This document shows positions 1 to 20,242 of a stretch of 20,242 bases of DNA, piece by piece. This DNA is from Eubacteriales bacterium. GTDB lineage: Bacteria > Bacillota > Clostridia > Christensenellales > DUVY01. The position numbers and the translations under genes are program-made. The notes under the pieces are model-generated. The model did no database searches, had not been told where the DNA came from, and saw only the letters and a program-made list of their open reading frames with translations. The first letter of the stretch is position 1. The number at the start of each line of letters is the position of its first letter. Where the stretch lies: contig JAVBLK010000017.1 of assembly GCA_031553565.1 (NCBI GenBank), positions 1 to 20,242 of the forward strand, written 5' to 3'.

Positions 1-60
1 CCTTTCGTTCGTTCTTCCTACTTCGCTGTAGGGAAAATGATGAGGGAACAGGGGGTCTAA

Positions 61-96
61 GGGGGACATTGGGTTCCTTATTGTCCCCCTTTATCC
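61..96 (+). terminator. Rho-independent terminator (GGGGGACA-13 nt loop-TGTCCCCC followed by TTTATCC), probably ending a + strand gene lying upstream of the window
   Basis: Perfect 8-bp GC-rich stem at 61-68 / 82-89, followed by a T-rich tract. Confidence 0.5.
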
Positions 97-164
97 GCAG
101 CCTCTTATCACTCTTCCTTTCATGTTAACTTAACACTCCCACACATATAATAATTACAAATTAA

Positions 165-322
165 GGAACCGCTGAATAATTCGGAATAATTTACAGCTGC
201 GTCTTTTTCGCCTGAAAACGTCTTCTTTTTTTGCCAATAGTTCTACTATCTACTGCAAAAACAAGCCGTTTTCATGCTGAAAAATACTTGCTCTAAATTA
301 ACCTCATTTATTCATCGTTTCC
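165..322 (+). repeat. MITE-like ~158-bp repeat, copy A. The ~20-bp imperfect terminal inverted repeats are GGAACCGCTGAATAATTCGG ... (reverse complement) GGAAACGATGAATAAATGAGG. It contains the internal palindrome AATAGTTCTACTAT
   Basis: It aligns almost end to end with 8620-8778 in the same orientation and with 3758-3916 in inverted orientation. The termini are inverted repeats of each other (about 15 of 20 positions). Confidence 0.7.
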
Positions 323-545
323 TTGATTAATCATATCGACAGGCAGAATTGTCTATTGTTGTCTTAACACTTCACCACGCTGTCGTCCGCTGTCATGCTT
401 ACCGGCCAATATTTGGTTAATCATGTAATATTTATAACATTTTTGTTACATATTGTCAAACCTTACATGATTAAAAACCATGCAGATTAGTTATCGGGAT
501 AAAAACATGCGCGGATCATTTTGCATGAATAAAGAATAGAGCTTT

Positions 546-565
546 GGAACCGCTGATAAAATTGG
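546..565 (+). repeat. Solo fragment resembling the left terminus of the MITE-like repeat (GGAACCGCTGATAAAATTGG)
   Basis: 16 of 20 positions match the copy A terminus. No repeat body follows it. Confidence 0.4.
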
Positions 566-633
566 ATAAAAATTGCGCCCGGCAGACGGGCTGCCAAAAG
601 GGGACGGGCGGTTTAAAACGAAAACGGTATCTT

Positions 634-671
634 AATTAGAAAGACGGCGCAACGTTTTCTGTTGCGCCGTC
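634..671 (-). terminator. Rho-independent terminator of the minus-strand tRNA operon (GACGGCGCAAC-AGAAAAC-GTTGCGCCGTC, then TTTCTAATT on the minus strand)
   Basis: An 11-bp perfect stem sits immediately downstream of the tRNA-Tyr 3' end and is followed by a T-rich run in the transcribed orientation. Confidence 0.65.
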
Positions 672-677
672 TCTTTA

Positions 678-763
678 TGGTGGATGGAGGTGGATTCGAA
701 CCACCGTAGACGTGAGTCGGCAGATGTACAGTCTGCTCCCTTTGGCCGCTCGGGCATCCATCC
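678..763 (-). tRNA. tRNA-Tyr (anticodon GTA), long variable arm, CCA encoded
   Basis: The reverse complement folds as a cloverleaf. The anticodon stem is GCAGA/TCTGC with loop CTGTACA. The T-loop is GGTTCGAATCC and the 3' end is CCA. Length is 86 nt. Confidence 0.9.
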
Positions 764-919
764 AAATGAATGATATTTGATCTATATTCTTGGCCGCTTT
801 TAAGTCCGACCGAATTTTTATCAGATAAAAATTCGCGCCTGGTCGGAAAAACGCGCAGTGAGCATAAGAGCGCAGTTTTTCTTCGCAGAAGAAAACAAGC
901 AAAAGCGAAACGTAGCGTT

Positions 920-995
920 TGGAGCTGGAGATGGGAATTGAACCCGCAACCTGCTGATTACAAATCAGCTGCTCTGCCGATTGAGCTACTCCAGC
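920..995 (-). tRNA. tRNA-Thr (anticodon TGT), CCA encoded
   Basis: The reverse complement reads GCTGGAGTAGCTCAATCGGCAGAGCAGCTGATTTGTAATCAGCAGGTTGCGGGTTCAATTCCCATCTCCAGCTCCA. The anticodon loop is TTTGTAA. Confidence 0.9.
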
Positions 996-1151
996 AAATA
1001 TTTCAGTAGGCTTTCCGGCTTTCCGGCGGGGCAGGCTGTATTTGCATTGCCGGAGCCTTAACTCTATTCAAACTTCGTGCGCGTTCTTTGGCGAATGCGG
1101 CAAAGCCGCTTGCGGGTAATTGTCGTTTTCCGCAGTTTATATTGGGGTTTT

Positions 1152-1228
1152 TGGCGACCTGGAAGGGACTCGAACCCTCGACCTCTAGCGTGACAGGCTA
1201 GCGTTCTAACCAACTGAACTACCAGGCC
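1152..1228 (-). tRNA. tRNA-Asp (anticodon GTC), CCA encoded
   Basis: The reverse complement reads GGCCTGGTAGTTCAGTTGGTTAGAACGCTAGCCTGTCACGCTAGAGGTCGAGGGTTCGAGTCCCTTCCAGGTCGCCA. The anticodon loop is CTGTCAC. Confidence 0.9.
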
Positions 1229-1340
1229 AAAAATGTAACCGCTTTTTCTTTAGGGCAGCTTTCAGAAAAATTGCCGTCAAAAGAAAGCGTGTTTAGGCGC
1301 AGCTTTTCTCCGCAAATAAGCGGGAGAGAAGCGGAGCGTC

Positions 1341-1416
1341 TGGTGCCCCGGGGCGGAATCGAACCACCGACACAAGGATTTTCAGTCCTTTGCTCTACCG
1401 ACTGAGCTACCGGGGC
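1341..1416 (-). tRNA. tRNA-Phe (anticodon GAA), CCA encoded
   Basis: The reverse complement reads GCCCCGGTAGCTCAGTCGGTAGAGCAAAGGACTGAAAATCCTTGTGTCGGTGGTTCGATTCCGCCCCGGGGCACCA. The anticodon loop is CTGAAAA. Confidence 0.9.
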
Positions 1417-1440
1417 GAGGGGGCACGTTTTCAGGGCTTT

Positions 1441-1517
1441 TGGTGGGCCTTCACGGACTTGAACCGCGGACCAATCGGTTATGAGCCGACCGCTCTGACC
1501 AACTGAGCTAAAGGCCC
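1441..1517 (-). tRNA. tRNA with anticodon CAT: elongator tRNA-Met or the lysidine-modified tRNA-Ile2. The initiator is unlikely because position 1 pairs with 72 (G-C) and the anticodon stem lacks three consecutive G-C pairs
   Basis: The reverse complement reads GGGCCTTTAGCTCAGTTGGTCAGAGCGGTCGGCTCATAACCGATTGGTCCGCGGTTCAAGTCCGTGAAGGCCCACCA. The anticodon loop is CTCATAA. Confidence 0.85.
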
Positions 1518-1546
1518 TAATTAACGCTTGAACGCCCGGCAGCGGA

Positions 1547-1623
1547 TGGTCGGGGTGAAGAGACTCGAACTCCCGGCCCCATGCTCCCAAAGCACGTGCG
1601 CTACCAAACTGCGCTACACCCCG
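1547..1623 (-). tRNA. tRNA-Pro (anticodon TGG), CCA encoded
   Basis: The reverse complement reads CGGGGTGTAGCGCAGTTTGGTAGCGCACGTGCTTTGGGAGCATGGGGCCGGGAGTTCGAGTCTCTTCACCCCGACCA. The anticodon loop is TTTGGGA. Confidence 0.88.
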
Positions 1624-1638
1624 AAAAGTGACTTTCCT

Positions 1639-1667
1639 ATTCTACAATAAGTTGCGAGAAGTGTCAA
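1639..1667 (-). promoter_or_regulatory. Sigma-70-type promoter of the tRNA operon (minus strand: TTGACA-17 nt-TAGAAT)
   Basis: On the minus strand, -35 TTGACA lies at + coordinates 1662-1667, the spacer is exactly 17 nt, and -10 TAGAAT lies at 1639-1644, about 15 nt upstream of tRNA-Pro. Confidence 0.7.
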
Positions 1668-1881
1668 CAGTTTTGCGGCTTTCCGGCAAAAATATTGCAC
1701 GCGGGCGGGAACGTCCTGCGTCAGGTCCTTTAGCGCAAGGCAAAGTATCTGTTTCGCATCCTGAAAATATCCGGCTGCCCGGAAATGTATGTCGTATGTG
1801 CGGCGGCACATTTGACATTTATCCTGTCAAACCGTGCGATTCCGCCGTTTTTTGCGTGTCCGGACTTGATAGAGTTAGTAT

Positions 1882-2190
1882 ATGCGGATAGATAACAAAA
1901 TTGTCAATCAGACATTATACATCGGCCTTTCCGGCGAGCTGGACGAGCATACCTCGCATTACACGCGCCAGACGCTTGATACTCTGATGGCGGCGGACGG
2001 CTATGCGCGTGTAGTGATCGATTTATCCGAGCTTTCTTTTATGGACAGTACGGGCGTCGGCGTACTTATCGGCCGGTTCAAAAAGCTGTCCGGGCGCGGC
2101 CTGCCGATATTTATCGCAAACCCGTCAAAGCAGGCGGACAGGATATTCAATATGACCGGACTGTACGAAATAATGCCGAAAATCTCTTGA
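1882..2190 (+). CDS. spoIIAA: Anti-sigma-F factor antagonist SpoIIAA (STAS domain), 102 aa
   Basis: The size, the STAS-like sequence and conserved motifs fit SpoIIAA: a DSTG motif (the phosphorylatable-Ser loop) and a LSGRG glycine-rich segment. It is the first gene of a spoIIAA-spoIIAB-sigF array. The start at ATG 1882 has only a weak Shine-Dalgarno sequence. Confidence 0.8.
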   Translation: MRIDNKIVNQTLYIGLSGELDEHTSHYTRQTLDTLMAADGYARVVIDLSELSFMDSTGVGVLIGRFKKLSGRGLPIFIANPSKQADRIFNMTGLYEIMPKIS

Positions 2191-2381
2191 CGCGCAGGCG
2201 TATCGGGCGTGTGCGGCAAAGCCACGCAAAAATGCGCCCCGGTCTCATCGTCATGCAGATTTTTACTAAGTAAACGCCGCTGCCCGCCTGAAATGCCAAT
2301 TGATCGCCCATAAAAAATATACTCCTAAACAATATTTCTCCACACTCATTAAACAAGAAACCATAAAGGATACGGGAACCA

Positions 2382-2831
2382 GTGAAAAAGACAGACATCC
2401 TTGAAAACGAAATGAGCCTTGTAGTAAAGGCGATCGGAAAAAACGAGTCGTTTGCGCGCAGTACCGTGGCGGCATTCGCCGTGCAGCTGAACCCAACCCT
2501 GGACGAGGTGAACGACATCAAGACCGCCGTATCCGAGGCGGTGACAAATTGCGTCGTACACGGTTACGAGGGCAAGGGCGGCGGCTATATAACGATAGCG
2601 GCGAAAATTGCGGGGCAGACGCTGTTCATATCTGTTTCCGACAACGGCGTCGGGATCAAGGATATTGAAAAGGCGCGCGAGCCGTTTTTTACCACCAAGC
2701 CTGAACAGGAGCGCAGCGGTATGGGCTTTACCGTCATGGAAACCTTTATGGAGAAGGTAGAGGTGGAATCGGCCGCGGGCAGCGGTACAACCGTACGTAT
2801 GCAGAAAAATATCGGCAGAGTAAAGGCCTGA
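2382..2831 (+). CDS. spoIIAB: Anti-sigma-F factor / serine kinase SpoIIAB (GHKL ATPase), 149 aa, GTG start
   Basis: NESFARSTVAAF...EAVTNCVVHGY...DNGVGI...FFTTKPEQERSGMGFTVME are the N, G1 and G2 boxes of SpoIIAB-type GHKL kinases. AAAGGA lies 11 nt upstream of the GTG. An alternative start is the ATG at 2410. Confidence 0.85.
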   Translation: MKKTDILENEMSLVVKAIGKNESFARSTVAAFAVQLNPTLDEVNDIKTAVSEAVTNCVVHGYEGKGGGYITIAAKIAGQTLFISVSDNGVGIKDIEKAREPFFTTKPEQERSGMGFTVMETFMEKVEVESAAGSGTTVRMQKNIGRVKA

Positions 2832-2921
2832 CGCATGAGAAAAGAAACGACGCTTTAATGGCGGTTACATATTATTTTTTCCTGAAACGCTGACTATCCC
2901 CAAAGGAGATGAACCGCCTAT

Positions 2922-3659
2922 ATGCTGGAACATGAGGAAACCCTTGCCTGCCTTGTAAAAGCCAAGGCGGGGGACGAGCAGGCAAAGGCCGTGCTGCTTG
3001 AACATAATTCGCCGCTGATCAAAAGCATAATCCGCCGCTACAAGAACAAGGGCGTCGACTATGACGACCTTTATCAGCTGGGATGTATGGGACTGTTAAA
3101 GGCTATCAAGAATTTTGACACGTCGTTCAACGTGCGTTTTTCAACATATGCAGTACCGATGATAGCGGGCGAAGTAAAGCGTTTCCTGCGCGATGACGGG
3201 TATATAAAGGTTTCGCGCGCGCTGAAAGTAGTTTCGGGAAAAATTTCGCGCTTTGTCGAGGATTTCAAAAAGCAAAACCTTGCCGACCCGGATGTGGAAA
3301 CCATTGCGCACGAGTTCGGGATGGAGCCGGCCGAAGTCGTGTTTGCGATGGAATCGGCCAAAATGCCTATATCGCTCTTTGAAAAAACCGACAGCCAGGA
3401 CGAAAAATCCCAAAGCCTTATCGACAAGCTGGCGGCAAACGATGATTCTGACGAGCTTTTAGATAAATTGATGCTGAAGGAAATTATTGAAAACCTGGCG
3501 CCGCGCGACAAAAAGATCATCGTTTTAAGATATTTCCGCGACAAAACACAGAGCGAGATATCGCAGATCATGGGGGTCTCGCAGGTTCAGATATCCCGTT
3601 TGGAGAACAAAATAATTTCGGGTATAAAAGCCGCATTCGCGCTTAACAAGCCCTCGTAA
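2922..3659 (+). CDS. sigF: Sporulation sigma factor sigma-F (sigma-70 family, regions 2-4), 245 aa
   Basis: DDLYQLGCMGLLKAIKNFD...RFSTYAVPMIAGE is sigma-70 region 2, and the C-terminal region 4 HTH reads EISQIMGVSQVQISRLE. It sits immediately after spoIIAA-spoIIAB, and AAAGGAGA lies upstream. Confidence 0.85.
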   Translation: MLEHEETLACLVKAKAGDEQAKAVLLEHNSPLIKSIIRRYKNKGVDYDDLYQLGCMGLLKAIKNFDTSFNVRFSTYAVPMIAGEVKRFLRDDGYIKVSRALKVVSGKISRFVEDFKKQNLADPDVETIAHEFGMEPAEVVFAMESAKMPISLFEKTDSQDEKSQSLIDKLAANDDSDELLDKLMLKEIIENLAPRDKKIIVLRYFRDKTQSEISQIMGVSQVQISRLENKIISGIKAAFALNKPS

Positions 3660-3705
3660 GCGCATAGCCTTCACATAATACCTGATCCGTGCTATAAAAT
3701 AAAAA

Positions 3706-3739
3706 CACCCCGCGGCGCTGCCGCGGGGTGTAAAATTTT
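3706..3739 (+). terminator. Rho-independent terminator of the spoIIA-sigF operon (CACCCCGCGGC-GCT-GCCGCGGGGTG + TAAAATTTT)
   Basis: Perfect 11-bp GC-rich stem with a 3-nt loop, followed by a T tract. Confidence 0.85.
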
Positions 3740-3757
3740 GGAGCAAATCAGTTTTGA

Positions 3758-3916
3758 GGAAACGATGAATAAATGAGGTTAATTTAGAGCAAGTATTTTT
3801 AAGTCAGAAAACGGCTTGTTTTTGCAGCAAATAGTAGAACTATTGGCAAGAAAAGAAGACGTTTTCATCCGAAAAAGACTTGCGCTATATATTTTGCTTA
3901 AATTTTCAGCGTTTCC
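3758..3916 (-). repeat. MITE-like repeat, copy B, inverted relative to copies A and C
   Basis: The reverse complement of 3758-3916 aligns with copy C at about 90% identity. Its terminal GGAAA overlaps the left inverted repeat of the adjacent IS by about 5 nt. Confidence 0.7.
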
Positions 3917-5196
3917 TTAACAAAGATGCGAATAAGTCTTTTAAGCAAAACATGCAATAGAGATAAATGTGATAAAATAATGATATGGAAAAGCAAGTAA
4001 GTTTTAGTGAACTTGAGTATAGCGGGAAACGGAAAAAGACAAAGCGGGAAATATTTCTTGAAGCAATGGAACAGATAGTACCGCTTGAAATGATGTGCGA
4101 AATAATAAGGCCGCATTATGCGGTAGCGGGGAACGGCAGACAGCCGATAGAGCTAAAAAAGATGATAAAGATGTATCTAATCAGCCAATGGTACAATTTA
4201 TCTGATGAAATGACCGAGGACACGATATACGAGAATCAAGCGGTACGGCGGTATGTGGGAATAGAGTTGGCGCAAGAGAATGCGCCTGATAGAACGACAT
4301 TAGGGAAATTTCGCGCAAGTCTGGAAAAGCACGGCTTGAACAAGAAAATTTTTGAGGAAATGAATAAGCGGTTTAAGGAACAAGGGATAATACTTCGGGA
4401 AGGAACAATAGTAGACGCAACCATAATACAAGCACCGGCATCAACGCGCAACAAAACTAAAAGCCGAGACCCGGAAATGAGCAGCACAAAAAAGAATAAC
4501 AACCATCATTTTGGTTTCAAAGCGCATATAGGCGTAGACAAAGAAAGCGGGCTAATACACGATATAGCTGTAACGACAGCGAAAACTGCAGACATAGAGG
4601 CGGCGGCAAGCGTAATGCACGGCGAAGAAAAAGAGATATTGGGCGATGCAGGTTTTATCGGTCTAGAAAAGCGAGAAGACATTATAAATAGATTTGGTCA
4701 AGAGCCGATAGAGAATCTGGCAATTGCCCCGATAAGAAGAGGGCCTAAAGCAAAAGTAAAACCGCAGCTAAAAAAAGAAATATGTGTAAAAATAAATAGG
4801 CGGCGCATGAAAATCCACAAAATGCCGGATGGCGAAGAAAAGGATCGGCTAAAAGCGGAAGAAAAAGCAAAGTCGCAAATACGCGCAAAGGTCGAGTATC
4901 CGTTTCGGATAATGAAAGTAATTTTTGGATTTAGAAAGACAAGATATAAGGGTCTTGATAAAAACGAAAATAAACTATATATGCTTTTTGGATTGGTCAA
5001 CCTCTATTTTGTTATGCAAAAAAACAAGTTGTCCACACAGAAAGCATAAAAAAGGTCAAAAAAACGAAATAAACCGGAAAAAATAAGAAAAGCAAAAAAG
5101 TATGTTCGATTAAAAAGGTTTTGAAGCGCCCTAATTGTCCACAAAAAACTTAGGACGCTTCCAAAACCTTACTTAATCGCATATTCGATAAGGAAA
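3912..5196 (+). mobile_element. IS5-family insertion sequence (~1.28 kb) with imperfect ~26-bp terminal inverted repeats (left TTTCCTTAACAAAGATGCGAATAAGT, right reverse complement TTTCCTTATCGAATATGCGATTAAGT)
   Basis: The terminal repeats match at 20 of 26 positions and flank a single DDE transposase ORF. The body is AT-rich compared with flanking genes. Confidence 0.75.
3985..5049 (+). CDS. IS5-family DDE transposase, 354 aa
   Basis: GTIVDATIIQAP, HFGFKAHIGVD and a C-terminal YKGL...N...LVNLY are the characteristic N2/N3/C1 blocks of IS5/IS1182-group transposases. Confidence 0.8.
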   Translation: MEKQVSFSELEYSGKRKKTKREIFLEAMEQIVPLEMMCEIIRPHYAVAGNGRQPIELKKMIKMYLISQWYNLSDEMTEDTIYENQAVRRYVGIELAQENAPDRTTLGKFRASLEKHGLNKKIFEEMNKRFKEQGIILREGTIVDATIIQAPASTRNKTKSRDPEMSSTKKNNNHHFGFKAHIGVDKESGLIHDIAVTTAKTADIEAAASVMHGEEKEILGDAGFIGLEKREDIINRFGQEPIENLAIAPIRRGPKAKVKPQLKKEICVKINRRRMKIHKMPDGEEKDRLKAEEKAKSQIRAKVEYPFRIMKVIFGFRKTRYKGLDKNENKLYMLFGLVNLYFVMQKNKLSTQKA

Positions 5197-5207
5197 TCAT
5201 ATTTAAC

Positions 5208-7154
5208 ATGGAAGAAAACAAAGATAAATCCTCACTTTCATTTTCCCCCGAACGGGTTTCTTTTGACGGGCAGACAGGAACGGAGAAAGAAAAAATTCCT
5301 GCTAACGAGGCGGACAGCCCCAAAGAAAAAAGCCCGTACTCATACGGCGGCCAGGCGCTTATCGAGGGCGTTATGATGCGCGGGCGGACTTCGATGGCAA
5401 TCGCCGTAAGGGAGCCGTCGGGGAACGTGGCGACCGAATGCAAGCGTATCGCCGACGTGCGGAAAAGTATCTGGTACCGTATTCCCGTCGTCCGCGGCGT
5501 GTTCAATTTCGGCGCGACGCTGGTGATGGGCTTTAAGACACTTATGCGCAGCGCGGAGGCGGCGGGCGAGGAGGACGAGCAGCTGGGCAAGGGCGGTATG
5601 GCGTTCGCGGTCATAATCGCGCTGGCGCTGTTTGTCGGGTTGTTTATATTTGTGCCGCGGCTTGCGGCGTCCGGCCTTGAAAGGTGGCTTTTTGAGGGGC
5701 ACCGTTACGCGTTCCTTTTTACGAATATCACCGAGAGCGTCTTGAGGATAATAATATTCATACTATACTTGTGGGGCGTTTCGCTGATGAAAGACATCAG
5801 GCGCACATACATGTACCACGGGGCGGAGCATAAGACCATAAACGCATATGAAAAGGGCGCGGAGCTGACGGTTGAAAATGTCAAAAAGCACAGTACGCGC
5901 CACAACCGCTGCGGCACGACGTTCCTGTTCTTTGTCATCGTGATCAGTATTTTTGTCTTTACGCTGGTTACGTGGGGCTGCGCCGAATTGGGTTTAAGAT
6001 ACGACGCGACAGGGGCGGACGGCCTTTCAAACCGCTTTTTATACAACGTGATACTTATGGCTATAAGGATCGCGCTGCTGCCGTTTGTCGCGGGGCTGTC
6101 CTACGAGCTGCTGCGTTTATTGGCAAGGGGCAAGGACAGCAATATTGTCTTACGTATATTGCGCGCGCCGGGGCTTGGACTGCAGCGGCTGACGACAAAG
6201 GAGCCGACTGACGATATGCTGGAGGTTGCGATCGCGTCCTTTCACGCGGCGTACGCAATGGATCACGACCCGGATATGCAGGACTACAAGTTTCAGCTAA
6301 CCTACGACTTTAAAAGGTTTTACGACGCTAAAAAGGAAGCGCTTGCCGCCGCGGGAGTAAGCGACGGGGCCGCCCTTGACTGGGTATGCTGCGATATATT
6401 GAACGTAAGCCGCGGGGGCTTGAACGGGCTTAAGCTTATAAGCCGCGGGGACGGGGACAAAATAGCTGCGGCATGCGATAAACTGAAGGCCGGGCAGCCG
6501 CTGCAATACGTGCAGGGCTTTACAGAGTTTATGGGCAATAAGTTTACCGTCGATAAATCTGTGCTTATCCCCAGGCCGGAGACCGAGCTTCTGGCTGAGG
6601 CCGCGGTCAAATATGCGGTGAGTTTAAAGGCGCAGGGCGGAGAAATACATGCCCTTGACCTCTGCTGCGGCAGCGGCTGTATCGGGATCACCCTCGCCCT
6701 TAAGGCCGGGATAAGCGTGACGCTGTCCGACGTCAGCGCGGACGCAGCGGCAACCGCCGGGAAAAACGCGGACAGTTTAGGCGCGCAAAACATAACGGTT
6801 GTTAACTGCGATATGCTTACAGGGCTTTCGGGCGGCTACGACATTATTACATTTAATCCGCCGTACATAAGGACCGCGGATATCGAAACGCTGGAAAGAA
6901 CGGTAAAAGACCACGAGCCCGTACTTGCCCTTGACGGCGGCGCGGACGGGCTGGATTTTTACAGAAGGCTGCATGGCGCCTTAACGCAGCCCCCAAAAGA
7001 CGGTACGCCGTATTTAAGGGCCGGCGGCAGGGTTTTTATGGAGATAGGAAAGGGTCAGGCGCAGGATATCAGGGACATATTCAAGGGATTTAACGTCGAA
7101 ACTATACAAGACTATAACGGCATCGAGAGAATATTGGTCTTATTTAAGGAATAA
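5208..7154 (+). CDS. prmC: Fusion protein: an N-terminal DUF1385 (YqhQ-like) domain followed by a C-terminal release-factor glutamine N5-methyltransferase PrmC/HemK; 648 aa
   Basis: The N-terminal half carries YGGQALIEGVMMRG and a multi-pass membrane region typical of DUF1385. The C-terminal half carries VLIPRPETE, LDLCCGSGCIG and the NPPY catalytic motif. The ORF is continuous and sits directly upstream of prfA. Confidence 0.8.
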   Translation: MEENKDKSSLSFSPERVSFDGQTGTEKEKIPANEADSPKEKSPYSYGGQALIEGVMMRGRTSMAIAVREPSGNVATECKRIADVRKSIWYRIPVVRGVFNFGATLVMGFKTLMRSAEAAGEEDEQLGKGGMAFAVIIALALFVGLFIFVPRLAASGLERWLFEGHRYAFLFTNITESVLRIIIFILYLWGVSLMKDIRRTYMYHGAEHKTINAYEKGAELTVENVKKHSTRHNRCGTTFLFFVIVISIFVFTLVTWGCAELGLRYDATGADGLSNRFLYNVILMAIRIALLPFVAGLSYELLRLLARGKDSNIVLRILRAPGLGLQRLTTKEPTDDMLEVAIASFHAAYAMDHDPDMQDYKFQLTYDFKRFYDAKKEALAAAGVSDGAALDWVCCDILNVSRGGLNGLKLISRGDGDKIAAACDKLKAGQPLQYVQGFTEFMGNKFTVDKSVLIPRPETELLAEAAVKYAVSLKAQGGEIHALDLCCGSGCIGITLALKAGISVTLSDVSADAAATAGKNADSLGAQNITVVNCDMLTGLSGGYDIITFNPPYIRTADIETLERTVKDHEPVLALDGGADGLDFYRRLHGALTQPPKDGTPYLRAGGRVFMEIGKGQAQDIRDIFKGFNVETIQDYNGIERILVLFKE

Positions 7155-7166
7155 GGAAAAAAAGCA

Positions 7167-8246
7167 GTGTTTGAAAAACTGGCAGGAATAAAGCAGAGGT
7201 ACGAGGAGCTCAGCAAGCAGGTCTCCGACCCTTCGATAATAGGCAGCCGCGAGAAATGGACGCCCCTTGTAAAGGAGCATTCGTCGCTTACGCCAATTGT
7301 GGAGACATACGACAGGTATTTAAAGGCCGACGCGGATCTTAAAGAGGCGCAGGGCATGCTGAAGGGCGAATCTGACCCGTTAATGCGCGAATTCTTACAA
7401 GGCGAGATCGACAGGAACCTTCAGGAAACGGCTAAGATCGAGGAAGAGCTGAAAATACTGTTGCTGCCGGTCGATCCCGACGACGACAAGGACGTCATAA
7501 TCGAGGTCAGGGCGGGCGCGGGCGGCGACGAGGCGGGCTTGTTCGGCGCGCAGATCGTGCGTATGTACAAGATGTACGCTGCGCTTATGGGTTGGAAGGT
7601 CGAGGATATCGACTATAACGAGTCCGAGGCGGGCGGTATCAAGGAAGCCACTATTTCTATATCGGGCAAGATGGTCTACAGCAATTTAAAGTACGAGAGC
7701 GGCGTGCACAGGGTGCAGAGGGTGCCCGAGACCGAGACCCAGGGGCGCGTCCATACCTCTACTATTACCGTCGCGGTATTGCCCGAGGTCGAGGAAGTGA
7801 CGGTAGAAGTATTGGAAAAGGACCTGAAGATCGACACATACAGATCGGGCGGCGCGGGCGGCCAGCATGTCAACAAGACCGAGAGCGCGATCAGGATCAC
7901 ACATTTACCGACAGGCGTCATCGTCGCGTGCCAGGACGAACGCAGCCAGATAAAGAACCGCGAAAAGGCGATGAAGGCGTTGCGCGCAAAGCTTTACGAT
8001 ATGCAGAAGCTCGAGGCCGAAAAGAATTACGCGGGGATGAGGAAGGCGCAGATAGGCACGGGCGACCGCAGCGAACGTATCAGGACGTACAATTTTCCGC
8101 AGGGGCGCGTCAGCGACCACAGGATCAACCTGACCCTGTACAACATCCAGTACTTTATGAACGGCGAGATAGGCGAGATGATAGAGGCTTTGAGGATAGC
8201 CGCGCAGGCCGCCGCCCTCCAGGGCGCCGCCGGGAATCAGGCGTGA
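7167..8246 (+). CDS. prfA: Peptide chain release factor 1, 359 aa, GTG start
   Basis: The GGQ motif (SGGAGGQHVNKTESA), the PxT-class RF1 domain architecture and the N-terminal LAGIKQRYEELSKQVSDPSII all match RF1. Confidence 0.9.
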   Translation: MFEKLAGIKQRYEELSKQVSDPSIIGSREKWTPLVKEHSSLTPIVETYDRYLKADADLKEAQGMLKGESDPLMREFLQGEIDRNLQETAKIEEELKILLLPVDPDDDKDVIIEVRAGAGGDEAGLFGAQIVRMYKMYAALMGWKVEDIDYNESEAGGIKEATISISGKMVYSNLKYESGVHRVQRVPETETQGRVHTSTITVAVLPEVEEVTVEVLEKDLKIDTYRSGGAGGQHVNKTESAIRITHLPTGVIVACQDERSQIKNREKAMKALRAKLYDMQKLEAEKNYAGMRKAQIGTGDRSERIRTYNFPQGRVSDHRINLTLYNIQYFMNGEIGEMIEALRIAAQAAALQGAAGNQA

Positions 8247-8461
8247 TACGGGCTACGTGCGGCAATCCCGCCTCGGTCACGTAGGTCACGACTACGCTCC
8301 CTCGGCGGTTTACCGCCTGTTGCCCGTCTGCCGCCTGATTCCCGACGGCTTGACGCGGGTGCATAAGGGGCATGATCCGGGCTGCGTGCGGAAAATCTAT
8401 CGTATGTCAGCGCGGCGAAGCCACTTTTTTTATGAAAATGGCGGTTTGGCGGCAGATATGC

Positions 8462-8490
8462 TTTACTTTATGGGCGGTATATGGTAAAAT
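8462..8490 (+). promoter_or_regulatory. Candidate promoter with an extended -10 (TTTACT-17 nt-TGgTAAAAT)
   Basis: A TG-extended -10 TAAAAT lies at 8485-8490 and -35 TTTACT at 8462-8467. It would drive an ~80-nt transcript that ends at the 8551-8580 terminator. Confidence 0.4.
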
Positions 8491-8496
8491 ACTACA

Positions 8497-8580
8497 AGTG
8501 TTAGGAAAGTTCGGCGGAAAAACAAATTGATCCACGGGTACTCGTTCAAAGGGTTGAAAATAGGTTCAACCCTTTTTATA
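8497..8580 (+). ncRNA. Candidate small RNA (~80 nt) between prfA and purF, bounded by a promoter and an intrinsic terminator. No family assigned
   Basis: A promoter-like element sits upstream and a GGGTTGAA-AATAG-GTTCAACCC hairpin plus TTTTT sits downstream. No ORF lies inside. Confidence 0.3.
8551..8580 (+). terminator. Rho-independent terminator (GGGTTGAAC stem, TTTTTATATTT tail)
   Basis: Perfect stem at 8551-8558 / 8565-8572, followed by five T residues. Confidence 0.75.
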
Positions 8581-8619
8581 TTTATCCGGGAGCCTGTTTT
8601 TGGAAAATCGGCGCGGAAG

Positions 8620-8778
8620 AAAAAGTAAAGAAGTTTAGGAATCGCTGAATAATTCGATATAATTTAGTAGCGGCGTCTTTTTCGGATGAAAACGTCTTCT
8701 TTTATTGCCAATAGTTCTACTATTTGCTGCAAAAACAAGCCGTTTTCATACTGAAAAATACTTGCCCTAAATTAACCT
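8620..8778 (+). repeat. MITE-like repeat, copy C, flanked on both sides by TTTA
   Basis: It aligns with copy A over its whole length and has the same orientation. TTTA occurs at 8616-8619 and again at 8779-8782, a possible target-site duplication. Confidence 0.7.
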
Positions 8779-8854
8779 CATTTATTCATCGGTTCCTTTA
8801 AAGTAGATTTACTAAATTGTATTTTATGCGCCTTGTTAGCGGAGGATAGTACAT

Positions 8855-10237
8855 ATGAGAAAGCTTAACGAAGAGTGCGGTGTGTTCGGAATATACGGGC
8901 ATCCGGACGCGGCAAAGATGACGTATTACGGGCTTTACGCGCTGCAGCACCGCGGACAGGAAAGCTGCGGCATAGCCGTAAACGACGACGGCAATATAAA
9001 GCTTGTACGCGATATGGGCCTTGTCAACGAGGTGTTCAACACCGGGAATATGGCCGGTATGACAGGGAATATCGCCATCGGCCACGTGCGCTACGCCGTG
9101 CAGAGCGAGGCTAACCGCGAGAACGCACAGCCGCTGGTATCGCGCTATGTCAAGGGCAGCCTGTCCATGGCGTACAACGGCTGTCTTTTAAACGCGGGCG
9201 ACCTGCGCGGAAATCTGGAGAGCAAGGGCGCAATATTCCATTGCACCAACGACGCCGAAGTCATAATGCACCTTTTGGCGATTGCGAGGACGCGCACGCA
9301 TTCAATAGAGGAGTCGGCAGAGGAGGTCATGAATAAGCTTGCGGGCGCGTATTCGATAGTTCTCATGAGCCCGCGCAAGATGCTGGGGATGCGCGACCCC
9401 AACGGTTTTAGGCCGCTATGCATAGGGACTTTGGGCGACAGCTATATTTTGGCGTCCGAATCCAGCGCGTTCGACGTTATCGGCGCCAGCTTCTTACGCG
9501 ACGTCAATCCCGGCGAGATAGTCCTTATCGACGGCCAAGGGCTGCACAGTATCATGCCCGTAAAGAAGCGGAAGCCGTCGTTATGCGTGTTCGAATACGT
9601 ATATTTTGCGCGGCCGGACAGCGTGATCGACGGCGTCAGCGTCTATGACGCCAGGCTTGCGGCAGGCAAACTGCTGGCCAAGGCCCATCCGGTCGCGGCC
9701 GACATAGTTATCGGCGTCCCCGACAGCGGCCTTACGTTTGCGGCAGGCTATGCCGAGGGCAGCGGGATCCCGCTGCGCGACGGCTTTATCAAGAACAGAT
9801 ATACCGGCAGGACCTTTATCAAGCCAAAGCAGAGCGAGAGGGAAATGGCCGTCAGTATTAAGCTGAACGTGCTTAAAACGAACGTTGCGGGAAAGCGCGT
9901 GGTCATGGTCGACGACAGCATCGTGCGCGGCACGACCTGCTCCAATATCATAAAGGCGCTCAAAAAAGCCGGGGCGAAGGAAGTGCATATGCGCGTCGCC
10001 TCGCCGGCGTTTTTGTGGCCGTGCTATTTCGGCACAGACATCCCGCAAAGGAAAGACCTTATCGCTGTCAGTATGACGCTGGAACAGATACGCGAAAGGA
10101 TAGGCGCCGATACGCTGGCGTACCTTCCGTTAAAGGATATCCCGAATATGGCGCTGCGATCCGATTTCGGCTATTGCACCGCCTGTTTTGACGGCAAGAC
10201 GCCGATAAAGATACCCCCGCACATGGTAATAAACTGA
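8855..10237 (+). CDS. purF: Amidophosphoribosyltransferase PurF (class II glutamine amidotransferase with a 4Fe-4S cluster), 460 aa
   Basis: The MRKLNEE propeptide is followed by the catalytic Cys (CGVFGI). There is a PRTase motif (VVMVDDSIVRGTT), C-terminal cluster cysteines (CYFGTD, CTACFDG) and GGAGGA 9 nt upstream of the ATG. Confidence 0.9.
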   Translation: MRKLNEECGVFGIYGHPDAAKMTYYGLYALQHRGQESCGIAVNDDGNIKLVRDMGLVNEVFNTGNMAGMTGNIAIGHVRYAVQSEANRENAQPLVSRYVKGSLSMAYNGCLLNAGDLRGNLESKGAIFHCTNDAEVIMHLLAIARTRTHSIEESAEEVMNKLAGAYSIVLMSPRKMLGMRDPNGFRPLCIGTLGDSYILASESSAFDVIGASFLRDVNPGEIVLIDGQGLHSIMPVKKRKPSLCVFEYVYFARPDSVIDGVSVYDARLAAGKLLAKAHPVAADIVIGVPDSGLTFAAGYAEGSGIPLRDGFIKNRYTGRTFIKPKQSEREMAVSIKLNVLKTNVAGKRVVMVDDSIVRGTTCSNIIKALKKAGAKEVHMRVASPAFLWPCYFGTDIPQRKDLIAVSMTLEQIRERIGADTLAYLPLKDIPNMALRSDFGYCTACFDGKTPIKIPPHMVIN

Positions 10238-10252
10238 TTTTTGGAAGCTGTC

Positions 10253-10281
10253 TTGACATCGTGGCACAATTATGCTATTAT
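10253..10281 (+). promoter_or_regulatory. Strong sigma-70 promoter (TTGACA-17 nt-TATTAT) driving the antitoxin/toxin pair
   Basis: Consensus -35 TTGACA at 10253-10258, an exactly 17-nt spacer, and -10 TATTAT at 10276-10281. A GGAGGTG Shine-Dalgarno sequence lies upstream of the ATG at 10310. Confidence 0.7.
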
Positions 10282-10309
10282 TATGATACGATAATAGCGG
10301 AGGTGTAAA

Positions 10310-10573
10310 ATGGCGATGATAATACCTATCAGGGATTTGAGAAAGACAAGCGAGATTTCCGAAATATGCAATAAAACTTCGGAACCGGTGTTCGTGACGA
10401 AAAACGGGTACGGCGATTTGGTCATTATGAGTATGAAGGCTTATAATGAAAAAATGGCGGTTCTTGATATTTTGCACAACGTACAGGAAGCCGAAGACGA
10501 AATCGCAGGGGGCGCAAAGCTGTTAGACGGGCGCGAAGCCGTCGCGTCGCTTAAAAAGAAATATGCGGAATAG
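10310..10573 (+). CDS. Phd/YefM-family type II antitoxin, 87 aa
   Basis: IPIRDLRKTSEISE...EPVFVTKNGYGDLVIMSMKAYNE matches the Phd/YefM fold signature. It overlaps the downstream toxin ORF by 11 nt. Confidence 0.75.
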   Translation: MAMIIPIRDLRKTSEISEICNKTSEPVFVTKNGYGDLVIMSMKAYNEKMAVLDILHNVQEAEDEIAGGAKLLDGREAVASLKKKYAE

Positions 10574-10745
10574 TTACCGGCTCTCGCCCAAGGCGGCGCG
10601 CGATTTGGATAAAATCTGCGTATATATCAGTTCGGAATTGAAGAATTCGAAGGCTGCTCTGGATCTTCTGGACGATTTTGAAAAAGCTTTTATCAATCTT
10701 GAAAGCTTTCCCGAAAGCTGTCCGTTGTCTCGCGATGGACTATGA
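10563..10745 (+). pseudogene. ParE/RelE-family toxin, cut short by a premature stop (60 aa present, so it lacks roughly 35 aa of a normal ParE)
   Basis: The N-terminus (YRLSPKAARDLDKICVYIS...AALDLLDDFEKAFINLESFPESCP) matches ParE, but a stop at 10743 comes before the C-terminal beta-sheet region. All three forward frames close within about 40 nt downstream. Confidence 0.6.
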
Positions 10746-10793
10746 AAATCTGATCTGACTTATGCCTTTTGTCTTTAGAAGAGAAAATCAATA

Positions 10794-10827
10794 CGCCCCT
10801 GCGTAATTTCCGGGAGGGGCGTTTTTA
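10794..10827. terminator. Intrinsic terminator shared by the convergent toxin-antitoxin operon (+) and metA (-): CGCCCCT-14 nt loop-AGGGGCG + TTTTT
   Basis: A 7-bp GC stem with T tracts on both strands (TTTTT on the + strand; ATTGATTTT on the - strand). Confidence 0.65.
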
Positions 10828-10865
10828 GTCTAGAAAACAAAAAAACGGATATTTATGGCACTTTA

Positions 10866-11780
10866 CTATATCTTGCTGATATCGTACGGGGTTTCCTGGT
10901 ATACGCAGTAGTTCAGCCAGTTGGCGAAAAGGATGTGGGAGTGGGCGCGCCAGACGTTTCGCGGCTTCTTAGTTTCATCGTTGTCAGGATAGTAATGCAG
11001 GGGTTTTTCGATAGGCAGCCCGGCTTTTAAGTCGCGCTTATATTCGCGGTCAAGGGTGTCGGCGTCGTATTCGCCGTGGCCGGTCACAAATATCTGTCTG
11101 AGGTCGCGGCTGGCGGCCAGATATACGCCGGCCTCGCCGCTTTCGCAAAGCAGTTCCAGCTTGTCGCAGGCCAGGATATCCTCGCGTTTTATAAACGTAT
11201 GGCGGCTGTGCGGCGCCCAAAAGACCTCGTCAAAGCCGCGCACGATCGGGTTGTTGAGGTTAAGCACGTTGTGCGGGAAAATGCCGAAAACTTTTTTGTC
11301 CGTATCGTATTTGTTTATGCCGTAGTGATAGTACAGGCCGGCCTGCGCCGCCCAGCAGATATAAAGGGTGGAAAAGACGTTCTTATCCGCCCACTTCATT
11401 ATTTTAGTCAGCTCCTTCCAGTATTTTACGTCCTGAAAATCCAGCTTTTCGACCGGCGCGCCGGTTATGATAAGGCCGTCGAATTTTTCCTTCTCGATCT
11501 GCTTGAACGTGCGGTAAAACTCGGCGAGGTGGCTTTCGGATGTATTGCGGCTTTTATAGGTTTCGGTGTGCAAAAGAACGGCGTCCACCTGCAGCGGCGT
11601 GTTTCCGATAAGCCGCAGAAGCTGCGTTTCGGTGACCTCTTTCGTAGGCATCAAATTGAGTATGGCGATCCTGAGCGGCCTTATCTCCTGGCTTTCGGCG
11701 CGCTGGGCGGTCATAACGAATATATTTTCCTGCTCCAGGAGTTTCTTGGCGGGAAGATTAGATGGTATCCTTACCGGCAT
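10866..11780 (-). CDS. metA: Homoserine O-acyltransferase MetA, 305 aa from the second in-frame Met
   Basis: [11 protein letters not shown]...ENIFVM...[13 protein letters not shown]...GNTPLQV are MetA family blocks. AAAGGAGA lies 6 nt upstream of the ATG at 11780, which is why this start was chosen over the ORF-track start at 11819. Confidence 0.85.
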
Positions 11781-11900
11781 AGTCGTTCTCCTTTTCAATG
11801 CCCTGCGCGCCGGGATCAAACGTCAAAAAGCGGTCGGTCTGTTCGGCGGAGCGGCAAACTGAAAGTTTTCTTGCAAGTTTCTTACTTGTAAGTTCCTTAC

Positions 11901-11930
11901 ATAATAATATATTACACTCGTAAAAGTCAA
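11901..11930 (-). promoter_or_regulatory. Candidate sigma-70 promoter for metA (minus strand TTGACT-17/18 nt-TATTAT)
   Basis: Read on the minus strand: AGTTGACTTTTACGAGTGTAATATATTATTATG. It is followed by the direct-repeat motif AACTTACAAGTAAG / AAACTTGCAAG in the leader. Confidence 0.5.
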
Positions 11931-12198
11931 CTGCGCGGCTTTTTAAGGGCGGCTGAAATCGCGTTGGCCCGGCCTCCCGGAGAAAAAAAGCGGCAAATTA
12001 AAAACTGATTAGAATGGCATTAGACGTGTATTAGAAACGCCAAACGCTATAGCTTTTCATATTTTCACAGGAGTATAATGTAACCATACAAAGGCGCTGC
12101 CGCTGGGCTTAAGAGGCCGGGGCAAAGAAAGGCCGAGGCAACGGAAGGGCAGGACAGATTAATGAAAAGCCAGAAACTACAGGAGGCAAAGGAAACAG

Positions 12199-12816
12199 AT
12201 GAACAAGTATGAATACCTTGACGAGTTGAGGAGGCGTATCGGCAGGCTGCCGCAATACGACATTGATAACGCGGTCAACGCTTATTCGGTCGAGATCGGC
12301 AGGATGCTTGACGAGGAGTGGGACTGGGGCAGGATCGAAGGCGCGATCGGCAGCCCGAAAGAGGCGGCACGGCGCGTTTTGGACGGAAGGCCGGTTTATG
12401 TATCGCAAAACAATATGCCCGGCTATCGCTATAACGGCCCCGGCGTTTACCAAAGCGCATACGGCGGGGGCGCGAACGGCGGCGCGCAGGGCAACGCGCC
12501 AAAGAGCAAACGCGGCGCCTTCTGGAAGTATTATTTCATTTTCGGGCTTATCACGATACCGCTTACGATAGCTGCGCTTGCCACGGCATTCGCGCTGTGC
12601 GCCGCGGCATTCGGCCTTGCGGCGGGCGGCGCGGCGGCGATAATATACTCGGTAATAATCGGCATAACCACCGGGTCGCTTTTAGTGTTTTTAACATACT
12701 GCGGCGCGGCGCTGCTTGTACTGGGCACAGGCTTGTTATTTGCGTGGGTCATAAAGATAGTTTTTAAGTCGGTCATCGCGCTGCTGGGCGGCAAAAACCG
12801 TAGGGCGGAGGAATAA
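12199..12816 (+). CDS. DUF1700-family membrane protein, 205 aa, with an N-terminal cytoplasmic helical domain and C-terminal transmembrane helices
   Basis: MNKYEYLDELRRRIGRLPQYDIDNAVNAYSVEI...GSPKEAARRVL matches the DUF1700 N-terminal signature. It contains a Gly-rich linker and hydrophobic C-terminal segments. The RBS is AGGAGG/AAGGAAA. Confidence 0.65.
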   Translation: MNKYEYLDELRRRIGRLPQYDIDNAVNAYSVEIGRMLDEEWDWGRIEGAIGSPKEAARRVLDGRPVYVSQNNMPGYRYNGPGVYQSAYGGGANGGAQGNAPKSKRGAFWKYYFIFGLITIPLTIAALATAFALCAAAFGLAAGGAAAIIYSVIIGITTGSLLVFLTYCGAALLVLGTGLLFAWVIKIVFKSVIALLGGKNRRAEE

Positions 12817-12819
12817 GAA

Positions 12820-13848
12820 ATGAAAGAACGCAAGAATAAACATAGGTTACTGATAACCGCCATAGTAATTATTGTGCTGGGTGCGGCGGCTGTGGGCGGC
12901 GCGGCGCTTTCGGGCGGGCTGGAGCGCGATGCCTGGTCAAGCGCGGACGCGAAGCTGCGCGCGGCAAAGGGCTATTACGAGCAGCCCGAGGTAAGATCCG
13001 TCAGCTATGGGACGGACGAGATAGAGTCGATCTCCATGACGCTTAAACATGACAGCGTCATGGTGGCGGCGGGCGAGGGCGACAGGATAGATTTTAAGTA
13101 TTTTATTGATTACGAGAATCAATATGAGATCAGCGCGGACAACAAAACTCTCAGCGTTGTCAGGAATGCCGACCCCGCGGGGATAAAGGGCATGCTGCTG
13201 TATCCGGATCTGTCGTGGATCCTCGGCGCTTTTGACGGCGAGCCTGTATACGATATCATTATAACGGTGCCGCAAGACTTTGAAATGACAAATCTTACAA
13301 TAACCGGCGCCAGCGGCAATTTCCATGTGGAAAATGTTGCGGCGGAAGTCATGGATCTGACGCTTGACAGCGGCAACATTACCGCGGAGAACGTCAAGGC
13401 CGGGAACCTCAATGCCGGGGCGCACAGCGGTAACGTGACGGTCTCGGGCGCGGCGGCGGATAAGCTGGATGCCCGGCTTACCAGCGGCAGCCTGAAAGTT
13501 AAGGACAGCGCGGTCAGCGGCGGTATCATCGCTCAGCTTACCAGCGGCAACGCGACTTTTACGGGGACGGCCGCGCAGTCCTGCGAGGCGGGGATCACCA
13601 GCGGCAATCTGAGGCTTATCGGTTGTACAATATACAAAAACGAGCTTTCGGCAAGGAGCGGCAATATTACCTTAAAGGATCTGCCGCAAGGATTCACGTC
13701 GGAAACGGCCGGTTTTGATATAAGGGTCGGCAGCGGCGCTATCAGGGTAGACGGCAAAAGCCGCGGCGGCAGCTTTAAGGCATCCCCGGAAAACCCTCTT
13801 TACACAGTAACTGCGCAGCTTACCAGCGGCAGCTTTAAATTCAATTGA
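12820..13848 (+). CDS. DUF4097-family (LiaG-like, putative beta-helix adhesin-type) protein, 342 aa, with an N-terminal signal/anchor
   Basis: Repeated ~20-aa beta-strand units with the pattern TSGN(I/L/A)T(V/L)... (LTSGSLKVKD, LTSGNATFTG, ITSGNLRLIG, RSGNITLKDL), typical of DUF4097. It is translationally coupled (3-nt gap) to the DUF1700 gene, which is the usual arrangement. Confidence 0.7.
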   Translation: MKERKNKHRLLITAIVIIVLGAAAVGGAALSGGLERDAWSSADAKLRAAKGYYEQPEVRSVSYGTDEIESISMTLKHDSVMVAAGEGDRIDFKYFIDYENQYEISADNKTLSVVRNADPAGIKGMLLYPDLSWILGAFDGEPVYDIIITVPQDFEMTNLTITGASGNFHVENVAAEVMDLTLDSGNITAENVKAGNLNAGAHSGNVTVSGAAADKLDARLTSGSLKVKDSAVSGGIIAQLTSGNATFTGTAAQSCEAGITSGNLRLIGCTIYKNELSARSGNITLKDLPQGFTSETAGFDIRVGSGAIRVDGKSRGGSFKASPENPLYTVTAQLTSGSFKFN

Positions 13849-13914
13849 CGCGGCGTGATCGGAAAGTAAAATGAAAGATTAGAATCAGTTTAAAACATAA
13901 TAAATAACCGTACA

Positions 13915-13965
13915 GAAACCCTTGCTGTTTATATAATAGAATTATGAAGCAGCAGGGTTTTTCTG
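13915..13965 (+). terminator. Probable terminator (imperfect AAACCCTTGCTG / CAGCAGGGTTT stem with a large loop, then TTTTTC)
   Basis: Seen in the sequence. The stem carries one bulge and a ~22-nt AT-rich loop. Confidence 0.4.
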
Positions 13966-13999
13966 ATATGTGCGGCAGCAGTGCCGGCGCAGTGAAGGA

Positions 14000-14028
14000 T
14001 TGACCTTGGCGGTAAAATGATATATAAT
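14000..14028 (+). promoter_or_regulatory. Sigma-70 promoter (TTGACC-17 nt-TATAAT) for the nfeD-SPFH-floT operon
   Basis: -35 at 14000-14005, a 17-nt spacer, and a perfect -10 TATAAT at 14023-14028. Confidence 0.7.
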
Positions 14029-14093
14029 TATTTTACGCCTCTGAAGCGATCATTCTGAAGAAACAGAAAGCCTAAATTTGTCCGGGGAGGTAT

Positions 14094-14843
14094 ATGAGGA
14101 TGTTATTACTAAGTTTGACTTCATGGTGGGGAGACCTCAACAATTTCACAAAGGTATTTTATATAATCGCGATAGCGGCCAGCCTTATCCTGCTTATACA
14201 GCTGATCATCGCTATGTTCGGCTTCGGGCATGACGCGGACGTCGGCGGCGCGGACGCGGATATGGGCGGCGACGTCGGCGCGGGCGGCGCGGATTACGAC
14301 GCGGGGACAGACCTTGGCGGGCATGATATCGCGCATGACGCCGGCGGGCACGACGTCAGCCACGGCGGCGCGGGATTAAGGCTGTTCTCCGTGCAGACGA
14401 TAGTCAGCTTTCTGGTCACCTTCGGCTGGAGCGGCGTGGCCTTCGGCAGCACCGCAATGCCCCAATGGCTTGCGTTTATCATAGCGTTCCTTATCGGTAC
14501 AGTGACGCTTTTCGGTATGGCGAAGCTGATGCAGGCGATGATGAAATTACAGTCTGCGGGCAACATCGACTTAAAGAATGCCGTCGGGCTTTCGGGCGAG
14601 GTATATATCCCCGTGCCGGCAAACCAGGGCGGCATGGGCAAGGTCAATATAACGATACAGGGACGCCTCGGCGAATATAACGCGGTAACCTTAGGCGAAG
14701 AGCTCTTAAAGACCGGCGTGTTTGTTAAAGTTGCCGAGGTGCGCGGAAACACCTTGGTAGTTGTAAAGGACGACGGGGCAAGGCTGCCGCAAACTGAAAC
14801 AGCGGATGCGCAAATTGAAGTAAAGCCCAAAAAGCGCAAGTAA
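14094..14843 (+). CDS. NfeD-like membrane protein (YuaF/YqeZ type) with a C-terminal OB-fold domain and an unusual Asp/His/Gly-rich insert, 249 aa
   Basis: N-terminal transmembrane helices; a low-complexity acidic segment GHDADVGGADADMGGDVGAGGADYDAGTDLGGHDIAHDAGGHDVSHGG; further transmembrane helices; and a C-terminal beta-rich region (GEVYIPVP...GKVNITIQGRLGEYNAV...VFVKVAEVRGNTLVVV). The gene sits directly upstream of SPFH genes. Confidence 0.7.
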   Translation: MRMLLLSLTSWWGDLNNFTKVFYIIAIAASLILLIQLIIAMFGFGHDADVGGADADMGGDVGAGGADYDAGTDLGGHDIAHDAGGHDVSHGGAGLRLFSVQTIVSFLVTFGWSGVAFGSTAMPQWLAFIIAFLIGTVTLFGMAKLMQAMMKLQSAGNIDLKNAVGLSGEVYIPVPANQGGMGKVNITIQGRLGEYNAVTLGEELLKTGVFVKVAEVRGNTLVVVKDDGARLPQTETADAQIEVKPKKRK

Positions 14844-14867
14844 TTTAAGGCATGAGGGAGAAACGAT

Positions 14868-15404
14868 ATGCCGCTTGGAGTAGTGATAGGCACACTTGCC
14901 GCAGTAATATTAGTATGCATAGCTGTGATCGCTTTATGGATGTCACGATATAAGAAATGCCCGTCCGACAAGATTATGGTCATCTACGGTAAGGTCGGCG
15001 TCGATAAAGAGGGCAAACCAATAACGGCAAAGTGCTTGCACGGCGGCGCGGCATTTATTATGCCGGTAATCCAGGCCTACGCTTTCCTCGATCTTGCGCC
15101 TATCGGCATCGAGATCGCGCTGTCGCAGGAAGAGGGCAGCTTTAGGGGAACTTTCGCGGTCGCGGTTTCAACCGAGCCGGGGCTTATGCAATGCGCTGCC
15201 GAAAGGCTGATGGCGCTGTCCAGAAAAGATATTGCCGAGCTTGCGGACAGCATATTGCGCAGCCACGTACGCCAGATATTGTTTGATAAAAGCGCAGGCC
15301 GCCGCGAGATAGCGCAAACAATTGCGGAGGCAGCCGGGCCGGATCTAAATAAAGTAGGCCTCCATATTGTTAACGCAGACATTTCAGAATACAAGCTTAT
15401 ATAA
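14868..15404 (+). CDS. Short SPFH (band-7) domain protein, 178 aa. It is a diverged tandem paralogue of the N-terminal half of the downstream flotillin
   Basis: SRYKKCPSDKIMVIYGKVG...HGGAAFIMPVIQAYAFLDL parallels SRYKRCPADKILVIYGKVG...HGGAAFIMPVTQSFQFLDL in the next gene. It ends where the flotillin coiled-coil would begin. Its RBS is GAGGGAGA. Confidence 0.7.
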   Translation: MPLGVVIGTLAAVILVCIAVIALWMSRYKKCPSDKIMVIYGKVGVDKEGKPITAKCLHGGAAFIMPVIQAYAFLDLAPIGIEIALSQEEGSFRGTFAVAVSTEPGLMQCAAERLMALSRKDIAELADSILRSHVRQILFDKSAGRREIAQTIAEAAGPDLNKVGLHIVNADISEYKLI

Positions 15405-15448
15405 ATAGGCAAAGTATATAAAGCAACTTATAAAAGGAGAACGGAACA

Positions 15449-16870
15449 ATGGAATTAGGTGCAATCATCGGTATTATCCTTGCGGTCATTTTTGTTGTTG
15501 TCGCAGTTGTGCTTATTTGGGCGTCGCGCTATAAAAGGTGCCCGGCGGATAAGATCCTTGTTATCTACGGTAAGGTAGGCAAGAACAGCGCGGGCGGGAA
15601 CATCTCGGCAAAGTGTATTCACGGCGGCGCGGCCTTCATTATGCCCGTAACGCAGAGCTTTCAGTTCTTGGATCTTACGCCTATGTCGATCAGCGTCGAC
15701 CTTAAGAACGCGCTGTCGCGCCAGAACATACGTATCGACGTGCCCAGCCGCTTTACGGTCGCCATCTCGACCGAGCAGGGCGTTATGCAGAACGCTGCGG
15801 AAAGGCTGCTGCGCTTGAAGCTGCCCGAAATACAGGAGCTGGCTAAGGATATCATATTCGGACAATTACGTCTTGTCATCGCGCAGATGGAGATCGAGGA
15901 GATCAATACCGACCGCGATAAGTTTTTACAGGCGGTTTCGCAGAACGTGGAGACCGAGCTTAAGAAGATCGGTTTAAGGCTTATCAACGTCAACATAACC
16001 GACATCAACGACGAGAGCGGATATATCCAGGCGTTAGGCCGCGAGGCCGCCGCAAAGGCGATCAACGACGCGAAGAAGAGCGTTGCCGAAAAAGACCGCG
16101 ACGGCGCGATCGGACAGGCGAACGCGCAGAGGGACCAGCGTATCCAGGTATCCAACGCCAACGCTTTGGCGGTCGAGGGCGAAAACAAGGCCAAGGCCGA
16201 GATCGCCCAGTCCGACGCGACAAGGCGCGAGAAGGAGGCAGAAGCCTTAAAGCGCGCTATGGCGGCCGAAAAGGTGCAGGCGGCAAAAGCCTTGCAGGAA
16301 GCCTATGTGGCGCAGCAGCTGGCTGAAACCACCCGTGCAACACTTGAAAAGGCGACTTTGGCGGCGGACGTTATTGTAAAAGCCGATATCGAAAAGCAGA
16401 AGATCGAGATCGCAGCCGAGGCCGAGGCAGAGAACCTGCGCCGCAGGGCAAAGGGCGAGGCGGACGCTATCTTTGCAAAGATGCAGGCGCAGGCGAAAGG
16501 TATCAACGAGATGCTGACCAAGCAGGCGGACGGCTTAAAGGAAATCGTAAAGGCCGCGAACGGCAATCCCGATGCGGCAGTACGCCTTATGATAACCGAC
16601 AAGCTGGAGGATATCGTAAAGGTACAGGTCGAGGCGGTCAAGAACCTGAAGATCGACAAGGTCACCGTTTGGGACAGCATGGGCGGCGCGGGCGGAAGCG
16701 GCGCGCCCGCAACGGCGAACTTTTTGTCGGGAATGTTGAAGTCCGTACCACCCTTAAACGACCTCTACAAGATGGCGGGGCTGGAGCTGCCGGAATTTTT
16801 AGGCAAGCAACAGTCCGATGCGCCCGAAAAGCTTGACGCAGGCGAAAAGAAAGCGCCTGCCAAGAAGTAA
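15449..16870 (+). CDS. floT: Flotillin (FloT/YuaG-like) with an N-terminal membrane hairpin, an SPFH domain and a long Ala/Glu-rich coiled-coil, 473 aa
   Basis: SPFH blocks followed by EA-repeat coiled-coil (AEKDRDGAIGQANAQRDQRIQVS...AEAEAENLRRRAKGEADAIFAKMQAQAKG). The RBS is AAAAGGAGAA. Confidence 0.8.
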   Translation: MELGAIIGIILAVIFVVVAVVLIWASRYKRCPADKILVIYGKVGKNSAGGNISAKCIHGGAAFIMPVTQSFQFLDLTPMSISVDLKNALSRQNIRIDVPSRFTVAISTEQGVMQNAAERLLRLKLPEIQELAKDIIFGQLRLVIAQMEIEEINTDRDKFLQAVSQNVETELKKIGLRLINVNITDINDESGYIQALGREAAAKAINDAKKSVAEKDRDGAIGQANAQRDQRIQVSNANALAVEGENKAKAEIAQSDATRREKEAEALKRAMAAEKVQAAKALQEAYVAQQLAETTRATLEKATLAADVIVKADIEKQKIEIAAEAEAENLRRRAKGEADAIFAKMQAQAKGINEMLTKQADGLKEIVKAANGNPDAAVRLMITDKLEDIVKVQVEAVKNLKIDKVTVWDSMGGAGGSGAPATANFLSGMLKSVPPLNDLYKMAGLELPEFLGKQQSDAPEKLDAGEKKAPAKK

Positions 16871-16909
16871 GCAACAGGCAGAATTTGCCAGAAAACTGTT
16901 TATACTATA

Positions 16910-16943
16910 AATACCCTCCGGCGGTTGCCGGAGGGTATTTTCA
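16910..16943 (+). terminator. Rho-independent terminator (AATACCCTCCGGC-GGTT-GCCGGAGGGTATT + TTTCAT)
   Basis: A perfect 13-bp stem with a tetraloop. It marks the end of the GC-rich block. Confidence 0.8.
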
Positions 16944-17024
16944 TAAGCAAGGAATAGTTAAAACGTGTCGTGAGCACAGCCTCCGCCGCGATAAACTTGA
17001 AAATACTAGCGGAATAGAAAAGTT

Positions 17025-17753
17025 TTGACGGTAGCCATAGCGGCTGTTTTGCTTTGTTCTGTTTTAATTGGGTTTTCGGGGTGTAAAGAAAGATATAAGG
17101 AATTTGAGACGGAATATTTTAAATGCCGCGAGTATAAGGACAGAATCAATATTCCTGAATTGACATATTTGGGTAAGGAGCAAGAAATTCTTATTGTACC
17201 CGAAAAAATACGAGGAAAACCGGTTGCGCTGCTGGGGGAAACGGCAGTTTATTTGGATGGGGCGGGAAGTTATTCGCGCTGGAAAAGTGATAAACTTAAA
17301 AAGCTGTTTTTAAAGCGTAAGGCAAGAGCGCCATTAAGTAAGAACTGTTTTCCGAGCCTTGAAGGAATTTATGTTATAGGATTATCAAATGAGAATGGGT
17401 TAAGTAGCGAGATGTTTGATACGCAAGATGTAAAAATATATGTTCCTAATATATTTGAAAATACATATAATCACAGACTTTTTACTGCAAATGTCGGATA
17501 CTTATACAATTATGATGAAAGTCCGCAGTATGACTATTATTGGATAGATTACTATGCTTACGGCGCAAAGATAAATTATATTCCTCCTGTTCCGGAGCGG
17601 AATGGATATATTTTTTCCGGTTGGTATAAAGAAGCAGCTTGTGTCCTTGAATGGAATTTCGATTTTGGCACACTTCCTGCACCTATATTGGATGAAGATG
17701 GAGTAACAATATATCAAGAACTTAAACTATACGCCAAGTGGATCAAGAATTAG
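17025..17753 (+). CDS. Predicted lipoprotein with a C-terminal Listeria/Bacteroides-type repeat (GYxFxGWY...LYAKW) domain, 242 aa, TTG start (start uncertain)
   Basis: Signal peptide with lipobox FSGC. GYIFSGWYKEAACVLEWNFDFGTLP...IYQELKLYAKW matches the List_Bact repeat signature. The gene is AT-rich, unlike upstream genes. Confidence 0.55.
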   Translation: MTVAIAAVLLCSVLIGFSGCKERYKEFETEYFKCREYKDRINIPELTYLGKEQEILIVPEKIRGKPVALLGETAVYLDGAGSYSRWKSDKLKKLFLKRKARAPLSKNCFPSLEGIYVIGLSNENGLSSEMFDTQDVKIYVPNIFENTYNHRLFTANVGYLYNYDESPQYDYYWIDYYAYGAKINYIPPVPERNGYIFSGWYKEAACVLEWNFDFGTLPAPILDEDGVTIYQELKLYAKWIKN

Positions 17754-17781
17754 TACGATAAAAATTATAAGGGAGAAACAA

Positions 17782-18006
17782 ATGAGAAAATCTATTAAGC
17801 TGATTATAGCTATGGTTTTTGCAGTTTTTATCGCCTTTACAGCGTTCACTTTTATTAAGCCAGCTGAAGTGGCCGCGAATTCCGGCGTTTCGGGCGCGCC
17901 GACTGGACAAGCATTACTGAGTGCGACAAATACATATAATATCGATTATTTCAGCACACAGCCGTTGAATCGTGGTCAGGGGGACGTTTACCTTGACAGA
18001 GAATAG
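17782..18006 (+). CDS. Small secreted protein (74 aa) whose last 10 codons (GQGDVYLDRE) and stop codon are supplied by the left arm and loop of the hairpin repeat. Probably a truncated gene
   Basis: Signal peptide MRKSIKLIIAMVFAVFIAFTAFTF. The C-terminus is identical to that of ORF 19011-20066 and is encoded by repeat sequence starting at 17974. Confidence 0.5.
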   Translation: MRKSIKLIIAMVFAVFIAFTAFTFIKPAEVAANSGVSGAPTGQALLSATNTYNIDYFSTQPLNRGQGDVYLDRE

Positions 18007-18052
18007 AGAGATTGAGGCTTATAGTCCTGTCAAGGTAAACGTCCCCCTGACC
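17974..18052. repeat. Hairpin repeat, copy 1. Perfect 26-bp inverted arms (GGTCAGGGGGACGTTTACCTTGACAG / CTGTCAAGGTAAACGTCCCCCTGACC) are separated by a 27-nt spacer. It is the first part of a duplicated module of at least 227 bp (17974-18200 nearly identical to 20034-20242)
   Basis: The arms are exact reverse complements at 17974-17999 and 18027-18052. The second copy at 20034-20112 differs by one spacer base. Confidence 0.9.
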
Positions 18053-18083
18053 ACTTTGATACGTTGCCTGAAAACGTGCGTGA

Positions 18084-18338
18084 ATGATGGAGCAGAAGAC
18101 ATACAATTGGCTTGAGCATGAGGATAAGGTTTATGAGGCCTTTGGCAATGTGCTGACAGAACTAGTAAATAAATATAAAATTGATGATAAAAAAGCTTTG
18201 AAGGACGACGAGTTGCTAAAACGGATAGGGATTGAACTGCGAAACCGTACGGGCGCGAGTAAGAGACTGATAGCGCAAAAGCTGGAAATCGATCGGGAAC
18301 GGGTAAGAAAACTGCTGTCAATTGCCCCGTCCCCGTGA
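18084..18338 (+). CDS. Small helix-turn-helix protein, 84 aa. The C-terminal HTH resembles sigma-70 region 4 and the HTH of IS630/transposase helper proteins. The first ~32 codons are duplicated at 20145
   Basis: LLKRIGIELRNRTGASKRLIAQKLEIDRERVRKLL shows the HTH pattern. The gene start lies inside the duplicated module, 32 nt after the hairpin. Confidence 0.55.
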   Translation: MMEQKTYNWLEHEDKVYEAFGNVLTELVNKYKIDDKKALKDDELLKRIGIELRNRTGASKRLIAQKLEIDRERVRKLLSIAPSP

Positions 18339-18359
18339 CACTGTGGATTTCCGTTTGCG

Positions 18360-18383
18360 TTTACAGAATAAATATGTTATAAT
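18360..18383 (+). promoter_or_regulatory. Extended -10 promoter (TGTTATAAT) upstream of the lipoprotein gene
   Basis: The TGnTATAAT consensus at 18375-18383 is perfect. The -35-like TTTACA is too close (12 nt), so the call rests on the extended -10. Confidence 0.45.
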
Positions 18384-18502
18384 GCATTTGTAAGATGGTG
18401 TTTTTTTACTCTTTTGCAGGCTCGCGAATATAATATACTGGAATGCTTTAAGGTTTGCACCTACAATGAGGTTGTAAGCCGACGTAAAAAGGGAGGTTCA
18501 AA

Positions 18503-18955
18503 ATGACAAAGAAATTAGCAAAAATTCTGATAATGGGGGTGCTGATAATAATGGCAATTGGGCTATTTACAGCTTGTGGCGACAAGGATTGGAGCAAAGA
18601 TTTCGATTTGTCCGACGAAAAAATCGTTTGGGATGAATCGACTTATGTTGACGACGAACATACGACGCCTGACAAATTGATTGTTAAATTCAAAAGCACA
18701 GACACATACCCTTATTTAAAGTTGCGAGATTTCAAGATGTCAAATGCAAAGGGGTTTGTTTATACAAATTTGAATCCCAATGAGGGTGAGTTGTATTATG
18801 ATGGCTGGCGTCAAAGCGGAGAAATTGCTTTGAAAAAAACAGATAAGCAAAGCATAATTGCAGCGATAAGACACATAGAAACATTGCCATTCATTAAATC
18901 GGTTCAGCAGATGCAGAACATTCCAGTTGACAATTCCGTAATGACAATTCCGTAA
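18503..18955 (+). CDS. Predicted lipoprotein, 150 aa, no recognisable domain
   Basis: Signal peptide with lipobox LFTAC. GGAGG Shine-Dalgarno 7 nt upstream. AT-rich codon usage. Confidence 0.55.
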   Translation: MTKKLAKILIMGVLIIMAIGLFTACGDKDWSKDFDLSDEKIVWDESTYVDDEHTTPDKLIVKFKSTDTYPYLKLRDFKMSNAKGFVYTNLNPNEGELYYDGWRQSGEIALKKTDKQSIIAAIRHIETLPFIKSVQQMQNIPVDNSVMTIP

Positions 18956-19010
18956 TGGTAGATTTAGCAAATATAAAACACAAAAAAATAAAAATCTGGA
19001 GAAAAATTAA

Positions 19011-20066
19011 ATGAGAACCGAAACACTTTTCAAGAGACAATGGAAAATTTCGGTTATAGCACTGGTGTTAATAGTACTTGTCGCAAGTATATTGTGTGCA
19101 ACAATTCCAACAACAGCATACGCAAAAGAAGTAGATTTTGCGGAAAATACAATTCAGCGACGAATTCCAACACTTAATGACGATTTTGACGATAGCAAAG
19201 TTATTGTTGTTCTTAACCAAAAGAATAGTAAATACAATGGTGTAGTTAGAATTGAGGATTTTAAGATAGACGTAGAAAAGGCAAGTCTGGTTAATACTCA
19301 ACGGACTGAACGTTTAGATAGAAGCGATGATTCCGCTACGGATGCAGTTAAAACTGGACAAGCAGTAGTCACCGACCTTTTTCGGGTAGATAATGCGAAA
19401 AGTAGTAGTTTGGTGAGCGAAAGCGAGTTTTTTCAAATACTATCTATTGATTTGCCTATAAGAGGAAAAGAAAAGGTTCTTGAGGCGATAGCAGAGCTTA
19501 AAAAATCTGAGATAGTTTATTCTGCTGAGCCAGATTATCGTTACGAAACGATTGATTTGTGGGCACCTAACGATACGAACTATACCACTAGTCAGTGGGG
19601 GTTAACGGGAACAAATGGGATACAAGCAGCAAATGCTTGGGATATGACGCGAGGTCTTGCTGATATTAGAGTGGGCTTATTTGAAACAGGTGCGCAGCAA
19701 AATCACCCCGACCTAGACGGCAGGTTTTTGGCACCAAATTTTACATTAGGTAATGCAGACCATGGAACTCACGTTGCAGGAATTGTGGGTGCCATTTCAA
19801 ATAATAATCAAGGAGTAGCAGGCGTTTCACAATCTAATATGATGTTGCTAAATCGCAATTCAAACGATTTTGTTGACAGCATGGCAAGGGCTGCAAATAA
19901 TAATATTTGGGTTATCAACGCTAGTTACGAGTACATAAGCGGTGGCGTAATAGAAAATCACGCAGTTGCAATACATAATTACCAAGGTTTGCTCGTGTGC
20001 GCCGCAGGCAACAGCACTGCAGATATTGATAATGGTCAGGGGGACGTTTACCTTGACAGAGAATAG
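19011..20066 (+). pseudogene. Subtilisin-like (S8) serine protease with a signal peptide and an I9 propeptide. It is truncated after the oxyanion-hole Asn region by the hairpin repeat, so the catalytic Ser block is missing, and it has Glu at the catalytic Asp position
   Basis: The His block HGTHVAGIVGA and the Asn block LVCAAGNS are present. The Asp-block position reads GLFETGAQQNHPDL. The ORF ends with GQGDVYLDRE-stop, which is encoded by the repeat from 20034. No GTSMA block appears before the window ends. Confidence 0.6.
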
Positions 20067-20112
20067 AGAGATTGAGGCTTCTAGTCCTGTCAAGGTAAAC
20101 GTCCCCCTGACC
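20034..20112. repeat. Hairpin repeat, copy 2 (same 26-bp perfect arms, 27-nt spacer with one substitution)
   Basis: The arm and spacer sequence is identical to 17974-18052 except for A to C in the spacer. Downstream similarity continues to the window end, with a single inserted A. Confidence 0.9.
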
Positions 20113-20144
20113 ACTTTGATACGTTGCCTGAAAACGTGCGTGAA

Positions 20145-20242
20145 ATGATGGAGCAGAAGACATACAATTGGCTTGAGCATGAGGATAAGGTTTATGAGGC
20201 CTTTGGCAATGTGCTGACAGAACTAGTAAATAAATATAAAAT
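20145..20242 (+). CDS. Second copy of the small HTH protein gene (5' part only, cut off by the window end)
   Basis: It translates to MMEQKTYNWLEHEDKVYEAFGNVLTELVNKYKI, which is identical to the N-terminus of ORF 18084-18338. Confidence 0.5.
   Translation, partial: MMEQKTYNWLEHEDKVYEAFGNVLTELVNKYK

Follow-up and report, generated by a model that had tools for sequence, protein, structure and literature searches.

Prokaryotic MITEs range in size from ~50 to ~500 bp. Correia/NEMIS of Neisseria, RUP of Streptococcus pneumoniae and ERIC/IRU of enterobacteria, as these families are generally described, are ~100–170 bp long, non-coding and intergenic, with terminal inverted repeats (TIRs) and hairpins predicted when they are transcribed; they are of the same kind as the repeat described here, but have other ends, TA-type or other duplications and other presumed transposases (IS630 in the case of RUP), and no sequence relationship to it. 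REPs are GC-rich imperfect palindromes of 20–40 bp that lack a target duplication and are associated with RAYT, and IS200/IS605-type elements are without TIRs and 4-bp duplication-like flanks. The present repeat resembles E. coli IS5 and the IS5 group: its ends (GGAAMCGMTGAATAA) fit the IS5 pattern GGAA-N5-GAATAA (IS5 GGAAGGTGCGAATAAG; repeat GGAAACGATGAATAAA), and its flanks appear to share the 4-bp YTAR-type target duplication, whereas IS5 is ~1.2 kb long and carries a transposase, the repeat is ~159 bp long without one, and the ends of the two agree at 10/17 positions (IS5A, through the GGAA...GAATAA frame). IS5 itself duplicates 5'-YTAR-3', TTAA included (PMC5009759). The repeat is very probably a non-autonomous MITE of the IS5 group, which would be moved in trans by a DDE transposase recognising its ~17-bp ends and inserted at TTAA-like sites with a 4-bp duplication.

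The window (the whole stretch of 20,242 nucleotides that was analysed, a complete NCBI contig from an uncultured member of the Clostridia) contains three full-length copies of the repeat, designated A, B and C (Table 1), all of which were recovered by a repeat finder, a MAFFT alignment and an nhmmer profile. Pairwise identity is 84% for A/B, 91% for A/C and 86% for B/C. An earlier note, made from the same sequence, had proposed three full-length copies at ~85–90% identity, and this is borne out (84–91%; nhmmer E values of 1e-51 to 1e-54); its coordinates were correct for copies A and B, but those for copy C (8620–8778) were ~18 bp too low. Because the copies differ from one another by 9–16%, they would be old insertions. 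At 158–159 bp the repeat is small enough for a MITE and has no coding capacity as judged from an ORF scan of copy A, in which the longest overlapping ORF is 27 aa; the earlier statement that no ORF lies inside any copy thus holds for copy A, the one copy scanned.

Table 1. Positions of the repeat copies, the neighbouring insertion sequence and the genes of the window.
Feature	Position	Strand	4-bp flanks	Details
Repeat copy A	165–322	+	TTAA 161–164; TTGA 323–326	158 bp; in AT-rich DNA 3' of the minus-strand tRNA cluster; nhmmer E = 1e-52
Lone left end, possibly from a degraded copy	546–574	+	no TTAA flank	GGAACCGCTGATAAAATTGGATAAAAATT
Six tRNA genes	678–1623	-		
spoIIAA-spoIIAB-sigF	1882–3659			
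GC-rich terminator-like hairpin	3705–3731			precedes copy B
Repeat copy B	3758–3916	-	TTGA 3754–3757; TTAA 3917–3920 (forward strand); TTAA/TCAA on element strand	159 bp; 98 bp 3' of the sigF stop; nhmmer E = 1e-51
Complete IS5-family (IS5 group) insertion sequence	3921–5187	+	TTAA 3917–3920; ATAA 5188–5191	1267 bp; inverted repeats CAAAGATGCGAATAAGTC, CGAATATGCGATTAAGT
Transposase gene of this insertion sequence	3985–5049	+		354 aa; DUF772 and DDE_Tnp_1 (Pfam E = 1.5e-26 and 4.8e-18)
DUF1385-prmC fusion	5208–7154			
prfA	7167–8246			
Lineage-specific prfA-purF spacer, including copy C	8225–8844			620 bp; not in L010
Repeat copy C	8638–8796	+	TTTA 8634–8637; TTTA 8797–8800	159 bp; perfect 4-bp pair; end 58 bp 5' of the purF start codon; nhmmer E = 2e-54
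purF	8855–10237			
metA	10866–11819	-		

The copies begin with GGAA[C/A/T]CGCTGAA... and end with ...TTCATCG[T/G]TTCC. The two ends of copy A (GGAAMCGCTGAATAA and GGAAMCGATGAATAA) agree at 14/17 positions, so that terminal inverted repeats are present, and conservation among the three copies is best in the right arm, right end included. The TIRs of ~20 bp described earlier are found at the ends as stated, but the symmetry is not limited to these ~20 bp; rather, the whole element is self-complementary, each copy being 70–75% identical to its own reverse complement across its full length. Folding, which had been suggested as a check, yields a single long hairpin per copy that is stable on both strands (−44.7 and −51.8 kcal/mol; z = −7.9 and −7.2). 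The internal palindrome AATAGTTCTACTAT is likewise present, as the tip of this whole-element hairpin rather than as a separate feature.

A dispersed-copy test of the window gives three copies and one possible fragment within 20 kb. This fragment, first noted as a 20-bp terminus-like sequence at 546–565, opens with an exact 11-mer of the copy A end (GGAACCGCTGA), for which the chance expectation in the window is by our own estimate ~0.02 (0.75 if one mismatch is allowed), and the repeat finder gives 17/21 identity to the repeat end; the profile match, however, is weak and not significant (nhmmer E = 0.84), and TTAA is lacking. On these grounds a remnant copy end is plausible.

The 4-bp flanks are as previously reported, TTTA/TTTA at copy C and TTAA/TTGA at copies A and B, the members of the pair agreeing at 4/4 positions for C and at 3/4 each for A and B. 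To judge from their sequence they look like target duplications, and the imperfect pairs of A and B fit old insertions. The TTTA of copy C is not a YTAR sequence, and represents a non-canonical site that is duplicated exactly. As a set, the TTAA-like flanks are of the YTAR type that is duplicated by the IS5 group, with two of the three pairs imperfect.

The ends were compared with those of IS5-group elements over 17 positions, all aligned in one register starting at the 4-bp flank; as a baseline, stretches located after other TTAA sites of the window score 5.2/17 on average and 11 at most. The right end of the repeat (GGAAACGATGAATAAAT) agrees with the left end of P0013-type insertion sequences (CAAAACGATGAATAAGT, preceded by TTAA) at 14/17 positions, 13 of them consecutive. 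The same score of 14/17, in the same register from the TTAA flank, is obtained for an end of the element IS-Y (L017) against the left end of the repeat, and for the end of an IS5 remnant on a plasmid of Halomonas sp. KO116, where TTAA followed by GGAAACACTGCATAAAT lies ~90 nt 5' of a truncated IS5-type transposase remnant that is homologous to the transposase of the window (E = 1e-15). IS5-type terminal sequence is thus found by direct comparison both with IS5A (10/17) and with closer members of the clade (14/17). Agreement at 15/17 positions is shown by a 294-bp palindromic element on L011 (GGAAACAATGATTAAAT and GGAACCAATGAATAAAT, TTAA on both sides), which adjoins an insertion sequence with a transposase 67% identical to that of the window and a TTAA/TTAA duplication. 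A 107-aa gene call without a Pfam match (L011, 288–611) spans the 294-bp element (281–570) and runs ~40 bp past its right end.

TTAA recurs in these elements as the site of insertion. The P0013-type insertion sequence, whose transposase is 54% identical to that of the window, occupies three different sites, each TTAA/TTAA (L012, L013 and L014); the P0008-type element has TTAA at both ends across L017–L021, as IS-Y has beside both of its ends; and the duplication is a perfect TTAA/TTAA wherever the contig includes both flanks (L011, L012, L013, L014). Compared with the YTAR of IS5, the clade studied here appears much stricter for TTAA. The P0013 type (L012–L016), IS-Y and the Halomonas remnant come from other organisms and show no internal similarity to the repeat by eye; the outermost two bases differ in L013 (CA versus GG in the repeat), and one of them differs in IS-Y (GT versus GG). 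The elements of L013 and L017 encode full-length IS5-type transposases. Accordingly, the earlier idea that an element carrying a transposase might be found with the same ends holds for related ends (14/17) but not for identical ones: the retrieved contigs yielded no autonomous insertion sequence whose ends are the same as those of the repeat. Because the ends, the 4-bp flanks and the type of target all agree, the repeat is placed in the IS5 group.

The insertion sequence listed in Table 1, which together with its transposase is absent from the earlier note, lies directly beside copy B. Judged by its sequence, the transposase is an IS5-group protein, with 42% identity over its full length to InsH of E. 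coli IS5 (BLASTP E = 2e-98) and ~48% identity to IS5-family transposases of Ralstonia. Its gene, with the DUF772 and DDE_Tnp_1 domains, starts 69 bp from copy B, and the left TTAA of the insertion sequence is common to both elements, which therefore abut end to end. This element could be the autonomous partner that mobilises the repeats: as a complete member of the IS5 group with a full-length transposase ORF, it meets copy B at the shared TTAA, and on L011 the 67%-identical transposase likewise adjoins a MITE with the same end type. This interpretation is nevertheless unlikely. The inverted repeats of the resident element match those of the repeat at 9/17 positions only, whereas insertion sequences with more distant transposases reach 14/17; similarity stops at the GAATAA core and does not extend into the subterminal sequence; and the adjacency is also explained if TTAA duplications offer ready targets. 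Because of the match of just 9/17, the resident element is probably not the mobilising partner, and the partner of the MITE is more probably a different member of the IS5 group, located elsewhere in the genome or since lost.

Related loci bear on the question, raised earlier as a possible refutation, of whether the repeat is ancestral intergenic DNA rather than an insertion. In L010, the closest locus available, whose purF product is 84% identical to that of the window, there is a 4-nt overlap between prfA and purF; the nucleotide match with the window breaks off at 8224 and starts again at 8845, and prfA has different last codons. Because prfA overlaps purF in L010, the 620 bp that include copy C would be derived and not ancestral. 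At prfA-purF the sequence is thus missing from the relative, though the gap comprises 620 bp and is not a clean empty site of 163 bp (159 + 4 bp). The remainder of this spacer (8225–8637) has features of its own: a GC-rich hairpin of 124 nt that starts in the last codons of prfA (arms 8226–8268 and 8307–8349), the motif GATMCGGGCTRCGTGCGG at 8245 and again at 8374, a promoter-like site with an extended −10 TG (8462–8490) and a terminator-like hairpin (8548–8575). These could frame a short transcript of ~60–90 nt; Rfam gave no match for 8225–8637 at gathering score.

At copy B the gene order also differs from that of relatives. The two nearest relatives of the DUF1385-prmC fusion (L136, 7808–8011; L137, 4286–4489) have rpmE (L31) and an ABC transporter upstream, not sigF, and copy B and the IS5-family element (both within 3660–5207 of the window) sit exactly at this synteny breakpoint. 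L001, an independent Logan contig whose sigF is identical, breaks off 30 nt into copy B, where a repeat would be expected to interrupt an assembly.

Elements with similar ends were sought in other genomes. The exact right-end 20-mer TTAACCTCATTTATTCATCG has no match in the species-representative genomes, and this species is therefore absent from that collection; the central 19-mer finds eight loci in JGI metagenome contigs, all of them bare chance matches of 19–22 nt. By contrast with the ~4 chance matches expected by our own estimate, a degenerate pattern consisting of the end plus TTAA (TTAAGGAAMCRMTGAATAAWT, ~38 bits) occurs at 113 loci or more in species-representative genomes. Among the matches listed, most belong to MAGs of rumen and gut origin that represent Oscillospiraceae, Ruminococcus, Acutalibacteraceae and other Clostridia, and some to Treponema/Spirochaetia, Desulfovibrionaceae, Thiopseudomonas, Pseudomonas and Halomonas relatives; several genomes hold many loci, which in RUG13064 are spread over at least 9 contigs. 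A partner end is present within 320 bp in 62 of the at least 113 loci (again among the matches listed), giving element lengths that peak at 159–172 bp, and the flank left unconstrained by the pattern is TTAA in 48 and YTAR in 54 of these 62. The paired-end elements also fold back, with a median MFE of −56 kcal/mol versus −32 kcal/mol for shuffles.

These 159–172-bp elements (L022–L134; GGAAMCACTGAATAAAT...GATTTAATCAGTGYTTCC with TTAA on either side), from Oscillospiraceae, Ruminococcus and Acutalibacteraceae MAGs and some Spirochaetia and Proteobacteria, thus have in common with the repeat of the window the outer ~17–20 bp, the size class, the hairpin architecture and the TTAA flanks. They differ from it in their interiors, which are not detectably homologous by profile: the nhmmer profile of the three copies found nothing at E ≤ 0.01 in all fetched loci, and only the element of L022 gives a full-length global alignment to copy A, a weak one, with 18 identical end bases. 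Because the interiors have no detectable homology, it is mainly the ends that link the repeat to the larger group. The elements are best treated as sister families, and on the sequences compared we regard that of the window as a family of its own in a wider group with common ends.

No transposase was found in association with these loci, either in a tblastn search of the 113 listed loci (8 kb each) with the transposase of the window or, by eye, as a recognisable ORF in the long paired-end candidates (L027, L036, L072, L117, L066, L025, L062 and L026). The long paired-end loci were considered as full-length insertion sequences and rejected as such, since by eye the ORFs between their ends look ordinary (nucleotidyl-transferase-like in L072 and L062, for example); such loci resemble pairs of MITEs with ordinary genes between them. 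At the other extreme of length are minimal end-to-end palindromes that consist of the two terminal repeats only (L091, at the element start, and L061; e.g. GGAAACGCTGAATAATTCAGCGTTTCC), which look like elements of this type reduced by extreme deletion.

For the end sequences, neither a name nor a description was found in Rfam or the open-access literature (subscription journals and ISfinder being outside this scope), and nothing specific was found in the open-access literature on IS5/TTAA MITEs in bacteria. The window family and the larger end-sharing group are probably unnamed, and relatives with the same ends are common in gut Clostridia and apparently undescribed. The repeat had been called previously unnoticed, which agrees with the open-access literature and Rfam, but any wider novelty is unsupported.

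End-to-end abutment through a shared TTAA, seen in the window between copy B and the insertion sequence, is found elsewhere as well: a MITE and two insertion sequences follow one another on L011 (272–2002), IS-Y adjoins an insertion sequence on L017–L021 (L017, 90–1380; ends of L019–L021), and two MITEs adjoin on L072 (~7576) and L096 (~50). Such sharing could be simple re-use of a duplicated TTAA, or a real preference for ends. A preference for abutting insertions is not established, as 2 of 285 element ends abut in other genomes among the matches listed, a frequency that chance could produce at high copy number. A broader proposal can be made tentatively, and is more doubtful than not: that the element of the window belongs, as one branch, to a large and so far unnamed superfamily of fold-back MITEs of the IS5 group (~160–171 bp, ends GGAAMCRMTGAATAA) that are TTAA-specific, occur across phyla and are abundant in gut and rumen Oscillospirales, and that, in addition, IS5-group insertion sequences and these MITEs preferentially re-use the TTAA at each other's ends. 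If the preference were true, the abutments in the window and on L011, L017–L021, L072 and L096 would point to target choice guided by the terminal repeats, and re-use of TTAA could contribute to breaks in synteny, for example at the sigF / DUF1385-prmC junction.

The surroundings of the copies were considered for a role in the host. As the earlier note had correctly stated, the repeat occurs 3' of sigF and 5' of purF. A consensus scan for outward promoters and terminators in the copies found nothing convincing, its sole find being an inward-reading AATAAT over the left end of copy A; by eye, a perfect TATAAT directed towards purF is present at 8656–8661, in copy C only. Orientation relative to the neighbours is inconsistent, in that copy C points to purF and copy B away from the adjoining gene, and no U-tract follows the hairpin of the element. 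When the window and 12 related loci were compared with Rfam 15 at gathering score, only tRNAs matched, and at E ≤ 1 the region of copy A and the fragment (window 100–620) gave just two chance miRNA matches and no family.

These observations bear on a second interpretation, namely that the repeat is a host element kept by selection, acting as a transcribed hairpin RNA, as an RNase III or stability element, or by terminating transcription or binding a protein. The very stable hairpin on both strands (z about −7 to −8), the intergenic position of all copies near gene ends or starts and the TATAAT of copy C would all be compatible with such a role. It is nonetheless highly improbable, given that no Rfam family matches window 100–620 even at E ≤ 1, that the orientation is inconsistent and the U-tract missing, that the TATAAT is confined to copy C, and that a function purely at the RNA level would need neither the conserved right arm nor ends homologous to those of insertion sequences with TTAA-type flanks. 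The regulatory repeat with effects on neighbouring genes that had been offered as an alternative is likewise not supported by the promoter and terminator scan and the orientations, and it is unproven that the copies affect how purF, sigF or the tRNAs are expressed. A palindromic repeat, REP/BIME-like or of another type, propagated by RAYT/Y1, by IS200/IS605-type single-strand transposition or by recombination, which would suit a palindromic, intergenic and multi-copy element, can be rejected almost with certainty on size and composition (158–159 bp and AT-rich), on the true TIRs and 4-bp duplication-like flanks and on ends that match those of DDE-type IS5 elements, and no Y1 or RAYT gene or domain is present among the 18 large ORFs scanned in the window.

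The window contains other repeats and hairpins, which were observed in passing. The left contig end (1–120) has a G/C-run hairpin (GGGGGACA...TGTCCCCC, ~61–90) and no ORF of ≥80 aa. Towards the right end, two direct repeats of ~210 bp (17972–18181 and 20033–20242) are 99–100% identical and 2060 bp apart; each contains a perfect 28-nt inverted repeat (GTGGTCAGGGGGACGTTTACCTTGACAG) and carries the start of an 84-aa ORF, the first being followed by a 150-aa ORF and then a subtilase (Peptidase_S8) gene, and the second reaching the contig end. Either a tandem cassette or a collapse or breakpoint of the assembly could account for them. Two adjoining SPFH/Band-7 paralogues (14868–15404 and 15449–16870) include DNA segments 76–77% identical at an offset of 581 bp (repeat families D5 and D8), and the ORF just 5' of the pair (14094–14843) has GC-rich short repeats resembling CGGCGCGGACG at 14225–14373.

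The reading of the repeat as an IS5-group MITE, proposed in more general form at the outset as a non-autonomous transposable element, therefore stands on its size, the lack of an ORF, the TIRs, the 4-bp flanks, the agreement of 14/17 with IS5-group ends, the absence of the sequence from L010 and the existence of like elements elsewhere. The mechanism would be as follows. The element is 158–159 bp long, non-coding and self-complementary throughout, and its outer ~17 bp (GGAAMCGMTGAATAAWT) most likely serve as the binding and cleavage sites of an IS5-group DDE transposase. This transposase, supplied in trans, would excise the element, which would then insert at a TTAA-like (YTAR-type) site by way of a 4-bp staggered cut, so that the target is duplicated. 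Both transposition in trans and the identity of the transposase are what we infer.

IS5-type ends and TTAA-type sites mark the repeat as an ordinary kind of bacterial mobile DNA; the derivation of MITEs from insertion-sequence families is already well known, and the understanding of their mechanism is unchanged. What the MITE reading does account for are three unannotated intergenic repeats and the break in an independent assembly (L001). It identifies the sigF-prmC and prfA-purF junctions as places that would have been remodelled by mobile DNA, purF being separated here from a prfA that it overlaps in the relative. The end motif together with the TTAA flank provides a simple signature, which picks out >100 elements in uncultured gut Clostridia and in other phyla. 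Elements of this kind break up the assemblies of MAGs, can be wrongly annotated as genes (as in the 107-aa ORF of L011) and can bring structure into transcripts, and a named family with a model would aid their annotation.

Follow-up and report, generated by a model that had tools for sequence, protein, structure and literature searches.

A single open reading frame in the window, the 20,242-nucleotide stretch of Eubacteriales DNA analysed here, joins a DUF1385 membrane module to the release-factor methyltransferase PrmC, and the resulting protein is a genuine, recurrent and unpublished variant of PrmC. We think it probable, at roughly 80%, that this fusion has been inherited vertically and that it holds PrmC at the inner face of the membrane, beside the cytoplasmic face of DUF1385. 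PrmC tunes translation termination efficiency in bacteria and, to our knowledge, every characterised PrmC is soluble. Two possibilities arise from a PrmC that resides permanently on a membrane protein: release-factor methylation may take place locally at the membrane, or PrmC may have a partner there. As a functional lead the fusion is moderately interesting, and its mechanism is one that we infer.

Domain architecture of the fused protein

5208..7154, plus strand: whole fused ORF, DUF1385 membrane module plus PrmC (ORF listing, Pfam, NCBIfam, homologues)
5208..5321, plus strand: N-terminal extension, aa 1-38, non-conserved and predicted to be disordered (AF2 pLDDT, homologue starts)
5481..6254, plus strand: PF07136 DUF1385 match, aa 92-349 (Pfam)
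6285..7151, plus strand: complete two-domain PrmC/HemK module, approximately aa 360-648 (TIGR03534, Foldseek)
6573..6587, plus strand: R-P-E-T-E, aa 456-460, PrmC motif in contact with RF1 where methylation occurs (checked against Table 2 of PMC3098086)
6657..6677, plus strand: SAM-binding motif I, D-L-C-C-G-S-G, aa 484-490
6855..6866, plus strand: catalytic N-P-P-Y, aa 550-553, invariant in 57 fused sequences

The ORF listing of the window gives 5208..7154 on the plus strand as one uninterrupted frame of 648 aa with an ATG start. This ATG is the only start codon that retains a GGQ tripeptide (see below) in the protein; an in-frame stop lies upstream at 5151-5153, and no ATG, GTG or TTG codon was found between 5208 and GGQ. 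The N-termini of homologues begin 3-40 aa ahead of GGQ, and the AF2 pLDDT stays under 50 at aa 1-29 and 31-38. Domain searches recognise both halves. PF07136 matches with E=5.3e-80 and 268 bits, which passes the gathering threshold (cutoff 22.1) and covers model positions 1-225 of 227, and the NCBIfam model TIGR03534 (RF_mod_PrmC) matches aa 392-643 with 214.7 bits against a curated equivalog cutoff of 199.1, spanning model positions 4-252 of 253; Pfam also places an MTase small domain at aa 481-568. The preliminary description, made from the sequence alone, had proposed a one-frame fusion of DUF1385 and PrmC, and this reading is borne out. It had also taken YGGQALIEGVMMRG as the signature of the DUF1385 domain. 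This segment is indeed found at aa 46-59 and is conserved family-wide, but it lies outside the Pfam domain, as the Pfam DUF1385 model only begins at aa 92. The NCBI pipeline names the fused proteins 'peptide chain release factor N(5)-glutamine methyltransferase', under which the DUF1385 module is hidden. A gene whose product is identical to the window protein was not found on record.

The PrmC half has a class I SAM-methyltransferase fold, and its top Foldseek matches are HemK/PrmC structures (TM 0.84-0.88). As the complete PrmC structures 1NV8 (TM 0.88) and 2B3T_A (TM 0.87) superpose over 283-299 columns, the PrmC module must start at around aa 360. This full-length superposition includes the N-terminal helical substrate-recognition domain; PrmC_N (PF17827) gave no Pfam match in the window protein, yet it is found in most fused homologues. 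The motifs RPDTE, EFwG and EP..AL..G contact the release factor and separate PrmC from its paralogues (Table 2, PMC3098086), and the corresponding IPRPETE, QPLQYVQGFTEFMG and TVKDHEPVLALDGG are present here and kept across the fused clade. The earlier claim of a complete PrmC with an NPPY motif thus holds, with TIGR03534 above its cutoff, NPPY at aa 550-553 and both domains superposing. Sequence and structural model alike mark the C-terminal half as an intact RF1/RF2 GGQ-glutamine N5-methyltransferase. It resembles the known PrmC/HemK proteins (TIGR03534; 1NV8, 1T43, 2B3T) in its C-terminal ~290 aa, in motif I, NPPY and RPxTE and in its position directly upstream of prfA. Whereas the canonical PrmC is a soluble protein of ~270-290 aa, here PrmC makes up the C-terminal half of a protein of 648 aa, which has four transmembrane (TM) helices. 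PrmC is also a module of a larger fused protein in the bifunctional PrmC/TrmB (NF002421), but there the partner is a tRNA m7G46 methyltransferase, the domain order is different and the protein is soluble; the window protein scores 71.4 bits against the NF002421 cutoff of 567 and does not belong to this family.

The ~40-aa linker that had been proposed between the two domains was not found. Most of this segment is the first helix of PrmC and the junction is modelled as ordered. We therefore reject a flexible linker on the basis of an AF2 pLDDT of 91-97 over aa 341-390 and a near-constant junction length, the distance between landmarks on either side being 120-131 aa in 76 of 77 fused proteins. 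The AF2 two-domain model of the fused protein has a pTM of 0.78. A few fused proteins (P0284, P0296) carry junction inserts of ~200 aa, and one locus, L007, is nested in the fused clade and has been split again, with an A8 run beside the break; a rigid interface can therefore not be obligatory. M337 is a candidate internal start for a free PrmC, with AGGAG 12 nt upstream, but this AGGAG lies within codons of the conserved KEP motif; no Shine-Dalgarno sequence was found ahead of the other candidate starts, M351 and M357.

Recurrence and origin of the fusion

Both domains are found in one protein in all of the 120 best 90%-identity clusters (41-64% identity), and 58 of the best 150 representatives at 50% identity are fused and carry both HGxEH and NPPY. 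In a neighbour-joining tree of DUF1385 modules the fused forms make up one clade, whose metagenome-assembled genome (MAG) labels include Christensenellaceae, Borkfalkia and Catabacter from gut and rumen Clostridia. In the sister lineages, DUF1385 and prmC are separate genes which abut or overlap, the distance from the DUF1385 stop to the prmC start being -14 to +12 nt in nine of the ten unfused loci checked. Because of this arrangement, the fusion could be achieved by the loss of one stop codon. Long DUF1385 representatives fall into two kinds, PrmC fusions with inserts and DUF1385 proteins with C-terminal extensions; no other fusion partner was found in these extensions, which have no significant Pfam domain and, in P0307 only, a sub-threshold LRR_5 match.

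A single-base error at the junction of two usually adjacent genes would yield such an ORF, and one might therefore ask whether a sequencing or assembly error has removed a stop and a restart between two separate genes. The split state of L007, with its A8 run, shows the opposite situation. However, the same unbroken frame is seen in over 120 clusters defined at 90% identity and in 58 defined at 50%, in NCBI, ENA, JGI and Logan assemblies, and the junction is conserved in length and modelled as an ordered structure. We give an indel artefact virtually no credence and reject it, as it is effectively refuted for the family by this recurrence in independent assemblies.

Predicted topology and conserved residues of the DUF1385 module

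5346..5447, plus strand: four-stranded beta-meander, aa 47-80, outside the Pfam model, predicted cytoplasmic (AF2 strands)
5589..5690, plus strand: TM helix 1, aa 128-161 (Kyte-Doolittle, AF2)
5709..5783, plus strand: TM helix 2, aa 168-192 (Kyte-Doolittle, AF2)
5817..5831, plus strand: H-G-A-E-H, aa 204-208, HxxEH pattern on a predicted cytoplasmic helix (conservation, AF2, loop charge)
5901..5918, plus strand: invariant H232 and R234-C235-G236-T237, predicted cytoplasmic entry of TM3 (module conservation)
5913..5987, plus strand: TM helix 3, aa 236-260 (Kyte-Doolittle, AF2)
6024..6128, plus strand: TM helix 4, aa 273-307, with invariant E300 near its predicted cytoplasmic end (Kyte-Doolittle, AF2, conservation)
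6144..6266, plus strand: predicted cytoplasmic C-terminal DUF1385 helices, aa 313-353, with P321, Q326 and L-T-T-K-E-P (aa 328-333)

Kyte-Doolittle and AF2 agree on four hydrophobic helices at approximately aa 128-161, 168-192, 236-260 and 273-307. The C-terminus of DUF1385 must be cytoplasmic, since PrmC is cytoplasmic, and four TM helices together with the positive-inside rule place the motifs on the cytoplasmic side; nine lysine and arginine residues are found in the cytoplasmic loop as compared to one in each outer loop. According to this topology, both ends of DUF1385 and every one of its conserved motifs would face the cytoplasm, on the same side as PrmC. These predictions support the earlier suggestion that PrmC is tethered to the membrane.

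Within 81 DUF1385 modules, 32 columns are at least 97% conserved, and the window protein has all of the family residues (GGQA..EG, YHGAEH, H..RCGT, E300, P321 and Q326). The standalone DUF1385/YqhQ proteins share GGQAxxEG, YHGAEH, H..RCGT, E300 and PG..LQ..TT.EP with the fusion, have the same four TM helices and are likewise encoded ahead of prmC/prfA in the operon, but they comprise only ~300-350 aa and stop soon after the TTxEP helices, whereas the fused chain runs directly into PrmC. H-G-A-E-H is 100% conserved in the 81 modules, lies in a helix that AF2 places at aa 195-215 and is a candidate metal-binding or catalytic site; the invariant E215 is also located on the cytoplasmic face, together with HxxEH, H232, C235 and E300.

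One might speculate that DUF1385 is a juxtamembrane metallohydrolase or protease acting on release factors, L31 or nascent chains, and that PrmC was fused to it to share a substrate. The invariant H204-x-x-E207-H208 on a helix at the cytoplasmic face (HxxEH, as in inverzincins), the invariant E215, H232, C235 and E300 on the same face, and the fact that translation proteins are the only recurring neighbours would all fit such a role. However, no sequence or fold similarity between DUF1385 and any peptidase was found, although HxxEH sits on a helix, and we consider this explanation quite unlikely. Membership of the inverzincins (M16-type HxxEH) was rejected, the motif being on a helix without similarity to the M16 fold. 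A solved structural relative of DUF1385 was not found either, and our literature search for DUF1385, PF07136, COG3872 and IPR010787 returned nothing functional, yqhQ being named only in sigma-B/sigma-F regulon lists. In B. subtilis, yqhQ appears in descriptions solely as a member of a stress regulon.

The GGQ tripeptide of DUF1385

5346..5354, plus strand: GGQ tripeptide G47 G48 Q49, opening strand 1 of the DUF1385 module (module conservation)

The strands of the beta-meander are predicted by AF2 at aa 47-51, 54-58, 62-68 and 74-80, and the first begins with a GGQ tripeptide. GGQ is present in 81 of 81 modules with five phylum labels, in all 118 proteins of a set retrieved without the GGQ segment in the query and in 120 of 128 diverse representatives at 50% identity; the glutamine is replaced by methionine in five representatives, four of them PrmC-fused, and by glutamate or serine in three others. 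The near-invariant GGQ within the DUF1385 signature is a new observation. GGQ is the motif that is methylated by PrmC in RF1 and RF2 (PMC3098086), as is also stated in a passage of PMC8904536.

It is therefore conceivable that PrmC recognises the GGQ of DUF1385. This GGQ could be a second substrate that accepts a methyl group, or a pseudo-substrate by which the active site is occupied or regulated. The tripeptide is the same as in the RF1/RF2 target and is near-invariant in DUF1385, it would be located on the cytoplasmic side together with PrmC, and DUF1385 and PrmC are fused or adjacent in most loci. On the other hand, in the AF2 model GGQ opens a beta-strand of a compact meander and is not part of an exposed loop, PrmC recognises RF1 not by a mere tripeptide but by a large surface comprising domains 2 and 3 with 42 contact residues (PMC3098086), the glutamine is replaced in the eight representatives given above, and GGQ may just as well serve the structure or the catalysis of DUF1385 itself. 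Recognition of this GGQ by PrmC thus seems improbable.

A further explanation would be that the meander is a very divergent RF-type GGQ domain, making DUF1385 a membrane-anchored release-factor-like or peptidyl-tRNA-hydrolase-like protein. The sole hhalign match between the DUF1385 N-terminal region and the RF1 profile aligns GGQ on GGQ and runs on into the next hairpin (A.AVR.PdG.I.v versus SAVRiTHlPTG-IVV), with P=0.003 and a probability of 10%; one of 200 column shuffles reaches this score, and with GGQ deleted the best match keeps its register with P=0.045. However, Pfam gave no RF-1/GGQ domain match (PF00472) in aa 44-90 at E up to 10, and hmmsearch --max between the RF GGQ domain and aa 44-90 returned E values of at least 15 in both directions, that is, no sequence-profile similarity. 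With the hmmsearch controls and Pfam negative and histidine-kinase ORFs scoring higher, we do not take homology to the RF domain as established, keep the match as a lead only and hold this explanation to be very improbable. The wider proposal that DUF1385 is a membrane-anchored GGQ protein in translation termination, whose glutamine is methylated by PrmC or serves as a PrmC-gating pseudo-substrate, is a long shot. If true, release-factor modification or a GGQ-dependent hydrolytic activity would be coupled to the cytoplasmic face of the membrane, and the glutamine-to-methionine change in some fused proteins would represent non-methylatable or methyl-mimicking variants.

Gene neighbourhood and functional implications

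7167..8246, plus strand: prfA (release factor 1), PrmC substrate, 12 nt downstream of the fused ORF (NCBIfam, Pfam)
3912..5196, plus strand: IS5-family insertion sequence, whose end lies 11 nt ahead of the ORF start (inverted repeats, transposase)
8548..8575, plus strand: terminator-like hairpin and T-run after prfA (consensus scan only)

The gene downstream of the fusion is prfA (NF001859, 505 bits; TIGR00019, 495 bits; PCRF and RF-1 domains), and of the 12 fused loci 11 have prfA next to the fused gene; the gap, taken to the tblastn RF1 match, is 3-94 nt. Among 80 species loci, which are those most similar to the query so that the frequencies are biased towards its relatives, prmC lies directly downstream of DUF1385 in 58, while prfA is present in 43 and rpmE in 45. 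The statement that many Firmicutes carry DUF1385 beside prmC and prfA as separate genes is confirmed by the 58 loci, and it extends beyond this phylum: the rpmE-DUF1385-prmC/prfA arrangement is seen again in Bacillota, Chloroflexota and one Actinobacteria-labelled MAG, and the order DUF1385-prfA-prmC is found in loci labelled Chloroflexota, Actinobacteria and Firmicutes/Bacillota. The association does not hold everywhere, as DUF1385 of Fusobacterium and of several Chloroflexota lies among unrelated neighbours; at DUF1385 loci lacking prmC no recurring theme was found, the neighbours being heterogeneous.

The fusion together with the conserved neighbourhood suggests a functional link between DUF1385 and PrmC. 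Alternatively, the fusion could be neutral, that is, a stop was lost between translationally coupled operon genes without any functional interplay, with PrmC methylating release factors in the usual way, the role of DUF1385 being unrelated and the tether incidental. Such an event is mechanistically easy, given the abutting or overlapping stop and start codons of unfused relatives, and the re-split L007, the long junction inserts in P0284 and P0296, the loci in which DUF1385 is unlinked to prmC (Fusobacterium, several Chloroflexota) and the fact that B. subtilis yqhQ is known only as a stress-regulon gene are in line with it. However, the fused state has been kept through divergence to ~31-35% identity, the junction length is tight and the AF2 two-domain model confident. 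In addition, adjacency of DUF1385 and prmC exceeds what is expected for unrelated genes and is seen across phylum labels and in two gene orders, including 14 loci with DUF1385 followed by prmC only and prfA elsewhere. We therefore regard a neutral fusion as unlikely.

For the preferred reading, a vertically inherited fusion that holds PrmC at the membrane, we propose that an ancestor in the gut and rumen Clostridia clade possessed abutting DUF1385 and prmC genes, which were probably translationally coupled, in an rpmE-DUF1385-prmC-prfA cluster. Loss of the stop between them would have joined both genes. In the fused product, PrmC would be held at the inner face of the membrane by a short, ordered and length-constrained junction, because the ends of DUF1385, the GGQ meander and the H-x-x-E-H/H/R-C-G/E cluster are all predicted to face the cytoplasm. 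Where the genes are separate, DUF1385 and PrmC might also work as a complex. DUF1385 may then take part in release-factor modification or translation termination, or regulate either of them, and it would probably do so by means of a metal- or cysteine-dependent site facing the cytoplasm. Trm112 is a soluble, zinc-binding protein, and homology between it and DUF1385 was not seen. A possible functional analogy is nevertheless provided by Trm112-Mtq2/HemK2 of eukaryotes and archaea, which is presented in passages of PMC3152332 and PMC6144793 as a GGQ-glutamine methyltransferase with a small, dedicated and non-catalytic partner protein, Trm112. Taken with the near-invariant GGQ, the fusion and the conserved neighbourhood provide the first concrete testable hypothesis for the large, multi-phylum DUF1385 family.

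In the closest relative the gene order is rpmE, fusion, prfA. No rpmE was found in the window, and the position that it occupies in relatives (upstream in L081) is taken by the IS5-family element, which has 26-nt terminal inverted repeats and a transposase at 3985-5049 (NF033581, 270 bits). A consensus scan found no promoter between this element and the ORF. The hairpin at 8548..8575 probably marks the end of the transcription unit, as predicted from its sequence.

An unbroken reading frame joins DUF1385 to PrmC

The ORF listing of the window contains a single unbroken frame of 648 aa with an ATG start, which is followed after 12 nt by prfA, the gene for RF1, matching two RF1 equivalogs with 505 and 495 bits:

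5208-7154, + strand: fusion of a DUF1385 membrane module to PrmC
7167-8246: prfA (RF1)

The preliminary description had named both halves from the sequence alone, and domain searches bear this out. DUF1385 (PF07136) was recognised N-terminally (aa 92-349, E=5e-80), Pfam SAM-methyltransferase domains cover aa 473-569, and TIGR03534, the NCBIfam equivalog for release-factor glutamine methyltransferase, scores 214.7 bits over aa 392-643 and so passes the curated cutoff of 199.1. The motifs it quoted are also present: YGGQALIEGVMMRG spans aa 46-59 and NPPY spans aa 550-553. The fusion is real and not the product of a sequencing indel: in a homologue search over 5.8 billion proteins, PF07136 and a methyltransferase domain occurred in one protein in all of the best 120 clusters considered (120/120; 41-64% identity, 560-710 aa), which were drawn from NCBI, ENA, JGI and Logan assemblies. 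When 1.84 billion 50%-identity representatives were scanned exhaustively with HMMER, 58 of the best 150 hits combined HGxEH with NPPY, down to ~31-35% identity; standalone DUF1385 proteins of ~300 aa ranked below them. The architecture is already in public databases, where some homologues are named 'peptide chain release factor N(5)-glutamine methyltransferase' by NCBI, and it is not annotated as a fusion there; no discussion of it was found in the searchable literature.

We propose, with a probability of about 0.8 for the parts presented here, that the fusion is a genuine membrane-anchored PrmC, predicted to methylate RF1 and RF2 at the membrane's cytoplasmic surface. The fusion is a new form of a known enzyme and the first functional lead for the large DUF1385 family.

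Topology of the membrane module and the junction

AlphaFold2, run with a 57-sequence alignment, gave a pLDDT of 91 and a pTM of 0.87 for the DUF1385 module and of 89.5 and 0.78, respectively, for the full fused protein. The following segments are predicted:

aa 1-38: disordered N-terminal segment without conservation
aa 47-80: four-stranded beta-meander, beginning exactly at a GGQ tripeptide
aa 93-119: long helix following the meander
aa 128-161: TM1
aa 168-192: TM2
aa 195-215: cytoplasmic helix bearing YHGAEH
aa 236-260: TM3, with H232 and R-C-G-T just before it
aa 273-307: TM4, containing E300
aa 313-353: two cytoplasmic helices with PG..LQ..TTxEP

Because there are four TM helices, both ends of the DUF1385 module lie on the same side of the membrane; the PrmC half must be cytoplasmic. 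In agreement with the positive-inside rule, the loop 193-235 holds nine Lys and Arg residues versus one in each outer loop. Across 81 modules with five phylum labels, the 32 columns conserved to at least 97% all lie on the cytoplasmic face or in the TM helices, leaving the two short outer loops without any.

The C-terminal half superposes on full-length PrmC structures over 283-299 columns (Foldseek; TM 0.88 for T. maritima 1NV8 and 0.87 for 2B3T, E. coli PrmC bound to RF1), and the PrmC half therefore begins near aa 360. With a pLDDT of 91-97 over aa 341-390, most of the ~40-aa linker originally envisaged turns out not to be a linker. The distance from TTxEP to RPxTE is 120-131 residues in 76/77 fused proteins, and a few (P0284, P0296) have long junction inserts. 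In the crystal complex, RF1 is contacted by the PrmC motifs IPRPDTE, EPxxYIxGxxEFxG and EPxxALxxG (PMC3098086, Table 2); these, motif I and NPPY are all found in the window protein and kept throughout the fused clade. Judged by its motifs, the PrmC half is intact.

Three minor features of DUF1385 proteins were seen. The acidic loop that leads from the interfacial helix to TM1 (aa 117-130, window ~5556-5597) is an insertion hotspot, with roughly 50-100 extra residues in homologues P0058, P0319, P0320, P0372 and others; the P0058 insert is repetitive and of low complexity. PF19928 (DUF6391) gives weak Pfam matches at residues ~180-243, over the RCG/TM3 region, in the modules of three loci from different phyla (L016, L063 and L058; E=0.002, 0.14 and 0.2), and is possibly a distantly related family. 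Six proteins carry extensions of 150-400 aa, mostly C-terminal (P0384, 708 aa; P0335, P0346, P0302, P0307) and N-terminal in P0385, in which no significant Pfam domain was found, with a sub-threshold LRR_5 in P0307 only; the extensions may represent further fusion partners not yet recognised.

Origin of the fusion from neighbouring genes

We compared 80 loci from species-representative genomes, which are the closest matches to the query, and their frequencies describe wider relatives, not the whole family. Twelve are fused, and a further 46 have prmC directly downstream on the same strand; prfA is present in 43/80 and rpmE lies upstream in 45/80. Loci labelled Chloroflexota, Actinobacteria and Firmicutes/Bacillota include examples of the order DUF1385-prfA-prmC, and one labelled Thermoanaerobaculia has rpmE-DUF1385-prfA. 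The closest relative among the matches listed (64% identity) has the order rpmE, fusion, prfA. As to whether relatives are fused or separate, the closest homologues are fused: a neighbour-joining tree built from DUF1385 modules groups the fused forms, that of the window among them, in one clade, and in its sister groups the two genes adjoin yet are separate.

In 9/10 unfused relatives checked, the prmC start lies -14 to +12 nt from the DUF1385 stop. Abutting or overlapping stop and start codons are the usual arrangement for translational coupling, and with this spacing the loss of one stop suffices for fusion. Such a loss could have been functionally neutral, and the existence of unlinked DUF1385 genes, the long-insert variants at the junction and a fission in locus L007 would fit this. 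We regard this as the main rival reading and consider it unlikely, as the fusion has persisted, its junction is constrained and DUF1385/prmC adjacency crosses phyla. L007 (6900-7420) is the one split locus that groups within the fused clade. Its DUF1385 ORF ends in a long, low-complexity tail of acidic and lysine residues; the TGA stop overlaps the prmC start GTG (GTGA), and an A8 run lies just upstream of it. The split is due to a secondary fission or to a frameshift error. Under the membrane-anchored reading, fusion of PrmC with its operon partner DUF1385 would have built an anchored enzyme that methylates RF1/RF2 at the membrane's inner face, and a PrmC-DUF1385 complex probably pre-exists in species with separate genes.

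The GGQ of DUF1385

The most conserved N-terminal motif of the DUF1385 family contains GGQ, the tripeptide whose Gln is methylated by PrmC in RF1/RF2 (PMC3098086). Every fused homologue whose N-terminus is intact carries it (113/113), and so does every module (81/81; the window and 80 loci). The same is true of 118/118 Fusobacterium-type proteins, for which the query lacked the GGQ segment, so that ascertainment bias is avoided. Among 128 diverse 50%-identity representatives, 120 have GGQ, five GGM (four fused to PrmC), two GGE and one GGS; all eight variants (P0289, P0298, P0364 and P0383, fused; P0380, P0318, P0329 and P0342, standalone) retain HxxEH and RCG. Methionine is unbranched and methyl-terminated, as is N5-methyl-Gln.

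With hhalign, the DUF1385 meander aligned to the release-factor GGQ domain GGQ on GGQ and on into the next hairpin (P=0.003; probability 10%; score equalled by 1/200 column shuffles), and the register was unchanged with GGQ deleted (P=0.045). Unfiltered hmmsearch between the two found no match in either direction, histidine-kinase ORFs scored better, and Pfam RF-1 was not matched by the meander; from these comparisons, homology is not established. DUF1385 might be a substrate or pseudo-substrate of PrmC via its GGQ. We regard this as quite improbable, because of the predicted position of GGQ at a strand start rather than on an exposed loop (AlphaFold2) and the large RF1 surface that PrmC recognises (PMC3098086).

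Flanking region of the window

Upstream of the fusion lie:

1882-3659: spoIIAA (STAS), spoIIAB (HATPase) and sigF (sigma-70 family), in spoIIA operon order
3705-3731: perfect 12-bp hairpin ending the spoIIA stretch (1882-3731)
3912-5196: IS5-family element (transposase 3985-5049) with 26-nt terminal inverted repeats, ending 11 nt before the fusion ATG

The spoIIA genes identify the source organism as a spore-forming Firmicute. The IS element occupies the rpmE position of relatives, and no rpmE was found in the window; no target-site duplication is evident at the element (4-nt flanks AGCG vs TCAT). The only Shine-Dalgarno-like sequence, AAGGAAA (5190-5196), is inside its right inverted repeat, no promoter-like site was found between the element and the fused ORF, and a terminator-like hairpin lies 3' of prfA. 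These features hint at an IS-mediated rearrangement and at operon transcription by read-through from the element.

A DUF4097 'toastrack' protein on one side and an SPFH/Band 7 protein on the other enclose three ORFs of 178-249 aa without a Pfam match at E<=1e-5 (12199-12816, 14094-14843 and 14868-15404). The stretch 17000-20242, which includes a subtilase-like ORF (19011-20066), has a GC content of 0.36-0.41 vs 0.50-0.58 in most of the remainder and may be acquired DNA.

What the first reader, a model, noticed from the sequence alone, without database searches (positions are those of the whole stretch)
16950..20242. Compositionally distinct AT-rich accessory island encoding lipoproteins and secreted proteins
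GC content falls sharply after the flotillin terminator at 16910-16943. Every ORF after that point (a List_Bact-repeat lipoprotein, a small secreted protein, an HTH protein, a 150-aa lipoprotein and a subtilase fragment) uses AT-rich codons. These ORFs are interleaved with the hairpin modules and with strong extended -10 promoters. This is consistent with horizontally acquired or rapidly evolving cell-surface cargo.
Basis: seen in the sequence. Interest (0 to 1): 0.5.

Follow-up and report, generated by a model that had tools for sequence, protein, structure and literature searches.

The report
Foreign AT-rich gene patch, transposon-eroded
The last 3.3 kb of this contig is a real low-GC patch of surface-protein genes acquired from low-GC bacteria. 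Most of those genes are broken, and the "hairpins" and the "HTH protein" are two copies of a small repeat derived from a tyrosine-transposase gene, one of which interrupts the protease gene.

Summary
The composition shift is real. GC is 0.508 for 1-16949 and 0.394 for 16950-20242. GC3 is 0.57-0.76 in the 11 named host genes and 0.31-0.49 in the ORFs after the flotillin terminator. Horizontal origin is well supported: the lipoprotein and subtilase genes are 93-96% identical in DNA to short low-GC metagenome contigs, one next to trmD in a 33%-GC contig.

It is not a classical island, and little of the cargo is intact.
- The List_Bact lipoprotein gene lacks its family's N-terminal MKK region.
- The "small secreted protein" is the 64-codon stump of a ~1080-aa esterase/LRR surface-protein gene.
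- The subtilase is cut after codon 341, with intact empty sites in related contigs.
- Only the 150-aa lipoprotein gene looks complete.

The "hairpin modules" plus the "HTH protein" form one 369-bp repeat, at 17973-18341 and at 20033 to the contig end (99% identical). It consists of a head-to-head dimer of a 28-nt REP-like unit, the C-terminal third of a TIRYT/RAYT-like Y1 transposase gene, and an inverted unit at the 3' end.

The same palindrome motif gave at least 120 matches in metagenomes and twice abuts full-length Y1 genes. The window is a whole contig that ends inside the repeat, so the far boundary cannot be seen.

The parts
16909..16941 (+). Intrinsic terminator of the flotillin gene. 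It is the last host-like feature before GC falls.
   Evidence: 14-bp stem, -17 kcal/mol, z -7.55, followed by TTTT. GC profile.
16985..17024 (+). Approximate left junction of the low-GC DNA. This is the degraded 5' end of the List_Bact lipoprotein gene: the family's ATG, MKK n-region and ribosome-binding site are not preserved, and there is an in-frame TAG at 17007-17009.
   Evidence: Protein alignment with six homologues, all starting MKK..K. DNA alignment with L089. Sequence read.
17025..17753 (+). List_Bact (Flg_new / InlB B-repeat) lipoprotein ORF of 242 aa. It has a TTG start and the lipobox GFSGC. The body is intact; the N-terminus is shortened relative to the family.
   Evidence: PF09479, 32 bits (cut-off 27). 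TIGR02543. 24 homologues, best 58% identity. GC3 0.32.
17782..17972 (+). 5' stump (64 codons, including the signal peptide) of a large surface-protein gene. The ORF then reads 10 more codons (GQGDVYLDRE*) into the repeat and ends at 18006.
   Evidence: 51% identity over 62 aa to the N-terminus of the 1082-aa esterase/LRR_5/Flg_new protein that follows the List_Bact homologue in L089. The subtilase ORF carries the same element-encoded tail.
17973..18341 (+). Repeat copy 1 (369 bp): a truncated TIRtron-like element. The right end is inferred from where an independent assembly resumes.
   Evidence: 99% identical to 20033-20242 over 210 nt. Logan contigs stop at 18002 and restart at 18312, which for k=31 (the k value is my assumption about that assembly) puts the repeat ends at about 17973 and 18341.
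17972..18054 (.). Perfect hairpin: two 28-nt REP-like units (GTGGTCAGGGGGACGTTTACCTTGACAG) head to head around a 27-nt spacer.
   Evidence: 28-nt arms, 100% complementary. -35.6 kcal/mol, z -12.7. Fits the family consensus GTGTCAsGGGGACGnnTnnnnTGACAC.
18055..18338 (+). Remnant of the C-terminal (HTH) third of a TIRYT/RAYT-like Y1 transposase gene. The 84-aa ORF is 18084-18338. Copy 1 carries a 1-nt deletion just before the ATG.
   Evidence: Full HMMER search: 16 homologues, aligning to residues ~136-211 or ~175-250 of 241-257-aa Y1_Tnp proteins. Alignment from HFDT onward. tblastn shows the frame break in copy 1. No ribosome-binding site.
18315..18342 (-). Right-end unit in inverted orientation (rc AGTGTCACGGGGACGGGGCAATTGACAG). 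It overlaps the ORF's last codons.
   Evidence: Core GTCACGGGGACG at 18328-18339 on the minus strand. By my count, 18 of 28 positions match the left unit (sequences printed).
18355..18434 (+). Candidate promoters for the lipoprotein gene: TTGCGT-17-TGtTATAAT (18355-18383, extended -10) and TTTACT-18-TATAAT (18405-18434).
   Evidence: The first was read from the sequence. The second was listed by the scan at 10 of 12.
18503..18955 (+). 150-aa lipoprotein (lipobox LFTAC, strong ribosome-binding site AGGGAGG). It is the only cargo gene that looks intact. Its function is unknown.
   Evidence: No family hit. 90-91% aa and 93-96% nt identical to genes in L084 and L087, and paired with the subtilase in L083 and L084.
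19011..20032 (+). 5' part (about 341 codons) of an S8 subtilase gene, interrupted by repeat copy 2. The ORF runs to 20066 on element sequence. The catalytic Ser region is missing.
   Evidence: PF00082 profile positions 4-158 of 288. Full-length homologues are 505-580 aa. Empty sites in L088 (95.7% nt) and L083 (76%) continue as ...IDNATNRRYPAGY.
20033..20242 (+). Repeat copy 2, cut by the end of the contig. The hairpin is at 20033-20113. Here the transposase-remnant frame is open from just after the hairpin (PDHFDTLPENVREMMEQK...).
   Evidence: The contig length equals the window length.

Best explanation
The region is a patch of DNA acquired horizontally from low-GC Clostridia-like bacteria by a ~55%-GC spore-forming Oscillospirales-like genome. 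It sits immediately downstream of the flotillin operon.

It consists of two surface-protein modules:
- List_Bact lipoprotein + large esterase/LRR surface protein.
- 150-aa lipoprotein + S8 subtilase.

The two modules are now joined, and partly destroyed, by a 369-bp multi-copy repeat. That repeat is an internally deleted TIRtron. It has an upstream head-to-head dimer of a 28-nt REP-like unit, then the last third of a Y1 (HUH) tyrosine-transposase gene of the TIRYT / TnpA_Y1 subclass-2.1-like type with a C-terminal HTH, then an inverted unit at the 3' end.

Inferred mechanism. A full-length TIRYT encoded elsewhere in the genome recognises the folded units on single-stranded DNA. It cuts and rejoins at their feet, moving the truncated element in trans without target duplication. 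One copy landed in the subtilase gene. The other either landed in the large surface-protein gene or served as a recombination point that deleted about 3 kb of it.

Shown: the composition shift, the foreign relatives, the repeat and its homology, the interrupted subtilase with empty sites, and the stump.
Inferred: mobilisation in trans, the direction and timing of transfer, and that copy 1 marks a deletion.
For: Composition.
- GC, GC3 and tetranucleotide contrasts.

Foreign relatives.
- Window 18514-19768 is 93.4% identical to L084.
- 19066-20034 is 95.7% identical to L088.
- 18532-18943 is 95.6% identical to L087. These contigs have GC 0.33-0.41.
- L087 carries trmD (PF01746, 1e-31) with GC3 0.38 next to the lipoprotein gene.
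- The S8 homologue P0004 and the List_Bact homologue P0135 lie among housekeeping genes in contigs of 37-38% GC.
- None of 80 flotillin loci from other species has any island gene downstream.

The repeat.
- Two copies, 99% identical over 210 nt.
- An independent assembly breaks exactly at it.
- ORF84 matches the C-terminal domain of Y1_Tnp proteins. The closest is 54% identical, and full-length members score 76-80 bits on NF047646, REP-associated tyrosine transposase.
- The window has no catalytic-domain remnant.
- The core GTCAsGGGGACG occurs only at the three units of copy 1 and the two visible units of copy 2.

The palindrome family.
- Positions not imposed by the search pattern are conserved: GT at -2/-1 in 78-85% of units and TGACAC in 61-85%.
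- There were no matches in viral contigs.
- The motif abuts Y1 genes in L108 (54 bp upstream) and L095 (a cluster starting 8 bp after the stop).

Gene damage.
-.

Literature.
- TIRYT genes flanked by TIRs that form dispersed dimer or cluster families: PMC3733652.
- Subclass 2.1 with a C-terminal HTH: 10.1101/279083.
Against: - No close relative of the host genome was available, so insertion into an ancestrally empty site downstream of flotillin is not shown.
- Only one complete copy of the repeat is visible and copy 2's right junction lies off the contig. Clean transposition is therefore inferred from a single left junction plus empty sites in other organisms.
- The link between 17972 and 18342 crosses a multi-copy 369-bp repeat and could be an assembly choice.
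- No full-length TIRYT gene is known for this genome.
- The TIR motif GGGGWSAS reported for TIRYTs matches only 6 of 8 positions here (GGGGACGT).
- The short low-GC contigs L084 and L088 have no host marker genes. They could themselves be islands in high-GC hosts. Only L087 (trmD), L085 and L090 anchor a low-GC background.
Confidence: 0.7

Rival explanations
1. Partial assembly artefact. The List_Bact gene and the stump really follow flotillin, but the segment 18342-20242 (lipoprotein + subtilase) lies elsewhere in the genome. The assembler threaded it through the shared 369-bp repeat.
For: - The stump's gene does not continue after copy 1: about 3 kb expected from L089 is missing.
- The Logan assembly of SRR23967709 does not bridge the repeat. 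Its contigs end at 18002 and restart at 18312.
- The contig itself terminates in copy 2.
Against: - The two copies differ by one SNP and one indel, which an assembler can use to phase them.
- A recombination or deletion between repeat copies explains the same picture biologically.
- Either way, both segments are low-GC and both carry the repeat.
Confidence: 0.15
2. Native locus. The block is an old, vertically inherited surface-protein locus whose AT-richness reflects fast evolution or special codon usage, not transfer.
For: - Surface-protein genes often deviate in composition (general knowledge).
- There is no integrase, att site or flanking direct repeat.
- The gene orientation is the same as that of the neighbours.
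Against: - GC3 is 0.31-0.42 against 0.57-0.76 in the named host genes, including host envelope genes such as DUF4097 and the NfeD-like ORF.
- 93-96% nucleotide identity to genes in low-GC contigs with unrelated flanks, one beside trmD. Vertical descent with divergence cannot give this.
- Absent downstream of flotillin in 80 other species.
Confidence: 0.07
3. Cross-organism chimera at ~16950. The whole low-GC part belongs to a different, low-GC organism in the same sample.
For: - All relatives of the cargo genes are in low-GC contigs.
- The contig may come from a metagenome.
Against: - A second assembly (Logan contig L002) spans 14955-18002 at 100% identity.
- No repeat lies at the junction. 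The nearest structure, the terminator at 16909-16941, is a unique palindrome.
Confidence: 0.05
4. Classical mobile island: a prophage, ICE, integron cassette array or plasmid insertion whose integrase lies beyond the contig end.
For: The far boundary is unseen. A tRNA cluster exists at 678-1623.
Against: - No match to 50,697 phage or 72,556 plasmid records at blastn sensitivity.
- The hairpin motif is absent from 2.9 million viral contigs.
- The hairpins are perfect palindromes of a transposase-linked family. By reading, they lack the imperfect, bulged form of attC sites.
- The tRNAs are 15 kb away, with housekeeping genes in between.
Confidence: 0.03

Closest known systems
[quoted passage not shown] 2013, PMC3733652). 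These correspond to TnpA_Y1 subclass 2.1 (Quentin et al. 2018, 10.1101/279083) and RAYT group 1 (Bertels et al. 2017, PMC5581495).
   Same: - The homologues are Y1/HUH proteins of ~250 aa with a C-terminal HTH extension.
- The gene is flanked by inverted repeats containing GGGGAC.
- Those repeats also occur as dispersed dimers and clusters.
- The 3' repeat overlaps the end of the gene.
   Different: - Here only the C-terminal third of the gene survives.
- The truncated unit itself is present in at least two near-identical copies, and one interrupts a gene.
- The motif is GTGTCAsGGGGACG...TGACAC, which matches GGGGWSAS at 6 of 8 positions.
- Quentin et al. found no REP-like sequences near subclass 2.1 genes. 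Firmicutes are not mentioned in PMC3733652.
REP / REPIN - RAYT systems of Proteobacteria (REPtrons)
   Same: - A short imperfect palindrome unit.
- Head-to-head doublets that fold into long hairpins.
- Many mostly intergenic copies per genome: 53 of 83 hairpins lie outside long open frames.
- The units cluster next to a Y1 gene (L095).
   Different: - There is no 5' GTAG/GTGG foot.
- The associated protein carries an HTH tail.
- REPtrons are reported not to move as a unit, whereas this truncated gene-containing unit is duplicated.
IS200/IS605 insertion sequences and their miniature derivatives (PATEs)
   Same: - A Y1 HUH transposase superfamily.
- Hairpin-forming ends.
- No target-site duplication is seen at copy 1.
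- Internal-deletion derivatives are mobilised in trans.
   Different: - IS200/IS605 ends are not inverted repeats of each other, and TnpA lacks the HTH domain.
- A conserved 4-5-nt target 5' of the left end is not evident (CGTG against AATG).
Small integrase-less genomic islets of horizontally acquired surface-protein genes (general concept)
   Same: - An abrupt GC and codon shift that starts at a terminator.
- Cargo of lipoproteins, a protease and LRR proteins.
- Near-identical copies in unrelated genomes.
   Different: - Most of the cargo is truncated.
- The boundaries and internal joins are set by a Y1-transposase-derived repeat rather than by an integrase, IS pair or tRNA.

Membership tests
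Classical genomic island | Composition distinct from the host genome | tested here: met
   GC 0.394 against 0.508. GC3 0.31-0.49 against 0.57-0.76 in the named host genes. Tetranucleotide distance is doubled.
Classical genomic island | Integrase or recombinase gene inside the island | tested here: not met
   No such ORF or domain in 16950-20242. Only a catalytic-domain-less Y1 remnant is present. The far part is off the contig.
Classical genomic island | Insertion at a tRNA or att site with flanking direct repeats | tested here: inconclusive
   The nearest tRNAs are at 678-1623, 15 kb away. No direct repeat lies at the left junction. The right boundary is not in the contig.
Classical genomic island | Variable presence among close relatives | not testable with these tools
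   The best flotillin relatives are 65-75% identical. None of 80 loci has the block, but upstream synteny is lost as well.
TIRtron / TIRYT (TnpA_Y1 subclass 2.1) | Y1 HUH catalytic domain (PF01797) | tested here: not met
   Absent from the window. Present in the homologues P0155 and P0164-P0167. The window therefore holds a derivative, not a member gene.
TIRtron / TIRYT (TnpA_Y1 subclass 2.1) | C-terminal HTH extension | tested here: met
   ORF84 aligns over its full length with the C-terminal ~80 residues of 241-257-aa Y1 proteins, with E down to 2.5e-15. Weak HTH family hits occur in the same stretch of the homologues.
TIRtron / TIRYT (TnpA_Y1 subclass 2.1) | Gene flanked by terminal inverted repeats | tested here: met
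   Left unit 17972-17999 and inverted right unit 18315-18342, with 18 of 28 positions matching by my count. The core GTCAsGGGGACG is exact in both.
TIRtron / TIRYT (TnpA_Y1 subclass 2.1) | TIR motif GGGGWSAS (PMC3733652) | tested here: inconclusive
   GGGGACGT matches 6 of 8 positions. The common metagenome variant GGGGACGG matches 7 of 8.
TIRtron / TIRYT (TnpA_Y1 subclass 2.1) | TIRs belong to a dispersed repeat family, often as dimers or clusters | tested here: met
   At least 120 palindromes in metagenome contigs and 224 units in 80 loci, with up to 17 units in 8 kb. They lie adjacent to Y1 genes in L095 and L108.
Canonical REP / RAYT | 5' GTAG (GT[AG]G) foot on the REP unit | tested here: not met
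   Units start GTGTCA or GTGGTCA, with no GTAG.
IS200/IS605 / PATE | Insertion 3' of a conserved tetra- or pentanucleotide; ends are not inverted repeats | tested here: not met
   The left flanks are AATCG|TGG and GATAA|TGG, sharing at most TG. The ends are inverted repeats. Only two sites were available.
S8 subtilase | Asp-His-Ser catalytic triad | tested here: not met
   The Asp position is Glu (GLFETG) in this whole subfamily. His is present (HGTHVAG). The Ser motif GTSMAAP lies beyond the interruption and is absent from the window.
List_Bact (Flg_new) repeat lipoprotein | Flg_new repeat plus a lipoprotein signal peptide | tested here: met
   PF09479, 32 bits against a cut-off of 27, and TIGR02543. 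The lipobox GFSGC is conserved with homologues, but the MKK n-region is missing.

The most novel reading that the evidence does not exclude
The 369-bp unit is an actively moving, non-autonomous TIRtron derivative that a full-length TIRYT mobilises in trans. The GTGTCAsGGGGACG...TGACAC palindromes, abundant in gut-type metagenomes, are the REP/REPIN equivalent of HTH-bearing (subclass 2.1-like) Y1 transposases. No REP-like partner was found for that subclass before. This would give sequence-level evidence, with an empty site, that such elements can transpose as gene-containing units and inactivate genes.
Probability: 0.3. Interest if true: 0.55.

Novelty: new member of a known kind. Interest (0 to 1): 0.35.

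Why it matters
- For annotation. Three of the five ORFs in this block should not be called as independent genes: a stump, a transposase remnant and an interrupted protease. A fourth has a doubtful start.
- For assembly. The repeat explains why the contig, and an independent assembly, break here. It also explains why low-GC islets like this one can be binned away from their host: a 93%-identical 1.3-kb contig is filed under a Moranbacteria MAG.
- For mobile-element biology. The locus links a widespread, apparently undescribed palindrome family to HTH-bearing Y1 transposases, and offers a candidate case of such a unit disrupting a gene.
- As an island, it is an ordinary small acquisition.

Tried and rejected
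- Rfam. Only tRNAs passed the gathering thresholds. The hairpins gave sub-threshold miRNA-like hits, which reflect generic hairpin shape. This removed the idea of a group II intron that the GTGCG after the hairpin had suggested.
- attC or integron cassette idea. Rejected by reading: the stems are perfect and bulge-free, and the hairpins belong to a transposase-linked family.
- Word-indexed protein search with ORF84 found only itself. The exhaustive HMMER search was needed.
- The exact 23-mer of the hairpin gave 0 hits in viral and metagenome contigs. The element and the whole region gave no blastn match in plasmids or phages.
- Synteny test with 80 flotillin loci. It is uninformative beyond 'absent', because only the NfeD-like/flotillin pair is shared.
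- Exact look-ups of window proteins returned only the source contig and short Logan contigs of one run. The organism name and the far boundary could not be obtained.
- Idea that the 150-aa lipoprotein is an I9-like propeptide or inhibitor of the subtilase. BLASTP against the subtilase N-terminus showed no similarity and there was no family hit. The single-sequence AlphaFold model was unusable (pLDDT 38), so no fold search was run.
- A target-site duplication was looked for at copy 1 by eye. None was convincing.

Full report
**What the window is.**
The 84-aa ORF and the other proteins of the region are on record from a single NCBI contig whose length equals the window, 20,242 bp. The window is therefore a whole contig. 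It carries:
- a tRNA cluster;
- spoIIAA-spoIIAB-sigF, an IS with a DDE_Tnp_1 transposase, prmC, prfA, purF, metA, DUF4097 and HAAS-domain genes;
- an NfeD-like ORF, a short flotillin-like paralogue and a 473-aa flotillin.

The flotillin's best relatives among one genome per species are Oscillospirales-type MAGs and isolates (Flemingiibacterium, Intestinimonas, Acutalibacter, Neglectibacter) at only 65-75% identity. The host is thus a poorly sampled spore-forming Clostridia lineage with about 55% GC in its genes.

**Check of the observation.**
- GC is 0.508 for 1-16949 and 0.394 for 16950-20242. The sliding profile drops from 0.53 to 0.37 within 500 bp after the flotillin stop.
- The 11 named host genes have GC3 of 0.57-0.76. 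Two small unannotated ORFs (10310-10745) have 0.49-0.56. The five ORFs after 16950 have 0.32, 0.43, 0.49, 0.42 and 0.31.
- Tetranucleotide distance to the core doubles. Only the IS at 3751-5250 matches it elsewhere.
- The terminator (16909-16941), the List_Bact repeat hit, the partial S8 hit and the two perfect hairpins are all present as described.
- I could confirm one extended -10 promoter, at 18355-18383, by reading the sequence. Promoter-like sites overall are only about two standard deviations above shuffles in this AT-rich DNA.

**The hairpins and the 'HTH protein' are one repeat.**
- Positions 17973-18181 and 20033-20242 are 99% identical over 210 nt, differing by one SNP in the loop and one extra A. 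The second copy is cut by the contig end.
- An independent Logan assembly of run SRR23967709 yields one contig equal to window 14955-18002 and another equal to 18312-20061.
- For a k=31 graph (my assumption about that assembly), those break points place the repeat at about 17973-18341. They also show that the repeat is multi-copy in that genome.
- The word-indexed protein search found nothing for the 84-aa ORF. The exhaustive HMMER search found 16 relatives.
- The ORF corresponds to the last ~80 residues of 241-257-aa proteins whose N-terminal halves are Y1_Tnp (IS200-like) domains. These proteins score 76-80 bits on NCBIfam 'REP-associated tyrosine transposase', just under its cut-off of 80.
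- In copy 2 the frame is open from the base after the hairpin. It reads PDHFDTLPENVREMMEQK..., which aligns with ...LFDTCPKNMRANMMEKS... of a homologue.
- Copy 1 has lost one base just before the ATG.
- No catalytic-domain remnant exists anywhere in the window, and the ORF has no ribosome-binding site.
- The 'HTH protein' is therefore a transposase-gene remnant.

**Architecture of the repeat.**
- The core GTCAsGGGGACG occurs in the window only at 17975 (+), 18040 (-), 18328 (-), 20035 (+) and 20100 (-).
- The element is a 28-nt unit, a 27-nt spacer, the inverted unit, the gene remnant, and an inverted unit overlapping the last codons. By my count, that last unit shares 18 of 28 positions with the left unit (sequences).
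The same pattern gave no hit in 2.9 million viral contigs.
- In the 80 fetched loci the arms pair for up to 44 bp.
- Positions that the pattern did not specify are conserved: GT before the core in 78-85% of units and TGACAC after a 7-nt variable block in 61-85%. The resulting unit consensus is GTGTCAsGGGGACGnnTnnnnTGACAC, itself a small palindrome.
- Most hairpins (53 of 83) lie outside long open frames, and 16 sit at the very end of one (a crude test).
- Two loci contain a Y1 gene, and in both the units touch it. In L108 a dimer lies 54 bp upstream of the start. In L095 a four-unit cluster begins 8 bp after the stop, and there are 15 cores in 12 kb.
- The L108 arrangement (dimer, then gene) is what the window's element would look like before an internal deletion. 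That deletion would run from just after the dimer to about codon 165.

**Comparison with the literature.**
- Di Nocera et al. described RAYT-like genes flanked by long inverted repeats. They called them TIRtrons, with TIRYT transposases. Many of the repeats share GGGGWSAS, and some form moderately abundant families of dimers and clusters (PMC3733652).
- Quentin et al. placed most TIRYTs in TnpA_Y1 subclass 2.1, defined by a C-terminal HTH or DnaA-like domain. [quoted passage not shown]
- Bertels et al. note that the corresponding RAYT group 1 occurs in Clostridia (PMC5581495).
- The present repeat fits this kind. It differs in its motif (6 of 8 positions of GGGGWSAS), in having a clear REPIN-like partner family, and in being a truncated gene-containing unit present in at least two near-identical copies.

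**State of the cargo genes.**
- *Subtilase.* Full-length homologues are 505-580 aa. L088 (95.7% nucleotide identity to 19066-20034) and L083 (76%) continue through the point where the window switches to the repeat: window ...GATATTGATAATG|GTCAGGGGG, L088 ...GATATTGATAATG|CAACAAATAGACGG. The window copy lacks the catalytic Ser region.
- *'Small secreted protein'.* Its first 62 residues are 51% identical to the N-terminus of a 1082-aa esterase/LRR_5/Flg_new protein. That protein follows the List_Bact homologue in L089. The ORF is therefore a stump, and it ends on the same element-encoded tail GQGDVYLDRE* as the subtilase ORF. The rest of that gene does not follow copy 1. Either recombination between repeat copies deleted it, or the assembler joined two loci through the repeat.
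- *List_Bact lipoprotein.* It belongs to a small family of 250-275-aa proteins (24 hits, best 58% identity). The window copy lacks the MKK..K n-region present in all six aligned homologues. It has an in-frame TAG at 17007-17009 and can only start at a TTG without a Shine-Dalgarno sequence. This places the left edge of the foreign DNA at about 16985-17010.
- *150-aa lipoprotein.* It is the only gene with a promoter, a strong ribosome-binding site and a full-length match to its relatives.

**Evidence for horizontal origin.**
- The lipoprotein-subtilase pair recurs in L084 (93.4% nt; a 1.3-kb contig filed in a 'Moranbacteria' MAG) and in L083 (76%; followed by an IS3-type transposase).
- The lipoprotein gene alone recurs in L087 at 95.6% identity with unrelated flanks. 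There it lies downstream of trmD (PF01746), whose GC3 is 0.38.
- More distant homologues of the subtilase and the List_Bact protein sit among housekeeping genes in contigs of 37-38% GC.
- The cargo's GC3 in the window equals that in those contigs, so it has not drifted towards host composition. This suggests recent arrival (inference).
- None of 80 flotillin loci from other species has any of these genes downstream. Because synteny beyond the NfeD-like/flotillin pair is lost in all of them, this is weak evidence.
- No phage or plasmid record matches the region.

**Mechanism and confidence.**
- The best-supported account is that a small piece of low-GC Clostridia DNA carrying two surface-protein modules was acquired downstream of the flotillin operon.
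- A truncated TIRtron, presumably mobilised in trans by a full-length Y1+HTH transposase acting on the folded units in single-stranded DNA, then inserted into or recombined within it and left mostly pseudogenes.
- The transfer, the repeat's identity and the subtilase interruption are shown. Trans-mobilisation, the absence of target duplication and the deletion at copy 1 are inferred.
- I give this account 0.7.
- The main rival is a mis-join through copy 1 (0.15). It changes the map but not the nature of the parts.

**Verdict.**
As an 'island' this is an ordinary, largely decayed horizontal acquisition with no classical island machinery visible. The more interesting content is the repeat: a new member of the little-studied TIRYT/TIRtron kind, with a widespread palindrome family and a candidate gene-disrupting insertion.

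Noticed in passing
window 158-324, 8631-8798 (direct) and 3742-3921 (inverted): A second repeat family of ~170 nt, 86-90% identical. The inverted copy lies directly upstream of the DDE_Tnp_1 transposase gene (3985-5049, GC3 0.42). The family is probably this IS's end region plus two solo copies. These copies account for the other AT-rich dips in the window.
   Followed up: partly
window 19650-19700 (GLFETG) and homologues P0003, P0004, P0009, P0010, P0014, P0016: The whole subtilase subfamily to which the island gene belongs has Glu at the position of catalytic Asp32 of subtilisin. His and Ser are kept in the full-length members. More distant S8 hits keep Asp.
   Followed up: partly
window 14868-15404: A 178-aa ORF just upstream of the flotillin gene is a paralogue of the flotillin N-terminus. 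DNA identity to 15523-15684 is 72-77%, and it hits NCBIfam FloT at 51 bits.
   Followed up: no
window 8226-8349: An imperfect palindrome (43-nt arms, 79% complementary, 38-nt spacer) that overlaps the last ~20 nt of prfA and extends about 100 nt downstream of its stop. It is unrelated in sequence to the GGGGACG units.
   Followed up: no
window 59-100: The contig starts about 60 nt from another GGGGGAC-type hairpin (AAGGGGGACA...TGTCCCCCTT, 10-bp stem, z only -2.1). A short ATGATG... ORF lies just before it. This may be a degenerate relative of the same kind of unit at the other contig end.
   Followed up: partly
L084 (RZZP01000609.1, GCA_010014575.1): A 1.3-kb contig 93% identical to the island's lipoprotein-subtilase pair is deposited in a 'Candidatus Moranbacteria' MAG. 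Such low-GC islets are likely to be mis-binned away from their hosts.
   Followed up: no
L092 1753-2010; also proteins P0156 and P0157: Stand-alone 85-93-aa ORFs equivalent to ORF84 (46-50% identity) exist in other metagenomes. They start at the same MM.E motif and end in the same ...SP + CGTCCCC motif. Either the same truncation recurs, or the HTH tail persists as a small gene.
   Followed up: partly
L095 and L098: Two metagenome contigs carry 15 and 17 GTCAsGGGGACG cores in 12 kb and 8 kb. This density is typical of REP-rich genomes.
   Followed up: no

Follow-up and report, generated by a model that had tools for sequence, protein, structure and literature searches.

Why do two otherwise unrelated ORFs on one contig end in the same ten codons and the same stop codon? 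In the window analyzed here, which is an entire NCBI contig of 20,242 bp, both a 74-aa ORF and a 351-aa ORF terminate in GQGDVYLDRE followed by TAG, as had been noticed in a first-pass annotation, and both run in the same frame into the left arm of a hairpin. This hairpin opens a module that occurs twice in the window, and the module was at first considered to be a hairpin-ended mobile or recombinogenic unit that had brought about the in-frame capture of coding sequence in two genes.

Using an inverted-repeat search, we found the hairpin of copy 1 at 17972-17999 / 18027-18054 (28-nt arms, 27-nt loop and 100% complementarity) and that of copy 2 at 20033-20059 / 20087-20113 (27-nt arms). The perfect inverted repeat with its 27-nt spacer is as first described, and the arms, given as 26 bp, are each 2 nt longer. 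Folding of the hairpin region as RNA and as single-stranded DNA had been proposed as a check, and both structures were far more stable than those of shuffled sequences (RNA, -62.1 kcal/mol, z = -9.6; DNA, -36.5 kcal/mol, z = -10.7; 0 of 200 shuffles equal in either case). Comparison of the two copies reproduced the reported recurrence with one substitution and one single-base indel: 17973-18181 corresponds to 20033-20242, in direct orientation and 2,060 bp apart, with 209 of 210 nt matching, the substitution being located in the loop (18021 a in copy 1, 20081 c in copy 2) and the indel in a short run of A (AA at 18083-84 and AAA at 20143-45). The shared left boundary is indeed sharp, and it lies one base before the GGTCAG that had been named as its start, the similarity beginning at T17973/T20033 (TGGTCAG). 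As the window is the whole contig, copy 2 is visible only to position 20242. The right edge of copy 1 reads ...CCCCGTCCCCGTGACAC and is followed by TGTGGATTTCC and the lipoprotein region. The features of the locus are listed in Table 1. G+C content is 36-41% from about 16,900 to the contig end versus 50-58% across most of the contig.

Table 1. Features of the two copies of the repeated module and of the ORFs that run into them (window coordinates)
Feature	Position	Strand	Remarks
74-aa ORF with signal-peptide-like N-terminus	17782..18006	+	Last 10 codons and stop from IRL and spacer
Miniature element copy 1, left terminal inverted repeat (IRL)	17973..17999	+	TGGTCAGGGGGACGTTTACCTTGACAG; matches family consensus
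Copy 1 spacer (hairpin loop, 27 nt)	18000..18026	+	Subterminal remains of both parent-element ends
Miniature element copy 1, right terminal inverted repeat (IRR)	18027..18053	+	CTGTCAAGGTAAACGTCCCCCTGACCA
3' third of a transposase gene, C-terminal HTH domain	18055..18338	+	From a second, more distant Y1 member
84-aa ORF	18084-18338	+	ATG 29 nt past the 28-bp arm
Degenerate right terminal repeat of the remnant (IRR')	18315..18341	+	CTGTCAATTGCCCCGTCCCCGTGACAC; overlaps LSIAPSP*
Truncated subtilase gene, 351-aa ORF	19011..20066	+	Last 10 codons and stop from IRL and spacer
Miniature element copy 2, in the subtilase gene	20033..20113	+	IRL 20033-20059, spacer, IRR 20087-20113
Transposase-gene remnant copy 2	20115..20242	+	Start only; cut off by the contig end

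The common tail of the two ORFs has a simple origin. Because the left repeat reads GQGDVYLD in the frame of the upstream ORF and the subterminal sequence supplies the TAG (18004-18006 in the spacer of copy 1), the shared 10-codon C-terminus is a read-through into the left repeat; the idea of coding-sequence capture was thus dropped. On the other hand, the earlier view of one unit attached with a sharp end to two different genes, the 74-aa ORF and a subtilase, was upheld. The 351-aa ORF matches Peptidase_S8 at profile positions 4-158 of 288 only, which indicates a subtilase interrupted midway through its catalytic domain; it is broken after the AAGN region, and the half containing the catalytic Ser is absent. 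An exact look-up of the truncated subtilase returned no record. No homologues of the 74-aa ORF were found by protein search, and the 80-aa protein reconstructed for the empty site (the ORF's own 64 residues plus the frame after IRR') matched only the ORF of the window itself.

The module continues after the hairpin with an 84-aa ORF, which had been described as an HTH protein gene starting 32 nt after the hairpin in each copy. Such an ORF is present in copy 1, with the shorter spacing given in Table 1, and 32 codons of its counterpart can be seen in copy 2 before the contig ends at 20242. The profile searches that had been suggested for this protein gave a mixed result. Comparison with Pfam and NCBIfam yielded sub-threshold noise only (Vhr1, IS21 HTH and RecX), a word-indexed protein search found only the query itself and an exact look-up found no record, whereas an exhaustive HMMER search returned 17 matches. 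The long matches (241-257 aa) contain PF01797 Y1_Tnp (IS200-like) at their N-terminus and align to the 84-aa ORF by their last ~85 residues, with 36-54% identity. These long relatives score 79.8, 79.4 and 75.7 bits against NF047646 (REP-associated tyrosine transposase; cut-off 80) and 25 bits against the IS200 model NF033573 (cut-off 55), and in the PDB they have a single sequence relative, E. coli TnpA-REP (4er8). The AlphaFold model of the 84-aa ORF (pLDDT 75) has five helices, its best Foldseek matches, all weak (E-values of at least 0.58), are HTH DNA-binding domains of DeoR, LsrR/SorC and sigma region 4, and the full-length relatives have weak HTH matches in Pfam. The ORF is not an independent helper, sigma-like or recombination directionality factor gene, for which profile searches had been suggested, but the 3' remnant of a second Y1-transposase gene, corresponding to its C-terminal HTH domain.

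In copy 2, the extra A at 20143-45 keeps the frame open upstream, back to 20085, and through the right arm this frame reads ...HFDTLPENVREMMEQ / ...HFDTLPENVREMMEQKT; the counterpart in a relative (P0005) reads ...LFDTCPKNMRANMMEK / ...LFDTCPKNMRANMMEKS. This match (HFDTLPENVRE region) implies that the transposase-gene homology reaches the edge of the hairpin. In copy 1, the loss of 1 nt at 18083/84 in comparison with copy 2 shuts the frame upstream. When the window was searched by tblastn with seven full-length relatives, only the C-terminal part (18084-18335) was matched and no Y1 core was found, so the copy in the window is a non-autonomous derivative. No Shine-Dalgarno or other ribosome-binding site is evident in the sequence before the ATG at 18084. 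Short stand-alone C-terminal forms are also present elsewhere (P0003, 85 aa; P0004, 93 aa; P0019, 97 aa); at one locus (L001) degraded coding sequence is preserved upstream of the short form, and at another (L004) an in-frame deletion has fused the left repeat to the C-terminal domain, giving P0019. Considering the missing ribosome-binding site, the frameshifting indel at the start and the origin of short forms elsewhere by decay or deletion, it is most likely that the 84-aa ORF is a relic rather than a working gene.

A scan with the repeat consensus (TGGTCARGGGGACG-N7-TGACA) detected 14 loci in species-representative genomes, mostly from Bacillota/Clostridia MAGs, and 29 metagenome contigs; viral contigs gave 0 matches. 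The corresponding family is composed of elements of about 850 bp, with a single 250-aa gene between terminal inverted repeats of 27-28 bp whose consensus is TGGTCA[G/A]GGGGACG-N7-TGACA. In the family protein, an N-terminal, RAYT-like Y1/HUH nuclease core is combined with a helix-turn-helix domain at the C-terminus, and the transposase gene runs with its final codons into the right repeat. The order of left repeat, Y1 gene and right repeat over the stop codon was observed in four elements (L003, L012, L029 and L035). In L003, TGGTCAGGGGGACGGAGGTATTGACAAC and GTTGTCAGTACCTCCGTCCCCCTGACCA, which are inverted partners (27/28 matching), enclose a disrupted Y1 gene, and the right repeat overlaps the final codons LSVPPSP*. 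The scan also detected gene-less doublets made of a left repeat, 0-17 nt and a right repeat (L006, L016, L034, L038 and L040), and solo repeat ends were common. A Bacillota MAG from termite gut (WRCD01) has at least 4 sites, with a full-length gene in only one of them (L012). Target-site duplication was absent from every element examined, as is expected for the single-strand chemistry of Y1 enzymes. Further occurrences of the arm itself had also been looked for, as suggested by the first-pass annotation: an exact 21-mer of the arm (GGGGGACGTTTACCTTGACAG) had 0 matches in genome contigs and 0 in metagenome contigs.

One full-length metagenomic element of 846 bp (L035) accounts for the hairpin. 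Its repeats follow the pattern TGGTCA.GGGGACG[CT]TTACCTTGACAG, its first ~40 nt (TGGTCAATGGGACGCTTACCTTGACAGAGGATAA...) align to window positions 17973-18012, and its last ~44 nt (...GGTTGAGGATGTTAGTCCTGTCAAGGTAAGCGTCCCCTTGACCA, encoding ...RMLVLSR*) align to 18010-18053. In copy 1, IRL thus matches the left terminus of L035, the left part of the spacer to the sequence just inside that end, and the right part of the spacer (GATTGAGGCTTATAGTC) to the final codons of the transposase gene, while IRR contains the last codons (LSR*) and the end of a gene of this type. Since the alignment enters the loop from both sides, the 81-nt unit consists of a left and a right end from which the interior has been deleted. 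It follows that the hairpin derives from an L035-type element by internal deletion and is a miniature form of it, as in the classic origin of a MITE. What had been taken for the hairpin end of a mobile unit is therefore mobile DNA, as proposed, and at the same time a complete miniature element (IRL, 27 nt and IRR) instead of a single end.

To what extent does the module behave as a discrete unit? An independent assembly was available in the Logan contigs of run SRR23967709, which were built with k = 31 and in which every 31-mer is present once by construction (PMC12424806). It repeats both gene/repeat junctions with 0 mismatches, which speaks against the duplication being an artefact of a single assembler. 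One Logan contig (L050) is identical to window 14955-18002 and stops 30 nt into the left repeat, which places a branch between 17972 and 17973. A second one (L049) is identical to window 18312-20061; it starts k-1 = 30 nt before the junction of 18341 and 18342, so that ...GTGACAC continues into at least two different sequences in the reads. If the standard k-1 overlap of de Bruijn contigs is assumed, these branch positions bound the repeat node by IRL on the left and by IRR' on the right, i.e., at 17973-18341, which favors a discrete unit of 369 bp that occurs at two sites or more. At its other end, L049 extends 29 nt instead of 30 nt into the copy 2 left repeat; speculatively, this one-base shortfall could be explained by a third copy with a flank that likewise ends in A.

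The two parts of this unit differ in origin. The protein of the remnant is only 45% identical to the C-terminus of L035, and the remnant has its own degenerate right repeat (IRR'), in which 18 of 27 positions are identical to IRL and the conserved blocks are retained; thus, two lineages of the family are juxtaposed. We consider it probable that the module is a non-autonomous 369-bp composite (17973-18341) of two decayed members of one transposon family that was moved in trans. In the simplest history, a miniature element would have inserted into the transposase gene of an older copy of the family, after which the left repeat of the miniature element and the old right repeat might have served as the two termini of a new unit. 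The 369-bp unit would then have been mobilized in trans by a transposase of the family whose gene lies elsewhere in the genome, possibly by the 'peel and paste' of Y1 single-strand chemistry and without target duplication, and would have entered both the 74-aa ORF and the subtilase gene. The arrangement expected past copy 2 would be the 3' half of the subtilase joined to ...CGTCCCCGTGACAC. Cleavage and joining of single strands have been established for the Y1/HUH enzymes of IS608 and ISDra2 and for TnpA-REP (PMC6006769).

With regard to known systems, the transposase-tail homology and the terminal repeats place the element in the Y1/HUH (IS200/IS605 - RAYT/REPIN) world, which was among the early suggestions. 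Di Nocera et al. (2013) described RAYT-like genes that are flanked by long terminal inverted repeats and not by REPs, and named them TIRYT/TIRtrons; the repeats overlap gene ends, have a G-run motif and form moderately abundant families found as singles, dimers and clusters (PMC3733652). Most TIRYT were later placed in TnpA-Y1 subclass 2.1, whose defining feature is an extra HTH-type domain at the C-terminus (Quentin et al., 2018; PMC6006769), and one RAYT group extends into Clostridia (Bertels et al., 2017; PMC5581495). Judged from its described features, the present family appears to match TIRYT/TIRtron, i.e., subclass 2.1: it has a RAYT-like Y1/HUH gene with the additional C-terminal HTH-type domain, long G-run terminal inverted repeats of which the 3' one can overlap the gene end, and further repeats that occur alone, as dimers and in clusters within the same genome. 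The features of the subclass were also compared one by one. Its motif GGGG[AT][CG]A[CG] (PMC6006769) agrees with the repeat core GGGGACG(G/T) at no more than 6-7 of 8 positions, 6/8 for GGGGACGT of the window and 7/8 for GGGGACGG of the family consensus; the Y1 core is absent from the window and present in the relatives L003, L012, L029 and L035; the C-terminal HTH extension was recognized by alignment to Y1 C-termini, with weak fold matches; and flanking terminal inverted repeats with 3' overlap are present in the relatives and, as IRR' over LSIAPSP*, in the window. The locus differs from TIRYT in that the window lacks the transposase core and contains only a gene-less doublet and a 3' gene remnant, and in that the published sets are not described as interrupting coding genes.

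Similarities to other mobile elements are partial. As in REPIN-RAYT systems (PMC3116915, PMC5581495), the hairpin is an inverted doublet of a transposase-flanking repeat, long, non-autonomous and presumably mobilized by a Y1 enzyme in trans; a gene-less hairpin of two inverted units is found in the window and likewise in the five doublets mentioned above, and the full-length relatives score just below the RAYT cut-off of NCBIfam. However, the two copies seen on this 20-kb contig are intragenic and REPINs are extragenic, the copy number looks low, and the transposase family seems IS-like, with decayed and duplicated copies, and not single-copy and domesticated. The possibility that each arm is a REP-like palindrome was discarded, as single arms fold like shuffled sequences (z = -0.3 to -1.7) and lack GTAG. 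The Y1/HUH fold (PF01797) and the ends without target-site duplication are shared with IS200/IS605 elements, whose classical members have subterminal hairpins at the left and right ends but no terminal inverted repeats and encode a TnpA of about 150 aa without an HTH domain, compared with ~250 aa in this family. Given the terminal inverted repeats, the protein length and the low NF033573 scores, an IS200/IS605 end in the classical sense, one of the initial candidates, was rejected. IS-derived MITEs, such as those of the Correia/NEMIS type, also keep both terminal repeats and lose the interior, and their units fold as hairpins and can be co-transcribed with neighboring genes, as would the 81-83-bp unit described here; they differ in that the parent here is a Y1 single-strand transposon and not a DDE element, and the unit is not flanked by a target duplication. 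A diversity-generating retroelement (VR/TR) was rejected because the repeat spans just 10 codons of the target genes, and a protelomerase telomere site because the palindrome is interrupted by the 27-nt spacer. Rfam searches at gathering thresholds identified only tRNAs in the window.

Several other explanations of the two copies were weighed against the composite. One assumes a single insertion, in the 74-aa ORF, with copy 2 derived from a duplication, segmental or tandem, of the 2,060 bp at 17973-20032; its junction would have coincided with the repeat terminus by chance, and an intact subtilase would then follow copy 2. The copies are direct, spaced at that distance and almost identical, the right flank of copy 2 lies beyond the contig end, and the contig ends 99 nt past the last difference, as when an assembler re-enters a repeat, all of which would suit a duplication. 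However, the junction falls exactly at the family-defined terminus T/GGTCA, which a random end would miss, and the k=31 branch at 18341/18342, the terminus of IRR', is not predicted by a pure tandem duplication, and we regard this explanation as unlikely. It is much less probable that copy 2 is an assembly artefact, either collapsed or a chimeric join at the repeat. Such an error might be suspected from the position of copy 2 at the very end of the contig and from the last 99 nt, which are identical to 18083-18181 and resemble a k-mer overlap, but copy 2 carries two differences from copy 1 within its first 111 nt and the subtilase/IRL junction was recovered free of mismatches in L049 with different software and k.

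Other alternatives concern the role of the module instead of its copy number. It might be retained for a function that benefits the host or the element, with the 84-aa HTH protein acting as a trans-acting regulator (an inhibitor or helper derived from a truncated transposase) or the hairpin serving the secreted-protein genes upstream of it as a stabilizer of RNA 3' ends or a terminator. The ORF is intact in copy 1, short C-terminal forms recur (P0003, P0004 and P0019), the hairpin is very stable as RNA and REP-type repeats are known to affect mRNA stability (PMC3733652). Nevertheless, translation of the ORF is disfavored by the absence of an evident Shine-Dalgarno and by the frameshifting indel between the copies right at its start, and the short forms elsewhere look like decay products (L001 and L004). 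As for an intrinsic terminator, the hairpin has no U tract and is followed by CTTTGATACG, and a terminator scan was empty at 17972-18054 and 20033-20113, in agreement with the initial judgment that an ordinary terminator is an inadequate explanation; homology to the terminal repeats of Y1 transposons marks the arms as mobile-element ends, as had also been favored at that time. A functional role of the module is very improbable in our opinion. Finally, a hairpin-forming site at the 3' end of two genes with a common tail could recall a substrate of site-specific recombination, such as an integron attC-like cassette boundary, which had been listed among the first possibilities, or a shufflon-type site exchanging gene 3' ends. 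But the stem is perfect (28/28 paired) without extrahelical bases, a scan of 24 ORFs revealed no integrase or other recombinase, the arms share homology with Y1-transposon ends and the common tail is just 10 codons of repeat sequence; we give this idea almost no credence, and both types of site were rejected.

The composite transposon derivative, as the preferred reading, is ordinary mobile-DNA debris of a catalogued type, and no new recombination system is involved. TIRYT or subclass 2.1 Y1 genes have been catalogued only by genome surveys, from which their transposition was inferred rather than shown by experiment (PMC3733652, PMC6006769). The locus offers natural examples of a miniature doublet formed from a full-length element by clean internal deletion, of a nested composite with one end from each of two family members, and of sharp-ended copies that break protein-coding genes, one of them a subtilase. 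This argues that the family may behave as an active insertion sequence in gut-type Clostridia and not as a domesticated REP system. For annotation, small "HTH proteins" that follow a strong hairpin, together with odd common C-terminal tails, can be transposon debris. What remains as new is the evidence for recent mobility of the family into genes and a bias in the reading frame of its left end.

With respect to this bias, 57 distinct repeat ends were collected across all loci, 20-22 of which are entered from outside by at least 60 open codons, and in 16 of these 20-22 the frame is the one seen in the window, xGQGD(G/V)..D. For clear family members only, the three frames are represented by 9 : 2 : 1 ends (binomial probability about 0.004 if this particular frame is specified and about 0.012 if any of the three is allowed). 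A trivial cause may account for part of the bias: in GC-rich contigs, some of the solo matches may have arisen by chance in coding sequence, and GGT-CAG-GGG-GAC-GGN shares the GNN periodicity of coding frames. It is unlikely that the left end of the family is built for entry by host-gene translation in one frame; such a design would mean either that targeting or retention selects for the frame, or that a promoter-less Y1 transposase is translationally coupled to the host gene that the element interrupts. The GQGD frame stops a few codons later, just upstream of the position at which the transposase starts in full-length elements, and at one locus (L040) a RhuM-like ORF is cut at ...KGFALN/GQGDVSLDQRSKYNI*, directly upstream of a gene-bearing element.

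The two copies of the hairpin-plus-HTH unit in the window (from 17973 and 20033) differ by a single-base indel (18083-18084 versus 20143-20145) that sets the start of the remnant transposase ORF. In one copy the ORF begins at ATG 18084, whereas in the other the reading frame extends further upstream without a stop, across the right arm (from 20085). Such a difference fits a pseudogene in decay better than a small gene that is conserved.

A mini-element of the 'repeat plus HTH' kind has also arisen by a second route, as a deletion derivative of ~235 bp in a relative (L004 4017-4251). There the left repeat runs in frame (…YGQGDVVREYEE…) into the C-terminal HTH domain, followed by the right repeat; this fusion generates a 97-aa ORF (P0019). 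In many relatives the outermost part of the terminal repeat is tandemly duplicated over 9-30 nt (see table), and such short duplications may have been left by cleavage and joining at the ends, either abortive or repeated.

Among the host ORFs entering a terminal repeat of this Y1 family, in the genome and metagenome loci L001-L047 and at 17973 and 20033 of the window, 16 of the 20-22 use one and the same frame, xGQGD(G/V)..D. This preference may reflect a genuine bias of targeting or retention; alternatively, it may have arisen from chance matches within GNN-periodic coding DNA.

Both window copies lie in a block of low GC content (36-41%, ~16,900-20,242) whose products, a Flg_new-repeat protein, the 74-aa ORF, a 150-aa lipoprotein and the subtilase, are all secreted or lipoprotein-like. 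The block is probably a horizontally acquired islet, and the transposon copies may be tolerated there for this reason. It is preceded by a terminator-like hairpin located 3' of the flotillin gene. The two adjacent flotillin-like paralogues have in common stretches of 76-77% identical DNA, and a matching gene pair (66% amino acid identity) was found in an Eubacteriales MAG (L017 3161-5256), with a repeat of the Y1-transposon family ~1 kb away; the shared pair roughly places the window taxonomically.

Features of the window and repeat-end duplications in related loci
Feature	Locus	Position	Strand	Remark
Second miniature element, copy	window	163-324	+	~162 nt
Second miniature element, copy	window	3756-3918	-	~162 nt
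Second miniature element, copy	window	8636-8798	+	~162 nt
Adjacent paralogous SPFH/Band-7 (flotillin-like) genes	window	14868-15404 and 15449-16870		
Six-tRNA-gene cluster	window	678-1623	-	Tyr, Thr, Asp, Phe, Met, Pro; close to left contig end
354-aa ORF	window	3985-5049	+	DDE_Tnp_1 and DUF772 transposase domains
Tandem duplication of repeat end	L012	6162-6250		
Tandem duplication of repeat end	L035	~4030-4085		includes 19 nt of flank
Tandem duplication of repeat end	L007	4585-4630		
Tandem duplication of repeat end	L017	6253-6295		
Tandem duplication of repeat end	L026	9492-9537		
Tandem duplication of repeat end	L034	6769-6820		
Tandem duplication of repeat end	L001	2001-2020		

At gathering thresholds, the Rfam scan reported five genes of the tRNA cluster and missed tRNA-Tyr. 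The window also contains a second miniature element, unrelated to the hairpin-plus-HTH unit at 17973-18341, whose three copies show 87% mean column identity and carry terminal inverted repeats of ~17 nt (AAGGAAnCGnTGAATAA); the terminal-repeat pattern was matched six times, against a chance expectation of 0.06. Directly downstream of one copy is the DDE transposase ORF, which represents an IS5/IS1182-like insertion sequence. This ORF lies in a patch of lower GC content, with a sigma-factor gene on one side and DUF1385-PrmC/RF1 genes on the other.
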